A DNA stretch of 64,000 nt from Phycisphaerae bacterium (GTDB taxonomy: Bacteria; Planctomycetota; Phycisphaerae; UBA1845; Fen-1342). The position numbers and the translations under genes were made by a program. Under the pieces are notes generated by a model, which made no database searches, was not told the DNA's origin, and worked only from the letters and a program-made list of their open reading frames with translations. Shown one piece after another: positions 1 to 64,000 of the stretch (its first letter is position 1; the number at the start of each line of letters is the position of its first letter). The stretch covers positions 96,001 through 160,000 of the forward strand of contig JASFQK010000006.1 of assembly GCA_050115495.1 (NCBI GenBank), read 5' to 3'.

Positions 1-476
1 CGCTCCGCCTGCCCGTCGATCTCGGCCGTCCACGGCTCATTCGCCCGCGGTTCACCATTCTCCAGCACGCGCAGCCGGAAGTTCGTCGGCTCACCCCGCC
101 GGACGAAGCGATGCCGCATCTCCGACTCACCGCTCTCCTGCTTGGGCCGAATCTCGGGAACGGTGACCCGGTCGCCCGGCAGGAGCACGTTGGGATCCTC
201 GCGAGCCTCTCTCAGCTCCGCGTTGGCCCCCTCGTTCCAGATCGTCTCCCAGAAATGCCCCGTCTCGTTGGCAATGCTCGATATGCACTCACCCTCACGA
301 ACCACGCGGTTACCCTGGCCGACCGGCTCGGCCGCGGCCGGCGCCCGTTGACTCTCGGCCTGCTGCGCCGTCGTTCCGCTGTTGCCGGCGGACATCCGCG
401 TGCGCAGTCGCTCCGAGAAATCGTCGCCTCCCCCAGCAGAAACCGGCGTATCCGAACTCTGCGGCGCGTCGCTCAT
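1..476 (-). CDS. LysM-domain protein, paralog of 2715..3494 (5' part only; runs off the window edge; missing from the ORF track)
   Basis: ATG at 476 overlaps the TGA of the upstream gene (ATGA). Manual translation MSDAPQSS...[80 protein letters not shown] aligns closely with the 2715..3494 product. Confidence 0.85.
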
Positions 477-1165
477 TGCAGCTTCACCGTAAGCTCGGCG
501 ATCCCCACCACGTTCTGTCGATTCGACATCATGACCCCGAACGTATCCTCACGTTTGTCCGTCGGCGCGTAATAGACGAGTAGCAGCTTGGGCTTGTCCT
601 GAATGATCACATGCTCGACCAACCCGGCGACCAACAGCCCTGGCGGCTCGGCCCCGCTGACCTCGACGTCCACCTCGACGCGCTGGCCGGGAGAGATGCT
701 GTCCGGCCAGTCACACTTGGACAGCTTTGGGGGCTGAACGACTGCCCCGCGGCGCACGCCGGTGCCCGGTCCGGTCAGGATGTCGTCGAGCCAGCGGGCC
801 CAGCTCAGCAGCTCATCCAGCGGCGGGTCACCGCTCAAGCTGATCACGACATTGTCGCGGCGGAATAGCAGCGTGCCCATCTCCGGCGGCTCGACGCGCC
901 ATACGCACAGGTCGTCGCCGATCGAATGTTCCTCCGGCGAGCCTCCAATCGTGACGCCGTCGACATGACGATCAAAGAGCTCCTCTGCGCAGGCAACGTC
1001 CTTGACGACGCTCAGTTCCAGGCATACCTCACGCTCATCGGCGAGCCGGATCGTGTAAACGTTCCCAGAGCAATTCAGGTCACGTTCGCAGATGTGAGCA
1101 TCTGGGTGGCGCAGGCGCAAGGCCGTCGGCAGGTCCACGCCGGTCACAAGGTCGTTCGAGGCCAT
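473..1165 (-). CDS. Hypothetical protein, candidate immunity protein
   Basis: AAGGAGG RBS before ATG 1165; about 230 aa, acidic, no signal peptide, C-terminal beta-sandwich-like segment; lies directly downstream of the candidate effector. Confidence 0.6.
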
Positions 1166-1238
1166 CAATGCTGCCTCCTTGTCCCGAAGCAGCCCGGCCC
1201 CGCGGTCAGCAGCAGACCGGGCAACGCCGCCAACGGCT

Positions 1239-2678
1239 TCAGTGCGGGCATGACCAAGTCAGCTCCATGGTGTCGCTCCCGTAGAGCCAGTCATTCCTCC
1301 CTCCAAATTGCGCGCTGGCGCTCGGAGCGTGGCAGGTAATGGTTCGGCTGCTCACTTTGCCGTACGTAGGGTCATACGTCGTCCCTCCATACTTCGTCAT
1401 CGCGTGGAACTTGAAGTGCGGGTCCTTCTGCGCAGCTCCGTTCTTCGGCGCAGTGACCTGAAACGTGCAGCCATATTTGAGGATGTGCGGCTTAGTGATC
1501 GTGACTCCGAGATTGACCCATTTCTTCCGTTTGGTACGCGTAAGGTAGAATGCGCAATTCGTTGGCCCCGTGCCGCCCCACATGTACACTAGAGACGAAA
1601 CCAACCCGACGCTGCGGCACAAGTAGTGCATTAGCTTGGCATAATCCGTGCATTGGCACTTCTTTTTGCCATAGGTTGACAACACCTTGGACAGTTTCAG
1701 GTCGGCGCCGGGGACGTAGCGCGGCGTCTGCTTGTCGGCCCGCAATCCCTTGTTGATGAAGCCGGCCACGTCGGTCTGGCCGTTCACGTAGCCGCAGGCT
1801 TTCTCCAGAGCCTTCGTGTACAGCGGATTCTCGAGCGGCGTGTCGGCGACCTGGTAGATCTTGTGCGGTCCGGTCGTGAACATCCGGTACCACGTCTTCT
1901 TGTCGTGCGAGTAGGACCAGCGCAGCACGACCTCGCTGATCAGCACCCGGTCGGACAGACGGCCCTTCACGAGCGTGATGTCGTTCACGTCGAAGCTGGG
2001 AGTCGTCACAGTGACGTTGTCCTTCTCGAAGATCAGCGGCGCCGAAAGCCCCCTGAGCTTCTTCGGGTTGCCCCGTTTCGGTCGCGTCAGCCCGACCGCC
2101 CGCAGCGTGATCGGCTTGTCCGTCTCCCCGGAGACCACTTTCACCTTGACCTGGAGCTTGAGCCCGTTCGAGTTCTTCTTGTAGCAGACGGGCAGGTTTC
2201 GTTTCGGAGCGCTCTTCCACACCGGCCCCGTGATCAGCGACTTGCCGATCCACCTGGTCAATTCGCAATCGTCGTGAAACGACAGCTCGATCACCTTGAG
2301 CTTCATCGGCCCAGCGCTGACCGTGGCCCGTTTCTTGCTCGTCGGCGGCTTCCGCGGCACGCGGCTCACCGACGGCTTGGCGGTAGCCGAGGGCAGGAAG
2401 ATCACGCCGGGGGAGTCGGTCGCCGCCATCGGGTGATTGTAACCCTTCTTGGTCACCGGATGGCAGCCAACGAAATAATGCAGATACCACGCCACCTCGG
2501 CCAAATTGATCGTGCCCCAGTTGAAGCGCGCCAATTGCAGCCACGTCCAGCCAACCGTCTTGGCCAGCGACACCAGCGTCTCGCCGTCGTTGACCTGGTG
2601 CGCCGTGAACGCCGCGCGCGAGAGGGCGCCGTGCGGTAGACCGCAGGGGCAGATCGTCTTGGGCTCCTTCTCAACCAT
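1239..2678 (-). CDS. Candidate T6SS effector: N-terminal LysM-like domain plus C-terminal transglutaminase-like (Cys-His-Asp) domain
   Basis: GGAGAGG RBS before ATG 2678; LysM-like HQVNDGETLVSLAK...W..L...N; transglutaminase-like CQCTDYAKLMHYLCRSVG...FHAM...YDPT; very Lys-rich; downstream of vgrG. Confidence 0.65.
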   Translation of the reverse strand: MVEKEPKTICPCGLPHGALSRAAFTAHQVNDGETLVSLAKTVGWTWLQLARFNWGTINLAEVAWYLHYFVGCHPVTKKGYNHPMAATDSPGVIFLPSATAKPSVSRVPRKPPTSKKRATVSAGPMKLKVIELSFHDDCELTRWIGKSLITGPVWKSAPKRNLPVCYKKNSNGLKLQVKVKVVSGETDKPITLRAVGLTRPKRGNPKKLRGLSAPLIFEKDNVTVTTPSFDVNDITLVKGRLSDRVLISEVVLRWSYSHDKKTWYRMFTTGPHKIYQVADTPLENPLYTKALEKACGYVNGQTDVAGFINKGLRADKQTPRYVPGADLKLSKVLSTYGKKKCQCTDYAKLMHYLCRSVGLVSSLVYMWGGTGPTNCAFYLTRTKRKKWVNLGVTITKPHILKYGCTFQVTAPKNGAAQKDPHFKFHAMTKYGGTTYDPTYGKVSSRTITCHAPSASAQFGGRNDWLYGSDTMELTWSCPH

Positions 2679-2714
2679 CGTACGCGCACCTCTCCGCAAT
2701 CACCGTCGGCGGGC

Positions 2715-3494
2715 TCACGAACCGTGCACCTCCAACAGCTTGTCCCGCGTTGCCTCGTCGGGTCGGCCGGTTACCTCCAACTGCTGCGCCTCCTGAAAGG
2801 CAGCCAGGGCGGCCCGCGTCTTCGGACCGAGCATGCCGTCCACCGCGCCGCAGGCGAACCCGAGATTGTTCAACCGCCCCTGCACGCCCGACACCTCGGC
2901 AATCGGCTCGAGCTCGCCCAGGGCCAACGCATACTCATCCTCCTCCTCGCCCACGAACAGCCGCCCGTGCCGCGCGTCGCCGGGGATCGGGTGTTCGAGC
3001 TTGCCCTCGGCGTCGGTCGTCCCCTGGTACGTGCGGCCGGCCACTTCGAGACGATAGGGCTCATTGGCCCGCGGCTGCCCGCCCTCGACGACCTGGATGG
3101 CCACGGCTTGCGGCTCGCCCCGGCGCACGAAACGGTGCCGCATCTCGCTCGCCCCGGACTCCGTCTTCGGCTCGATTTCGCGGATGGACACCCGGTCGCC
3201 GGGCAAGAGAATGTTCTGGTCCCCGCGCGCGCTGCGCAACTCTTCGTTGTTGGGGTCGTTCCAGATCGTCTCCCAGAACAGGCCGTGTTCCTTGGCGATC
3301 GACGCGATGCAGTCGCCGCGGCGCACGATGTGGTCGCCCTGGCCGACGGGGCCGCGTGACTCTGTGTCGACCTCAGCCTCCTGGGCAGCCTGAGCGGCTG
3401 CGGCCGTTAGTGCAGCCTCTTCCGTCTGGCGAGCCCGGGCCTGCGCTTCGACCAACCGTCTGCTGAACTCATCGGCAGCGTCTATAGGGCTCAT
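2715..3494 (-). CDS. LysM + transthyretin-like + peptidoglycan-binding (PG_binding_1) protein
   Basis: Likely start ATG 3494 (MSPIDAAD, GGAG upstream); LysM HIVRRGDCIASIA...LLPGDRV; C-terminal VQGRLNNLGF..GAVDGMLGPKTRAALAAFQ...LEVTG.PD..T is typical of PG_binding_1. Confidence 0.85.
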   Translation of the reverse strand: MSPIDAADEFSRRLVEAQARARQTEEAALTAAAAQAAQEAEVDTESRGPVGQGDHIVRRGDCIASIAKEHGLFWETIWNDPNNEELRSARGDQNILLPGDRVSIREIEPKTESGASEMRHRFVRRGEPQAVAIQVVEGGQPRANEPYRLEVAGRTYQGTTDAEGKLEHPIPGDARHGRLFVGEEEDEYALALGELEPIAEVSGVQGRLNNLGFACGAVDGMLGPKTRAALAAFQEAQQLEVTGRPDEATRDKLLEVHGS

Positions 3495-3540
3495 CGACGT
3501 TTCTCCTGGCGACCCGTCCGCCGGTTGCCAGACAGGTTCG

Positions 3541-5991
3541 CTACTCGTGGTCATCCGCGTCGCCGGAATCACTCGCGGAAGCATCGGGACCGCCGGCAGT
3601 CTGCTCGTCGCCATCGCCGTCCGATGCGCTGGGCTGTGAAGAGGCTTGGCCTTGGTCGTCGCTGTCCGCAGAGCGTTCGTCGACCGCGCCGGCAGCGGCG
3701 CTGGCCGCCGACTGCCCGCCGGCCCGCTCCCACGCCTCGGCATCGAGCCGCGGGAAGCTGATCTGGCACGTGCCCGGCTCGGGCAGACCCACGTGGGCCT
3801 GACCGTTCCGGTCCAACGAACCGCGCCGCACCTCGCCATCCGGACGCGTGATCTCGTAACGCTCGCCCGCCACCGGCTGCCCCGCCTCGTCCACCAGTTC
3901 GATCTCGATCCACGACGTCTGCTGCTCTTCCTCCTCCGCCTCCGCCGGCGCGGCCTCCATCTGCTCGAGCTCCAGCGCCTCCGGCGGCGCGGCTTCCGCC
4001 TGGTACGTCGTATCGTGTCCGGGCACCGCGCCATCCGCGTCCACGGTCGCCTCCGGCGCCGTCAGCGATGCCGCCGAGCCACTGCCCCCCGATCCGCCAC
4101 TGTTGATCTTCACCTGCGCACCGAGGATGGTGACGCCGCTCGCGTCAATCTTGACGAAGTTACCGCCCGCCTTGAGCGTCAACCCGGCACCGGCCTCGAT
4201 AACGATGTTCGCCCCCGCCTTCAGGTAGATGTCACTTGCCGTGTTCTCGCTGTGCTTGCCGCCGATCTCCACAGCGACGTCACCCACGACCTCCAGCGAC
4301 TGGTTGCCACCGATCTTCTCGTTGAAATCGAGCGCAACCTCGCTGTGCTTCTTCTGCTTGACCAGCTCGAACTTCTGTTCCTTGACGGTCAGGTAGTGGT
4401 TATGCCCAACGTTCTCGACACGGTCGCTGTTGACGCGCACGTGCAGATCCTTCTGCGCATACAGCAGGATCTGCTCGCTGCCCACCTTGTCCTCGAACCG
4501 CAGCTCGTTCGTCCCGTCGCCGCCCTTCGAGCTGTTCGTCTTGATGCAGCTCTTCGTCTTTTCATCCGGAAGCGTGTACGGCGGCATCTGGTCGTTGTTG
4601 TAGACCCGCCCCGTGACGATCGGCCGGTCCGGATCGCCCTCCAGGAAATCGACGATCACCTCCTGCCCCACCCGCGGCAGGAACATGATGCCATACTGCC
4701 CACCCGCCAACCCCTGGCTCACCCGCACCCAGAACGAACTGTTCTCGTCGTACACGCCCTCCTGGTCCCAGTGGAACTGCACCTTCACCCGGCCGTACTC
4801 GTCGGTGTAGATCTCTTCGCCCGACGGCCCCACCACGATCGCCGTCTGGCTGCCGCGCACCGTGGGTCGCGGCGTTGTCCGCGGCGCTCGGTAGGGCACG
4901 TCCGACGGAATCGCCGTAATCTCGACCTCGTACCGCAGACCCTGCTCGCCGGCCTCCTCCGCCGCGCTCTGCGGCTGCGTCGCACGGTGCGTCAGGCCGG
5001 TCACCAGGTACTCGCGGTTCAGCGCCTCACTCGGATGCTCGATCAACGTGAACTTGTACCCGGACAGCAACCCCCGCGCCGTCGCGCTCATGTACTGCGT
5101 GTGCCGCGCCGCCTGAAACTCCTGCAGCCGCAGTTGCACGTAGTGCTCGCCGACCGTGCGATCTACGTAGTTGCCGGGGTAATCCACATAATCCAGTGAC
5201 GAGAACACATCCGCCGCCAGGTTCGCCCGCAACTGCGTCTTCGGCTGCTGGAAGTTGAAGGCGTCCAACGTCACCGCCCCCGTCCGAATCTCCTCCCGGT
5301 CCCGCAACCGGTAGACCGCCTCGTGTTCCTGGTCCGGCACCAGACCCTGCGGCGGCCGGAACGGATACTCCGCCTCGTTCGGCGTAGCCACGTGCGCCAC
5401 GTCACTGTCGGCGATCACCATCTTGTGACCGTCGGTGGTGTGCTCGAAGAAGTAGAAGATCCCCTCGTGCTCCATCAGCCGCGAGATGAACGCCAGCTCC
5501 GACTCGCGGTACTGCACCACCATCTCACGCGCCGCGTACGTCTCTTGGAGAGCAAACCGATAGCTGTCCTCCGGGATACCGGCGTCGGCGAACACCTTCC
5601 GGATGATCCCCGGCACCGACATGTCCGAGCAGTTCGTCTCCAGGAACAGCCGGGAGCGGTACCGGTTCGCTAACAACCAGTGAACAGGCACGACTTCCGC
5701 CGCATAGTACGTCAGGCTCGAACCCTCCCCCGTCCGCTCGAACCCTCGCACAATACCGCTCACACACCGCAGCCCGCTGGGCCCGGAGATCTCCAGCAGG
5801 GCCGGCTTGCCGACCACGTCGGCCAGCGCGATGTTCGCCTCGTCCGAGCAGAGCGACACCCGAAAGTGAAACAGCTCGCTCAGACCCTCGCGACCCTCGA
5901 ACGCGGTGACCTTCAGGACGTCGGGCGTTAGCTCACCCGCCCGAAAGGTGAAATCCGCTGTATGCCCCGGGCGGGCGGGAGATGCCGCCAT
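3541..5991 (-). CDS. vgrG: Type VI secretion tip protein VgrG (TssI) with C-terminal extension
   Basis: GGAGGTG RBS before ATG 5991; motifs EGLSELF, VQYRESEL.FISRLMEHEGIFYFFEH, QTAIVVGP.GEEIYTDEYGRVKVQFHWD, PRVGQEVIVDFLEGDPDRP, NELRFED. Confidence 0.97.
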   Translation of the reverse strand: MAASPARPGHTADFTFRAGELTPDVLKVTAFEGREGLSELFHFRVSLCSDEANIALADVVGKPALLEISGPSGLRCVSGIVRGFERTGEGSSLTYYAAEVVPVHWLLANRYRSRLFLETNCSDMSVPGIIRKVFADAGIPEDSYRFALQETYAAREMVVQYRESELAFISRLMEHEGIFYFFEHTTDGHKMVIADSDVAHVATPNEAEYPFRPPQGLVPDQEHEAVYRLRDREEIRTGAVTLDAFNFQQPKTQLRANLAADVFSSLDYVDYPGNYVDRTVGEHYVQLRLQEFQAARHTQYMSATARGLLSGYKFTLIEHPSEALNREYLVTGLTHRATQPQSAAEEAGEQGLRYEVEITAIPSDVPYRAPRTTPRPTVRGSQTAIVVGPSGEEIYTDEYGRVKVQFHWDQEGVYDENSSFWVRVSQGLAGGQYGIMFLPRVGQEVIVDFLEGDPDRPIVTGRVYNNDQMPPYTLPDEKTKSCIKTNSSKGGDGTNELRFEDKVGSEQILLYAQKDLHVRVNSDRVENVGHNHYLTVKEQKFELVKQKKHSEVALDFNEKIGGNQSLEVVGDVAVEIGGKHSENTASDIYLKAGANIVIEAGAGLTLKAGGNFVKIDASGVTILGAQVKINSGGSGGSGSAASLTAPEATVDADGAVPGHDTTYQAEAAPPEALELEQMEAAPAEAEEEEQQTSWIEIELVDEAGQPVAGERYEITRPDGEVRRGSLDRNGQAHVGLPEPGTCQISFPRLDAEAWERAGGQSAASAAAGAVDERSADSDDQGQASSQPSASDGDGDEQTAGGPDASASDSGDADDHE

Positions 5992-6050
5992 GTCGTTCAC
6001 CTCCGATTTCGTCCTGCGCAATGAGACCTGATGCCGGCAAAAAATGAAGA

Positions 6051-6113
6051 GACACTGCCCGGCGAAAGGTAGGAGCCCGTACAAGTTGTATGCCTTTCGC
6101 CCGATAGTGTCAA
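6051..6113 (-). promoter_or_regulatory. Candidate vgrG promoter inside an inverted repeat
   Basis: Minus strand TTGACA (6113-6108)-N17-TACAAC (6090-6085); inverted repeat arms GACACT/AGTGTC and GGCGAAAGG/CCTTTCGCC; U-tract further downstream. Confidence 0.45.
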
Positions 6114-6234
6114 TGATTTGTACCTGCCCCGACCGCTCATCAAAGCAGGGTATAGACACCTCGCGACGCGCGCTTCCGCGAGTCCCCCCCCCGACCGTCG
6201 AGCGCGGACCCCCACCCCTCTTCCAGGCAGCTCC

Positions 6235-7425
6235 CTAGCGCCGCAGGAAGTACTCCATAAGGTCGCACCCGCGGTCCAGGTGCATCTCCCCATCCGCCGC
6301 CGTCGCCTCGTCGAACGCCTCCCCGCGACTCGACCCGATCCCCGTCCCCGCCATCAGGAAGACCGTCGGACCGGCCAGGTGCCGCCGCTCGATTACCGAC
6401 GTGCCGTGATCCGGCATCACCAGCAAACGGTACTGCGACTCCGCCCGCAGCCGGACATACAGCGGCGCAACCACGTCGCGGTCGAGCGCTTCCAGCAGCG
6501 CCACCTTCCGCTGCACCTCGCCGGCGTGCGACAGCTCATCCGCTGCCTCGACGTGAACGCAGACCACGTCGTGCTGGTCCAGGGCCCGCACCGCAGCTCG
6601 GCCCTTCGCCCCCAAATCGGTGTCGGGCAGGCCGGTCGCCCCCGGCACATCGAGCACGTCCCAGCCAACCGCCCGGGCCAGGCCCCGCACCCGATCCACC
6701 CCCGCCACCATCGCCCCGCGCACGCCAAACCGCTCGGCGAACGCCGGCAGCTCCGCCTGCGGCCCCTGCCCGTACACCCAGACGGCGTTGGCTGGGTTCT
6801 CGCCCAGGTCCTGCCGCACCGCATTGATGTCGTGCTCGGCCAGCCGGTGCTGCGCCCAGTGAAACATCCGTACCAGCGGCTCGGAGCCCGCCCCCGCCGG
6901 CAGGTGCCGCTTCACCGCCTGGTCCACCAGCCCCTGCGGATCCGTCGTCCGCAGCCGCGGCAGCGGTCCCGCGTCACGCCAGAAGAACAGCCCCCGGTAC
7001 GACCGGCCGGCGTGAAACGAGACACTTCGATCTTCCAATGCTTCGTTTAGGTCCGCCAGCAACTGCCCCGCCTGCACTGTATCAATGTAGCCGGCTGCCA
7101 GGTCCAGCAGCCGCCCGTCCATCACCGTCACCAAGTTGCAGCGGAAAACCAGATCGTTCTCCCCCACCGGCAGCCCGCGGGCCAGCGCTTCCAGCGGGCC
7201 TCGCGCCACCGCGTGACTCCGCGGATCGTAGCCCAGCACGCTAAGCACCGTTAACTCGCCGCACGGCGCCATCCCCGTGGGCACCGTCCGCGCCGTGCCC
7301 GTGCGGCCGATGGCGGCCAACTCGTCGAGCGTGGGCAGCGCCGCAGCCTCCAGCGGGGTACGCCCGTCCAGTTCCTCCAGGGCTTCACCGGCGGCGCCAG
7401 AAGGGATGATGATGGCGTGCTTCAT
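6235..7425 (-). CDS. ApgM-family (cofactor-independent phosphoglycerate mutase-like) protein with degenerate N-terminal active-site residues
   Basis: GRTPLEAA, LGYDP, RGPLEA, FRCNLVT, HVEAADELSH, PDH motifs; the usual PDGxAD and SDV motifs read PSGAAG and CGEL. Confidence 0.85.
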   Translation of the reverse strand: MKHAIIIPSGAAGEALEELDGRTPLEAAALPTLDELAAIGRTGTARTVPTGMAPCGELTVLSVLGYDPRSHAVARGPLEALARGLPVGENDLVFRCNLVTVMDGRLLDLAAGYIDTVQAGQLLADLNEALEDRSVSFHAGRSYRGLFFWRDAGPLPRLRTTDPQGLVDQAVKRHLPAGAGSEPLVRMFHWAQHRLAEHDINAVRQDLGENPANAVWVYGQGPQAELPAFAERFGVRGAMVAGVDRVRGLARAVGWDVLDVPGATGLPDTDLGAKGRAAVRALDQHDVVCVHVEAADELSHAGEVQRKVALLEALDRDVVAPLYVRLRAESQYRLLVMPDHGTSVIERRHLAGPTVFLMAGTGIGSSRGEAFDEATAADGEMHLDRGCDLMEYFLRR

Positions 7426-7535
7426 CGCGGTGGGACCTTGCCGAAGACGACCGCGCCTTCAGCCGCGGTCAAGCGCAACATGATATCGCCCAACCACGAG
7501 TTTGCACGCTCGGAAGACTGACTTCCCCCGCCCGA

Positions 7536-8222
7536 TTACGCCGGCTGGTACGCCAGATCCGGGGCCGCCTCGGCGACGAAACGCCCCTCCCGGGCCGCAC
7601 ACAGTTCCGCCGGCACGCCCCCGACCACCGTCTCCGGCGCTACGTCGCGGATCACCACCGCGCCCGGCTCAACGTGCGCCCCGCGGCCGATCCTGCGCCC
7701 CGGGATCACACAGCAGCCGATGCCCAGCGTGGCCATCTCGTCGATGAACACGGTCCCCGCCAACCGCACCGCCGGATACAGGAAAACCCCGCGACCGATG
7801 ATGTTGTCGTGCTCGATGATCGAGCCGGGGCTCAGGACAGCGTGGGCCCCGATCCGGGCGTGCACGCAGATGCACACGCGTGCCCCGATGATCAGGTGCT
7901 CGCCCAGCACCGCTGTCGGCGAGATGCTGGCCAACGGATGAACCGCCGACACCAGGCTCAGGCCGCGCCGTTGCAGCTCACCGGCCAGCGCCAAACGCGT
8001 CGCATTGTCGCCAACCGCCACCACGGCGCCGGCGATGCCCGTGCGCGCCAGCCGGCCGGCCTGCTCGATTCCTCCCAACACCGGCAGCCCGTCCACCAGC
8101 GCCCCGTGCAGCGCGCGGTTCGAGTCCAGGAACGCCACCGGACGATGACGATTTCCCTGGCGCAGAATGTCCAGGACCATCCGCCCCAGTCCCCCGACTC
8201 CAAGAATCGCAACATCGCCCAT
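7536..8222 (-). CDS. NeuD/PglD-family sugar acetyltransferase (hexapeptide repeat)
   Basis: ILGVGGLG Rossmann start, VAVGDNATR, HPLASIS, IIEHDN, left-handed beta-helix repeats, GGVPA. Confidence 0.88.
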   Translation of the reverse strand: MGDVAILGVGGLGRMVLDILRQGNRHRPVAFLDSNRALHGALVDGLPVLGGIEQAGRLARTGIAGAVVAVGDNATRLALAGELQRRGLSLVSAVHPLASISPTAVLGEHLIIGARVCICVHARIGAHAVLSPGSIIEHDNIIGRGVFLYPAVRLAGTVFIDEMATLGIGCCVIPGRRIGRGAHVEPGAVVIRDVAPETVVGGVPAELCAAREGRFVAEAAPDLAYQPA

Positions 8223-8355
8223 GCCAGGACTCCCCCCACTCTATCGGTGCATTCCGACCGCTTCCTCCCTTGACCTCCGTCCCTCCTTTTTGTGGTACGA
8301 TGATTGCACTGTCTTCATCACCCTCGCGGCCTGACCTCGACGGGAGCGCAGACCC

Positions 8356-8913
8356 ATGCAGCGTTTGATCATCAGCAGCGTGATCCTGGCGGCGGCGCTC
8401 GGCGCCGCTTTCCCCGTCGGCGACGACCAGTCGCTTGCCCAGCAGCCCCCTCAGGCAACCTCCCAACCCACGGATACCCAGCCCGCCGCCGGCAACCAGG
8501 GCGTCCGGCCACCCGCACAGGTCGAGATTATCGAGAACCTGCTTCGCGATCGCGACCGATCCACCCTCATCCTCCCCCAGGACCCCGAGTCCATCGCCCG
8601 CGATGCCCGGCCGGCAACCGGCTCCGGCGGCCAGCTCCTGGCCGAGGGGACCATGCTCGTCGAACGCCCCGGACGCTTCGTCGTCCAGGACGGCAAGCCG
8701 ACCTTCATCTTCCACAGCATCGAAGCCGGCCCCGCCCTGCGGCAAATGGAGCTCCTGCCCAACGGCTTCCTCGAGGCCCTGGAGGGCGAGGCGGAGCGCG
8801 TCGACAACCCCGAGTTCGTGATCTCAGGAGAGGTCACCTGCTACCGAGGGCGCAATTACCTGCTTCTGACGAAGATTCTGCGCCGCAGCAGCCACGGAAA
8901 TCTGGCCCCTTAG
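8356..8913 (+). CDS. Secreted hypothetical protein (ATSQP linker, small beta domain)
   Basis: GGGAG RBS, signal-peptide-like N-terminus, host-like codon usage; divergent from the acetyltransferase gene. Confidence 0.75.
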   Translation: MQRLIISSVILAAALGAAFPVGDDQSLAQQPPQATSQPTDTQPAAGNQGVRPPAQVEIIENLLRDRDRSTLILPQDPESIARDARPATGSGGQLLAEGTMLVERPGRFVVQDGKPTFIFHSIEAGPALRQMELLPNGFLEALEGEAERVDNPEFVISGEVTCYRGRNYLLLTKILRRSSHGNLAP

Positions 8914-9141
8914 AATGGGTGGTCCAGGTAAAATAGTAAAAATCTGCCCGACACCCCAACCTATTTCATCCAGACTGAAACCATTTCACTGGGCCCAGAT
9001 CTAGTGGCCCCACGTCATCGGCTTTCCCTATTTCGTTGGTTGTCAACTATGTCAACAGCCATTCTCCGATTCCCCCTGCTCAAATGGTAAAACAGGCAAC
9101 CTTTTTCAGGACCCACTACGGCAAAATCGTGGTATGCTTCA

Positions 9142-9464
9142 TCTGTTAGCCGGTCAAACTGGGTAATACCAGGTGACTACCGAAACCGGAGAGCTGGCGA
9201 TAACAGAAGGGTATTGTGGATCCCGGTCGCAGAGCTGCTCACGGAAGGGCTGCAGACGACCAACCGCATCGGCACGGAACGGACGCCATGTCGATGCACT
9301 TATTCGCCGGGGGCCCTCGGCGATGCTTAGACGCCGGGTGGAATAGCTGACGCAGACGTCCTTAGGCCATCAACAGGACTCGTACCATACTCCGTGCTTG
9401 ATGGCCCCCTCGCTCAAACCCAACCCTCCTGAGGACGTCGGTTGGCTACCCACCCGTCTTTTTT
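9142..9464 (+). ncRNA. Candidate structured non-coding RNA of unrecognised class
   Basis: Sits in an ORF-free gap between convergent genes; extended -10 TGgTATGCT at 9130-9138; at least five hairpins or helices with G-U pairs favouring the + strand; ends in a long rod closed by AGACG/CGTCT followed by a T6 run. Confidence 0.45.
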
Positions 9465-9483
9465 GCGCTCACACCGGGAGCGG

Positions 9484-12426
9484 TTACGGCGACGCCGCCC
9501 GCCCCAGCCGAACCCAGCAGAACAGCTCCGCCGACCGCTGACCCTCCAACCCACGCCCCCACAGCAGCGGCACACGCGGGAAACCGTCGGCATCATCATC
9601 CACGTAACGAGCCGCGAGGCGTAGCTGCAGCCCCGGCTCCAGCCGCCCGCCCAGGGTCCCGCCCGGGATCGTCAGGTGGTATACGCGGATCTTGCCGTCG
9701 CTCCCGGGCTCGACCGCACAGCTCCACCGCTTGATGCGGGCGTCGTCCAGGGCCGCGTAGGCCGCCGACAGAACCGGTCGCTTGGCCGCCGGATCCAGCC
9801 GCACCTCGTAGTGACCGGGCGCATCCCGCACGGCGAGCCCCAGCACGAGGTCGTCCCCCGCCATCACCACATCCTGCTCCAGCGTCGCCGGCACGTAGCG
9901 CTCATCGCTCACCCGCACCGCCAGGTGCAGCTCCTTCTCGTCATACGCCGCGTAGACCTCGGCCTCGGCGGTTGCCCGCTGCCCCTCCTGCGGCGCCAGC
10001 CGGCCGATCAAGTTCTCTGCCCGGGTCAGGTGCTCTCCCGGACGTGACCGCTGCGGAATGTCCACGATCGGCCGCACTTCCACCGGCACATCCGCCCGAC
10101 GATCCGGCAGGCGAACCCGCAGCGTCAACTCGGACCGCTCGAACGACCGCCCCGCCACCGGCGTCACTTCCACCGACCGCTCCACGGTCTGCCCGGCCGA
10201 CGCCGTGAACGACTGCTGACTCGGCGTGGCGTTGAACGGAGCATCTTCCGGCAGGATCACCTGCAGCGAGCCGCGCGTCCCATCGGTCAGCGCATCGATC
10301 GCCACTGGCGCGGACTCGCCCGGTGCGCAGAAAACGACTGTCGGAACGCGCACCCATGGCCGGACCAGCGCGATCTGCGGCTCAGGCTGGGCGCTATCCA
10401 GCCGCAAAACAATAAAAATCGGCCGGGGCATCGTCGCGACCAGCGGCACCGTCGCCGTCCCCCGCACCGGCTGCCGACGGCGCTCGAAATCCCACGCCTC
10501 CAGGCTGCCCGGGACACCCTGGATCGGGGCGAGGACGGCGTTGGGGATCGTGTTCGGGCGCGGCAGCAGCACCGCCACGTGCCGATCGCTGCCGATGAAC
10601 AAAGCCGACTCGTATTCCGGAGGCGTACCGAGCAGCGGCCCACGGCATCCCGCCCCGGTGAGCATGCCCACTGCCGCCCCATAACCCAGCAGGCTCGCCT
10701 TCGGCGAGAAGTCGCGCCGGGCCAGACCTCGCAAACCGGCGGGGTGAGCCGGGTCGTTGTCGTTGTCACGCAGGTCGTCCCAAATCACGCCCGCCACGCC
10801 GGCCAGGGCTGCATGCACGTAGTGCCGCAGCACGGCCTCGGCATCGACCGCATACGTCGGACCATAGAGCGGCTGGGCCTCGTGCTCCCACCAGTGGTTC
10901 GACCGCCAGCCCGCCGGCGACGTGGCGCTCATGCCCTCCAGCGCCGCCACGGCCGTACCGGTCGACCCGGTGCTGCCGAAGCACCAGTCAATGTCGCCCG
11001 TCTCAACGGCCAGCGCCGCCGCCGAGTTCGCCCCGGCCGGCAGGGGCGGCGACAGCACGTGCACGCCGCCACGAACGGCCCCGACGCGCTCGCGGAGCTG
11101 ACGCATGTCAGCGGTCAGCGCGGCCACGTCCGTCGTCGGCAGCACGTCGCCTTCAACCTGGTAGTGCGCGACCTTCGGCCCATAGTGCCGCGTGAACTGC
11201 ACGAGCAGGTCGCCAAGCCGCGTCGTTCGTTCCGGCCCGGCGCGGCTCCACGCCGGCGGCTCGCTGACGATGATCAGCGGGGCGATGTCGACGCCCTTGC
11301 GCACCAGCGCGTCGACGACCGGATCGAGCACGCTGAAGTCATACGACCCCGGCGCCGGCTCGATCAGCCGCCACGGTGTCACCACCGCCAGCAACTGCAC
11401 ACCGACCGCCCGCGCAATGCCGATCTCGCGAAGCTGATCCGTCCGCGGCTCACGCAGCAGGTCGGTCCGCACGCCGAAGAACGTCGACCGCCCCCTCGGC
11501 AGAAACCGGTTCGACGGCGTCACCGCCACCGACGTGCGCGCGATGTACGGTGCACTCCAGTCGGCGGATTGCGCCCGGGCCACCAACTGATACAGACCCG
11601 GTTCGTCGATGCGCCGCGAGAAATCCACCGCCTGACGCGACCGGAAGTCCCGGCCGCTCGCCGGCAGCGTCATCACCGCCCGCCCCGTCTCCAGCACCGA
11701 CCCATCCGGCCGCATCCACGCCAACTCGATCGACAGGCGCAGCCCCTGGTCGCGCGAACGGTTCTCGATCTCAACCTGGGCCCCGACCGTCGCCCCTGGC
11801 GAATACAGCCGCGTCGGCTCGTCGAGCACGAACCGGCCGTGGATCATGTCCTCGCGGGCCACGCGGTGCTCGACGTGCAGATCGTCCAGGTAGAGCATCT
11901 GCCGCCCGAGCCGCTCCGACGTAACCCGCACGCCCTGGATCTCGATCGGCCAGGTGAGCGGACCGCCACCCGTCTTGCGTTGCAGCTTCGCCGGATCCAG
12001 GTCCACCGCCACCGGCACCCAGCGGTTGTACGTCTTGATCTGCTGCAAAGGCGTTTCGAAGAGCTGGTCACGCGCGTCGCGGATGCGGAAGGCTAGGCCG
12101 TACTCCCCCTCCTTCAGCCAGTAGAACATCGCCACGCGCCCTGCGCTGGCGAACCGCTCCGGTTCGCGCAACTGCAGATCGCACGCCAATGATACTCCCC
12201 GCCGCGTCGCCCCGATGTCCAGGGCCAGGCAAAATTGCCCACGGGCCGGCACCGCCCGCCGCGCCGTCGAACACTCCGTCGGCAGGATGTTCCGCAGCTC
12301 ACCGAACTCCGCGGCGACTGAGTCGTCCTCGAAGTCGGCCAGCACTGTGATAACCGGCACATCGGCCAGCGCCCCGCCGCCCAGCAGCGACAGCACAGCC
12401 AGCACCGCCGCCAGCACCGACGGCAT
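9484..12426 (-). CDS. Large secreted protein: CBM-like N-terminus, GH-A-clan-like barrel with degenerate catalytic motif, CBM9/DOMON-like C-terminus
   Basis: Real start probably ATG 12426 (MPSVLAAVLAVLSLLGGGALA signal peptide; TGATG coupling); TPWRLIEPAPGSYDFSVLD..VD resembles GH39/GH42; AEVYAAYDEKELHLAVRVSDE resembles CBM9. Confidence 0.7.
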   Translation of the reverse strand: MPSVLAAVLAVLSLLGGGALADVPVITVLADFEDDSVAAEFGELRNILPTECSTARRAVPARGQFCLALDIGATRRGVSLACDLQLREPERFASAGRVAMFYWLKEGEYGLAFRIRDARDQLFETPLQQIKTYNRWVPVAVDLDPAKLQRKTGGGPLTWPIEIQGVRVTSERLGRQMLYLDDLHVEHRVAREDMIHGRFVLDEPTRLYSPGATVGAQVEIENRSRDQGLRLSIELAWMRPDGSVLETGRAVMTLPASGRDFRSRQAVDFSRRIDEPGLYQLVARAQSADWSAPYIARTSVAVTPSNRFLPRGRSTFFGVRTDLLREPRTDQLREIGIARAVGVQLLAVVTPWRLIEPAPGSYDFSVLDPVVDALVRKGVDIAPLIIVSEPPAWSRAGPERTTRLGDLLVQFTRHYGPKVAHYQVEGDVLPTTDVAALTADMRQLRERVGAVRGGVHVLSPPLPAGANSAAALAVETGDIDWCFGSTGSTGTAVAALEGMSATSPAGWRSNHWWEHEAQPLYGPTYAVDAEAVLRHYVHAALAGVAGVIWDDLRDNDNDPAHPAGLRGLARRDFSPKASLLGYGAAVGMLTGAGCRGPLLGTPPEYESALFIGSDRHVAVLLPRPNTIPNAVLAPIQGVPGSLEAWDFERRRQPVRGTATVPLVATMPRPIFIVLRLDSAQPEPQIALVRPWVRVPTVVFCAPGESAPVAIDALTDGTRGSLQVILPEDAPFNATPSQQSFTASAGQTVERSVEVTPVAGRSFERSELTLRVRLPDRRADVPVEVRPIVDIPQRSRPGEHLTRAENLIGRLAPQEGQRATAEAEVYAAYDEKELHLAVRVSDERYVPATLEQDVVMAGDDLVLGLAVRDAPGHYEVRLDPAAKRPVLSAAYAALDDARIKRWSCAVEPGSDGKIRVYHLTIPGGTLGGRLEPGLQLRLAARYVDDDADGFPRVPLLWGRGLEGQRSAELFCWVRLGRAASP

Positions 12427-14243
12427 CAGGCTGAACCGTCCGCGTTCTGCACGACGGCCCGCAACGCCTCCAGTCGCTGAGCGTAGCTGTGATGCTTGCG
12501 CAGATGCCGGCGCGTCCGGTCGGCACGCCGGTCGGTCGTCCGCGGCTCCTGCTGCAACGCCGCGCTCAGGTCGTTCAAACCGGCAAACGGCAAGTAATGT
12601 TGTTGTGGTTCGAGAATGCCCCCCAGCGCCGCGGTGCGCGACTGTCCGCCCGGGCTGTGCAGCAGCAACGGCCAGCCGCTCGCCCCGGCATGCAACAGCG
12701 CCGGCGTGAGCGGGTCCGTGCCGCCGGCGAAGATCGCCGCCATCGGCCGACGTCCTGCGGGCACATCGAATGCGCTGCGCGCTAATACCTCTATCTCCTT
12801 GCCCGGCCGGCGAGCCCACCCATTGCCGATGACCTGCACCGTGCCGAGCGACGCGGCGATCGCCTGTCCGATTCTTTCCAGTATGGCGACCGGGATCAAG
12901 GCCAGCTCGATGCGCTCGATGAATCGAGCCCGCAAAGCGGCGTCGCCCAGGCCCGCACCGGCCTGCCGCTCGGCGTGCGCCAACAGCCCCGCCGGATGCA
13001 GCACATCCCGAGTGTCCCATACACGGGCCGCCTGTTGCTGAAGCCGCGTCCAAAGCTGCTGATGCGAGGGTTGTCCCGCGCCGCACGCCGCCGCGCTGTC
13101 ATCTGGATAATCGGCGATCAGCCATACTTCGCGTACCGGCGGCGACAAATCAGCGTCGGCTTGCGCGGCGCAACCCCAATACCACTCGCCTACGCGGATC
13201 CCCTCCGGGGCGGCCGCACGCAAAGCCGTCGCGATTCGTGGCGACGCCGCCAACCGCAGCACGCCGTCCGCCGGCAACCGCGCCGGCACATCCCGGCAAT
13301 CCTGCACCCATTCGCACACCACACCCGGCAACGGCACAGGCAGTCGCCCCGGCACCTGCCGCACGCACAGGGTCACATCCGGCGTGAACTCCGCCAACGC
13401 CTCGTAGTGCGGCAACATCCCCACGTCGACCGGCCCCGTCAGCGCCCGCCGCAATACAGGCCATCCAAGACCCTTCGTAGCTTGCTCAACCGCAACAGCG
13501 GTGGCGCGGGCCGTCGAATCCGGTGTGAGCGCGAGAACAGCCACCCGCGGCCGCTCCGGCAACGCTCCCGCCGCGCCAGCAGCCGGCACAGCCAGCTCCT
13601 TCATCCGCGCCGAGCGCCCGCCGGAAACCTCCTGCGCCAAACGCTCGCACACCGCGCGAACCTGCTCCAGCCGCGCCGCCGCCACCCCCGGCAGCACCAC
13701 GATATTCCCCGGCGGCAGAAGCCCGGTGTGCTCACTCAGCAACCGGCTCAGCGAGGCGTGTTCTGCGCCCGGCTGCGCCAGAATGCACCGCATCGACGCC
13801 ACGGCCTCCGCCACCCGCACCACGCGCAACACCGCCGCCAGAACAGCGAGATCCGGCTCAAACACATACACAGCGCGGTAATACGGCAATCGTTCGAGCA
13901 GCGACCCCAACTCCGCCCCGACCAGCAGCGCCGGAATCGACAGGTTCAGCTCCCCCAGCTGGAAGCCCGTCAGGAGGGCCTCAGCCCGAGCCGTGGGCAC
14001 CGCCGACCCGGACAGCCAGGCGGCGGGATTGCCGGGCCGTTCGGTCCGATAAGTTGGCCACCCATCGAGCGCGCGCACGGGCCGCCAGTCGGCGGGGACG
14101 GCGGTACACTCGACCGCCACCGCCAACTCCGGTTGCTGTTTCCGCAAGGCGGCGAGGTTATCGGCCCATATGTCAGGATCGGGAACCAGCGGCTCGACCG
14201 CGTCGAGGCGGGACAGGTCGATCGCCGGCGTATCCGCGCTCAT
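12426..14243 (-). CDS. MAF-like/glycosyltransferase-like protein
   Basis: N-terminal W.DNLAALR...P.L and VYVFEPD (MAF/methyltransferase-like N-terminus); C-terminal RRHLRKHHSYAQRL resembles the CgeB/Glyco_trans_1_2 end. Confidence 0.55.
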   Translation of the reverse strand: MSADTPAIDLSRLDAVEPLVPDPDIWADNLAALRKQQPELAVAVECTAVPADWRPVRALDGWPTYRTERPGNPAAWLSGSAVPTARAEALLTGFQLGELNLSIPALLVGAELGSLLERLPYYRAVYVFEPDLAVLAAVLRVVRVAEAVASMRCILAQPGAEHASLSRLLSEHTGLLPPGNIVVLPGVAAARLEQVRAVCERLAQEVSGGRSARMKELAVPAAGAAGALPERPRVAVLALTPDSTARATAVAVEQATKGLGWPVLRRALTGPVDVGMLPHYEALAEFTPDVTLCVRQVPGRLPVPLPGVVCEWVQDCRDVPARLPADGVLRLAASPRIATALRAAAPEGIRVGEWYWGCAAQADADLSPPVREVWLIADYPDDSAAACGAGQPSHQQLWTRLQQQAARVWDTRDVLHPAGLLAHAERQAGAGLGDAALRARFIERIELALIPVAILERIGQAIAASLGTVQVIGNGWARRPGKEIEVLARSAFDVPAGRRPMAAIFAGGTDPLTPALLHAGASGWPLLLHSPGGQSRTAALGGILEPQQHYLPFAGLNDLSAALQQEPRTTDRRADRTRRHLRKHHSYAQRLEALRAVVQNADGSA

Positions 14244-14397
14244 ACCCAATAGAACTCGCGCACGGCCAGCACGAGCAGGAAGACGAACCACCCCACACAC
14301 AGAACGATCCACACGTACAACGGCACGCGAGATCGTGGCACACCGGCACCAAACGGCGCAGGATTCGTCTCAGCGGGCGCAGGCGGCTTCTTCTTGC

Positions 14398-15576
14398 TCA
14401 TGGGCTCGATTTCCCATCGGTATCGGTTCCGGCCGCGGCCGGCGGTTCACTGGGTGGCTCATCGGGCGGCGGCGAGCCAGGCGGTCCCGTCGCCAGCCGC
14501 CGCACTTCCGGCAGCAGGTATTCCGCGCCGAGCACCTTCACCGTGCTGGTCACCGGAATAGCCAGCAGCATACCCAGCAGGCCGGCCCAATGCGCCCCGA
14601 TCAGCAGGACCAGCACGGTCGTCAGCGGATGCAGGCCGGAGGATTGTGACTCGATAATCGGGCTCAGCACGAACGACTCGAGCGCCTGGGCCGCCATGTA
14701 CACCACCATGACCAGGATCACCGGCATGGCCCAGTTTCCGCTCGGGGCGGTCTGGAAATACGTGACCACCAGGGCCGGAGGCAGGGCCAGGACGGACATG
14801 AACGGCACGAGGTTCAGCACGCCGGCCAGCCCGCCCAGCGGCAACCCGTACGGCACGCCGACCAGCGTCCAGCCCAGGCCGGTCGCCAGACCGACGAGGA
14901 AGCAGACGATCAGGCGGCCGCGGAAGAAGTTGGCGACGGCCCGGTCGGCCGTGCAGGTCACGTGCACGATCACCGGGCGGTAGGCCGCTGGCAGGTGATC
15001 GCGAATCGTACTGATGATCGCGTCAAACCGCCACAGGAAGAAGAACGTATACACCGGAATCAGCACGAACACCGACACCCAGTTGAGCACGTTGGTGAAC
15101 AGCTTCGTCAGGAACCCGAGTGTGGCGTTGGCCACGTCCACACCGTGCTGCGTAATGAGCGGGCCGATTTCCTGCCACCAGTCCGCGGCCGGCATGGTGG
15201 TCGTCGGCTGGCCGGTGCCGTGGTGCGCCGTAGCCAGCCATTGCTTGGCGGACTGCACGTACGTGCCGATGTTCGCCCGCAGCTCCACGGCCTGCTCGAC
15301 CGTCTTGAGCGTCACGAACAGCCCCACGATCAGCAGCAGGGCGAGCCCCACGCCGAACAGCACGCTCACCGCGAAGAGCCGCTGCACGCCGCGCTGTTCG
15401 AGCCGGGCCACCACCGGATTGAGGATGTAGGCCAGCACCGCGGCGACGAGCAGCGGCGTGAGCACCGGGCGCAGATCGAACAGCACCCAGCACACCAGCA
15501 GCAGCGCCGCCAGCACACCCGCCAGCCGCAACCAGCGTGCGGCGCCCTCCGATATTCGCGGCAGGTAGCGATCCAT
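14398..15576 (-). CDS. AI-2E family transporter
   Basis: PLLVAAVLAYILNPVV, multiple TM helices, QALESFVLSP, GLHPL, GLLGMLLAIP. Confidence 0.93.
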   Translation of the reverse strand: MDRYLPRISEGAARWLRLAGVLAALLLVCWVLFDLRPVLTPLLVAAVLAYILNPVVARLEQRGVQRLFAVSVLFGVGLALLLIVGLFVTLKTVEQAVELRANIGTYVQSAKQWLATAHHGTGQPTTTMPAADWWQEIGPLITQHGVDVANATLGFLTKLFTNVLNWVSVFVLIPVYTFFFLWRFDAIISTIRDHLPAAYRPVIVHVTCTADRAVANFFRGRLIVCFLVGLATGLGWTLVGVPYGLPLGGLAGVLNLVPFMSVLALPPALVVTYFQTAPSGNWAMPVILVMVVYMAAQALESFVLSPIIESQSSGLHPLTTVLVLLIGAHWAGLLGMLLAIPVTSTVKVLGAEYLLPEVRRLATGPPGSPPPDEPPSEPPAAAGTDTDGKSSP

Positions 15577-15591
15577 AGACTGGATTGTCGG

Positions 15592-15987
15592 CTATTCGTC
15601 CTCGGCGTCCAGAGGGATCATGTAGGAATCGAACGCCTCGTCGAAGTCGAACACTTCGTCGAAGTCCGCAATCGTGTCCGACTCCTGCGTCGCCATCTGG
15701 TCGAACTCCACGAGGAAATAGACGATCTCACCGAAGTCGCGCGTGCCACGGATGTTCCACTGGTTGAGCACTGCTCGGGCCAGCATGCCCCAGCGGCGCA
15801 GGGCCAGCTCCCGTAGACCCTCGCACAGTTCGCGGCCGGTGACGTGTCGCGGCGGGGGCCGGTCCGGCGAATCCACCATCTTGTTCGTGAATTCCAACCC
15901 GTCCTGGACGAAGATATACGCCCCCGGCGGATAGCGGCCGTCGTCGTAGATAGCCCGCAGGAGTTTGTCGCGACGGTCTTCTTCCAT
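15592..15987 (-). CDS. Planctomycetes/Verrucomicrobia conserved protein (Minf_1886-like)
   Basis: DGRY...AY.FV..GL, HVTGRELC.GLR..A...WG.LAR.VL..W.I..T.DFGEIV; GAGGTG RBS before ATG 15987. Confidence 0.8.
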   Translation of the reverse strand: MEEDRRDKLLRAIYDDGRYPPGAYIFVQDGLEFTNKMVDSPDRPPPRHVTGRELCEGLRELALRRWGMLARAVLNQWNIRGTRDFGEIVYFLVEFDQMATQESDTIADFDEVFDFDEAFDSYMIPLDAEDE

Positions 15988-16015
15988 GACCGCGTGCACC
16001 TCGGCGTCGGTCAGG

Positions 16016-17332
16016 TTAGGCGCTGGCATCGGCCGGCGGACCACCGGCGTCATCCCGCCGCGGCCGGCGCCGGCGACGACCGCGCCGCCGACTCGATCGT
16101 GGGCGCGGCGCCGTCTCCCCGCCCTCTGTCCCGCCCTGCGGTCCTGCCTCTGGCGCCCGTGGCGGCGCCTCGCCGGAAACGGACGGCCCCTCGGCCGGCG
16201 CGGATGGCGCCGTATCCGGCACCGCTTCGTCCGGACGCCGCCCCGACCGTGGACGCGACCCCCGGCGCGAACGCCGACGACCGCGGCTCGCTCGCTCATC
16301 CTCGGCCGCCGCGGGCTCACTCGGCGCCGGCGGTCGTGGCGGTGGCGCCGGCGGTGCTGGCGTTTCGCCCTCGCGCGGCGGTGGCGGCGGCTTCGGCAGA
16401 TCGAACGCCGTGATCTCCTCGTACGCCACCGTGAATATCTTGCCGTCGTCCCCACGCAGACTCACCAACTGCGTCAGCACCTGGTGATCCACGACCGTCC
16501 CTTCGCCCCCGGCAGTGGCCACGCGTGTACCTCGGCGCGGCAGCCGGGTGGCCAGCTCCTGGTACCCCTCGTTCTCGTACCGCAGGCAGCAGCGCAGCCG
16601 ACCGCAGCGCCCCGAGACCTTCGCCGGATCGAGCGTCGACTTCTGCAACTTGGCCATCTTCATGTTCACCGGGCGGAGCGACTTGAGGAAATTGCGGCAG
16701 CAGCACTCGCGGCCGCAGACCTCCCAGTCGGCCACCAGCCGGGCTTCGTCGCGGGCCCCCACCTGCCGCATCTCGATACGCGTGCGGTAGCGGTGGGCCA
16801 GATCCTTGACCAGGTCGCGAAAGTCGATGCGTCCCTCGGCCCGGAAGTAGAAGACGATCCGCTCGCCACCCAGCAGGTGCTCGGCCACCACCACCTTCAT
16901 GTCGAGGCGGTGCTCGGCGGCCACCTGCGCACACAGGCGGATGTCCTCCTGTGTGTGGGCGTTGAGCCGGCGATGCTCGTCGACGTCCTGTGACGTCGCC
17001 TCGCGCAGAATGCGGCCGGCGTTCGGGCGGCAGAAATCCTGCCCGCTGACACCGATGTACTTCTGCCGCTGCTCACGCGTGACGGCCTGCGGGTGATCGT
17101 CGCAGCACAGGTCAAGCTGCTGGCCAAGCTCGATGCCGCGATCGGTTTGCACCACGACGTATACGCCGCAGCGGCTGAGCGTCCCCGGCCGGCAGGTGAA
17201 CTCGCCTACCCAGTTCATGGCGCTGTACCGCACGACCGTGGTCGTCGGGCGGCGCCGGTTCTCGCGCGGCTCGGTTCGGTTGGAACCGTTCCGGGCTGGT
17301 TCGGGTCGCTGCGGTTCGGGGGCGTCACTCAT
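16016..17332 (-). CDS. ricT: PSP1/RicT (YaaT) family protein with low-complexity tail
   Basis: FYFRAEGRIDFRDLVKDLA...TRIEMRQVGARDEA, CGRECCC, KMAKLQ, SGRCGRLRCCLRYE. Confidence 0.9.
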   Translation of the reverse strand: MSDAPEPQRPEPARNGSNRTEPRENRRRPTTTVVRYSAMNWVGEFTCRPGTLSRCGVYVVVQTDRGIELGQQLDLCCDDHPQAVTREQRQKYIGVSGQDFCRPNAGRILREATSQDVDEHRRLNAHTQEDIRLCAQVAAEHRLDMKVVVAEHLLGGERIVFYFRAEGRIDFRDLVKDLAHRYRTRIEMRQVGARDEARLVADWEVCGRECCCRNFLKSLRPVNMKMAKLQKSTLDPAKVSGRCGRLRCCLRYENEGYQELATRLPRRGTRVATAGGEGTVVDHQVLTQLVSLRGDDGKIFTVAYEEITAFDLPKPPPPPREGETPAPPAPPPRPPAPSEPAAAEDERASRGRRRSRRGSRPRSGRRPDEAVPDTAPSAPAEGPSVSGEAPPRAPEAGPQGGTEGGETAPRPRSSRRRGRRRRRPRRDDAGGPPADASA

Positions 17333-17435
17333 GCATCACTCTCGGCCGGGCGGCTCGTCCACCATGGCCCCCGGACCGGCCGCGAGGCACGGTGCCGGCC
17401 GCCACCTCGGGCCACGGCACGCGCTCATTCTGGTC

Positions 17436-20162
17436 TCAGGTGGGGATTTCGACAAGTTGATCGAGGCTGCGTGGCCCGCGGATCTCGCGTACCCCGACGC
17501 GCAGCACGCCGCCGGCCAGCTTGCGAGCCCGCGGCAGGACGTAGCGGCACGTCTGGCGTTCGTTGGGCCGCACGTCGAGGAAGGTCTGTTCGAGCTGCGC
17601 CCGTCCCGGCGCCTGGCAGAAGGCACTGAAACTGACGGTTACGGCCGATGTGTTGGCCAGCGACTGGTCGACGATCAGGTCGTCGCCGTCCCACCGGGCC
17701 CGCGTCTGGACGTCGATGTCGCGTATCCGCACCGACAGTGGGGCCGCCAGTTCGAGCACCACGCCCACCGGGCTGCGCAGCTCGACCTGCACGCCCAGCA
17801 GTCGCTCCATGGCGATTTCCCGTGGCGGCAGCTCCAGGTCGAGCGGGTGGGTCAGCTCCTCCTCGGGAGCCAGGTCGAAATGGACGTCACGCGGCTCCAG
17901 GCGCCAGTCCGGCGGCAGCGAGCAGGTGGCCGTGCCGCGCAACCGCTCGCTGTAATAATTCCGCAGGTGCAGCACGGGACGCGGCTCCGCCACGTGCAAC
18001 TGGAGCCAGTCGGGCCGCACCCGGAAGCTCGCCTGCAACAGCGCCAGCGGCGCGTCAATCTGCTCGATGATAAACGGTTCCGGCGACAGGTGGACCTGCG
18101 CCCGGTGCTCCCGCACCTCCAGCGGCACACGCCGGCCGGTGAGATCCACGGCCACCGGGGCGTCGCCGAGATACAGCTCCACCGGCGCTGTCTGTACTTC
18201 CGCCCGCCACGTCCACAGCACGACACAGGACGACAGCTCGTCGCTGAAGAAGACCGCCAGGCCGTCCTGGTCGGGCAGGGGCATGGCGGCCACGGCCTGC
18301 TTGCCGCCGATGTAGTGGAACAGCGTGCGCAGGGCGATGTACGCCTCGGTCGGCTGCCAGGCCAGACTCCCGCCGCCGCCCGAGATCTCGAACGGCGCGG
18401 GTACGAAGACACGCTCGGCGCCGAGGGCCTTGGCCAGCACCAGCCGGCGGGCCCCTTCGAGGATGCGTTGGTCGTACGCCAGCTCCGCCCGCGGTTGATC
18501 CAGCAGCAGCCACACCGTGGGCAGCCCCACCGGACCGAGCCCGAGCGTATCGGGGGCAGTGTCCGGCGACACGCCGGCCAGCGCGGCCAACTGCGCGGGG
18601 AGTGACCGGGTCGGCCATTCAGACGGCACGGCGATCGAGACCGTGCGCGAGCCGCCGGTCGCCATGGGCGTTTCCGCCGGCTTCAGCGCCGTCACCGTGG
18701 CGGGGATCACGAGTTCCGCGGCGGTGACGAAGCGTTGCAGGTGCCCACGCAGGGTGGTCAGCGTCGGCCCGTCCCACGCATCGGCCCAGGCAGCGTCGGT
18801 CGTCTCGGCTCCCAACTGCCACGTGGTCACCAATCCGCCCAGATACGCCATCATCGGGGCCAAGTGCTGCTGGAAGCCCGTCACGCTGGTGAGGTACGGA
18901 TACGTCGCCCGAGTGTCGAGCTGCTGCGAAGCAGCCTCCGGCGGGAGGAGCACGCCCGCCACGTCGACGTAGCCGGCCACCAGCGTCCGAAAGACGTCGC
19001 GAACCTGGTCGACGTAGGCGACCTTGGAGGGGGTGTCCAACTCGTCCAGCATCGGCACGCCCAGCTTGACGGCGCCGCAGCGCAGCTCGTGAACCAGTTC
19101 ATCCAGGCCTTCGACGCCCGCCATCCGCCAGAGACCGACGTCCACGCCGAGGTCCGCCGATGCGCGCGGCTTGGCCGGCAGATCGGGCAGCACCGCAAAC
19201 CGGACGGTGCGGCACAGCAACGCCGTCTCATCACGACGGAGGTACAGCTCGGCCTCGTACAGGCCGGGGTCCAGCGACGGCAGAGGAATCTCGAGCGGCC
19301 GCACCGACTCGCCCGGCACGTCGTACTGCTCGCGGTGCACCTGCTGCCCTTCAACGTCCGTGATCCGCAATTCCGTGGTCAGCGGGGCCGTCGAAGCGTT
19401 GCGCAAGTCGCAGACAACCCGCACCGTCTCGCCGGGACGAACGAGCCCCGCCGGATCGGACAGGGCCAGGCGCACGCGCGGCAACTGGTAGACGGTGATG
19501 TCGTCGAACCAGACGGTCGCGTCGACCTCCTGGCGGATGATGGGGTCGAGGTGGGCGGGCGACGGCGGGTTCCAGAGCTCGCCCTGGAGGACGTACAGGC
19601 CCAGCCGCAACGCCGTGGCCGTCGGGTAGTCGCCCGAGATCGTCAGCTCGACACGCTGCCAGGGCTCATCGCCACCGGCTGAACCGTCGGAAGTGACGAG
19701 GCGCGTCACGCGGTCGCTGCCGCCGACGTGCCCGCCGGTCGCATCGACCAGGCAGGCATGCACGAAAGCCTGGGCGTAGTGCAGGCTGCGGGCCCTGATG
19801 TAGCCCACGACGAGGTAGTCCGCCCCGAGGACCACCGGCAGGTCGGCGTCGCGGTACTCGTAGGCCACGCTGCCGCCGTTCACCTCGAAGACGAACGACG
19901 GCGGCGCGTCGTGACCGTCCTGGTCATCGAAGCGCCCGGAGGTGTAGCGGGGGAAACCGTCGCCGACCAGACGCTCCCAGTACATGGGAACTTCCTCGTA
20001 GTTCCCCAGCGGGCGTTCGTCGAAGTCGAAGCATTTGACGACCTGGAACAGGCCGGCCCCCACCTCGCTGGCTGGCGAATCCGGGGGCGCGGACGGGTCG
20101 GCCCCGCTCAGGGCCGCCGCCGACAGCAGCGTCGAAATGAGCGCGCAATACCACCGCGACAT
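17436..20162 (-). CDS. Large secreted hypothetical protein (CBM-like, GH-like barrel, Ig-like domains)
   Basis: 908-aa ORF with signal peptide; VWFDDITV galactose-binding-like motif; TWQLG at the GH-A acid/base position; Ig-like C-terminus. Confidence 0.65.
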   Translation of the reverse strand: MSRWYCALISTLLSAAALSGADPSAPPDSPASEVGAGLFQVVKCFDFDERPLGNYEEVPMYWERLVGDGFPRYTSGRFDDQDGHDAPPSFVFEVNGGSVAYEYRDADLPVVLGADYLVVGYIRARSLHYAQAFVHACLVDATGGHVGGSDRVTRLVTSDGSAGGDEPWQRVELTISGDYPTATALRLGLYVLQGELWNPPSPAHLDPIIRQEVDATVWFDDITVYQLPRVRLALSDPAGLVRPGETVRVVCDLRNASTAPLTTELRITDVEGQQVHREQYDVPGESVRPLEIPLPSLDPGLYEAELYLRRDETALLCRTVRFAVLPDLPAKPRASADLGVDVGLWRMAGVEGLDELVHELRCGAVKLGVPMLDELDTPSKVAYVDQVRDVFRTLVAGYVDVAGVLLPPEAASQQLDTRATYPYLTSVTGFQQHLAPMMAYLGGLVTTWQLGAETTDAAWADAWDGPTLTTLRGHLQRFVTAAELVIPATVTALKPAETPMATGGSRTVSIAVPSEWPTRSLPAQLAALAGVSPDTAPDTLGLGPVGLPTVWLLLDQPRAELAYDQRILEGARRLVLAKALGAERVFVPAPFEISGGGGSLAWQPTEAYIALRTLFHYIGGKQAVAAMPLPDQDGLAVFFSDELSSCVVLWTWRAEVQTAPVELYLGDAPVAVDLTGRRVPLEVREHRAQVHLSPEPFIIEQIDAPLALLQASFRVRPDWLQLHVAEPRPVLHLRNYYSERLRGTATCSLPPDWRLEPRDVHFDLAPEEELTHPLDLELPPREIAMERLLGVQVELRSPVGVVLELAAPLSVRIRDIDVQTRARWDGDDLIVDQSLANTSAVTVSFSAFCQAPGRAQLEQTFLDVRPNERQTCRYVLPRARKLAGGVLRVGVREIRGPRSLDQLVEIPT

Positions 20163-20249
20163 AGCGCTCTTAGCTATCGGTCGTTCCGGGGGACTGGGCT
20201 AAGCGCCAGCGGCCGCCAGATGGGTTTATCGGTCGTGCCGGCCCGCCAC

Positions 20250-20738
20250 CTAGAACAGCGGCTTGCGGCCGAGCTTTCGCCGAATGGGGACAAACTGGCC
20301 CGCGTGCATCAGCTCGTGCGCGCCAATCATCATGTAGACCGCCCCGATTGTGGCGGCGAAGGCCCGCATGGATTCGGGAGCCGGCTTGTCGAAATCGGCC
20401 TCGGGTCGGGCCGCCAGCGCCGCCAACGTTCCCGCCCGCATCTTCTCCATCAGGGCCAGATACCCGTCCTTCGCCAGGAACTTCGCCGGGTCGTCCGACG
20501 TAGCAGATTCGGGACTGTGGGCCTCGGCGAAGCCCTCGGGGAGAGCCGGCATCTCGTCGCCGATGGCGGCGATCATGTGCTGCTCGGACGTGATCAGGTG
20601 GCCGAGCTGCCAGGCGATGTGGTTCGTACCGGGCACCGAGCGGACGAGCAGCTCGGCGTCGGTCAGGTTGTCCAGGTAGCTGATCGTAACGTGGTGGCAG
20701 AACTCGATCGTGCTGCGGGTGGCTTCTTTCGCGGTCAT
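20250..20738 (-). CDS. DinB family protein
   Basis: GGAG RBS before ATG 20738; NHIAWQLGHL and HELMHAGQ three-His signature. Confidence 0.88.
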   Translation of the reverse strand: MTAKEATRSTIEFCHHVTISYLDNLTDAELLVRSVPGTNHIAWQLGHLITSEQHMIAAIGDEMPALPEGFAEAHSPESATSDDPAKFLAKDGYLALMEKMRAGTLAALAARPEADFDKPAPESMRAFAATIGAVYMMIGAHELMHAGQFVPIRRKLGRKPLF

Positions 20739-20850
20739 GGTGGTCGCTCCGTTCGAGGGTGGCCCGGGCGGGCCGGCTCGCGCAGATCGGAAACTCGGGT
20801 AACATGATCCCGCGCCGGCATGCGTTTGGAAAGCACGCCCGGAATCGAAC

Positions 20851-21660
20851 ATGACACGGATCCTCGGCATCCTGAACATCACGCGCGACTCGTTTTCCGA
20901 CGGCGGCCGTTACCTGACGCCCGACGCGGCCTGGCAGCACGCGCAGCGGCTCATCGCTGACGGTGCCGACGCCATCGACATCGGGGCCGAATCGACCCAT
21001 CCCGACGCCGAGGACGTGGACGCCGACGAGGAGCTGGCCCGGCTCACGCCCGTGCTGACGCAATTGAAGGTGGCCGGTGTAGCCGTTTCAGTGGACACCT
21101 GCAAGCCGGCGGTGATGCGCGGCGTGCTGAAGCTCGGCGCCGACTACATCAACGACGTCGCCGGCCTCGGCACGCTGGAAGCGGTGGATGCCGTGCGCGA
21201 CAGCGACGCCCGGCTTATCCTGATGCACTCGACGGCCCGCGGCACACGCGCCGAGCGCGTAGCCGTCGACCCCGCCACGATCGTCGAACGCATCGTCGCC
21301 TTCTTCGCCGACCGGCTGGAGAGTCTGGAGCGGGCCAGCATCGACCGCCGCCGCGTGATTCTCGATCCCGGCATGGGCTTCTTCCTCGGCGATCGCCCGG
21401 AAGCCAGCCTCGCCGTGCTATGCGACATCGACCGGCTGAAATCGCTCGGCTGCCCGGTGCTGATCTCCACGTCGCGCAAATCGTTCATCGGCGCGCTGCT
21501 CGGCACCGACGACCAGCCACGACCGGTGGCCGAGCGCGGCGCCGGCACGCTGGCGACCGAACTCTGGGCCGCGGCTCACGGCGCCGACTACCTGCGAACT
21601 CACAACGTGCGCGCCCTCCGCGACGCGCTGGCCATCTGGCAGGCTCTCGAAAGGAGCTAG
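20851..21660 (+). CDS. folP: Dihydropteroate synthase, Sul-like
   Basis: GILNIT.DSFSDGG, DIGAEST, SVDT, INDV, LMH, LDPGMGF, SRKSF, LRTH. Confidence 0.96.
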   Translation: MTRILGILNITRDSFSDGGRYLTPDAAWQHAQRLIADGADAIDIGAESTHPDAEDVDADEELARLTPVLTQLKVAGVAVSVDTCKPAVMRGVLKLGADYINDVAGLGTLEAVDAVRDSDARLILMHSTARGTRAERVAVDPATIVERIVAFFADRLESLERASIDRRRVILDPGMGFFLGDRPEASLAVLCDIDRLKSLGCPVLISTSRKSFIGALLGTDDQPRPVAERGAGTLATELWAAAHGADYLRTHNVRALRDALAIWQALERS

Positions 21661-21663
21661 ATC

Positions 21664-22542
21664 ATGAATCCGTTCCGCGGCACGCTCACCGCCCTGGTCA
21701 CGCCCTTTCGCGACGGACAGCTCGACCTCGACGCCCTCGACGCCCACGTCCAACGCCAGATCGACGCCGGCGTGGACGGCCTCGTCCCCTGCGGCACCAC
21801 AGGTGAATCGCCCACGCTCTCGGTGGAGGAGTATGCCCAGGTCATCCAGCACGTGGTTCGCACGACCGCCGGCCGCGTGCCCGTCCTCGCCGGCGCCGGC
21901 ACCAACAGCACTTCGCGCACGTTGACGCTCGCGCAGACGGCGACGGAATGCGGCGCGACCGGCCTGCTCCTCGTCGCCCCCTACTACAACAAGCCGCCAC
22001 AGGAAGGGCTCTACCAACACTTCTCGACCGTCGCCCGCAGCACCCCCCTGCCGATCGTGCTCTACAACATCCCCGGTCGTTGCGGCGTCGAGATCGCCAT
22101 CGACACGCTCCGCCGGCTCTTCGACGACCACGAGAACATCGTCGTGGTCAAGCACGCCACTGGCAACGTCGCCAGCGCAGCCGACCTGCGAGCAACGTGC
22201 GGGATCGACGTTCTCTCCGGCGACGATCCGCTCACGCTGCCGCTCATGAGCGTCGGCGCCGTCGGCGTCATCAGCGTGCTCTCGAACATATTTCCGACCG
22301 CGGTCAAACGACTAACGACGGCCGCCCTCGCCGGCGACTACGCCGCCGCCCTGGCCGCGCACCGGGCAACGTACCGTCTCGCCTGGGCCCTGCTCTCGCT
22401 CGAAACGAACCCGATCCCGATCAAAACCGCGATGGCCCTACGTGGCTGGTGCCGTAACGAATTCCGCCTGCCACTGTGCCCGCTGTCCGCCGCGCAGCGT
22501 GAACGGTTGGAGGCGTTGCTCGCCGAAAGCGACCTGAGCTGA
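21664..22542 (+). CDS. dapA: 4-hydroxy-tetrahydrodipicolinate synthase
   Basis: TALVTPF, GTTGESPTL, PYYNKP, YNIPGR, Schiff-base Lys in VKHATG, ETNPIPIK. Confidence 0.96.
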   Translation: MNPFRGTLTALVTPFRDGQLDLDALDAHVQRQIDAGVDGLVPCGTTGESPTLSVEEYAQVIQHVVRTTAGRVPVLAGAGTNSTSRTLTLAQTATECGATGLLLVAPYYNKPPQEGLYQHFSTVARSTPLPIVLYNIPGRCGVEIAIDTLRRLFDDHENIVVVKHATGNVASAADLRATCGIDVLSGDDPLTLPLMSVGAVGVISVLSNIFPTAVKRLTTAALAGDYAAALAAHRATYRLAWALLSLETNPIPIKTAMALRGWCRNEFRLPLCPLSAAQRERLEALLAESDLS

Positions 22543-22585
22543 GCGCGCTGCGGCCGCACCACGACATCGTCTATAATGGACACGT

Positions 22586-23926
22586 ATGGACCTGTTCGCC
22601 GAACAGCGTAGGGCGGCTCTCGAACGCGTGCAGCCGCTGGCCGTGCGGATGCGACCGCGGACACTGGCCGAGTTCGCCGGCCAGGAGCACTTCCTTGGTG
22701 AGGGCAAGCTGCTCCGCCGGCTGCTCCAGGCCGACCGCCTGAGCAGCGCGATCTTCTACGGCCCGCCGGGGTGCGGCAAGACGACACTCGCGCAGGTCAT
22801 CGCCGGCCACACCCGCGCCGCCTTCGAAACGCTGCACGCTGCCGAAGCCGGCGTGAAAGACGTCCGCCGCGTGCTCGACGCCGCTCATCGGCGACTCGCC
22901 GGCGACGGGCAGCGAACGGTCCTCTTCCTCGACGAGATCCACCGCTTCAACCGCGCCCAGCAGGACGTCCTGCTGAACGACGTCGAATCGGGCGTGTTGA
23001 CGCTAATCGGGGCAACGACCGAAAACCCCTTCTTCTCGGTCAACAGCCCGCTCGTCTCGCGCAGCCAGGTCTTCCACTTCGAGCCGCTGGGTGGCGAGCA
23101 GATCATTGCCCTGTTGTGCCGCGCCCTGACCGACAAGGAGCGCGGCCTCGGCAAGACCGGTGCCCGCGCCGATGACGACGCCCTGGCTCTCATCGCCGAA
23201 TGGGCTGACGGCGACGCCCGCCGCGCCCTCAACGCGCTCGAAGTCGCGGTGCTGTCGGCCGACGGTGGCACGCCGCACGTCACCCGCGCCGTGGCCGCTG
23301 ACTCGATGCAGCGCAAGGCTGTTCTCTATGACGCCAGTGGCGACACGCATTACGACGTGGCCTCGGCGCTGATCAAGAGCATGCGCGGCAGTGATCCGGA
23401 CGCCGCGCTGTATTGGCTGGCCCGCATGCTCGAAGGTGGTGAGGACCCGCGCTTCATCGCCCGCCGCATCGCCATCTGCGCCGCGGAGGACATCGGCAAC
23501 GCCGACCCGCAGGCGCTGATCGTCGCCGCGGCGGCGGTGCAGATCACCGAGCTCGTCGGCCTGCCCGAAGCCGAATACCCGCTGGCCCAGGCCGCCGTGT
23601 ACCTGGCCTGCGCGCCGAAATCGAACGCCGTAACGATGGCGATCCACGCCGCCCGGGAAGAGGTGCGTCAGGGACCGACGCTGCCGGTGCCGCCGCACCT
23701 GCGCGATGCGAGTTATCGGGGCGCCGCCCGGCTGGGACACGGCGAGGGCTACGCGTATCCGCACGACTTTCCGGGCGGAATCGCGCCGCAGGACTACCTC
23801 CCCGAGCCGCGCAGCTATTACAATCCCACCGACCGGGGGCACGAGGCCCGCATCGCCTCCTGGCTGCGTGAGCGGCGGAAGGCCCGCGCAGCCCGGCCAG
23901 ATCAGGCGGCACCGAGACAGCCGTGA
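22586..23926 (+). CDS. rarA: Replication-associated recombination protein A (AAA+)
   Basis: PLA.RMRP, GPPGCGKTT, LDEIHRFN, GATTENP, SA.IKS.RGSDPDA, EDIGNADP. Confidence 0.97.
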   Translation: MDLFAEQRRAALERVQPLAVRMRPRTLAEFAGQEHFLGEGKLLRRLLQADRLSSAIFYGPPGCGKTTLAQVIAGHTRAAFETLHAAEAGVKDVRRVLDAAHRRLAGDGQRTVLFLDEIHRFNRAQQDVLLNDVESGVLTLIGATTENPFFSVNSPLVSRSQVFHFEPLGGEQIIALLCRALTDKERGLGKTGARADDDALALIAEWADGDARRALNALEVAVLSADGGTPHVTRAVAADSMQRKAVLYDASGDTHYDVASALIKSMRGSDPDAALYWLARMLEGGEDPRFIARRIAICAAEDIGNADPQALIVAAAAVQITELVGLPEAEYPLAQAAVYLACAPKSNAVTMAIHAAREEVRQGPTLPVPPHLRDASYRGAARLGHGEGYAYPHDFPGGIAPQDYLPEPRSYYNPTDRGHEARIASWLRERRKARAARPDQAAPRQP

Positions 23927-24495
23927 ACAAGCGGGAATTGCGTCAGGAGCTGCGTCGGCGGCTGGCGGCCATCACGCCAACCGAGCTGCAGCGCCGCAGC
24001 GCGCAGGCCACCGACAGGCTCTGCGCCCTCGAAGGCTGCGAGCCGATGGACGTGGTCATGATTTTCCTGTCGATGCCCTACGAGATCGACACGGCACCGA
24101 TCGCCCTGCACGCCTGGAGCCGCGGCAAGCGCGTGCTGGCCCCGCGCGTCTCGTGGGAACAGCGGCGCATGCTGCCGATCGAAATCCACTCGCTCGACAC
24201 CGACGTGCAGCCGGGGCTCATGGGGCTGCGCGAGCCGGTCGAGGGCATGCCCGTGCCCGTCTCGGACATCGACCTGGTGGTCGTCCCCGGGCTGGGCTTC
24301 GACGAACAGGGGAATCGGCTGGGGCGCGGGCGCGGCTTCTACGACCGCTTCCTGTCGCACCGGGACTTTCGGGGCTTGAGTTGCGCGCTGGCCTTTGAAG
24401 AGCAGGTCGTGGAGTGCGTACCCGTTGGCGAAGCGGATGTACGCGTCGACATGCTCGTGACCGACGTGCGGGTTCGACAGTTTTCACGCCAGTAA
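23923..24495 (+). CDS. 5-formyltetrahydrofolate cyclo-ligase
   Basis: K.ELR N-terminus, EIDT, DLVVVPGLGFD..GNRLGRGRGFYDRFL; GTGA overlap with rarA. Confidence 0.95.
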   Translation: MNKRELRQELRRRLAAITPTELQRRSAQATDRLCALEGCEPMDVVMIFLSMPYEIDTAPIALHAWSRGKRVLAPRVSWEQRRMLPIEIHSLDTDVQPGLMGLREPVEGMPVPVSDIDLVVVPGLGFDEQGNRLGRGRGFYDRFLSHRDFRGLSCALAFEEQVVECVPVGEADVRVDMLVTDVRVRQFSRQ

Positions 24496-24504
24496 TCACC
24501 GCTC

Positions 24505-26169
24505 ATGAGCACAACCATTATCCGTCGGCGTTACCTGACCAACTTCCAGCATCACCGCCTGCCCCACCTGTTCACCGACACGCTCGTGCTCGGTACCGGC
24601 GTGGCCGGCCTGACCGCCGCCCTCGAAGCCGCCGAAGGCGGCGAGGTGCTGCTGGTCACCAAGGAGCACGCCGAGCAGTCGGCGACGGTCTACGCCCAGG
24701 GCGGCATCGCCGCCGCCGCCACCGACGCCGGCGACAGCCCCGCCCGCCACGCCGCCGACACGATCACCGCGGCGTGCGGCCTCGGTCACGAGGACATCAT
24801 CAACCTGGTCGTCGGCGCCGCCCCCGCCTGCATCGAACTACTGAGCCACTGGGGCGCCCGCTTCGACCAGGAGAACGGCCACCTCGCTCGCGGGCAGGAG
24901 GGCGGGCACACCACTCGCCGCATCGTCCACGCCAGCGACGCCACCGGCCGGGAGATCGTCCGCGTCCTGCTCGAACGGGTCCGCCGCCATCCGCGCATCC
25001 GCCTGTTCGACGGCTGCTTCGCCATCGACCTGCTGACGCACGAGGCGGGCGTCGTCGGTGCCGTCACGTTCCATCCGAAGTACGGCCACCAGATGCTGCG
25101 GGCCACTACAACCATCCTCGCCTCGGGCGGCGCCGGCCGCATCTACCGCGAGACGACGAACCCCGCGGTGGCCACCGCCGACGGGCTGGCCATGGCCCTG
25201 CGAGCCGGAGCCGTGCTGCGCGACGTCGAGATGGTCCAGTTCCATCCGACCACGCTGTACATCGCCGGTGCGGCGCGTGCCCTCATCAGCGAAGCGGTCC
25301 GCGGTGAAGGCGGCCTCCTGGTCAATCGCGCCGGCCAGCGCTTCATGCCGGATTACGACGAGCGCGCCGAACTCGCCCCGCGCGACGTCGTCAGCCAGGC
25401 GATGCTGACCGAGATGCGGCGCGACCAGGCCGCCTGCGTCTACCTCGATGTGCGGCACTTCCCGCCGGGGCGCTTCGCCGAGCGCTTCCCCAACATCGCC
25501 CGCCTCTGCATCGATTTCGACATTCGCCCGGAACGCGACCTGATCCCCGTGCGGCCCGCTGCGCACTACATGGTCGGCGGCGTGGTCGTGGACACGCAGG
25601 GCCGGACCAGCCTGCCCGGCCTGCTCGCCTGCGGCGAGGTTTCCTGCACCGGCCTGCACGGGGCCAACCGGCTCGCCAGCAACTCGCTGCTCGAAGGCCT
25701 CGTCTACGGGCAGCGCGCCGGACGTCTGGCCGCCGAACGTGCCGGCAGCAACGGCCGCGTCTTCCAGTCGCCGGCCATCAGCCACGTCCTGCCGCAGTCG
25801 CCGCGCTCGGCACTCGACCTCGAGGACGTGCTCAGCAGTCTGCGCAGCCTGATGTCCCGCCGCGTCGGCGTACAGCGCGATGCCGGCGAGCTCGACGAAG
25901 CCCGCGAGTTGATCCAGTTCTGGGGCCGCTACGTGATGGACAAGGTCTTCGACGAGCCGATGGCCTGGGAAACGCAGAACATGCTCACCGTCGCCCTCTG
26001 CGTCGCCACGGCCGCCCTCGAACGCCGGGAGTCGCGCGGCGTGCATTATCGCACCGACTTTCCGCAGACCGATCCGGCGTGGCAGCGGCACATCGACCTC
26101 GCCCTCGTGGCCGAGCAGCTCGAGGTTTCGACATCCCCTGTCGGTAAATCCGCAGACGGCGTCCGATAG
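24505..26169 (+). CDS. nadB: L-aspartate oxidase
   Basis: GTGVAG, AQGGIA, EGGH..RRI.H, QFHPT, SEAVRGEG, ELAPRDVV, HYMVGG, GLHGANRLASNSLLE. Confidence 0.96.
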   Translation: MSTTIIRRRYLTNFQHHRLPHLFTDTLVLGTGVAGLTAALEAAEGGEVLLVTKEHAEQSATVYAQGGIAAAATDAGDSPARHAADTITAACGLGHEDIINLVVGAAPACIELLSHWGARFDQENGHLARGQEGGHTTRRIVHASDATGREIVRVLLERVRRHPRIRLFDGCFAIDLLTHEAGVVGAVTFHPKYGHQMLRATTTILASGGAGRIYRETTNPAVATADGLAMALRAGAVLRDVEMVQFHPTTLYIAGAARALISEAVRGEGGLLVNRAGQRFMPDYDERAELAPRDVVSQAMLTEMRRDQAACVYLDVRHFPPGRFAERFPNIARLCIDFDIRPERDLIPVRPAAHYMVGGVVVDTQGRTSLPGLLACGEVSCTGLHGANRLASNSLLEGLVYGQRAGRLAAERAGSNGRVFQSPAISHVLPQSPRSALDLEDVLSSLRSLMSRRVGVQRDAGELDEARELIQFWGRYVMDKVFDEPMAWETQNMLTVALCVATAALERRESRGVHYRTDFPQTDPAWQRHIDLALVAEQLEVSTSPVGKSADGVR

Positions 26170-26423
26170 ACGGGCCGCCCGTCGGCCGCATTGAGACTCG
26201 CGCAGCGCCGCCGCGGGCGGCGCGTGCGCAAACCGTTGCCCTTGTTGCGGTTAATCGGCTATAGTGTGGCAGGGTGGCGGGCCCGCCGATCCGGGCCGCT
26301 TGTTCCCCTTCAGTTCCCGGCGGCCGGAGGGTAGTCAGCAACCTGCGGCCAGACACAGCGTGGTGTGCGCTGCCCGCCAGCGCTCGCCACGCCGCGGCGA
26401 ACCTCGAGTAAGGAGCGCGTAAG

Positions 26424-28742
26424 ATGGCCCTGAACAGACTGATCGTGACCGCCGGCCTGAGCCTGGTGCTGGCTTATGCCGCAACCGCCGGCGCCCAGAC
26501 CTGGTCGATCACGACCGTGGACAGCGGTAAGGTCGGCGACTATCCCAGCCTCGCCCTGCAGCCCAGCGGCTACCCGGCCATCAGCTACGCCGACGGCAAG
26601 TTCCAGACCCTCAAGTACGCGTGGTTCGACGGCAAGGCCTGGCAAACCGCCACCGCCGTCAACGACGAGACTCCGGTGGCTTACACCAGCCTGGCCTTCG
26701 TCAACGGCGAGCCGGCCATCAGCTACTACGAGCCGTTCGACGGCCTGGGCTACGCATGGTTCGTCGACGGGGAATGGCAGTCTACGATCGTGCACTCCGC
26801 TGTTGAGGTGGAGAGCGCGGGCTTGTACTCGAGCCTGGCCGTGCTGCCCGACGGCAATCCGGCCATCAGCTACATGTACTCGATCTACGAGGGGAAGAGC
26901 CTCACCGACGCCGATCTCATGTACGCCTGGTTCGACGGCACCCAGTGGCAGCGGACCACCGTCGATACCGGTGGGGCCGAAGTGAACGTCGGTGAGTTCA
27001 CCAGCCTGGCGGTGCTGCCTTCCGGCTATCCGGCCATCAGCTACGTGGACGCCACGAACCACACGCTCAAGTACGCCTGGTACAACGGCAGTCTCTGGCA
27101 CAGCGCGGTGGTGGACAGCTCTGCGCTGGTCACCGGGTTCACCAGCCTGGCCATCGTCGGCGGCGAACCCGCGATCAGCTACGGCATCGGCTCCCCGACG
27201 CCGGAGGTGCGCTACGCCGAGTTCGCCGGCGGCGAGTGGCACATCGCCACGGTCGACAGCGGCGACGGGCAACTCGGTAGTTGCACGAGCCTCGCAGTGC
27301 TCCCCAACGGCGAGCCGGCCATGGCGTACGGCGACGCGGGATCGGGCGAGCTGCATTACGCCTGGCGCGGCTACGGCGCGTGGCACTCGTCACTCATCAG
27401 CAGCAGCGGCGCCGGCAATTGCAGCCTGGCCTTCGTGGCGGGCACCGTGCCGGTCATCGCCTTCCACAACATGGAAATGGGCTCGCTGAACCTGGCGGCC
27501 TTGATCGAGGACTGCAACGAAAACGGCATTCCGGACATCGAAGACCTGGCCTACTGCCAGGGCGCTCCGTGGTGCAGTGACTGCAACGGCAACGGCATCC
27601 TCGACCAGTGTGACATCTCCTTCTGCTATTACGATCCGGCCTGTGGCGACTGCGACCTCGACGGCGTGCCCGACGGCTGCCAGTATGAGATCACCGACTG
27701 CAACGAGAACGGCTTCGCCGACGGCTGCGAGATCGCCATGGACCCGTCGCTCGACTGCAACGAGAACGGCATTCTCGACGAGTGTGACCGCTGGGGCTGC
27801 GACGGTGAGCCCTGGTGCCGCGACTGCAACGAGAACGGCATCCTCGACGTGTGCGACCAGGACGACTGCGCCGGTGAGCCCTGGTGCGACGATTGCAACG
27901 GCAACGGCTTCCTCGACGAGTGCGACGTCATGTACGGCGTCAGCCTGGACATCAACGTCAACGACGTCCCGGACGAGTGCGAACCCGACTGCAACGAGAA
28001 CAGCATCCCCGACGACTGGGACATCTCCGCCGAGTACAGCGCCGACTGCAACGCCAACGGCATCCCGGATGAATGCGACATCGCCGACGGCACCAGCGAG
28101 GACTGCAACGGCAACGGCGTCCCGGATGAGTGCGACCTCGCCAACGGCGACAGCGAAGACTGCGACGTCAACGGCGTGCCCGACGAGTGCCAGACCGACA
28201 CCGACGACGACGGTGTCATCGACGCGTGCGACGGCTGCCCGCAGGACCCCGCCAAGCTGGCCCCCGGCACGTGCGGCTGCGGCGAGGCCGACACCGACAC
28301 GGACGGCGACGGGTTCGCGGATTGTGTCGATAATTGTCCGGACGTCTTCAACCCCGACCAGGCCGACAGCGACGGCAACGGCCTGGGCGACGCCTGCGAC
28401 GAGGCCGCCCGCCCGGTGCCAACCGACGCCTGCTTCTTCCGCTGCCTGATCCAGTTGATGTCCGGGAAACCCCTGGACGGCCCCGAGGTCGGCGACTGCA
28501 ACTGCGACGACTTCCTCGACGAGCTGGTCGCCTACGCCGACGAGCACGCCGGTGAGTACCCGACGGACGGCGACGGCACGACCGAGCCGACCGGCACGGA
28601 CAACCTCACCGAGGAAGAGCGCGAGCTGCTCGGCCGCCTGACCGCCGGCGCCGGAATCTGCCCGCTCTCGTGCGTGCTGCTGGTCACGATATCGCTGGTC
28701 GGCCTGCTCCTGACGCGTCCGCGCGGCGCCTCGCGGCCATAG
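26424..28742 (+). CDS. Surface protein: 7-blade beta-propeller + Cys/Asp Ca-binding repeats + TSP3-like repeats + C-terminal TM anchor
   Basis: Signal peptide; seven SLA...G.PAISY-type blades; 12 DCNxNGxxDxC-like repeats; DTDGDG..D.CDNCP; C-terminal CPLSC-hydrophobic-RPR. Confidence 0.85.
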   Translation: MALNRLIVTAGLSLVLAYAATAGAQTWSITTVDSGKVGDYPSLALQPSGYPAISYADGKFQTLKYAWFDGKAWQTATAVNDETPVAYTSLAFVNGEPAISYYEPFDGLGYAWFVDGEWQSTIVHSAVEVESAGLYSSLAVLPDGNPAISYMYSIYEGKSLTDADLMYAWFDGTQWQRTTVDTGGAEVNVGEFTSLAVLPSGYPAISYVDATNHTLKYAWYNGSLWHSAVVDSSALVTGFTSLAIVGGEPAISYGIGSPTPEVRYAEFAGGEWHIATVDSGDGQLGSCTSLAVLPNGEPAMAYGDAGSGELHYAWRGYGAWHSSLISSSGAGNCSLAFVAGTVPVIAFHNMEMGSLNLAALIEDCNENGIPDIEDLAYCQGAPWCSDCNGNGILDQCDISFCYYDPACGDCDLDGVPDGCQYEITDCNENGFADGCEIAMDPSLDCNENGILDECDRWGCDGEPWCRDCNENGILDVCDQDDCAGEPWCDDCNGNGFLDECDVMYGVSLDINVNDVPDECEPDCNENSIPDDWDISAEYSADCNANGIPDECDIADGTSEDCNGNGVPDECDLANGDSEDCDVNGVPDECQTDTDDDGVIDACDGCPQDPAKLAPGTCGCGEADTDTDGDGFADCVDNCPDVFNPDQADSDGNGLGDACDEAARPVPTDACFFRCLIQLMSGKPLDGPEVGDCNCDDFLDELVAYADEHAGEYPTDGDGTTEPTGTDNLTEEERELLGRLTAGAGICPLSCVLLVTISLVGLLLTRPRGASRP
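27510..28400 (+). repeat. Intragenic Cys/Asp repeat array (GACTGCAAC...)
   Basis: Recurrent GACTGCAACG(A/G/C)nAACGGC nucleotide units encoding DCNxNG repeats. Confidence 0.85.
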
Positions 28743-28902
28743 CCGCCCCGGTACGTACGATCACGCATCGCTGCCGTTCGCGCCGTTCCGGCGCCGCTTC
28801 GGCCGGTTTGCGTCCGCCCACTTTGTTTGACCCCCACTTGTGGCGGCTTCTAGAATCTCATGGACCTGGATGGCCCGACCAACCGGAACGGAGCCTGGGT
28901 GG

Positions 28903-29757
28903 ATGCTCAATCGCTGGATCGGAATTCTCTGCACGCTCTTCATGCTGAGCGCCAACACGACGCTCTTCGTCCGCGATATCCTGCCCGGCCTGCTGGCCGG
29001 TGACCCGCCGGAGCTGGACGACCTCTCCCTCGAAGCCGGCACGACCCGGCGGATCCAGACCGGCGTCTTCAACGCCCGCGACGAGAATATCGGTCGAAGC
29101 TGGACCGTCAGCTTCATGCAGGCCGGACTGCTCAACGTCACCTCCTGCACGCGCCTCAACCCGATCACCCTGCCCAACGGCCTGACCACGCCCGGCGCCC
29201 GCATCGACACCGAGCTCCGCTATCGGGTCGACGACGGCCTCCTGGACAGCATGAGCATGTCCATTCGCGGCCTGCCGGTCGGCGTCACCATGCACGGCGA
29301 CTTCATCCCGCCGGACGAGTTCGCCTGCTGCTGGCGGTTGGGGAAGGTGCAGCGCGGCACGTTCCGGCTCAGCGCCGACGCGACCCGCGCCCTGGGCGAC
29401 GTGCTGCGACCCTTCACGCGCCTGCCGGGCCTGTACGTGGGCCGCACCTGGCGGCTGCATCTGCTCGACCCGCTGGCCCAGGTCGTGCCCGGCCTGCGCA
29501 ACAATGATCTGTTGGCCGAGCCCATACTCGTGCGCGTCACCGGTACGGAAATGATCGAGCACCGCGGGCAGCAGCTCGAGGTGTTCGTCGTGGAGGCCCG
29601 CCGCACGCGGGCCTGGGTGGATCAGCAGGGCAACGTGCTGCGGCAGGAAATCGACGTGCCGCTGCTCGGCCGCCTGACGCTGCGTGACGAACCGTTTGAT
29701 GACGAGGTGTTCCAGGAAGCCCGCGTCTGGTCGCCGGACGCCTCGGAAGAGGAGTAG
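28903..29757 (+). CDS. Hypothetical membrane-anchored or exported protein linked to the ABC transporter
   Basis: N-terminal hydrophobic helix (MLNRWIGILCTLFML); stop abuts the ABC ATPase start (TAGATG). Confidence 0.7.
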   Translation: MLNRWIGILCTLFMLSANTTLFVRDILPGLLAGDPPELDDLSLEAGTTRRIQTGVFNARDENIGRSWTVSFMQAGLLNVTSCTRLNPITLPNGLTTPGARIDTELRYRVDDGLLDSMSMSIRGLPVGVTMHGDFIPPDEFACCWRLGKVQRGTFRLSADATRALGDVLRPFTRLPGLYVGRTWRLHLLDPLAQVVPGLRNNDLLAEPILVRVTGTEMIEHRGQQLEVFVVEARRTRAWVDQQGNVLRQEIDVPLLGRLTLRDEPFDDEVFQEARVWSPDASEEE

Positions 29758-30576
<819 letters not shown>

Positions 30577-30640
30577 CCGTGCCCACCCCGCTTCGTCACT
30601 GGTGCGCCCTCACCCCGGCCACGGCGGAGGTGACCGGCTC

Positions 30641-32362
30641 ATGACTCCGGACACCGGCGACAACCCGCCCCGCCGCGCTGCCAACATGGAAATGTTCGTC
30701 CTGGCCCGTTATCGGGCGATGCAGTTGCGCAACGCCGTCGACCAGCAGTTGCGCGACGCTCCCATGCGCACGTTCGTCGTGCTCGTGCTCCTGTGCGTCA
30801 TCTGGGTGGCCCTGTACCTGCTGCTCAAGGCCGTCTTCCAGCAGGTCAACCGCTGGGAACTGGTGGCCGTCGTCGCCAACAAGCACATTTTCATCCACTT
30901 CTTCCTCGTGCTGGCGGTCATGCTCACCGTCTCCAACGCCGTGCTGGCCTTCACCAGCCTGTTCGGACGCCACGAGGCAGCGCACCTATTGAGTATGCCC
31001 GTACACCCACGACAGGTGCTCTGCGTGAAGTGGCTCGAAGGCATGCTGCTGTCCAGTTGGTCGTTCATGCTGCTGGGCGTGCCGCTCATGCTCGCCGTGG
31101 CGCACAACACATCGGTGGCATGGTACTACTACCCGCTGTTCATCGGGCATTTCCTGGGGTTCGTGCTGATCCCGGCGACGTTCGGTCTGCTCGTCGCCTG
31201 GTTCATCGCCATGTGGATCCCCCGCCGCCCGCTGCTGCTGATCCTGTGGACCGCCATCGGCGCCCTCGCCGTCGGCGCGTATTACTTGTGGAACCTCTCG
31301 CACCGGGCCCTCCAGGCCGAGCAGTGGCTGCCCCTGCTGTTCCGCGAGATCGGCATCACCAAAAACCAGTTGCTGCCCAGCACCTGGACCGCCGAGGGCA
31401 TCGTCGCCGCCATCGAACTACGCGTCGGCGACAGCCTCGTGTACCTGCTGGTCGTCCTCGGCAACGCGGCGTTCTTCTCGTGGCTGACGATTAACATCCT
31501 CGGCGGCACGTGGTCCGAGGCCTACAACCGCGCCCGTCGCGGACAGGCCCGCGGGGAAATCCGCAACGGCTGGCTCACCGCCGGCGTGTGTACCGTGCTC
31601 TTCTGTTACCTGCCCTCGCGCGCCCGTCAGATCATGCTCAAGGACCTGCGCGGCTTCACGCGCGACCCCGCCCAGTGGACGCAGATGGCCATCATGATGG
31701 GCCTGCTCGTGATCTACGCGCTCAACCTGAAGCGCCTGCCGATGGACCTGAACCGCGCGGAAACGCAGACCCTCATCGCCTTCCTCAACCTGGTCGTTAT
31801 CAGCCTGATATTGGCGACGTTCACGAGCCGATTTGTCTACCCCCTGCTCTCCCTCGAGAGCCAACAGCTCTGGCTCCTCGGCCTGCTGCCCACCCGCCGC
31901 AGCACCCTGCTCGGCATTAAGTTTGTGTTTGCCTTGACAGTTACCGGACTATCCGGGCTCGGCGTCATGTTCCTGGCCGTGGTCATGCTCGGCCTCCCAC
32001 CGGCCTGGGCCGCCCTGAACCTCGTCCTCTGTCTGGCCGTCTGCATCGGTCTATCCGGCCTGTCCGTCGGCCTCGGCGCCCGCTTCCCCGTCCTCGGGCA
32101 ACGCAACCCGGCGCGGATCGCCTCCAGCTTCGGCGGGACCGTAAACCTAATTGGCAGCATGCTTTTCGTGTCGGTAATGATGGCCGGCGCCGCCATGGTC
32201 GGCCTCGAAGAGCTCCGCCGAACGCTCGACCCCTCCGGCCCGCTCAGCGACCTGAGCTCACACACGTGGCATATCGCGGCGGGGCTGGGCCTGTTCAGTC
32301 TGCTCACTGCCGCAGCGGCCATGTGGACCGGAATGCGGCATTTCGAGCGATATGAATGCTGA
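30641..32362 (+). CDS. ABC exporter permease (duplicated ABC-2-like)
   Basis: GGAGGTG RBS before ATG 30641; many TM helices; LLSMPV, KDLR.F.RD, P.LSLE...LWLL..LP. Confidence 0.85.
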   Translation: MTPDTGDNPPRRAANMEMFVLARYRAMQLRNAVDQQLRDAPMRTFVVLVLLCVIWVALYLLLKAVFQQVNRWELVAVVANKHIFIHFFLVLAVMLTVSNAVLAFTSLFGRHEAAHLLSMPVHPRQVLCVKWLEGMLLSSWSFMLLGVPLMLAVAHNTSVAWYYYPLFIGHFLGFVLIPATFGLLVAWFIAMWIPRRPLLLILWTAIGALAVGAYYLWNLSHRALQAEQWLPLLFREIGITKNQLLPSTWTAEGIVAAIELRVGDSLVYLLVVLGNAAFFSWLTINILGGTWSEAYNRARRGQARGEIRNGWLTAGVCTVLFCYLPSRARQIMLKDLRGFTRDPAQWTQMAIMMGLLVIYALNLKRLPMDLNRAETQTLIAFLNLVVISLILATFTSRFVYPLLSLESQQLWLLGLLPTRRSTLLGIKFVFALTVTGLSGLGVMFLAVVMLGLPPAWAALNLVLCLAVCIGLSGLSVGLGARFPVLGQRNPARIASSFGGTVNLIGSMLFVSVMMAGAAMVGLEELRRTLDPSGPLSDLSSHTWHIAAGLGLFSLLTAAAAMWTGMRHFERYEC

Positions 32363-32607
32363 GCACACAAAAACACTCCCGTCACGAAACATTAATCTCT
32401 TGGCTCGGCCCTCCCGTAGCGGTACACTAACCGATGGTTGTTTCGATCTCGGGTGGTCCCTAGCATCGGACACGCCGAGACAAGGGTAGACCGGTCTCAG
32501 TCCGCGGGCGATACCCGCCGCCCGCGAGTCGAAAGTGCCCGCTGAGACGAGTAGAGGGCTTTCGCTGCGGGACTGGTTTGGGTTCTGACTTCTGGGAGGC
32601 TGAAAGT

Positions 32608-33465
32608 ATGTTCGGACGAGTGACTTGCACGGCGGTCGTGGCGGCCGTCGCCCTGTGTGGCGCGGCTCTCGCGGATCCAATCGTTACGGTGACCCTCACG
32701 TCTCCGCAAAATGGCTTGGCTGTCGCCCCGGGATCTACGATCGAGTGGACCATCTCGGTCTCCGTCGAACCCGGCACGAATGCCGGTCTGGCCCTGATCT
32801 CCTGTGATCTGATGCAGGACGCCGGCAACCCCACGTTCTTCGACATCCCGCTGGCCAGCGGCATCCCCGCGGCCATGGCCAAGTTCGATCGACCGGGCGG
32901 AATCACCAATCCGGGTGAAGGCGCCGCCTCCGGCTACGTCGGCGTACAGCGCGGCGACGCCGGCCACATGAACCTCGTACAGATCGGTGGCGGCATGAAC
33001 ACCTTCGGCCAGGCGCTGCCTCCGGGCACCGGCCTCGGCGAAGTCGCCGATCCCGACTGCGGCATCGGTCAGAGCGGCGCGCAGGTCGTCGCCACCGGCT
33101 CGTTCACTGCTCCGTGCTCGTCCTTCGCCTCAGGGACCTACACGTTCAACCTGGACAGCGTCCGGGCCAACGTGATGAGCGCGTGCGTGACGCCGCCCGA
33201 CTTCTCGCCCGTCGTCCAGGCTGCCGTCGACACGAGCGCCGGCTCCTTCACCGTCACCGTTCGCCAGGCGATCGGCGACCTGAACTGCGACTGCGTCGTC
33301 AACAACTTCGACATCGCCCCCTTCGTGAAGGCCCTGACCAACCCCGCGGGCTACGAGGCGGATTACCCGAACTGCGACGCGATGCTCGGCGATGTGAACG
33401 ACGACGGCACGCTGAACAACTTCGACATTGCCCCCTTCGTGCAGCTCCTCACGGGCGGCAAGTAA
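32608..33465 (+). CDS. Secreted beta-sandwich (cohesin-like?) protein with C-terminal dockerin-like domain
   Basis: GGGAGG RBS, signal peptide; duplicated GDLNCDCVVNNFDIAPFV / GDVNDDGTLNNFDIAPFV EF-hand-like repeats. Confidence 0.8.
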   Translation: MFGRVTCTAVVAAVALCGAALADPIVTVTLTSPQNGLAVAPGSTIEWTISVSVEPGTNAGLALISCDLMQDAGNPTFFDIPLASGIPAAMAKFDRPGGITNPGEGAASGYVGVQRGDAGHMNLVQIGGGMNTFGQALPPGTGLGEVADPDCGIGQSGAQVVATGSFTAPCSSFASGTYTFNLDSVRANVMSACVTPPDFSPVVQAAVDTSAGSFTVTVRQAIGDLNCDCVVNNFDIAPFVKALTNPAGYEADYPNCDAMLGDVNDDGTLNNFDIAPFVQLLTGGK

Positions 33466-33500
33466 ACCGGCACCATACGCCGGCCTGATCTGAACTAACC

Positions 33501-33534
33501 GCGGCCTGCCCCCAGGGGCAGGCCGCTTTCGTTT
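33501..33534 (+). terminator. Intrinsic terminator
   Basis: GCGGCCTGCCC-CCAG-GGGCAGGCCGC perfect 11-bp stem followed by TTTCGTTT, 35 nt after the stop. Confidence 0.8.
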
Positions 33535-33649
33535 GACTAGAATCCGGCGAGCGGCTGGGGGCGCCGGCCACGACTGCGCGGCGTTCGAGCGAAGCGCCGA
33601 CGGTGCCGATATTCCCAGCGGGTTCCGTGGCAGAAGTGTGAATGTGGTG

Positions 33650-36600
33650 ATGCGAGTGTTATCGGGCCATCTACGACGCCGTGCCGCCGTGTGCACCCTG
33701 CTGCTGCTGGCGATGGCCGCCCTCGCCGCCGCCGATCCGCCCGCGCCGTCCATCGACTTCACGCTGACGCTCGGCGAGGAACGGTTCGACCCGCTGGTCA
33801 CCGAGCCCGTCCTGCCGGCGAACCTGAGCGACGTCGCCCGCGACGGCGCCGACCTGCACCTCGTGCAGTTCATCGGACCGATCGAGGACGCCTGGATCGA
33901 CCGCCTTGCCGACCGCGGCCTCCAGATCATCGCCTACGTTCACCCCTACACGTACATCGTCTGGGGCGACGCGGCCGCCATCAGCGCCCAGCAGCGCGAC
34001 GCCGCCGTCCGCTGGACCGGCCCATTCGCGCCGGCGTATCGCCTCTTGCCCGCGGAGCGCGGCTACGCCGACGTGGCGACGCCCACGTGCATACTCGCCG
34101 TACGCGGCGCACCGGCCGAACGCGCCGCCACCCACCTCGCCGCCCTCGGCGCACGCTCCATCGCCCGGCAGCCGGTCGACGACCAGCTCGAGGTCATCGG
34201 CCTCAACATCTCCGGCGCCCGCCTCGACGCGGCGGCCAGCATCCCCGGCGTCTACAGTGTCCAGGCCATTCCCACCGACGGCGGCCTGCGCAGCGAACTG
34301 AGCGACCAGATCTGCGCCGGCAACATCGACGAGAACAACCTCGCTTTCCCCGGCTATCTCGACTGGCTGGGTGAGCTCGGCCTCTCTGGCGCCGGCGTCA
34401 TCATCGCCAACGTCGACAGCGGCATCGCCAACAACCACCCCGATCTCGCCGGCCGCCTGCTGCCCTGCACGGGCACGACTTGCGGCGGTACGGCACAAAG
34501 CGCCCACGGCACGCACACCGCCGGCATCATGGCCGCCGACGCGTCTTCCGGCGTGTACGATTCGTACGGCTTCCTGCGCGGCCTCGGTATGGCCCCCGGC
34601 GCGCAGCTCGTTGAGCAGCTCTACTCCCCGACATATCAATATGAAGACGGCCTGCGCTATCTCATGACCGAGTCATGGCGCAACGGCGCCTCGGTCTCCG
34701 GCAACAGTTGGGGCGCTTCCTCCTCGCCGCACGGCTACAACTTCCAGACACGGCAGGTGGACGTCGGCGTACGCGACGCTGATGCGACGCTACCCGGCAA
34801 CCAGCCCCTGTTCTACGTGCTGTCGATCGAAAACGGCTACGGCCACACCAGCACGCAGGGCGTTCCCGACGAAGCCAAGAACATCTTCACCATCGGCTCG
34901 ACGAGAGCGCGGTCTCAAACCGGCGTGCCGCTCACGAACATCGACGACCTCGGAAACACCAGCGCCCACGGCCCGGCCCTCGACGGCCGCCACATTCCAC
35001 ACATGGTCGCGCCCGGCTGCTACGTCGACTCGACGTACACCGGCGGCGGCCACATCGCGCTGTGCGGCACGAGCATGGCCTCGCCCCACGTCAGCGGCGC
35101 CGCGGCCCTGTTCATCGAGCAGTGGCGGCTGCGCCCCGACTACGTCGCCGATCCGAGCCCGGCCCTGATCAAGGCCGCCTTCCTCGTCTGCACGCACGAC
35201 CTCGCCGGCCACCTCGACGCCAACGGCAACACGCTCGGCCACCCCTTCGACAACAAGCAGGGTTGGGGCCGGTTCGATGCCGCCGCCGTCCTCGCCCCCA
35301 CCGTCGACGTCTGGTACGACGATGAGCCGGTCATCTTCGACGGCACCGGCGAGAAGTGGACACAGGTCGTCTACGCCGACGACCCCACGCAGCCCTTGCG
35401 CATCATGCTGGTCTGGACCGATGCTCCCGGACACGGCCTCGGCGGCAGCACGCCGGCCTGGAACAACGACCTCGACCTCATCGTCAGCGACGGCGAGAAC
35501 GTCTACCGCGGCAACCACTTCGACGCCGACGGCTGGAGCACCCCGGACGGCACGGCCGACTACATGAACAACACCGAGGGCGTCTTCATCGGCCCCACCG
35601 CCGACGGCCGCTACACCATCACCGTCTTCGCCAGCAACATCACGTCGGATGGCGTGCCCGCGTACGGCGACGGCACCGACCAGGACTTCGCCCTCGTCTG
35701 CTACAACTGCATGCCCGAACCGACCTTCACCATCGCGGTCGAGCCCGCCGTCCTCGACGTGTGCGCCCCGGCCGAGTTCGAGCTCAACGTGCACGTCGGT
35801 CAGGTGAGCGGCTTCAGCGAGCCGGTCCATCTCGGTGTGACCGACCTGCCGCCAGGCATCGCCGCCGACTTCCGCACCGGCTCCGTCCTGCCACCGACCG
35901 ACTGCGCACTGACCGTCACGGTCGATGCGGGCGCCGCGATCGGTGCGCAGCAGTTCCAGATCGTGGGCACGTCCGGCGACGTCACCCACACGGCCAACGT
36001 GAACCTCGTGGTGTACAACAGCCCGCCCGGCGTCGTGACCACGCTCGAGCCGCTGAACGGCGCCGCGGGCGTGGACCTTCGTCCCACGTTCCTCTGGGCA
36101 GAGACGCCGCAGGCGAACACCTATACGCTCGAGCTGGCCGCCGACGCCGGCTTCAACGACGTGCTGGCGTGGGTCACCGATCTGCACGGCACGTCGCACA
36201 CCTTCCCCGATCTCCTGGACAACGGGACGGAATACTTCTGGCGCACCTGGGCGACGAACGTCTGCGGTGACAGCCCGGCGGCTACGGTCTGCCGCTTCAC
36301 GACGCGCAACGTACCGACGATCCTCCTGGTCGACGACGACGACAACGGCCCCGACGTGCGGGCTCGCTTCACCGGCTCGCTCGACACGCTCGGCCTGGGC
36401 TACGACGTGTGGGACACCGCCAACTCCGACGACGAGCCCACCATCGACGACCTGCTCCCATACTCCGTGGTGATCTGGTTCACCGGCGACGAGTACGGCG
36501 GCGCGTGCGGGCCCGGCCCGGCGGGCGAACTCGCTCTGGTCGACCACCTCTCCCGCGGCAAGAACCTGCTGCTCAGCAGCCAGGATTACTACTACGACCG

Positions 36601-37234
36601 CGGGCTGACCAACCTCCTGGTCGATTACTTCGGCGTCATCAGCGTCACCGGCGAAGTCACGCACCTGTCCGTCACCGGCAGCGGCTCGGCCTTCGACGGG
36701 CTCGGCTCCTACGGCCTGATCTACCCGTACGCCAACTTCAGCGATGAGGTCATCCCCGGCCCGGGAGCGGAGACGGCGTTCGTGTCCTCGGTCGGCTCCG
36801 CCGCGGTCGACAAGGACGATCCCGTGTACCGCACGGTCTTCACTGGCTTCAGCTTCGATGCGCTGCCGGAAGACGCCCGGGCCGAGGTGCTGGCCGTCAT
36901 GCTCGAGTGGTTCCGCCCCTTCAGCGACTGCAACGGCAACGGCATCGGCGACCACGTGGACATCTACAGCGGCACCAGTGCCGACGAGGACGGCAACGGC
37001 GTTCCGGATGAGTGCCAGCCCGCCTACGCCGTCGGCGACGTCAATTGCAGTGGCGAAGTCAACAACTTCGACATCCGCCCCTTCGTCCTCGTGATCACCG
37101 GCACGCCGCCGGGCTACCCCGAGTATTACGACCGGTTCCCCGCCTGCGATCATCATCTGGCGGACATCAACGGCGACGGCACCGTCAACAACTTCGACAT
37201 TGGGCCCTTTGTGGACCTGCTCACCGGCGGTTAA
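33650..37234 (+). CDS. Secreted S8 (subtilisin, Kp43-like) serine protease with Ig/FN3-like, DCN-repeat and dockerin-like domains
   Basis: Catalytic triad VDSG / HGTHTAG / GTSMASPHV; NSWG; LVWTD..NDLDL jelly-roll domain; C-terminal GDVNCSGEVNNFDI..ADINGDGTVNNFDI. Confidence 0.92.
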   Translation: MRVLSGHLRRRAAVCTLLLLAMAALAAADPPAPSIDFTLTLGEERFDPLVTEPVLPANLSDVARDGADLHLVQFIGPIEDAWIDRLADRGLQIIAYVHPYTYIVWGDAAAISAQQRDAAVRWTGPFAPAYRLLPAERGYADVATPTCILAVRGAPAERAATHLAALGARSIARQPVDDQLEVIGLNISGARLDAAASIPGVYSVQAIPTDGGLRSELSDQICAGNIDENNLAFPGYLDWLGELGLSGAGVIIANVDSGIANNHPDLAGRLLPCTGTTCGGTAQSAHGTHTAGIMAADASSGVYDSYGFLRGLGMAPGAQLVEQLYSPTYQYEDGLRYLMTESWRNGASVSGNSWGASSSPHGYNFQTRQVDVGVRDADATLPGNQPLFYVLSIENGYGHTSTQGVPDEAKNIFTIGSTRARSQTGVPLTNIDDLGNTSAHGPALDGRHIPHMVAPGCYVDSTYTGGGHIALCGTSMASPHVSGAAALFIEQWRLRPDYVADPSPALIKAAFLVCTHDLAGHLDANGNTLGHPFDNKQGWGRFDAAAVLAPTVDVWYDDEPVIFDGTGEKWTQVVYADDPTQPLRIMLVWTDAPGHGLGGSTPAWNNDLDLIVSDGENVYRGNHFDADGWSTPDGTADYMNNTEGVFIGPTADGRYTITVFASNITSDGVPAYGDGTDQDFALVCYNCMPEPTFTIAVEPAVLDVCAPAEFELNVHVGQVSGFSEPVHLGVTDLPPGIAADFRTGSVLPPTDCALTVTVDAGAAIGAQQFQIVGTSGDVTHTANVNLVVYNSPPGVVTTLEPLNGAAGVDLRPTFLWAETPQANTYTLELAADAGFNDVLAWVTDLHGTSHTFPDLLDNGTEYFWRTWATNVCGDSPAATVCRFTTRNVPTILLVDDDDNGPDVRARFTGSLDTLGLGYDVWDTANSDDEPTIDDLLPYSVVIWFTGDEYGGACGPGPAGELALVDHLSRGKNLLLSSQDYYYDRGLTNLLVDYFGVISVTGEVTHLSVTGSGSAFDGLGSYGLIYPYANFSDEVIPGPGAETAFVSSVGSAAVDKDDPVYRTVFTGFSFDALPEDARAEVLAVMLEWFRPFSDCNGNGIGDHVDIYSGTSADEDGNGVPDECQPAYAVGDVNCSGEVNNFDIRPFVLVITGTPPGYPEYYDRFPACDHHLADINGDGTVNNFDIGPFVDLLTGG

Positions 37235-37274
37235 TCGAGGAGACCGTCGCTCCACCGCCGACAAGTGCTTACAA

Positions 37275-37303
37275 TTGACCTTGTCTGTGGCGAAGCGTAG
37301 ATT
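37275..37303 (+). promoter_or_regulatory. sigma70-type promoter of the amidohydrolase array
   Basis: TTGACC-N17-TAGATT in an AT-richer gap about 70 nt upstream of the first gene. Confidence 0.55.
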
Positions 37304-37371
37304 GGAAGGTAAGTTTGTAACCTCCAACCGGTGCCGCCCGGCCTGCCGCGGCGGTCCCACAACTGAGCGTC

Positions 37372-38805
37372 ATGCGACACACCCTCCCCTCTGTCGTCGC
37401 CGCCCCGTCCCGCGGCAAACCGAGATTCTGCGTCGCCCTCGCGCTGGCCGCCGCCCTGCTGGCCGTCCAGCCCGCCTTCGCCCAGTTGCGGCCCGTGGTC
37501 ATCCGCGAGGCCACCGTGCTGACCGGCGACGGACGGACCATCGAGAATGGCGGCGTGGCCTTCCAATCCGGCCAGATCACCGAGATTGGCCGCGATCTCG
37601 AAGCCTCATTCCTCGCCCAGAAGATCCCCGGCCGCGGCAAATACGTTACGCCCGGCCTCATCGACATCTACAGCACGCTCGGCCTGCGCGACCGGCTCGG
37701 CGGAGGATCGCCCACCGCCAAGGCCGTCGATGCCTTCGATTACTACGCCAGTGACGAGCTCCGCGCCGCCTGGCGCTGCGGCGTGACCGTCGTCTACCTA
37801 CCGGCCCGCACGAGTAACGGCGTCGGCGGGCTGGGCGCCGTCATGCGGCTGCTGCCGCCGAGGTCCTCCGGGGACGCGGTACTCGCCGAAGAGGCGGCCC
37901 TGAACATCGCCGTCGACGCCTCCGGCCGCCAGGGCCCGCTGTCCCGCGTGCGGACGGTCGAGGGCATGCGGCAGCTCCTGCGCTCCGCCAAGGAGTATCG
38001 CGAGACGTGCGAGAACTACGAGGAAGACCTCAAGGAATACGAGAAGAAAGTCGCCGAACGCGCCGCCAAAAAGGCCGAGGCCGAGAAGAAGGAGCAATCC
38101 GAGGGCGGCGCCGCGAAGAAAGGCGCGGACGAGGAAGAGAAAGAGGGCGAAGAGAAGAAGGACGCCGACGAGGAAGCCGAGAAGGACGAGCTGGAAAAGC
38201 CCACCGAGCCTGACCGCAATCCCGCCGCGCAGATTCTGCTGCGGGCCCTTGACGGTGAGATCCGCGTGCGCATCGAGGTTCACCATCCGGCGGACATTCT
38301 CAACATCCTCGACCTCGCCGAAGAGTACTCACTGGCCCTCGTCCTCGAAGGGGCCACCAGCGCCCATCTCGTCGCCGACCGCCTCGCCAAGGCGGACGTC
38401 CCCGTCGTGCTCTTCGCCGAACCCGCCCCTCTGGCCTACGACCCCGGCGCGGGACGCTACGAACGTCCGGACGCGGCGGCGGCACTGAGCCGCGCCGGCG
38501 TGAAAGTCTATCTCGGCACGGGCCCGCTGTCGGACACGACGGCCGAGCCGCGGCTGACGCTCGCCGCCGCCCGAGCGGTGGGCGACGGCCTGAGCACCGA
38601 CGCCGCCTTCGCCACCATCGCCTGGGGTGCCGCCCGGCTGCTGGGCATCGCGGACCGCGCCGGTCTGCTGGCCCCCGGCCGGGCCGCTGACATCGTCATC
38701 TGGAGCGATCACCCCCTGGCCCCCGGAGCCCGCGTCGAGCGCGTATTCCTCGACGGTCAGGAAGTCTACAACGCCGAAAAGGACGAGGAAGGACTCCGCC
38801 CGTGA
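37372..38805 (+). CDS. Secreted amidohydrolase-fold protein A (metal ligands lost; charged coiled-coil insert)
   Basis: TPGLIDIYSTLG (HxH absent), G.LAPGR.ADIVIWSDHPL; signal peptide. Confidence 0.85.
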   Translation: MRHTLPSVVAAPSRGKPRFCVALALAAALLAVQPAFAQLRPVVIREATVLTGDGRTIENGGVAFQSGQITEIGRDLEASFLAQKIPGRGKYVTPGLIDIYSTLGLRDRLGGGSPTAKAVDAFDYYASDELRAAWRCGVTVVYLPARTSNGVGGLGAVMRLLPPRSSGDAVLAEEAALNIAVDASGRQGPLSRVRTVEGMRQLLRSAKEYRETCENYEEDLKEYEKKVAERAAKKAEAEKKEQSEGGAAKKGADEEEKEGEEKKDADEEAEKDELEKPTEPDRNPAAQILLRALDGEIRVRIEVHHPADILNILDLAEEYSLALVLEGATSAHLVADRLAKADVPVVLFAEPAPLAYDPGAGRYERPDAAAALSRAGVKVYLGTGPLSDTTAEPRLTLAAARAVGDGLSTDAAFATIAWGAARLLGIADRAGLLAPGRAADIVIWSDHPLAPGARVERVFLDGQEVYNAEKDEEGLRP

Positions 38806-39983
38806 GATTCCCGGCAATGCGACGAGAACGTGTTCGGCGACAGGTGGCCGCGTGGGTCGCGTTGCTGAGCCTGCTGTTGTGGCCGGCATCCGTGCCCGGG
38901 CAGACACGCGTGCTGCGAGCCGCCGCCCGCGTCGCCCCCGACGGCAGCCTCGCCGACGACGGCCTGATCGTCATCCGTGACGGAACCATCGCCCAGGTCG
39001 GCGGCGAAGCGCCCGCGGACATCACCATCGATGACTATCCGCAGGCCGTCCTCTGCCCCGGTCTGATCGACTGCCGCAGTACGCTCGGCGTGCTGGGCGG
39101 CCTTGGCGAACACCAGACCGCCGTCCAGCCCAACGTCCGTGCCGCCGACGCTTTCGACAAGTACTCGCCGCAGTTGGCCACGGCTCTGCAAGCGGGCGTG
39201 ATGGTCTTCGCCATCGCCCCGGACGACGAGAACCTGGTCGGCGGCCGCATCGCCGTTTGCCAGACCGCCGGCCCGGACGGCCGCCCGCGTCTGCTGAGCG
39301 AGACCGGCCCGCTGAAGCTCTCGCTGTCGCCGGATGCGCTGAAGGGTGATCGCGAACCCACCTCGCGCAGCGGCGCCCTGGGCATGTTGCGCGACACGCT
39401 CACCGCGGCCCGCGAGCGTCCAGCCACGGCCGACCCGCTAGCCGCTTTCGCCGGCGGCACGCTCACCGGCGTGCTCTGTGCGCCAAGCGCCGCCGACGTC
39501 ATGGCCGGCGCCGACCTGGCTGAGCAGTTCGGCCTGCACCTCGTCGTCGAACACACGAATGACGCCCGGCTGGTGGCCGGCGACCTCGGCGACCACATCG
39601 CCGCGGTCATCGTCGGCCCGCTCGGGCTACACGCCGATCGACGGGCGGCACTGGCTGCCGGTCTGTTCGAAAAAGGTGGCACGCCCGTGGCCATCGCTGG
39701 CGGCCTGCCGGATACGTCACCGGACAGCCTGCGCATCGGCGCCGCCGTCGCTTGCCGCGCTGGCTTGAGTGCCGAAGCGGCTCGCCGGGCGATCACGATC
39801 GTACCGGCCACGGTGCTGGGCGTGTCCGAACGAATCGGCAGTCTCGAAGAGAAACGACAGGCGGACGTGGTGGTCTTCTCGGGTGACCCGCTCGACCTAC
39901 GCAGCCGCGTCCTGGCCGTCTACGTTCAGGGGATCAGGGTATTCGTCGCCGACCAACCGGCGGCGCAAGGAGATCAACCATGA
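38802..39983 (+). CDS. Secreted amidohydrolase-fold protein B (metal ligands mostly lost)
   Basis: PGLIDCRSTLG; AITIVPA.VLGV..RIGSLE..RQADVVVFSGDPL; GTGA overlap with A (alternative ATG 38817). Confidence 0.85.
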   Translation: MRFPAMRRERVRRQVAAWVALLSLLLWPASVPGQTRVLRAAARVAPDGSLADDGLIVIRDGTIAQVGGEAPADITIDDYPQAVLCPGLIDCRSTLGVLGGLGEHQTAVQPNVRAADAFDKYSPQLATALQAGVMVFAIAPDDENLVGGRIAVCQTAGPDGRPRLLSETGPLKLSLSPDALKGDREPTSRSGALGMLRDTLTAARERPATADPLAAFAGGTLTGVLCAPSAADVMAGADLAEQFGLHLVVEHTNDARLVAGDLGDHIAAVIVGPLGLHADRRAALAAGLFEKGGTPVAIAGGLPDTSPDSLRIGAAVACRAGLSAEAARRAITIVPATVLGVSERIGSLEEKRQADVVVFSGDPLDLRSRVLAVYVQGIRVFVADQPAAQGDQP

Positions 39984-41455
39984 GAATCAGTATCTCCAGC
40001 AAGGGGTGGCTCTCCGCCACATCGTCGCACCGTCGCATCATCTTCGCCGTGTGTCTGGCGTTCGGCCTACTGATCTGCGCTCCGGCCGCGAGCGCCGACG
40101 ACGCGAAGGTCGTCGTCATCAAGGCCGCCCGCCTCTACACGGGTGAAGGCGCGCCGATCACGAACGGCCTCGTCATCGTGCGCGATGGCCAGATCGTCGC
40201 CGCTGGCGCCGACCTCGCCATTCCCGAAGGCGCACAGGTCATCGATCTGCCCGAAGGCGTCATCACGCCCGGCTTGATCGACGCCTGCTGCACGGTCGAC
40301 TCCGAGGTCAAACAACAGGCCACGGACAGCCTCCACGGCGTCGAGCGCTATTCGTTCTGGCGGGCCATCGGCGAGATCGAGCCGCCCGATCCGAACGGCC
40401 CCTCGCTGCCCGGCGATTCCGAGTTTCCCGTCGGCCCCATCGCCGCCACGCGCGCCCTCGCCCCGGCGATCGACCCCGGCATAAGCTGGGCCGAACACGC
40501 TTCCGAAGTCACGCCCCACCGCCTCATGGCCGACTCGCTCAACCTGTACTCGAATGACTTCCGCCGGCTGCTCCGCGGCGGCGTGACCACCGTCTACGTC
40601 GCCCCCGACACGGCCGACGTTATCGGAGCCCGCGGCGTCGTCGTGAAAACCGCCGGCCTTCGCTCGCAGCGCATCGTGCAGCGCGAGGCGGCGGTGACGG
40701 CCTCGCTCGGCGGCGACCCCAGCTACCGCGGCGCCGGCAACAACCTCCCGCCGCGCTACGGCCCCGATCCGAACATTCACACGCGCCGACCCACGACGCG
40801 CATGGGCGTCGACTGGGTCTTCCGCAAAGCGTTCTATGACGCCAAGGCCACGCGCGACGGCCGAGCGCCCTCCGGCGCCGACGCACCGCCCGCCGAGGCG
40901 GTCCCCGTCCTCCTCGACCTGCTCGACGGCAAGGTGCCGCTGCGCATCCACGCCCGCCAGCAGAACGACATCTTCTCGGCGTTGCGGCTGGCCCGCGAGT
41001 TCGGCCTACGCTTCACCCTCGAAGAAGCCACCGAGGTGTACCGCTGCCTCCCGCAACTGCACGACGCCGGCGTGCCGGTGATCTTCGGCCCGCTCTACAT
41101 GAACGCCACCGGCTGGCGGCACTACAGCGGCGAAGCCCGGCATCCGCACCTGGACACGCCCGTGGAGTTCGTCGAGAGCGGCATCGAATTCGCCCTGACC
41201 GCGCAGGAGCTGCGTGACGAAGAGGGCCTCGCCCGCCAGGCGATGTTCGCCGTACGTCACGGCCTCAAGCCGGAGCAGGCCCTGCAAGCCGTCACCGCGA
41301 CGCCGGCGAAGCTGATCGGCTTCCCGCAGCGTCTGGGCGTGCTGACCCCCGGTGCCGACGCCGACCTGGTCGTGTGGAACGCCGAGCCCTTCACGGCCAC
41401 CTCGCGCCCGCTGCTGGTCATGATCAACGGCCAGGTGGTGCTCAAGGACAAGTGA
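39980..41455 (+). CDS. Secreted amidohydrolase-fold protein C (HxH lost)
   Basis: PGLIDACCTVD; PTTRMG; LRIHARQQNDI; PGADADLVVW; ATGA overlap with B. Confidence 0.85.
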   Translation: MRISISSKGWLSATSSHRRIIFAVCLAFGLLICAPAASADDAKVVVIKAARLYTGEGAPITNGLVIVRDGQIVAAGADLAIPEGAQVIDLPEGVITPGLIDACCTVDSEVKQQATDSLHGVERYSFWRAIGEIEPPDPNGPSLPGDSEFPVGPIAATRALAPAIDPGISWAEHASEVTPHRLMADSLNLYSNDFRRLLRGGVTTVYVAPDTADVIGARGVVVKTAGLRSQRIVQREAAVTASLGGDPSYRGAGNNLPPRYGPDPNIHTRRPTTRMGVDWVFRKAFYDAKATRDGRAPSGADAPPAEAVPVLLDLLDGKVPLRIHARQQNDIFSALRLAREFGLRFTLEEATEVYRCLPQLHDAGVPVIFGPLYMNATGWRHYSGEARHPHLDTPVEFVESGIEFALTAQELRDEEGLARQAMFAVRHGLKPEQALQAVTATPAKLIGFPQRLGVLTPGADADLVVWNAEPFTATSRPLLVMINGQVVLKDK

Positions 41456-41522
41456 TTCGGGCCAGGCACGGCCGCTGACGACCCGGACCATCCATCGCCG
41501 ACAGGAACACAAGGACCCGCTC

Positions 41523-42908
41523 ATGCCAGGAAAGTGTTTCCGCCTCGTGGCTTGCACACTGCTCGTTTGGGGATTGCCGCTCGCGGCGAGCATCGCGGCC
41601 GGTCCGCCGCCGGAGAGAGTCGCCCTCACCGGCGCCCGCATCATCACCATGGCCGGCGAGCCGCTGGAGCAGGGCACTGTGCTCATCGAGCACGGCCGCA
41701 TCGTCGCCGTCGGCCCGGACGTCGAGGTCCCCTACGACGCCCGCGTCTTCGACCTCAGCGGCAAGGTCGTCTTCCCCGGCATGATCAACGTGCACACCGC
41801 CGGCGGCCTCGACGTCACGAACGAGCCGCGCCCCGTCGTGCCACAGCTCAACGTCTACGACGCCATCGACCCCTCGCAGCTCTTCTTCGAAGACGCCCTG
41901 CGGCTGGGCATCACCGGCATCCACGTCATCCCCGGCAACAACACGGTCATCGGCGGCCTCGGCCGCGTCGTTCACCCGATCGGCATGACCGTCGCCGAAA
42001 TGACCATCACCGAGGGCGAGTTTCTGAAGCTGTCCATCTCTCCGCGCAGCGGCCTGGACCACATGAGCCAGATGGCCACGCTCCGCGAAACGTTCCTCGA
42101 TCTCGACGACTACCTCGCCAAGCTCGCCGAAAATCGCTACGAAGAGAAGCTCGCCGAAGACAAGAAGCAGATTGATGTCGGTCCCGCGGAGGCCCGCCGC
42201 CGCGGTCGCGACCTGATCCGCGCCGAGGACATCGACGATGAGCACCGCAACATGCTCCGCCTGATCGGCGGCAAGGTGCACGTCGCCGACGAGGATGGCC
42301 CACGCCTGTTCGAGCCGCTCGGCGCCTTCATCTACTGCGAAGAGGCCATGGACGTCGGCCCCGCCGTCCGCCTGGCCAAAGAGCACGACTTCCTCAGCCG
42401 CACCGTCCTCGTGCTCGACGGCGAATGCTACAAGGCCGTCGGCGAGCTCCGCCGCGCCGCCCGCCCCGTCGTCCTGCCGCCCGAGCTGATCTACCGCGAG
42501 ACCGACCCGCTCACCGGCGAGGTGCGCGAGACCTTCGTCCCCAAAGTCATCCACGACGCCGGTCTCGAATACGCCCTCATCCCCGGCCCCGACACCTCCT
42601 ACGCCGAACGGATGCTGACCTACCAGGCCGCCTGCTGCGTGCGTTACGGCATCCCGCGCGAGGCCGCCCTGAAGGCCATCACCGTCACGCCGGCGAAGAT
42701 GCTCGGCCTCGAAGGTCGCCTCGGCGCCATCGCCCCCGGCTTCGACGCCTACCTGGTCGTCTTCAGCGGCGACCCGCTCGATTTCAACAGCGTCGTCGAG
42801 AAGGTCTTCATCGACGGCATCCCCGCCTACGATCGCGACAAGGACGTGCGGCTCAAGCGGCTGCTGACCCCCGGCCCCGCCAAGACCACCGAGGAGAAGC
42901 CGGAGTGA
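41523..42908 (+). CDS. Secreted amidohydrolase-fold protein D (partial metal site)
   Basis: PGMINVHTAGG; PGNNTVIGG.G; AITVTPAKMLGL; signal peptide. Confidence 0.85.
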   Translation: MPGKCFRLVACTLLVWGLPLAASIAAGPPPERVALTGARIITMAGEPLEQGTVLIEHGRIVAVGPDVEVPYDARVFDLSGKVVFPGMINVHTAGGLDVTNEPRPVVPQLNVYDAIDPSQLFFEDALRLGITGIHVIPGNNTVIGGLGRVVHPIGMTVAEMTITEGEFLKLSISPRSGLDHMSQMATLRETFLDLDDYLAKLAENRYEEKLAEDKKQIDVGPAEARRRGRDLIRAEDIDDEHRNMLRLIGGKVHVADEDGPRLFEPLGAFIYCEEAMDVGPAVRLAKEHDFLSRTVLVLDGECYKAVGELRRAARPVVLPPELIYRETDPLTGEVRETFVPKVIHDAGLEYALIPGPDTSYAERMLTYQAACCVRYGIPREAALKAITVTPAKMLGLEGRLGAIAPGFDAYLVVFSGDPLDFNSVVEKVFIDGIPAYDRDKDVRLKRLLTPGPAKTTEEKPE

Positions 42909-45766
42909 GCGGCACAACCCGGTACATCGTCGCGGCCGCGGCCCTCGGTGCCGTGTTGCTGCTCACCGCCTTCGGCGTGCTCGGTCTGACGCAACCCGAG
43001 CCGGCGGCGACGCCCGCCGCACCGGCCCCGGCCGAATCCGCGGCCGCCGGCCCGTCGTTCGTCATCCGCGCCAAGGCTGTCTATCCGGTCACAGCCGCCG
43101 CCCCCGGTCCGCTGACGCCCGGCACGATCATCGTGCGTGACGGCCGCATCGAAGCCGTCGGCACCGACCTCGACATCCCCGCCGATCTGCCCGTCATCGA
43201 CCTGCCCGACGAAGTCATCTGTCCCGGCTTCGTCTCGGCGGGCAGCGCCCTGGCCGGCCGGCACCGCGGCGACGAGAGCGTCAGCGGCGCCTACCACGCC
43301 CTCGACGCCTTCGACAACTACTACGATTACCGTCCCACACTGGCCCGCGGCACAACCACCGCGCACCTCGACCCCGGCGAGCACCGCCTCGTCAGCGGCG
43401 TCGGTGCCGTGGTCAAGCTCGCCGGCGATCCCGAACAGCGCGTCCTCGTGCCCGAGGCCGATCTAACCATCACGCTCGGCACGTTCGATCCGCCGCCACT
43501 GTTCAAGCCGCCCTTCTACGCCTCGTCCGACGTCGCCATCGAGCCGGCCCAGCGGCAGCGCCCCGATTCCCGCCTCGGCCAGTTCCTCGAGCTCGAAGAG
43601 CGCATCGCGGCGGCCAACGCGGCTGCGGCCGATCCCGCCGCTGCCGTCGAGGCCCCGTTCAACGTGCACACGCAGGCGTTCAGCGAGGCGTGGACAGCGA
43701 AGCTGCCGCTGCGCTTCCAGGTGCGGCGGGCCGCCGACATCGCCGGCGCCCTGCGCTTCATCGCCGAACAGGGCCGGCCGGCATACCTCGTCGGCTTGAC
43801 CGAGGCCGACCGCCTGCCCGAAGCGTTGTGGGCGGCGCGCGTCCCCGTCGTAGTCCGCGTAGAAGAGACCTACGAGCAACCGGGCCGGGACATCGGCCGT
43901 CATCCCAACGCCCTCGCCCCGGCTCTCGACACCGCTGGCCAGTTGGCTCCCGGACCGCTGGCCATCGCTCTCGCCGGCCGCAGTGGCGACCGTGACGAGG
44001 ACCTGCGCATGGTGGCCCGGCTGGCCGTGCGCGGCGGCATGTCCGCCGAGCAGGCCCTGGCCGCGATCACCCGCACGCCTGCGGAAATCCTCGGCGTCGA
44101 TGAGCGCGTCGGTAGCCTCGCCCCCGGGCGCGACGCCGACCTGCTCGTCCTGACGGGCGCCCCGCTGGATATTTCGAGCCACGTCCGCCGCGTCTACGTC
44201 GGCGGGCGCATGGTCTTCGAAGCTCCGCAGCGTGAGGCGCTGGTCATCAAGGCCGGCACCGTGTGGGTGGGCGACGGCACGGTCTTGCAGGACGGCGCCG
44301 TGCTGATCGAGGACGGCAAGATCCAGGCGGTTGGCCACCGCGTGCCGCATCCACCTTCGGCGCGCGTGATCGACGCCGGCCCGGACGGCTTCCTCACGCC
44401 CGGCTTCATCGACAGCCTCGGGCACCTCGGCCTCGAAGGAGACCGCTCGGGCGCTGGGCCGGACATGAAGTTGCCGCGAGTGCTCGCGACGGCCGGTTCG
44501 GACTTCCTGCGCGTGGCCCGCGCGGGCGTGACCACGGTGCTGCTGACCCCCTACGCCTTCCCGGACAACGGCGCCCGGCTGACCGCCATCAAGACCTACG
44601 GCTTCAGCCGCGAAGACCTTGTGGCCCGCGAGGTGACGGGCCTGCGCTTCTCGCTGCGTGGCCGCGACCCGCTCACCGGTCTCGGATCGCTGCGCGGCGC
44701 GCTCGACGCTGCGAAGAAGTACGACGAGCAGTGGAAGAAGTACCAGGAAGAACTGGCCAAGTGGGAGAAGGCCCGCGCCGAGGGCAAGACGGCCAAGCCC
44801 AAGGAGAAGGAAGAGACGGTCGTCGAAGGCGGCAAGGAAGACCCGATCACCGGTACGTGGGAGGTGACGCTCAGCGGCGATCCGCTGCCCGAGACGGTCA
44901 CCACCACCATGACCCTCAAGCTCACCGGCGACACGATCGAGGGCCGCGTTCTCGAACCGGGCGGCAGCGAGGAAGTTGAGCTCACCGGCACGCTCAACGG
45001 CAAGGAAGTAACGCTTGAGATCACGGTGCCTGACTCGCCCGTCGGCAACCCGGTCGTCAGAGCAGCGCTCGACCGCGAAGACCACATGACCGGCACGCTG
45101 ACCATCGCCAACTACGCGATTCAGTTCGAGGCCACCCGCACCGACAAGAGCGACGTCGAGTTCAAGGTCACCCGTCGCCGCCAGCGGTCGAAGGACGGCC
45201 GCCCGCTTCCACCGCGGGTCAACGAATCGCTCGAACCCTACCGCCCGCTGCTGGCCGGCCAAATCCCCGCCGTGGTCGACGTGTCCTCGGCCGGCGAGAT
45301 CGCTGCCGCCATCAAGCTGTTCATCGAAGAGAACAAGCTGCCGCTGGTTCTGCTGGGTGCGGACGACGCCGCCGACGTCATGGACCGCCTGGTGGCCTGC
45401 AAGGACAAGCTGGGTGTGATCGTGTCGCCGGTGCTGGTCACCGAGCGCGAGCGCCGGCCCTACTGGCCGGTCATCGACCTCAGCCGGCACGGCATCCCCG
45501 TCGCCCTGCGGAGTGGCGGCGAGGACCGGGCCCGCAACCTGCCACTAATGGGCTTGTACGCGGTCGCCGAAGGGCTGGGCGGGGATGTCGCCCTACGGGC
45601 CCTGACGATCGACGCCGCGAAGATGTACCACCTGGACGATCGGCTGGGCTCGCTCCAGCCGGGACGCGATGCCGACGTGCTCATCTTCCAGGGCCACCCG
45701 TTCGATACGGGCAGCCGGTTGGAGCGCGTGGTGATTTCCGGACGCGAGGTGCCGCATGAGAAGTAG
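42905..45766 (+). CDS. Tandem two-domain amidohydrolase-fold protein E with inserted beta-barrel domain
   Basis: GTG 42905 overlaps the stop of D; N-terminal hydrophobic helix; domain 1 PGFVSAGSAL, domain 2 PGFIDSLGHLG; two GSL.PGRDAD motifs. Confidence 0.85.
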   Translation: MSGTTRYIVAAAALGAVLLLTAFGVLGLTQPEPAATPAAPAPAESAAAGPSFVIRAKAVYPVTAAAPGPLTPGTIIVRDGRIEAVGTDLDIPADLPVIDLPDEVICPGFVSAGSALAGRHRGDESVSGAYHALDAFDNYYDYRPTLARGTTTAHLDPGEHRLVSGVGAVVKLAGDPEQRVLVPEADLTITLGTFDPPPLFKPPFYASSDVAIEPAQRQRPDSRLGQFLELEERIAAANAAAADPAAAVEAPFNVHTQAFSEAWTAKLPLRFQVRRAADIAGALRFIAEQGRPAYLVGLTEADRLPEALWAARVPVVVRVEETYEQPGRDIGRHPNALAPALDTAGQLAPGPLAIALAGRSGDRDEDLRMVARLAVRGGMSAEQALAAITRTPAEILGVDERVGSLAPGRDADLLVLTGAPLDISSHVRRVYVGGRMVFEAPQREALVIKAGTVWVGDGTVLQDGAVLIEDGKIQAVGHRVPHPPSARVIDAGPDGFLTPGFIDSLGHLGLEGDRSGAGPDMKLPRVLATAGSDFLRVARAGVTTVLLTPYAFPDNGARLTAIKTYGFSREDLVAREVTGLRFSLRGRDPLTGLGSLRGALDAAKKYDEQWKKYQEELAKWEKARAEGKTAKPKEKEETVVEGGKEDPITGTWEVTLSGDPLPETVTTTMTLKLTGDTIEGRVLEPGGSEEVELTGTLNGKEVTLEITVPDSPVGNPVVRAALDREDHMTGTLTIANYAIQFEATRTDKSDVEFKVTRRRQRSKDGRPLPPRVNESLEPYRPLLAGQIPAVVDVSSAGEIAAAIKLFIEENKLPLVLLGADDAADVMDRLVACKDKLGVIVSPVLVTERERRPYWPVIDLSRHGIPVALRSGGEDRARNLPLMGLYAVAEGLGGDVALRALTIDAAKMYHLDDRLGSLQPGRDADVLIFQGHPFDTGSRLERVVISGREVPHEK

Positions 45767-47018
45767 ACTCAGGCTGGCCGCTGTGCTCCTGCTGGCGATG
45801 ACCGTCGCCGGCGGGTGGGCCGACGATCTGCGCGGGCAAGCCGGCGAGTCGGCCGGCATGGCTCTGCGCGTGGCCAAGATCGTCGCCATGGACGACGCCG
45901 ACACCGTGATCAACGACGCCGTCGTGCTGGTGCGCGACGGGCAGATCGAGGCTCTCGGCCCGGCCGGCAAGATCGAGGTGCCGGAGTCCTACCGCGTCCT
46001 CGAATTCCCCGAGCACTGGCTGGTGCCCGGCATCGTCGACGCCCACAACCACAGCGCCGCCGGCGCCTGGGACGACCTCAACGACATGGTCTACCAGACC
46101 AACCCCGGCCTCGACACCCGCAGCATTCCCCAGGCCGACAACGACTGGATCCGCCTGGCTCGCATGGGCGGCGTCACCACCGTCATGCTCCTCCCCGGCA
46201 GCGGCACCAACCTCGCCGGCATGGGCACCGTGGTCAACACCGGCGGCCGCGACCCCGACGAGATCGTCATCCGCTCGCCCGGCTCGCTCAAGATCGCCCA
46301 GGCTGGCAACCCCGAGTGGTACTTCGGCGGCAACGGCCGCATGTTCATGTACTGGAACCTGCGCCAAACCCTCGAAAAAGCTGAGAAGTACCACCAGAGC
46401 TGGCTCGACTACGAAGAGGGCCGCACCACCGAGCCGCCCCCGTTCGACCCCACCTGGGAGATCATCCGCGACACGTTCCGCCACAAGAACCCGGCCACCA
46501 TGCATACGCAGGGCTACCAGCTCATGATGTCCACGCTGGACATGATTACCGGCCGCTTCGGCATGTGGACCGTTCTGGACCACTGCACGTTCAACGGCTG
46601 GAAGCTCGGCCCGCTCGTGTGCGAGACCGACGCCTGGGCCATCAACGGCCCGCGTCAGTACGAGTTCGACCGCACCGCCCGCCGTATGATCGGCAACGCC
46701 TCCGGCTGGTGGAAGAACGGCGTCCGCCGCCTCGGCATCAACACCGACGCCCCCGTCATTCCCCAGCAGGAACTGACCTACCAGGCGGCCATGGCCTGCT
46801 GGTACGGCTGGCTGCCCTATCCCGCCCTCCAGGCGGTTACCCGCGTCAACGCCCAGTCCATTGGCGTCTACGACCAGGTCGGCAGCGTCGAGGTGGGCAA
46901 GCAGGCCGACCTCTCCATCTGGACCGGCGACCCGCTCGATCCCCGTTCGGCCTGCCTGCTGACCATCCTCAAGGGCCGGATCATCTACGACGGCACCGAA
47001 GGTCTGCGACGGTTTTAG
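45756..47018 (+). CDS. Secreted metal-dependent amidohydrolase F (complete binuclear metal site)
   Basis: PGIVDAHNH (HxH), SLKIA (carbamylated Lys position), MHTQ, LDHC, INTDAP (Asp). Confidence 0.9.
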   Translation: MRSRLRLAAVLLLAMTVAGGWADDLRGQAGESAGMALRVAKIVAMDDADTVINDAVVLVRDGQIEALGPAGKIEVPESYRVLEFPEHWLVPGIVDAHNHSAAGAWDDLNDMVYQTNPGLDTRSIPQADNDWIRLARMGGVTTVMLLPGSGTNLAGMGTVVNTGGRDPDEIVIRSPGSLKIAQAGNPEWYFGGNGRMFMYWNLRQTLEKAEKYHQSWLDYEEGRTTEPPPFDPTWEIIRDTFRHKNPATMHTQGYQLMMSTLDMITGRFGMWTVLDHCTFNGWKLGPLVCETDAWAINGPRQYEFDRTARRMIGNASGWWKNGVRRLGINTDAPVIPQQELTYQAAMACWYGWLPYPALQAVTRVNAQSIGVYDQVGSVEVGKQADLSIWTGDPLDPRSACLLTILKGRIIYDGTEGLRRF

Positions 47019-47029
47019 GAACCCTGTTG

Positions 47030-48388
47030 ATGAGTGCTGCCCGCATGCAGAATTCAACCGCTTCCCCCGAGGCGTACCGCCGACCGCAACACGGCCCCGG
47101 CCTGCTGGTCCTGCTGCTCGCCGCCGCGTTCGCCGCGGCGACCTGCCTGGCCGACCCGCCCGCCGGCGACGATGAAGGTCGCTTCGTCGTCATCAAGGCC
47201 GGCCGCATCATCACCGTCAGCGGTGAGGAGATTCGGCAGGGAATGATCGTTCTCTCCGGCGGTCGCATCCGCAACGTCGGCCGCAACCTCGAATACCCCC
47301 TCAGCGCCAAGGTCATCGACGCCCGCAACCGCGTGGTCATGCCGGGTCTCATCAACCCCCAGTCACGCTTCGGCCTCGACTCGCACTACCGCGGCGGCGT
47401 GCACGGCGATCTGACCGCCGCCGCCGAGTTCTACCCGCGGCCGGACATGTTCCTCGACCTGCTCAAGACCGGCTACACGTCCGTGGCGCTGATCCCCGCC
47501 GGCTCGGGCATCCCCGGGCGGGCGATGGTCGTGCACACCGGCGGCTCCGACGAGCAGCGCACGGTGGCCTCGCCGTCGTACCTGTGGATCACCACCGGTA
47601 AGTCCGGCCTCCGCAGCGCGCTCAAGCACGCCCAGGATGAGATCGACAAGGTCGAGAAGGCCCGCGAGGAATTCGAGAAGAAGCGCGCCGAGGAGCAACA
47701 GAAGCAGGAACCGCCCAAAGACCAGGACAAGCCTGCCGCCGCCGACACGCCGCCGCCGACCACACAACCCACCACGCAGCCGGCCGAGCCGCCCAAGTTC
47801 GAGCCCCCGCCGATCGACCCGGCCTACCAGGTCCTCGTCGACCTCATCCAGAAGAAGCCCGGCGTCTCCGCCCTGATCGAGGTGGACAGCGCTTCCGACT
47901 ACGTGTACCTGAGCGAAGTCCTGGCCGAGTTCGAAATCGCCCACGACTTCCTGGCCCACAACGGCCGGATGTCCGACCTCGACTATGTCGTCGACAAGCT
48001 GGGCGAGAAGAAGGCTCGGCTCGTCCTCGAGCCGTTCATCGGCCGCGTGCCGTATTCGGCGGAGTGGGTGCACCTGGTACGCCAGTTCGCCGACGCCGGC
48101 TGCGAGGTGACGGTGATGCCCGTGAGGGACACACCGGAAGAGCACGGCCGCGTGCTGGGCCGCCTGGCCGACCTGGTACGGAACGGCTGGTCGCGGGAAG
48201 AGGCGATCAAGTCGGTCACGCTGCACCCGGCGCGTCTGCTCGGCCTCGACGATCGCCTCGGCACCATCGAAAAGGACAAGGAAGCCGACCTGCTCTTCCT
48301 CGACGCCGATCCGCTGAATCCGACGGCCCGCGTGCGGGCCGTGATGATTGCCGGCGAGATGGTCTACGATTCGGAGGAGACCGACTGA
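47030..48388 (+). CDS. Secreted amidohydrolase-fold protein G (metal ligands lost; coiled-coil/TTQP insert)
   Basis: MPGLINPQSRFG; VTLHPARLLGLDDRLGTIE..KEADL. Confidence 0.85.
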   Translation: MSAARMQNSTASPEAYRRPQHGPGLLVLLLAAAFAAATCLADPPAGDDEGRFVVIKAGRIITVSGEEIRQGMIVLSGGRIRNVGRNLEYPLSAKVIDARNRVVMPGLINPQSRFGLDSHYRGGVHGDLTAAAEFYPRPDMFLDLLKTGYTSVALIPAGSGIPGRAMVVHTGGSDEQRTVASPSYLWITTGKSGLRSALKHAQDEIDKVEKAREEFEKKRAEEQQKQEPPKDQDKPAAADTPPPTTQPTTQPAEPPKFEPPPIDPAYQVLVDLIQKKPGVSALIEVDSASDYVYLSEVLAEFEIAHDFLAHNGRMSDLDYVVDKLGEKKARLVLEPFIGRVPYSAEWVHLVRQFADAGCEVTVMPVRDTPEEHGRVLGRLADLVRNGWSREEAIKSVTLHPARLLGLDDRLGTIEKDKEADLLFLDADPLNPTARVRAVMIAGEMVYDSEETD

Positions 48389-49743
48389 TGCCCGCCGTTC
48401 GCGCCACCCTCGCCTTCGTCGTGATCTGCATCCTGCTGGCGCCTGCCGCCTGGGCCCAGGCCGAGTCGCAACCGGCCAGTCAGCCGGCGACCGCCCCCGC
48501 CTCGGCGCCCACAACGCAGAGCCAGCCGACCACCACGACGACCGCCGCCGCCGAGAACGAGAAGGACCGCTACCTCGCCGTCATCAACGGCCGGGTGCAC
48601 ACCGTCACCGGTCCCGTCCTCGAACAGGCCACCGTCCTCTGCAAGAACGGCACGATCCTCGCCATCGGCAACGACGTGCACCTCCCCACCGAGTGCACGA
48701 TCGTCGACGCCAAGGGCATGTTCGTGTACCCGGGCCTCGTCGCCGCCTGCGGCGGGATACTCAACGGCACTCCCGAAAGCAGCGTCAACATCTACTCCCT
48801 CGGCCTGACCATCGCCCTGGCCGGCGGCATCACCACGAGCCTCGTCGGCGACACTGCCGCCAAGCTCACCTTCGGCACCACCGAGGACATGGTCATCAAG
48901 GACGGTCTGTTCGTGAACCTGTCCTACTCCCGGCGGAACCCGTTGCAGCGGGCCGAGCTGCGGGCCGACCTCGAACGCGTGCGTGCCTACCTGCGCGACC
49001 AAGCCCGCTACGAGCGCGACAAGGAGCGCAACAAGGACGCCAAGCCGCCCGACAAGGAATGGCTCACGGGCGAGTACGAGAGCTACAAGCAACTGCTCGA
49101 GGGGCACGCCGTAGCCTCCGCTTGGGCCGAGACCACACAGGATCTGCGTGACCTGGCCGACCTGGCCTCCTCCTTCGGCTTCGCCCTCGTCGTCCGCGGC
49201 GCCTACGAAGGCTGGACCGTCGCCGGCGATCTCGGCCGGGCCGGCGTCCGCGCCATCATCACCCCCCGCACCGACATCGATCCCGACGAGGACCTCAACC
49301 GCCCCACCGGCTCGACCATCGAAAACGCCCGCATCCTCCACGACCACGGCGTGCCCGTGGCCGTCGTACCCGGGACGCAAGGCATCACCACCTGGGGCCT
49401 CGCCGGCCGCGACCTGCTCCACCTGAATATGGAAGCCGCCTTCGCCGTCCGCGGCGGGCTGACCAATGACGAGGCTCTGCGCACCATCACGATCGACGCC
49501 GCCCGCATCCTCGGCATCGACGACCGCGTCGGCTCGCTCGAAGTCGGCAAAGACGCCGACCTCGTCGTCTGCGACGGCGATCTGCTCCACTACATGACGC
49601 AGGTGCACTACACGATCGTCAACGGCCGCGTCGCCTACACGAAGTCGGCCGAGTCGCTCTTCGCCCACATCCGCCCCGAAGGCAAACGGGAAATGACCAG
49701 GTTCGACGACCAGTGGCCGCGCCGGCTCGAATGGCCGGAATGA
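48388..49743 (+). CDS. Secreted amidohydrolase-fold protein H (metal ligands lost)
   Basis: TGATG coupling, GGAGGA RBS, signal peptide; YPGLVAACGG; TIDAARILGIDDRVGSLEVGKDADLVV. Confidence 0.85.
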   Translation: MPAVRATLAFVVICILLAPAAWAQAESQPASQPATAPASAPTTQSQPTTTTTAAAENEKDRYLAVINGRVHTVTGPVLEQATVLCKNGTILAIGNDVHLPTECTIVDAKGMFVYPGLVAACGGILNGTPESSVNIYSLGLTIALAGGITTSLVGDTAAKLTFGTTEDMVIKDGLFVNLSYSRRNPLQRAELRADLERVRAYLRDQARYERDKERNKDAKPPDKEWLTGEYESYKQLLEGHAVASAWAETTQDLRDLADLASSFGFALVVRGAYEGWTVAGDLGRAGVRAIITPRTDIDPDEDLNRPTGSTIENARILHDHGVPVAVVPGTQGITTWGLAGRDLLHLNMEAAFAVRGGLTNDEALRTITIDAARILGIDDRVGSLEVGKDADLVVCDGDLLHYMTQVHYTIVNGRVAYTKSAESLFAHIRPEGKREMTRFDDQWPRRLEWPE

Positions 49744-49785
49744 GTCACGCCCGACCGCGGCGCAGCAACCCGAAGGAGTTCAGCC

Positions 49786-50571
49786 ATGGATGCGCAGCAA
49801 CTCCGCGATGCGCTCGATTTCGCGGTCGAGGCCGCTCAACTGGCGGGAACGCTTACGCTCGGCTACTTCCGCACCGGTACGCCACACGAGCTGAAGGCCG
49901 ATAACTCCCCCGTCACCATCGCCGACCGCGGCTCCGAAGAGCTCCTGCGCAAACGCATCGAGTCCACATTCCCGGACCACGGCATCCTCGGCGAAGAATT
50001 CGGCGAGAAACCCGCCCGCAGCCCCGCCCGCTGGATCCTCGACCCCATCGACGGCACGTTCTCCTTCATCTCCGGCGTGCCGCTGTACAGCGTCCTCGTC
50101 GGACTCGAATGGGCCGGCGAGATGGTCGTGGGCGTGATCCACCTGCCGGCACTCGGCGAAACCGTTTACGCCGCCAAGGGCCTCGGCTGCTGGTGCAACG
50201 GTCGGCGAGCGCACGTATCCAGTACCACCGACATGTCGCAGGCACGCCTGTCCGTCACCGGCGTGAAGATCTTCGAGCAGCAACGTCGGCTATGGGCCTG
50301 GGAGCGGTTGCGGAAGGCGTGCCAGACCGACCGCTGCTGGGCGGATGCGTACGGCTACGCCTGCCTCGCGACCGGACGCGTCGACGTCGTCGCCGACTCC
50401 ATCATGAATATCTGGGACAACGCCGCACTGCTGCCCGTCGTGACCGAAGCCGGCGGCAAGTTCACGGACTGGACCGGCGAGCGGACGCACAAGAGCCCGG
50501 ACGCCCTGGCGACCAACGGCCACCTACACGCCCAGGCGCTCGCCCTGGTCCGAGAACCCCCACGCGACTGA
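49786..50571 (+). CDS. hisN: Histidinol-phosphate phosphatase (inositol monophosphatase family)
   Basis: K.DNSPVT.ADR, GEEFG, WILDPIDGT, DAYGY, WD.AAL...V.EAGG; AAGGAG RBS. Confidence 0.8.
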   Translation: MDAQQLRDALDFAVEAAQLAGTLTLGYFRTGTPHELKADNSPVTIADRGSEELLRKRIESTFPDHGILGEEFGEKPARSPARWILDPIDGTFSFISGVPLYSVLVGLEWAGEMVVGVIHLPALGETVYAAKGLGCWCNGRRAHVSSTTDMSQARLSVTGVKIFEQQRRLWAWERLRKACQTDRCWADAYGYACLATGRVDVVADSIMNIWDNAALLPVVTEAGGKFTDWTGERTHKSPDALATNGHLHAQALALVREPPRD

Positions 50572-50599
50572 CCAACCGAAAACAAATCCGATTTGACCC

Positions 50600-50627
50600 T
50601 TGTCTTGATATATAGTCGATCTATAGT
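50600..50627 (+). promoter_or_regulatory. Promoter with palindromic candidate PadR operator
   Basis: TTGTCT-N16-TATAGT overlapped by the inverted repeat TATAG-tcgat-CTATA (50611-50625), directly upstream of padR. Confidence 0.55.
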
Positions 50628-50663
50628 TAGTTCAGCAATGCATTGGGATGTGGAGGGTTTGCG

Positions 50664-51041
50664 GTGGCATTTGCTCGTGACCTGTTGCGGGGCAGCCTGG
50701 AGCTGATGGTGCTCTCAGAGCTAAGCTCTTGCGAGAAATACGGTTACCAGATTCTGTCCTCGTTGCGGCAGCGCAGCGACGGCCGGGTCGACCTCAAAGC
50801 CGGCACGCTGTACCCGATTCTGCACAAACTCGAACGCTCGGGTGCCGTAGAAAGCCGGTGGGATGGCAGCACGGCACGAGAGCGGAAATGGTACGCCCTG
50901 ACGGACAAGGGTCGCAGCCGTCTGACCCAGGACGCTCACGAGTGGGCGGATTACGCCGCCTGCGTCCGGGCGATTCTGCGGCCGATCCTGGGCGATGACG
51001 GAGCGGGGGCACAACCGGCGCTGGGTGGCGGAGGCGTGTGA
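50664..51041 (+). CDS. PadR family transcriptional regulator
   Basis: GGAGGG RBS then GTG; LLRGSLELMVL, YGYQI, GTLYP.L.KLE, RKWY.LT.KG. Confidence 0.93.
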   Translation: MAFARDLLRGSLELMVLSELSSCEKYGYQILSSLRQRSDGRVDLKAGTLYPILHKLERSGAVESRWDGSTARERKWYALTDKGRSRLTQDAHEWADYAACVRAILRPILGDDGAGAQPALGGGGV

Positions 51042-52147
51042 TGTCCGAGGTGGACTTCGAGGCCTACCTGGGTCTGCTCTCCCGGTTCCTGCGGCTGAGT
51101 GCGCGCCAGCGGGATGAGATTCGCCGGGAGCTGCGGGCTCACCTCGAAGAAGCCATTGAGGACGAGATGGCCGCGGGAACGCCGCGCGACGAGGCAGTTC
51201 TCCGCGTGCTGGATGATTTCGGGGATGCGGCCGAGTTGGCCGCCCGGTTCAGTTCTGTCGGCCGAAAGCGAAGGTGGATCATGAGAGGAACGATGGCGGC
51301 GGCAGTCATCGGGCTCGTGGCGTTCATGGTTGTGGGCTTCTCGCCGAAGGGCACGGCGCCGGCGGTGGCCGACGACGCGCAGACACCCGCCGTGGCAACA
51401 ACGGTCCAGGAGCACGATCCCGACGCGCCGATCCTGGCGGCGCTCGCCCGGAACGTGCCCGAGGTGATGCTGGAGCAGGTGCCGCTTGACGTGGCGGTGG
51501 AGTGGTTCCAGGAGCTCATGGGTGTCAACATCGTCGTGTATTGGGCGGATCTGGAAAACGTGGGCGTGCCGCGCGATGCGCCGGTCTCGGTGAACCTGCG
51601 GAACGTGACGGTCGAACGTACCCTGCGTCTGGTGCTCGACATGGCCAGCGAGATGAGCGACCTCGGCTACGACATCGACGATGGCATCCTGGTGATCGCG
51701 TCGCGGCACCGGCTGCCGGATCGACAGGTGACCGAGGTGTACGAAGTACGCGACCTGCTGGCGGCGACGGCGCGTTACGCCCGGTTGGAGGACGACGCCC
51801 AGGGGACCCAGTTATTGGCGGACACGATCGCCGGACACCTGCGGCGGGGCATCCCGACCCGTGAGGACATGCCCGCCGAGCTCGTCATGCAGGCGGAAGT
51901 TCATTCGGCCGTGACCAGGGCGCTCGAGACGTATCGCCGCGAAGTAAGCCCCGCGGCGGCGGAGACGCTGCTGGTGGACCTCATCGAACAGACCATCGAC
52001 CCGGACGCGTGGCTCTGCAACGGTGGCATGGGCACGGCGAGAATCCTCAATGGCGTGCTGGTCGTGCGCCAGACGCCGAAGATTCACGAGGAAGTCGAGC
52101 AACTGCTGGACGATCTCCGCGAGGCCGGGGCAGCCGAAACGCAGTAG
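51038..52147 (+). CDS. HAAS/permease-prefix-like domain + TM + STN/secretin-N-like periplasmic domains
   Basis: DEIRRELRAHLEE...FGDAAELA; one TM helix; PVSVNLRNVT...L, VYEVRDLL, LVVRQT..IHEEV..LL..LR; GTGA overlap with padR. Confidence 0.75.
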   Translation: MMSEVDFEAYLGLLSRFLRLSARQRDEIRRELRAHLEEAIEDEMAAGTPRDEAVLRVLDDFGDAAELAARFSSVGRKRRWIMRGTMAAAVIGLVAFMVVGFSPKGTAPAVADDAQTPAVATTVQEHDPDAPILAALARNVPEVMLEQVPLDVAVEWFQELMGVNIVVYWADLENVGVPRDAPVSVNLRNVTVERTLRLVLDMASEMSDLGYDIDDGILVIASRHRLPDRQVTEVYEVRDLLAATARYARLEDDAQGTQLLADTIAGHLRRGIPTREDMPAELVMQAEVHSAVTRALETYRREVSPAAAETLLVDLIEQTIDPDAWLCNGGMGTARILNGVLVVRQTPKIHEEVEQLLDDLREAGAAETQ

Positions 52148-52175
52148 AACCCGGTGAACCCCACGGCGGCCAGGG

Positions 52176-52223
52176 TCTGCCCCTTTGCTCCTTTGCTCCT
52201 CTGCTCCTCTGCCCCTCCGCCCC
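52176..52223 (+). repeat. Intergenic 8-bp tandem repeat (TYYGCYCC) x6
   Basis: tctgcccc tttgctcc tttgctcc tctgctcc tctgcccc tccgcccc. Confidence 0.85.
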
Positions 52224-52408
52224 GCGCCCACGCACATCCGGACCGCGTATCGGATGAACTGGGGCGAAAAGCCGCCGGCTCGCCGCGAAGGTTCGGCCGG
52301 CGGTCGGGTATCGCCGGTTGTGGCTGGCGTCAAGCGGGGGTATGATTCCTCCCTCAGCCGGCGAGCACCATTTGCAACGCCGTGGGCGCTATCCACAAGG
52401 AGCGATCG

Positions 52409-53575
52409 TTGGAGAAGTCGAGCAAAGCCAGGCCGCATTTGTTTACGTCCGAATCCGTCAGCATGGGGCACCCGGACAAGGTGGCCGACCAGGTATCGGA
52501 TGCCATCCTTGATGCCATGCTGGAACAGGACCCACATTCCCGTGTCGCCTGCGAGACGATGGTCTCGACCGGCATGGTGGTCGTCGCGGGTGAAGTCACG
52601 ACCAAAGCCTACGTCGAGATCCCCGACATTGTCCGCGAGACGATCAAGGAGATCGGCTACACCTCGGGCGACATGGCCTTCGACTTCGAATCCTGCGCGG
52701 TGCTCACCTCGATCAAGCGTCAATCGCCCGATATCGCTCTGGGCGTGAACCGCGAAGGTGCCGGCGACCAGGGCATGATGTTCGGCTTCGCCTGCCGCGA
52801 GACGCCCGAGCTGATGCCGTTGCCGATCCACCTTGCCCACCGGCTGATGGAGCAGCACGTGCACGCCCGACGCGAGGGTACGGTCAACGGTCTGCGGCCG
52901 GACGCCAAGTCGCAGGTCACCGTCGAGTACGAGGGGCCGCGGCCGGTGCGCGTCGACACGGTGGTGCTCTCGACGCAGCACGACAAGTCCTGGAACGAAC
53001 GGCAGCCTGAGCTCAAGCAGGCGATCATCCGCCACATCGTCCAGCCCGTGCTCGGCGAGTGGTGGCGCGACGACATCACCGTCCACGTCAACCCGACGGG
53101 CCGCTTCGAGATCGGCGGTCCGCACGGCGATTGCGGTCTGACCGGGCGGAAGATCATCGTCGACACCTACGGCGGACGCGGTCGGCATGGCGGCGGAGCC
53201 TTCTCCGGCAAGGACCCGACGAAGGTAGACCGCTCGGCAGCCTACATGGCCCGGCACATCGCTAAGAACATCGTCGCCGCCGACTTGGCCGATATCTGCG
53301 AGGTGCAGCTCTCCTACGCCATCGGCGTGGCGGAGCCGACGAGCGTGCTGGTGAGCACCGAGGGCACGGCCCGCATCAGCGAAGAGCTCATCAGCCAACT
53401 GGTTCTCGAGCATTTCCCGCTGACGCCGCGCGGCATTATCGATTACCTGGACCTGCGCCGGCCGATATACAGGGAAACGGCGCGTCACGGGCACTTCGGC
53501 CGGGCGTTGCCGACCTTCACCTGGGAAAAGACGAACAAGGCCGAAGTCCTGAAGAAGGCAGCCGCCAAGGCTTAG
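52409..53575 (+). CDS. metK: S-adenosylmethionine synthetase
   Basis: [54 protein letters not shown]; probable TTG start after AAGGAG. Confidence 0.98.
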
Positions 53576-53626
53576 AGCGGCGCCATTCCCCGCGCCCGAC
53601 ATGAGCGCGGGGGTAGAGAGAGCGGT

Positions 53627-54749
53627 ATGGTTGAATTACAACACGAAGATCCGGCTTCCACATTGCAGGAGCTGACGGCCCGGATCTACGCGATCCGGGA
53701 CTCTCTTTGACCTGCCGGAGAAAGCCTCCCAACTCAGCAAGCTGGCCACCGCCATGGAGAAGCCGGGCTTCTGGGACAACCAGGAAGAAGCCCAGCGGAC
53801 CGTGCAGTCGATGAAGGGCCTGCGCGCCCAGGTCGAGCCCGTGCAGGACCTGCTGGCGCGGATCGAGGATGCGGCGGTCCTGGTCGAGCTCGCCGCCGAG
53901 CAGGACGACGAGTCCGCTCGCAACGAGGTACGCTGCGAACTCCAGGACATCCAGACACGGACGGACCAGGTCGAGCTGCTCACGCTGCTGTCCGGCCCGA
54001 ACGACCAGCGCCCGTGCTTCCTCAGCATCCAGGCCGGCGCCGGCGGCGTCGACGCCAGCGACTTCGCCGAGATGCTCCTGCGCATGTACCTCATGTACTT
54101 CGAGCGCAGCGGCTACGACGTCTCCGAAGTCGATCGGCGGCCGGGCGAAGAGGCCGGGATCCAGTCGGCCACGCTGCTCGTCGAGGGACCGTACGCCTAC
54201 GGCCACCTGTCCTGCGAAGCCGGCGTGCACCGCCTCGTCCGCTTCAGCCCCTACAACGCCCAGGGCAAGCGCCAGACCTCCTTTGCCGGCGTCGACGTCA
54301 TCCCCGAATTCGAAGAGGCCCAGATCGAGATCGCCGAGTGCGACCTCGAAATCGAGTACTACCGCCGGGCCTCGGGCGCCGGTGGGCAGAACGTCAACAA
54401 AGTCGCCACCGCGGTGCGCATGCGGCACAAGCCCAGCGGCATCCTGGTCGAGTGTGTCAACGAGCGCAGCCAGCAGCAGAACAAGCGCATGGCCCTGCTC
54501 ATCCTGAAGTCGAAGCTGGAGCAGCTCGAACAGGCCAAGCGCGACGCCGAACTGGCCAAGCTCTACAGCGAGAAGGGTGATATCGCCTGGGGCAACCAGA
54601 TCCGCAGCTACGTCCTGCACGGCTCGACGATCCACGTGAAGGACCATCGCACCGGGCTGGCCGTCGGCGACGTGCAGCGCGTCCTCAACGGCGATCTGCA
54701 ACCGTTCATCGACGCCCGCCTGCGGCAGAAGCTCCAGCGCGGCAAGTAG
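53627..54749 (+). CDS. prfB: Peptide chain release factor 2, translated via a programmed +1 frameshift
   Basis: ATG 53627 reads 27 codons to CTT-TGA-C (53705-53711); the +1 frame joins the 53754 ORF; GVHRLVR.SPY, GGQ, WGNQIRSYV. Confidence 0.95.
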
Positions 54750-54761
54750 CCCTCGCCGCCC

Positions 54762-55211
54762 TCAGAACCCCCGCCGCGAATCCAGCAGAACGCAGATCGG
54801 CCCGTCGTTCACCGCGTCGACCAGCATGTACGCCGCGAAGCGCCCGGTGGCCACGGTCAGGCCGGCGGTTCGCAGCGCGTCGACGAGCTGCGTGATGAGC
54901 GGCTCGGCGGCGGCGCCGGAAGCGGAATGGTCGAAGGACGGTCGGCGACCGCGCCGGGCGTCGGCGCAGACGGTGAAGGCGCTGACCAGGAGCACCGCCC
55001 CGCCGGCCTCCTGCACGTCGCGGTTCATCTTGCCTTCGGCGTCGGGGAAGATGCGCAAGTGGTGGACCTTGTCGGCGATGTAGCGGACGTCATCGTCGCC
55101 ATCGTCGGGAGCGGCCGCCGCGTAGACCAGCAGGCCCGGCCCAATCTCGCCGACGGTTTCGCCATCGACAGTGACGCGGGCCTCGCGAACGCGCTGCACG
55201 ACGACTCTCAC
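54762..55211 (-). CDS. dtd: D-aminoacyl-tRNA deacylase
   Basis: GTG 55211 (GTGA overlap); VVQRV..A.V.V.G, LRIF.D..GKMN, S(A)FT, G.RPSF, NDGP. Confidence 0.93.
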   Translation of the reverse strand: MRVVVQRVREARVTVDGETVGEIGPGLLVYAAAAPDDGDDDVRYIADKVHHLRIFPDAEGKMNRDVQEAGGAVLLVSAFTVCADARRGRRPSFDHSASGAAAEPLITQLVDALRTAGLTVATGRFAAYMLVDAVNDGPICVLLDSRRGF

Positions 55212-56074
55212 GGGAGGTCCCTCCACTCGGGGCCGTAGAGGTACGAGAACAGCTTCTCCGCCACCGCGGTGCGGCCTGGCTCGTGCTGAAGCCACTCGAT
55301 CACGGCGGGCACGCCGCGAGCGTCGCCCGCGACGGCGAGCAGCCGGCCGGCGGCCCAACGAACCTCTGGCACCGGATCGGCCAGCAGCGCTATTAGCGAT
55401 TCGGTCAGCGGCTCGCCCAGCGGCACGGCGGGCGGCAGGCCCGGCATGATGATGCCCAACCCCGCCGGCGCCGGCATGACCCCGTCCAGGAACAGCTGCC
55501 GGGGGCTGAGAGTGCGAACCGCATCGGCTTCGAGCGGTAACAAATCGCGCGCAAGCATGGTATGCATGCTGTAAGGGTCCATCGTCGCAACGAGGATCCA
55601 GCGCAGATCCTCGACAGCCGGGACTTGCGCATCGTGTTTCCAGCCGTTGAGTGCGGCGCGGCGCATACCACACTCACACAGCACACGCCGATGCGCGAGC
55701 TTGTCGTCGGCCGATGCAGACTGAAGCCAGCCGTCAACCAGGGCGAGCAGGTTGGGACTGTCGGCGCCGCGCAGGACCAGCAGGTCGCTCAGGATCTGAA
55801 GCGTGCGATCGACCACAACGAAGTCGCCGCTGCTGAGTAGATCTTTCAGGATCGGGGCGCGGCTGCCGGGAACCTCGAACTCGGTTAGGTGCACGAGCCG
55901 GCCGATCTGCGTCCAGTCGGAGGGGCCAAGCTTGTCGCGGTGCAACTGCCACCACAGTTCCCCCCGCACACCGTCAACGCCGGGCAGACGCGTCCAGCCC
56001 ACGCTGGCGGCGACCAGCAACGCCAGAACGCAAGCCCAGGAGACAATACGGCGTAGACGGCGAGACATGGTCAC
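55208..56074 (-). CDS. Membrane-anchored HEAT-repeat hypothetical protein
   Basis: N-terminal TM helix; LIALLADPVPEVRWAA..LLA HEAT motif. Confidence 0.65.
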   Translation of the reverse strand: MTMSRRLRRIVSWACVLALLVAASVGWTRLPGVDGVRGELWWQLHRDKLGPSDWTQIGRLVHLTEFEVPGSRAPILKDLLSSGDFVVVDRTLQILSDLLVLRGADSPNLLALVDGWLQSASADDKLAHRRVLCECGMRRAALNGWKHDAQVPAVEDLRWILVATMDPYSMHTMLARDLLPLEADAVRTLSPRQLFLDGVMPAPAGLGIIMPGLPPAVPLGEPLTESLIALLADPVPEVRWAAGRLLAVAGDARGVPAVIEWLQHEPGRTAVAEKLFSYLYGPEWRDLP

Positions 56075-56143
56075 ATTGTACGCCGACCGCCAGCGGGCGT
56101 CCCGGGCCGGGCGGTATCGTCACTGGCGCGGGTTATCGGTATC

Positions 56144-57613
56144 ATGCGGGCCATGGATGCTGCAAATCACGCCAACGAGCCGCCGTCATCTCTCCGCGGC
56201 TTGCCGTCGGTAGACCATCTCCTGAAGCAGCCCACCGTGGCCAGCCTGCTTACCGAGCATCCGCGGGGGGAAGTCGTGGCGGCCATCCGCACCGTGCTGG
56301 ACCACCAGCGCGAGGTGATCCGCGGCGGGCAGACCGGACCGCCGAACGTGACCGGCCTGGCCCTGGAGATCCGGGAGGCGCTGTACCAGCGGTCGGTGCC
56401 GCATCTACGGCGGGTGATCAACGCCACGGGGATCGTGCTGCACACGGGGTTGGGGCGGGCACCGCTGGCACCGGAGGCGATTGAGGCGATCGCCGAAGTG
56501 TCGGCCGATTACTGCAACCTCGAGCTGAACCTGGAGACGGGGCACCGCGGCGACCGTTACGACCACGCCCGCGATCTGCTGCGCGAGCTGACCGGGGCCG
56601 AGGACGCCCTGGTGGTGAACAACAACGCCGCCGGCACGTACCTGGCCCTGAACACGCTGGCCGCCGGGCGCGAGGTGGTCGTGGCCCGCGGGCAGTTGGT
56701 GGAGATCGGCGGCTCGTACCGCATGCCGGACATCATGGCCGCCGCCGGCTGCCGGATGATCGAGGTGGGCACCACCAACCGCAACCGCATCGGCGACTAC
56801 GAGCGGGCGATCTCGGAAGAGACCGCCGCCCTGCTGCACGTCCATACGAGCAACTACCGCGTGATGGGCTTCACGGCGAGCGCATCGCTGGCGGAGTTGG
56901 TCGAGCTGGGGCACTCCCGCGGGCTGTCGGTGGTCAACGATCTGGGCAGCGGCCTGCTCGACAGGAACCTGGTGCAACTGCAACCCGAGGCGGACGGGGC
57001 GGCTCCGGCGCTGCCTGACTGGGATGAGCCGTCGGTGCGTGAGAGCGTCGCCGCCGGCGCGGATCTGACGCTGTTCAGCGGCGACAAACTGCTCGGCGGG
57101 CCGCAGGCGGGGGTGATCGTGGGGCGAGCGGAGCTGGTCGCCCGGCTGCGGAAGAACCCGCTGGCCCGCACGTTCCGCACAGACAAGATGACGCTCGCCG
57201 GGTTGGAGGCGACACTGCGGCTATACCGTGACCCGGCGTCGCTGTGTCGGCGGGTGCCGGTGCTGCGGCGGCTAACCGTGAGCCTGGACGAGCTGAAGGC
57301 CGCCGGCCGCAGTCTCGCCGACCGCATCGCGCAATATCTGCCGGCGGCGACGGTGACGTGCGAACTGGACGAATCGCTGGCGGGTGGCGGTTCCCTGCCG
57401 CTGACGCCGTTTCAGACGTGCGTGGTCGTGGTGCGCCCGCCGGAGCTGGACGCGGCCCGCGTGGCGGCGGCCCTGCGTGACCGGGCCGTGCCGATCATCT
57501 GCCGCGTGCGGGATGCGGCGCTGGTGTTCGACTGCCGCACGCTGGCGGCGGACGATGCCGAGCTCATCGCCGGCGCGCTGGCGGAAGTGGCGCGCGATCT
57601 CGCCGAAGCCTGA
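56144..57613 (+). CDS. selA: L-seryl-tRNA(Sec) selenium transferase
   Basis: VINATG.VLHTGLGRA, VNNNAA, RGQLVEIGGS.R, EVGTTN, DLGSG, FSGDKLLGGPQAG (PLP Lys). Confidence 0.96.
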   Translation: MRAMDAANHANEPPSSLRGLPSVDHLLKQPTVASLLTEHPRGEVVAAIRTVLDHQREVIRGGQTGPPNVTGLALEIREALYQRSVPHLRRVINATGIVLHTGLGRAPLAPEAIEAIAEVSADYCNLELNLETGHRGDRYDHARDLLRELTGAEDALVVNNNAAGTYLALNTLAAGREVVVARGQLVEIGGSYRMPDIMAAAGCRMIEVGTTNRNRIGDYERAISEETAALLHVHTSNYRVMGFTASASLAELVELGHSRGLSVVNDLGSGLLDRNLVQLQPEADGAAPALPDWDEPSVRESVAAGADLTLFSGDKLLGGPQAGVIVGRAELVARLRKNPLARTFRTDKMTLAGLEATLRLYRDPASLCRRVPVLRRLTVSLDELKAAGRSLADRIAQYLPAATVTCELDESLAGGGSLPLTPFQTCVVVVRPPELDAARVAAALRDRAVPIICRVRDAALVFDCRTLAADDAELIAGALAEVARDLAEA

Positions 57614-57647
57614 CCGGCGCGGCCGGCTTCGGCGGTGGGAGGCGTAG

Positions 57648-59528
57648 ATGTCAACGAAGCCGTTTCGCTATCCGCTATGGGCCTGCGGCGACCTGGACGG
57701 GTTCTTCGGCCTGATGGTCGACAACTTGGTGCAGGTGCTGCTCATCATCGACCTGTGCAAGTACCTGTGCGGCCTGCCCGACATGCTCATCTACGAGCGC
57801 ATCCTGCCGGGCGTCGGCATCAGCCTCATCATCGGGAACATCTTCTACGGGCTCCAGGCGCAGTACGTGGCCCGCAAGCATCGGCGCCCCGACACCACGG
57901 CCCTGCCTTACGGCATCAACACGCCCTCGGTTATCGCCTACGCGTACTTCATCATGGCCCCCGTCTACAAGGCGACCGGCGACGGCAACCTGGCGTGGAT
58001 GGCCGGACTGCTGGCCTGCCTGGTCAGCGGTGTGATCGAGTTCCTGGGCGCTTTCGTCGCCGAGCGGCTGCGCCGCATCACACCGCGCGCGGCACTGCTG
58101 GGCGTGCTGGCCGCAGTGGGCATCGCCTTCATCGCGGCGGACTTCGCCTTCCGCATCTACACGCGGCCGCTGGTTGGCCTGCTCCCGCTGGCCGTCTTGC
58201 TGCTGGCGTACTTCGCCCGCTACCGGTTCCCCCTGCGTCTGCCGGGCGGATTCCTCGCGGTGATCCTCGGCAGCCTGATCGCCTGGGGAACGACGCTGTT
58301 CGGCGGGGACTGGTTCGGCAGCGTGACGATGTCGACGCAGGCTCTGGGTGATGCGCTCGGCCGCGACGCCGCCAGCGGGGCGATCAACTTCGCCAACGTG
58401 CACTGGATCCAACCGGCGTTCGTCGGACAGCAGATCTGGCAGCTACTGGTGGACAATCCCAACCTCGTGCTGCTCTATCTCACCGTCTCCGTCCCGATGG
58501 GCGTCATCAACGTCATCGGCTCGCTCCAGAACATCGAGTCGGCGGAAGCGGGCGGCGATCGCTTCGCCACGGGCCCGTCGCTCGCCGTGAACGGACTGGG
58601 CTCCATCGCCGCCGGCCTGTTCGGCTCCTGCTTCCCGACGACGATCTACATCGGGCACCCGGGATGGAAGGCGCTGGGCGCGAAGTCGGGCTACTCGATC
58701 GTGAACGGGCTCTTCTTCACGGTGGTTTTCCTGTTTGGTCTCGGGCCGTTCCTGCGAGCGCTGATCCCCATCGAGGCCGGCGCCGCGATCGTCATGTACA
58801 TCGGCATCATCATCACGGCCCAGGCCTTCCAGGCCACGCCGCGGTCGCACGCCCCCGCGGTCGCAATCGCCCTCTTCCCGGGGATGGCGGCGATCATTGT
58901 GGTCACGCTCGGGCTGTACTTCGACTACCCCGGTGTGGGCGTCAACCTGGTGGACATCCTCCAGAATCCGACGCCGACAACCATGTATTTGCCCGGTCTG
59001 CTCACGTTAGCCGGGGCAAACTCGGGGTGGATCGTCGTGACACTGCTCCTTACGGCCACCGGCGCCGCGCTCATCGACCGGAAGTACCGGGCGGCGACGG
59101 CCTGGGCGGCGGTGGCCACCGTGCTCACGTTGCTGGGCGCGCTGCACGCCTACCGGCTCGAATATCACGATGGACGGAACATCGTCCGCGAGTACTTCGC
59201 CTGGCAGCAGGTCGACGCCCCACACCTGCAAGCGCCACCGACCTCGGCACCGGCCGACTCGTCCGACACACCCACCGCGGCGGCGGACGCCGGGCCGCAG
59301 GTCGCCTACCGCGCTTACCCCATCGCCATCGGCTACGGCCTGGCCACGATCGTGTTCGCCCTCGCAGCCATGCGCCGACGAGCGTACGACGAGCCGGTAA
59401 GTGAAGTGCCGGATGCCGGCGGTGGACTGGGACCGGAGCTGACGCTGCAAGCGCTGGATCGACCGGTCGAGGACCTGCCGCCCATTCCGCTGGTGGGCGA
59501 CGAACCGGAAACACGAGAAAATGAATAG
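57648..59528 (+). CDS. NCS2/AzgA-like nucleobase permease
   Basis: GD.DGFFGL..DNL, TALPYG.NTP, NIESA...GD, PTTIYIGHPGWK..GA..GYS; many TM helices; adjacent to ade. Confidence 0.85.
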   Translation: MSTKPFRYPLWACGDLDGFFGLMVDNLVQVLLIIDLCKYLCGLPDMLIYERILPGVGISLIIGNIFYGLQAQYVARKHRRPDTTALPYGINTPSVIAYAYFIMAPVYKATGDGNLAWMAGLLACLVSGVIEFLGAFVAERLRRITPRAALLGVLAAVGIAFIAADFAFRIYTRPLVGLLPLAVLLLAYFARYRFPLRLPGGFLAVILGSLIAWGTTLFGGDWFGSVTMSTQALGDALGRDAASGAINFANVHWIQPAFVGQQIWQLLVDNPNLVLLYLTVSVPMGVINVIGSLQNIESAEAGGDRFATGPSLAVNGLGSIAAGLFGSCFPTTIYIGHPGWKALGAKSGYSIVNGLFFTVVFLFGLGPFLRALIPIEAGAAIVMYIGIIITAQAFQATPRSHAPAVAIALFPGMAAIIVVTLGLYFDYPGVGVNLVDILQNPTPTTMYLPGLLTLAGANSGWIVVTLLLTATGAALIDRKYRAATAWAAVATVLTLLGALHAYRLEYHDGRNIVREYFAWQQVDAPHLQAPPTSAPADSSDTPTAAADAGPQVAYRAYPIAIGYGLATIVFALAAMRRRAYDEPVSEVPDAGGGLGPELTLQALDRPVEDLPPIPLVGDEPETRENE

Positions 59529-59558
59529 AGGGCTGAGCCGCGCGCGCTGGAGAGCAAC

Positions 59559-61280
59559 ATGGACCTGAAAGCCCACGTGGACATCGCCGCCGGACGCCGG
59601 CCGGCCGACCTCGTGTTGAAGAACGGCCGGATCGTGAACGTGCTGTCGTGCGAGATTCACGAGGCGGACGTGGCCATTTCCGGCGATCGCATCGTCGGAC
59701 TGGGCACGTATAGCGGCCGGGAAGAGGTGGACCTGCACGGGCAGTACGTCTGCCCCGGCTTCATCGACGGGCACATCCACATCGAGTCGTCGCTGCTGAG
59801 CGTGCCGGAATTCGCGAAGCTGGTCGCCACGCACGGCACGAGCGCCGTCATCGCCGACCCGCACGAGATCGCCAACGTGATCGGCACCGAGGGCATCCGC
59901 TTCATGCTCTCATCGAGCAAGTACTGCCCAATCTACGTGTACATGATGGTCAGCTCGTGCGTGCCGGCGTCGGAGTTCGAGAGCAGCGGCGCCGACCTGG
60001 GCGCCCTCGATATCCTGCCACTGCTGAGCGACCGCTGGGTGCTCGGGCTCGCGGAGATGATGGACCATCGCGGCGTCGTCGCCGGCGACGAAGACTGCCT
60101 CGCCAAGTTGAAAGTGGCCGAGGGGCGGCTAATCGACGGGCACGCCCCGGGTCTGAGCGGGCGCGACCTCTGCGCGTACGTCGCCGCCGGCGTCGGCAGC
60201 GACCACGAATGCACGACGGCCGAGGAGGCGCGGGAGAAGCTGCGGCTCGGCATGCACATCATGATCCGCCAGGGCAGCCAGGCCCACGACCTCAAGGCCC
60301 TGCTGCCGCTCGTGCAGCCGGACACGCTCGACCGCTTCATGTTCGTCACCGACGACAAGGACGTCGAGGACCTGCTGGCCGACGGGCACATGGACAGCAT
60401 CATCCGGCTGGCGATCAAGCAGGGCATGAACCCGGTGCATGCCATCAAGCTGGCCACGCTGAACCCGGCCCGCTACTTCGGTCTCGACGACCTCGGCGCG
60501 GTGGCCCCGGGCCGGCAGGCCTGCCTCGCGGTGCTGGATGATCTCGAGCACTGCCGCGTGACGCGCTGCTATCACGCCGGCCGGCTGGTCGCCACCGATG
60601 GCCAGGCCGCCGAGCTGGACCAGGGCCCGCGCCGGCGGCACATCCTGCGCAGCGCGATGAACGTGCACTGGCTCGAACCCGGGCAATTCGCGATTCACGC
60701 ACCGCACAACGGCGAGTGCGAAGTGAACGTGATCGAGGTCGCCGAGGGAAGGCTCGAAACGGGCTGGGCGCGCGAGCGGCTGCGCAGCGTCGGCGGCCAA
60801 CTTCCCGCCGACCCCAAGCGCGATCTGTGCAAGGTGGCCGTGATCGAGCGGCACCAGGCCAGCGGGCGCGTCGGGCTGGGTTTCGTCCGCGGACTGGGTC
60901 TGACCGGCGGCGCCCTGGCCTCATCGGTCGGGCACGACTCGCACAACCTGCTCGTGGCCGGCACGAACGATGCGGACCTGTTCACCGCCGCCGTGCAGGT
61001 GGTGAAGATGCGCGGAGGCTTCTGCGTGGTGCGCGACGGGCAGGTGCTGGCTGAAGTGCCGCTGCCCATCGCCGGCCTGATGAGCGAAGCCAGCGCCGAG
61101 ACGCTCAGCGAGCAGTTGCACGCCCTGCACGAAGCGGCCCACACGCTCGACGTCGCCCTGCGCCGACCGTTCATGGCCCTGTCGTTCCTGAGCCTCTCGG
61201 TCATCGGCGCGCTGAAGCTCACCGACCGCGGCCTGGTCGACGTAAGCCGCGCCGCCTTGATCGACGTCGTGGCATCCTGA
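59559..61280 (+). CDS. ade: Adenine deaminase
   Basis: PGFIDGHIHIESS, DPHEIANV, DGHAP, SDHEC, TDD, HDSHN, LPIAGLMS. Confidence 0.96.
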   Translation: MDLKAHVDIAAGRRPADLVLKNGRIVNVLSCEIHEADVAISGDRIVGLGTYSGREEVDLHGQYVCPGFIDGHIHIESSLLSVPEFAKLVATHGTSAVIADPHEIANVIGTEGIRFMLSSSKYCPIYVYMMVSSCVPASEFESSGADLGALDILPLLSDRWVLGLAEMMDHRGVVAGDEDCLAKLKVAEGRLIDGHAPGLSGRDLCAYVAAGVGSDHECTTAEEAREKLRLGMHIMIRQGSQAHDLKALLPLVQPDTLDRFMFVTDDKDVEDLLADGHMDSIIRLAIKQGMNPVHAIKLATLNPARYFGLDDLGAVAPGRQACLAVLDDLEHCRVTRCYHAGRLVATDGQAAELDQGPRRRHILRSAMNVHWLEPGQFAIHAPHNGECEVNVIEVAEGRLETGWARERLRSVGGQLPADPKRDLCKVAVIERHQASGRVGLGFVRGLGLTGGALASSVGHDSHNLLVAGTNDADLFTAAVQVVKMRGGFCVVRDGQVLAEVPLPIAGLMSEASAETLSEQLHALHEAAHTLDVALRRPFMALSFLSLSVIGALKLTDRGLVDVSRAALIDVVAS

Positions 61281-61290
61281 TTATCAGCGG

Positions 61291-62874
61291 CTAAGGCTGG
61301 GACTGGCGGGCGACCGCCGGCGGGGATACGTGGTAGATGGCCCCGTCGGCCAGCCGCGCGCGGCATTCGAGCGTGAACTGCGCAGCCAGCCGATCGAGCT
61401 CGACTAGGTCGGTGCGATCAGGATCGGTGAACCAGACGAGTTCCGCACCACCCGTCGCGGCGATCCGTTCGGCGAGAGCGGCAAGCGAAGTCGCACTGAC
61501 GTCCCGGCCGGCGGAGCAAGCCACGGGACTGAGAGCCACCGGCCGATCCGTCTGGAGATACACGAACTCAGCGCTGTTGCTGACGAGGGGGTCCCGGTTC
61601 GGCTGACCGCGCAAGTGGGCGATGGTCGCGGATTCCTGCCAGCGCGTCGTGCAATAGCCACCGGCACCTTCGCGCCGGGACGTCCGCACTTTATCCGCCG
61701 CACGATCGCCCATTTCCGCCAGAACAGCGCAGCCAGCGAGCACGGCCAACACGTGAGCGACTCGCACCGCACGGCCCCACCGCCCGTCGGCGATCGCCCG
61801 CCGAGCCAGTTGCGCCGCCGCGTCGATCCCCCACACCGCGAGCAGCACGCCGGGCACGTACAGCGGTGCCAGCAGGCGATGCGACAGCGCATCCGCCGCC
61901 GTCCGGCTCGCCGCAACGACGAGACACCCGGCGTACACGGCCGCAAAACCGAGCACCAGGTACACCGCTCGCGGACCGGCGGAACCGCGCCCGGCACGCC
62001 GGTGCAGCGCCAGCACGCCGACGACGCTCAGCGCCAACACAACCAGCACCGGCGCCGGCGGCAACGTCATCGCCCGGTGCGCCGGCACGAACGCGGCAGC
62101 AAGGAACCGGGCCGCGGTGGTCACGTTGGCGAGCAGCGTGTACTCGCTGGAGGCCCGCGGTCCGGTCAGATGCCCGGTCAACCACCAGTTGCGCGCCAGC
62201 CACAACGCCAGCGGCGTCGCCGTCACTACGCCGAACAAAGCCGCGTTCGCCACGCGCCGGCGGTAGGAAGCGCCCCCGCGAACCAGCAGCATCAGCCCCC
62301 CCACCATGATCAGCGTCACGCCGAAATAACGCGTCAGACACGCCGCCGCCACGAGCAAGGCCGCCCCCAACAGCGTCGACGCTCGCGGGTCCTCGCCGGC
62401 GACGGACAACCGGTACAAGCCGGCGACCGCCAACAGCACAAACAGCGGCTCCGACCAGACGTAACAAGCCACCAGCAGCAGCGGAAACGACAGCAGCGTC
62501 AGCACCGTCGCGAAGAGCCACAACCCGCGCGTCACCGTCGTCCGCCGAACCCAATGGCCTACGAGCGCCACGGTCGCCCCGAACGCCAGGGCGTTCAGCC
62601 AACGCGCACCCACAGCCGGCTCGACGCCGCACATGCCCAGCAATGCCAGCAACCCCGGCAGCATCGGCGGCCAGGCAACGTACCAGCCCCCATACGTACC
62701 AATGAAGCCCTCCCCCGCCCCAACGTGACGAGCGGCGGCGATATACGCGATGGAATCGCTCGTCACCGCCGCCCCGTACCGAGCCGTGGCCAGCAGCACC
62801 AGGCCCGCACCCAGCAGGCCGGCGACAGCAAGACCGGCCGACGCCCAGTGATCGTGTCGGTGGGCGAGACTCAT
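61291..62874 (-). CDS. GT-C (PMT/ArnT-like) membrane glycosyltransferase
   Basis: DS..Y...A, WPP..P, WSEP.F, LTRY.G; multiple TM helices. Confidence 0.75.
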   Translation of the reverse strand: MSLAHRHDHWASAGLAVAGLLGAGLVLLATARYGAAVTSDSIAYIAAARHVGAGEGFIGTYGGWYVAWPPMLPGLLALLGMCGVEPAVGARWLNALAFGATVALVGHWVRRTTVTRGLWLFATVLTLLSFPLLLVACYVWSEPLFVLLAVAGLYRLSVAGEDPRASTLLGAALLVAAACLTRYFGVTLIMVGGLMLLVRGGASYRRRVANAALFGVVTATPLALWLARNWWLTGHLTGPRASSEYTLLANVTTAARFLAAAFVPAHRAMTLPPAPVLVVLALSVVGVLALHRRAGRGSAGPRAVYLVLGFAAVYAGCLVVAASRTAADALSHRLLAPLYVPGVLLAVWGIDAAAQLARRAIADGRWGRAVRVAHVLAVLAGCAVLAEMGDRAADKVRTSRREGAGGYCTTRWQESATIAHLRGQPNRDPLVSNSAEFVYLQTDRPVALSPVACSAGRDVSATSLAALAERIAATGGAELVWFTDPDRTDLVELDRLAAQFTLECRARLADGAIYHVSPPAVARQSQP

Positions 62875-62935
62875 GCTGAGGTTATCGGCGGGTGTGAGGG
62901 GTGGCTGTATCCGCGGGCCGCGCAGTTCCTGCGCG

Positions 62936-63496
62936 TCAGTGTTCCTTGCCCTGGTACTCGCCGGTATCGGTGCTGACCCGGATCCGGTCGCCGGTCTTGA
63001 TGAACAGCGGCACCATCGCCATCCGGCCCGTGTTCAGGCGGGCTTCCTTGAAGACGCTGGCTCCGCCGCCGGCGTGCTCGGGCGGCGCCGTGTCGACGAC
63101 TTCGAGCACCATGGCCGCGGGAAGCTGGAGCGAAACCGGCCGGCCCTCGATGCTGAGAAAGCGATAGGTCTGCTCCTCGACGAGGTACTCGCTGTCGCCG
63201 CCAAGCTGCTCGGTGTCGACGTTGTATTGCTCGTAGTTCTTCAGGTCCATGAAGACGCGTTCGTGGCCGGTGGCGTAGAGGTACTGCATCTCGCGCACCT
63301 CGCTGGCGACCTCGTCGATCTCGCCCAACTGGGCCAGCGTGCGTTCGACCGGACGGCCGTCGCGCAGGGCGCGCAGCTTGACGTGCACGGTGGGTTTCTG
63401 CTTACCGGACTGCGTGACGTGAAAGTCTACAACGCTGAACAGATGCCCCTCGTGCCGAATCACCATCCCCTTGCGGAGCCCGGCAGTCTGCGACAT
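62936..63496 (-). CDS. efp: Elongation factor P (atypical loop residues)
   Basis: LRKGMVI, MQYLY, FMD..NYEQ, K.A.L.TG...VPLFI..GD.I.V.T..GEY. Confidence 0.9.
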   Translation of the reverse strand: MSQTAGLRKGMVIRHEGHLFSVVDFHVTQSGKQKPTVHVKLRALRDGRPVERTLAQLGEIDEVASEVREMQYLYATGHERVFMDLKNYEQYNVDTEQLGGDSEYLVEEQTYRFLSIEGRPVSLQLPAAMVLEVVDTAPPEHAGGGASVFKEARLNTGRMAMVPLFIKTGDRIRVSTDTGEYQGKEH

Positions 63497-63693
63497 GGCG
63501 TCTCTCCGGACAGAAGTGCGCTACACACCTTAAGTGTTGTCCGGCCGCCGTGGCTTGTCCAGGGCATGTAGCGCAAAAAACAACCAGAACCCAAGAGGCG
63601 GGGCGCGCGCCGCCGCCCCCGTGGCGGGGAGGATCGAGCATCACCCGACATCCACCCCGGCCGGAGGCGGCCGGCGGGTGCATTGGACTTGGC

Positions 63694-64000
63694 TTAGTCG
63701 AGGTCGGTCGACACGCCGGCGCCACGCTCGGCGCCGACCAACCCCTTGTGCTCCAGCGTTCTGGCCCGCCATTCGGCACTCTGCGCCGAACGGCCCCAGG
63801 CCTCGTACAACGTGGCGAGGCGGCCGGCGGCAACTTGCGTCTCGTGGAACGTATCGCCGCGCGCGGCCTGCAAGCGCTCGTAGCTGCTGAGCAGGAGCGG
63901 CTCGGCTTCCTCGTGCCGGCCGAGGGCGCTCAGGCATTGCCCGAGGGCGCTCTCGGCGCGGGCCAGCCGCCAGCGGTCCTTGTCGCCCAGCTCCATTCCA
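63694..64000 (-). CDS. C-terminus of a TPR-repeat protein (often Ser/Thr kinase-TPR), partial
   Basis: LG.CL..LGR.EEAEPLL..SY, RLA.LYEAWG; open to the window edge. Confidence 0.7.
   Translation of the reverse strand, partial: GMELGDKDRWRLARAESALGQCLSALGRHEEAEPLLLSSYERLQAARGDTFHETQVAAGRLATLYEAWGRSAQSAEWRARTLEHKGLVGAERGAGVSTDLD

Follow-up and report, generated by a model that had tools for sequence, protein, structure and literature searches.

The window, that is, the whole stretch of 64,000 nucleotides that was analysed, contains a block of eight genes on the forward strand, here named A to H. As had been proposed in the original prediction, they encode nine amidohydrolase-fold domains, gene E contributing two (E1 and E2). 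The features are listed below by position within the window; domains without a complete set of metal ligands are called dead.

37275..37303, + strand: candidate sigma70-like promoter (weak, 9/12 matches) upstream of A
37372..38805, + strand: A, dead amidohydrolase-fold subunit with a signal-peptide-like N-terminus and a long K/E-rich insertion
38802..39983, + strand: B, dead in this genome, with two of six ligands
39980..41455, + strand: C, dead subunit whose conserved motif is rich in Arg (R269, R270, R274, R282)
41523..42908, + strand: D, dead subunit with a half site (H91, K169, N100, E101)
42905..45766, + strand: E, whole open reading frame of two domains
42905..44230, + strand: E1, first domain of E, dead, with an N-terminal signal or anchor
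44231..45766, + strand: E2, second domain of E, dead, with one of six ligands here
45756..47018, + strand: F, intact binuclear-type amidohydrolase of the F-alpha type, as judged from ligands, model and tree
47030..48388, + strand: G, dead subunit with conserved R113 and D367 and an insertion that is charged, helical and Pro-rich
48388..49743, + strand: H, dead subunit in which W276, R294, R341, D342 and the C-terminal tail are conserved

Five of the seven junctions overlap, in line with the earlier description (A/B by GTGA, B/C by ATGA, D/E by GTGA, E/F by 11 nt and G/H by TGATG), and the two others leave gaps of 67 nt (C/D) and 11 nt (F/G). The single sigma70-like promoter postulated for the array does exist as a site upstream of A, but it is weak when compared to shuffled sequence (two such sites in the region versus 0.8 ± 0.8). 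The whole operon corresponds to a single 12.4-kb fragment, which can be expressed entire.

All eight open reading frames exceed the Pfam cut-offs of both Amidohydro_1 (PF01979) and Amidohydro_3 (PF07969), and profile-profile comparison to F gave a probability of 100 for every group. The paralogues are, as expected, highly divergent from one another, with 19-32% identity in long pairwise alignments. All eight proteins are predicted to be exported based on signal-peptide-like N-termini, which were called by a hydrophobicity heuristic only. An apparent loss of this signal in relatives, seen for B (79/127), C (76/126) and D (75/132), is largely a boundary artefact, since the N-termini of the printed sequences carry hydrophobic stretches (32/34, 36/42 and 45/45, respectively).

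Several of the dead domains bear long charged arms. E2 includes a long helix as well as a beta domain of eight strands that is inserted at about 44852-45145; this insert is absent in 14/164 copies and could not be assigned to any named family (best feature score 0.84). In an AF2 model of E (pLDDT 94.6, pTM 0.83), the covalently linked E1 and E2 pack and fold as one unit; the corresponding model of F reached a pLDDT of 92.9.

One intact metal site among nine domains

In the window, only F possesses all six ligands, as had been predicted (H97, H99, K179, H250, H276 and D331), and these residues align to the ligand motifs of the Thermotoga maritima amidohydrolase structure 3OOQ. The site, comprising the beta1 HxH, the beta4 Lys, the beta5 and beta6 His and the beta8 Asp, is complete (6/6) in 205 of 205 F copies. 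By its residues, F is an amidohydrolase of the binuclear, Lys-bridged type, for which metal binding and hydrolytic activity are predicted. The remaining domains failed the six-ligand test with zero to two canonical residues each, where for A, C, D, E1, G and H just three to five of the six positions could be mapped. Their beta1 motifs read DIYST, DCRST, DACCT, NVHTA, SAGSA, DSLGH, NPQSR and AACGG, as originally listed. Two canonical ligands are present in B (K172 and H251) and in D (H91 and K169), and one each in C (H324) and E2 (H65), the latter reaching 4/6 in relatives. None occurs at the mappable positions of A, E1 and H, and across 140 copies A never has more than one of four mapped ligands. 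The claim that a beta8 Asp is missing outside F holds at the matching position, with the qualification that D367 of G lies about two residues beyond; this residue is kept in 125/160 copies.

A sequence check of the ligand positions revealed no substitute or alternative canonical site in the dead groups, in most of which the residues at these positions drift freely. B has the full 6/6 site in two of 147 copies (L079 and L182), both from family f97, which suggests that B was probably a catalytic subunit in the past. The notion of one catalytic subunit is therefore correct for the array in the window but does not extend to these B proteins, nor to the 23 of 170 loci at which F occurs in two to four intact copies.

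The array is kept or lost as a block

F-type genes were found in 104 of 401 sampled genomes of the phylum, and D in 98/401 with one match each. Outside Planctomycetota, its presence is indicated by source labels only. The two matches coincide in 95 of 107 genomes; in six of the rest, D is part of the retrieved locus, and the other six have matches close to contig ends. The F orthologue is absent from six relatives of the same genus, and D is also absent in the four of these that were tested (4/4). Retention of the array is all-or-none, and loss occurs as a block. The synteny and one-to-one orthology of A to H called for by the original prediction are conserved: gene order is identical in 127/127 complete arrays, which span at least 25 families, and each of the nine domain groups is monophyletic (6/6 sampled rows per group), although the groups were originally defined from the tree and motifs of those same sequences. 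The array is ancient. In one genome (G495), A to E reside on one contig and F, G and H on another, and in a second (G270) a probable H lies away from the rest, showing that the operon can be split with its parts still being kept. The array is also kept in genomes of 2.4-2.9 Mb. No array-wide flanking gene was identified; clusters of flanking genes cover 19 loci at most, and the largest of them are lineage-bound. Therefore, the upstream S8 peptidase and the downstream hisN were not counted among the parts of the array.

The dead domains have median dN/dS values of 0.08-0.16 (A 0.16, H 0.10, D 0.08) and F one of 0.06, and dN/dS stays at or below 0.27 for each domain across 15 non-overlapping genome pairs. 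Purifying selection acts on the dead domains, and D is the most conserved dead subunit. These values, far below 1, together with the conservation across the phylum, bear out the proposal that the dead genes are maintained pseudoenzymes rather than products of decay. Coevolution analysis of the 127 arrays (effective number about 101) did not separate the domain pairs, as a few hub columns dominated the top inter-domain scores.

Dead domains fuse and F duplicates

E1 and E2 are fused in all 126 other complete arrays. A is fused to B in 9/126 of these, C is joined as well (A=B=C) in five complete arrays, and the A=B=C fusion also occurs in P0008, P0019, P0034, P0067 and P0084. G and H are fused in L071, P0043 and P0141. 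A fusion of D and E (L047 and its duplicate L133) stems from a single genome and was left out of the evidence.

Not a single duplication of a dead domain was found within any of the 170 loci. F is single in 109/127 complete arrays and reaches its maximum of four copies in 4/127, with three or four copies being limited to family f32, where alpha copies duplicate apart from one beta copy. A solo extra F occurs at a separate site in two genomes. F-alpha forms a clade (support 99/98) with the last F copy outside of it, and in 19 of the 23 multi-F loci, from four families, a single beta copy comes after the alpha copies; F-beta itself is recovered as one clade in only 10% of bootstrap trees. Judging by these sequences, the F-alpha and F-beta pair is old in the four families, and it brings the number of domain types to ten. 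The pocket motifs of F are still diversifying, and variants have been gained.

The closest structure has ten chains

3OOQ is the best sequence and structure match of F, D and E (E-value 2.8e-31). Amidohydrolase structures are matched by the models of both F and E, that of F aligning to 3OOQ over 367 residues (TM 0.87, Z 47.3, rmsd 2.4). The runner-up reached a Z of 25.6, and TM did not exceed 0.59 among the other matches listed. Its model thus places F in a 3OOQ-like subfamily, which we take to be CDD cd01309. Searches of the literature did not return a substrate for 3OOQ. The entry contains ten chains and is classed as dihedral in a benchmark of 10-30-chain complexes (10.64898/2026.08.06.736029), whose figure legend, together with the chain count, points to a D5 assembly. 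The octamer originally invoked as template thus has to be replaced by a ten-chain dihedral assembly, which would suggest that each particle has two F and not a single one. 3OOQ shares the six ligand motifs with F, but it consists of identical chains from one gene, whereas the array has nine or ten distinct domains, eight of them site-less, in proteins that all carry signal-peptide-like N-termini.

The top NCBIfam match of F is Xaa-Pro dipeptidase (NF051886), an assignment that was rejected at 69.1 bits for F and 82.3 bits for the best of the eight, against a cut-off of 500. Likewise, imidazolonepropionase HutI (TIGR01224) gave at most 73.1 bits against a cut-off of 298. Xaa-Pro dipeptidases and Arg/Lys carboxypeptidases (3MTW, 2QS8, 3BE7) resemble F in their binuclear site and Lys bridge and are among the structures ranked next after 3OOQ, with a Z of about 25 compared to 47. 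We take this likeness only as a hint at the class of substrate.

A proposed hetero-oligomeric particle

The array represents a fixed, position-specific set of paralogues that is under purifying selection and mostly non-catalytic. The best explanation, which we consider probable, is that the products of A to H co-assemble into a secreted hetero-oligomeric amidohydrolase particle. Each of the eight products would be exported by means of its own signal peptide, and beyond the inner membrane they would form a single particle, the ancestor of which would have been a 3OOQ-type homo-oligomer. F would serve as the catalyst, hydrolysing an amide bond at a two-metal site with a carboxylated Lys bridge, and its target would most likely be a peptide or N-acyl amino acid. 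Every dead domain would take one position, adding surfaces and appendages, and the dead domains would scaffold F and select or channel the substrate. The likeliest stoichiometry would be a pseudo-D5 decamer of A, B, C, D, E1E2, F, F, G and H with two active sites and, by hand estimate, about 4,250 residues. Exactly ten positions per particle remains a tentative assignment, which we place just short of evenly balanced. We are similarly guarded, leaning slightly to the negative, about the full picture of a ten-position periplasmic particle of nine or ten paralogues, eight of them pseudoenzymes, encoded by an operon in assembly order in about a quarter of the sampled Planctomycetota. The F count of one to four and the two solo F copies do not pin the number of F positions to two.

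The same hetero-complex could have another count, for example a 12-mer of eight dead domains and four F, a 9-mer or a double ring. This sub-case, already contained in our estimate for the complex as a whole, appears possible but not likely. A 12-mer would accommodate the arrays with four F copies and the 2:1 ratio of the common dead-active-dead triple fusions described below; against it, such copy numbers occur only in f32, and no division of the eight dead domains into X-like and Y-like fours matching the flanking domains of a triple was seen. It is unlikely that the dead domains are instead independent periplasmic ligand binders or non-canonical enzymes of one pathway that form no complex. 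They do possess conserved polar residues of their own (H91, K169, N100 and E101 in D, R113 and D367 in G, the Arg cluster in C, W276, R341 and D342 in H), and the B site is whole in one family. However, a working pocket would not be free to vary at its ligand positions, no partner gene accompanies the array, and a pathway would hardly be expected to retain precisely this set of nine throughout at least 25 families.

We consider it more doubtful still that F forms small alternative complexes with one dead partner each, the partner tuning specificity. Two-gene pairs of an active and a dead member of the same family do occur (L034, L036, L038, L040, L204, L205), but such pairing explains neither the fusions of dead with dead domains nor a set of eight partners that is lost all-or-none and never gains a member, and most arrays provide a single F gene for eight partners. 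A mainly structural assembly such as a cage, filament or envelope element, with F maturing or remodelling the assembly or envelope, is in our view quite improbable: non-catalytic domains make up eight of the nine, several have arms, and the set is retained in small genomes, but the F pocket diversifies as in a substrate-processing enzyme and near relatives drop the entire array. Decaying, functionless tandem duplicates, for which only split or truncated members at L047, L094, L152, L179 and L200 speak, are already refuted by the low dN/dS in all domains and the phylum-wide conservation.

The hetero-oligomeric particle is the preferred reading, with two reservations: operon order and fusion of neighbours are also found in enzymes of one pathway, and the triples show that the family builds units of three as well, which do not divide ten. 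A general rule by which domain counts divide ten (pair and triple as 5 x 2) was not supported, triples being common as units of three.

Relation to known systems

Dead-active-dead triple fusions of the same family were found in 44 proteins, with HxH in 38/44 middle domains and in 0/44 of either flanking domain. Like the array, these triples and the pairs share the fold, are predicted to be secreted and place an intact beside a dead domain; unlike it, with its nine or ten types of domain, they have two or three. In the tree these domains form clades apart from A to H, and the genome studied here has the large array only, without pairs or triples.

The 20S proteasome, the RNA exosome core, CCT and the Sm rings evolved from homomeric ancestors into sets of position-specific, mostly non-catalytic paralogues, and in the immunoproteasome catalytic subunits are exchangeable. 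To our knowledge, rings with different, mostly inactive paralogues at nearly all positions are usually held to be a eukaryotic trait. The CRMP proteins and Pseudomonas PyrC' have the TIM-barrel amidohydrolase fold, lost their metal ligands and serve as structural subunits. They differ from the array in forming tetramers or scaffolding an unrelated enzyme, rather than providing eight dead paralogues around one live enzyme. CRMP, or dihydropyrimidinase-related, proteins are treated in PMC4051505, and a COMMD hetero-decamer in 10.1101/2025.09.01.673571. The proteasome, exosome, CCT, Sm and COMMD assemblies resemble the proposed particle in having diversified paralogues at set positions, but the array has another fold, it is bacterial, a single operon encodes it, its products are predicted to be secreted, and its complex is a proposed one. 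No description of the array was found in the literature searched, which left subscription papers mostly outside.

The array may thus offer a bacterial case of a paralogue-diversified ring and, if the particle exists, a counterpart to proteasome- or exosome-type complexity. Stages of its history would then still be visible in the lineage with intact B, in those with F-alpha and F-beta, and in those with interchangeable F that retune specificity. The natural variants, with one to four catalytic genes, B intact or dead, subunits fused or split and two- and three-domain relatives, allow a direct test of whether complexity of this kind has adaptive value (scaffolding, gating, specificity) or was entrenched by neutral steps. 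The array is also a marker system for little-known Planctomycetota lineages and flags a gene block with misleading database names: its genes are annotated as imidazolonepropionase-like or adenine deaminase, even though D lacks the site.

Composition and neighbourhood of the array

Eight consecutive genes, designated A to H, were found where the original prediction had placed them:

37372-38805, + strand: A, amidohydrolase-fold gene
38802-39983, + strand: B, amidohydrolase-fold gene
39980-41455, + strand: C, amidohydrolase-fold gene
41523-42908, + strand: D, amidohydrolase-fold gene
42905-45766, + strand: E, amidohydrolase-fold gene with two domains (E1, E2)
45756-47018, + strand: F, amidohydrolase-fold gene
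47030-48388, + strand: G, amidohydrolase-fold gene
48388-49743, + strand: H, amidohydrolase-fold gene

As predicted, five of the seven junctions overlap, the eight genes encode nine amidohydrolase domains (8/8 above the Pfam Amidohydro_1 and Amidohydro_3 cut-offs, E being two-domain), and the paralogues are divergent (19-32% identity over long alignments). No A-H gene scored near the cut-off of any named NCBIfam family; identities as HutI or Xaa-Pro dipeptidase were ruled out on this basis. The GC content of the array equals that of the remaining window, and a genome search with F as query returned these nine domains and no others.

Directly upstream lie genes for a small secreted protein (32578-33465, +) and a secreted S8 peptidase (33533-37234, +), both with a C-terminal repeat-like tail carrying a 'VNNFDI' motif. 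Neither is conserved beside the array in other loci.

A single intact metal site among maintained domains

F agrees at all six ligand motifs with 3OOQ, an amidohydrolase structure from Thermotoga maritima. Its AlphaFold model (pLDDT 92.9) matches 3OOQ with a TM of 0.87, and a structure search with this model gave a Z of 47.3 for 3OOQ compared to 25.6 for the next entry. The array proteins belong both to the amidohydrolase superfamily and to the 3OOQ-like group. Ligand positions in the other domain groups were transferred by profile alignment, by which only 3-5 of the six could be mapped in A, C, D, E1, G and H. The claim that F alone is complete holds in this genome, where the other domains retain 0-2 canonical residues, but not throughout the relatives: F has the full set in 205/205 copies, and B has 6/6 ligands in 2 of 147 (L079 and L182, both loci of family f97). 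The best counts for the other domains were 1/4 in A, 2/3 in C, 3/5 in D, 2/4 in E1, 4/6 in E2 (10/164 copies), 3/5 in G and 1/4 in H. In an 80-row tree each domain group was monophyletic, with E2 as sister of B and the branching between groups mostly unresolved. Because of the complete f97 copies, B was probably once active, and E2, as its sister, probably likewise; the f97 copies and the 4/6 copies of E2 thus suggest that stages of catalytic loss survive. Judged by eye, the related protein P0082 carries the same B ligand set as L079 and L182.

The degenerate genes had been proposed to be maintained, and their median dN/dS of 0.08-0.16 (maximum 0.27) bears this out. Medians were 0.16 for A and B, 0.14 for C, 0.08 for D, 0.13 for E1, 0.10 for E2, G and H, and 0.06 for F, based on 15 non-overlapping close genome pairs with 8-15 usable pairs per domain. 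Both barrels are complete in the model of E (pLDDT 94.6, pTM 0.83). In E2, a long helix ends in an inserted eight-stranded beta domain (44852-45145, +) which matched no named family and is absent from 14/164 copies; long K/E-rich insertions occur in A, E2 and G. Ahead of the domain, an uncharged hydrophobic stretch is present in copies of A (122/128), E (150/154), F (194/195), G (154/156) and H (149/153), and is visible in B, C and D after boundary correction.

Order, copy number and distribution

Conservation of the array was assessed in 170 loci, the window included, after dropping 20 duplicates and four non-array loci (L202-L205). The expected conserved order and orthology were borne out: all nine domains were present in 127/170 loci from at least 25 families, with no order violation, where 13 domain calls missed by the prefilter were added by hand and excluded from the order check, and B of L077, A of L084 and E2 of L181 were relabelled by position, so that the check is circular for these three. 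Most of the 43 incomplete loci are cut off by the end of a contig or of the fetched stretch, and in five of them one member is split or truncated (L047, L094, L152, L179, L200). True relocations occurred twice, with A-E and F-G-H on separate contigs in genome G495 and a probable H away from the array in G270. In one genome there are two arrays, the second being L201 (G323:C63). E1 and E2 are fused in 126/126 cases, A and B in nine and B and C in five complete arrays, and G and H in L071, P0043 and P0141. No array-wide flanking gene was found across the loci.

F orthologues occurred in 12/40 near relatives and in none of six same-genus genomes, from four of which, as searched, D was likewise absent. 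F-type matches were found in 11/201 class and 104/401 phylum genomes; D matched in 98 of the latter, once per genome at the threshold used, and 95 genomes were common to both. In six of the nine F-only genomes D was found in the fetched locus; the remaining three F-only and three D-only matches all lie close to contig ends. A species-genome scan gave at least 635 related stretches, the best 80 of which were, by record title, 74 Planctomycetota, four uncultured bacterium, one Vicinamibacteraceae and one Bacillota. Single D homologues carried Gemmatimonadota and Armatimonadetes record labels. One intact binuclear-type site stands among nine maintained domains that are fixed in set and order, lost as a block and in part fused. 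The array is real and ancient.

Simpler relatives also exist. Triple fusions of the dead-active-dead type, 1,250-1,600 aa long (L035, L037, L039 and 41 proteins among P0005-P0148), represent another system within this family and also occur split into two-domain pieces. Active-dead two-gene pairs of the family (L034, L036, L038, L040, L204, L205) are of at least two types. Several genomes seem to contain pair, triple and array side by side.

A putative decameric particle

The comparative data on the array suggest that each subunit would be exported on its own and that, as we consider fairly likely, all assemble into one particle; the leading, though tentative, candidate is a decamer containing two F. 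3OOQ consists of ten identical chains and is listed as dihedral in a docking benchmark of 10-30-chain complexes (preprint 10.64898/2026.08.06.736029), from which we infer a D5 decamer.

Of the nine domain types in the array, only F duplicates: among the 127 complete arrays, 109 have a single F, 11 have two, three have three and four have four, while none of the 170 loci has more than one copy of a dead domain. In 19/23 multi-F loci, at least one HTQ-type copy (F-alpha) is followed by one non-HTQ copy (F-beta). Such loci come from families f30, f32, f70 and f100. F-alpha forms a clade (support 99/98) with beta outside and unresolved as a clade, and therefore the split is older than these four families and yields a layout of ten domains. 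Most single-F lineages kept alpha; f54, f66 and f97 kept beta. The simplest reading is that there are two F positions, both filled from one gene in this genome. Against this stand the four multi-F loci lacking the alpha-beta pattern, F copy numbers of up to four, and the three-domain relatives. Coevolution analysis of the subunits yielded noise. Two family f32 genomes carry a solo extra F away from the array (L202, L203), possibly as exchange subunits.

By established amidohydrolase chemistry, F would hold two metals via a carboxylated lysine and hydrolyse amides. Among characterised structures, those closest to its model were peptidases and deaminases, ranked equally and low; the proposed substrate, a peptide or N-acyl amino acid, is therefore a guess with about an even chance. 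In the one-particle decamer, D's retained half site and the arms carried by A, E2 and G would have a role in capturing substrate or in docking.

In build, the array resembles the paralogue rings of proteasome and exosome and of COMMD, reportedly an assembly of this type; whether it belongs to that kind would depend on the putative particle. No description of the array was found in the literature searched (incomplete coverage), and it is apparently undescribed so far. The boldest reading, which we regard as possible, is a ten-position bacterial pseudoenzyme particle.

Other genes of the window

A VgrG-like spike gene (Phage_GPD and Gp5 domains) followed by a peptidoglycan-binding-domain gene occupies 2715-6159 (-), with no further secretion-system genes among the window ORFs scanned. 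A 772-aa protein (26424-28742, +) has weak, below-cut-off matches to MtsC and Omp28-selenoprotein, and selA lies in the same window (56144-57613, +). A PadR regulator followed by a HAAS/permease-prefix domain protein is encoded at 50643-52147 (+), and the listed prfB ORF (53628-54749, +) is preceded by the programmed-frameshift site typical of this gene (CTT TGA C near 53706).
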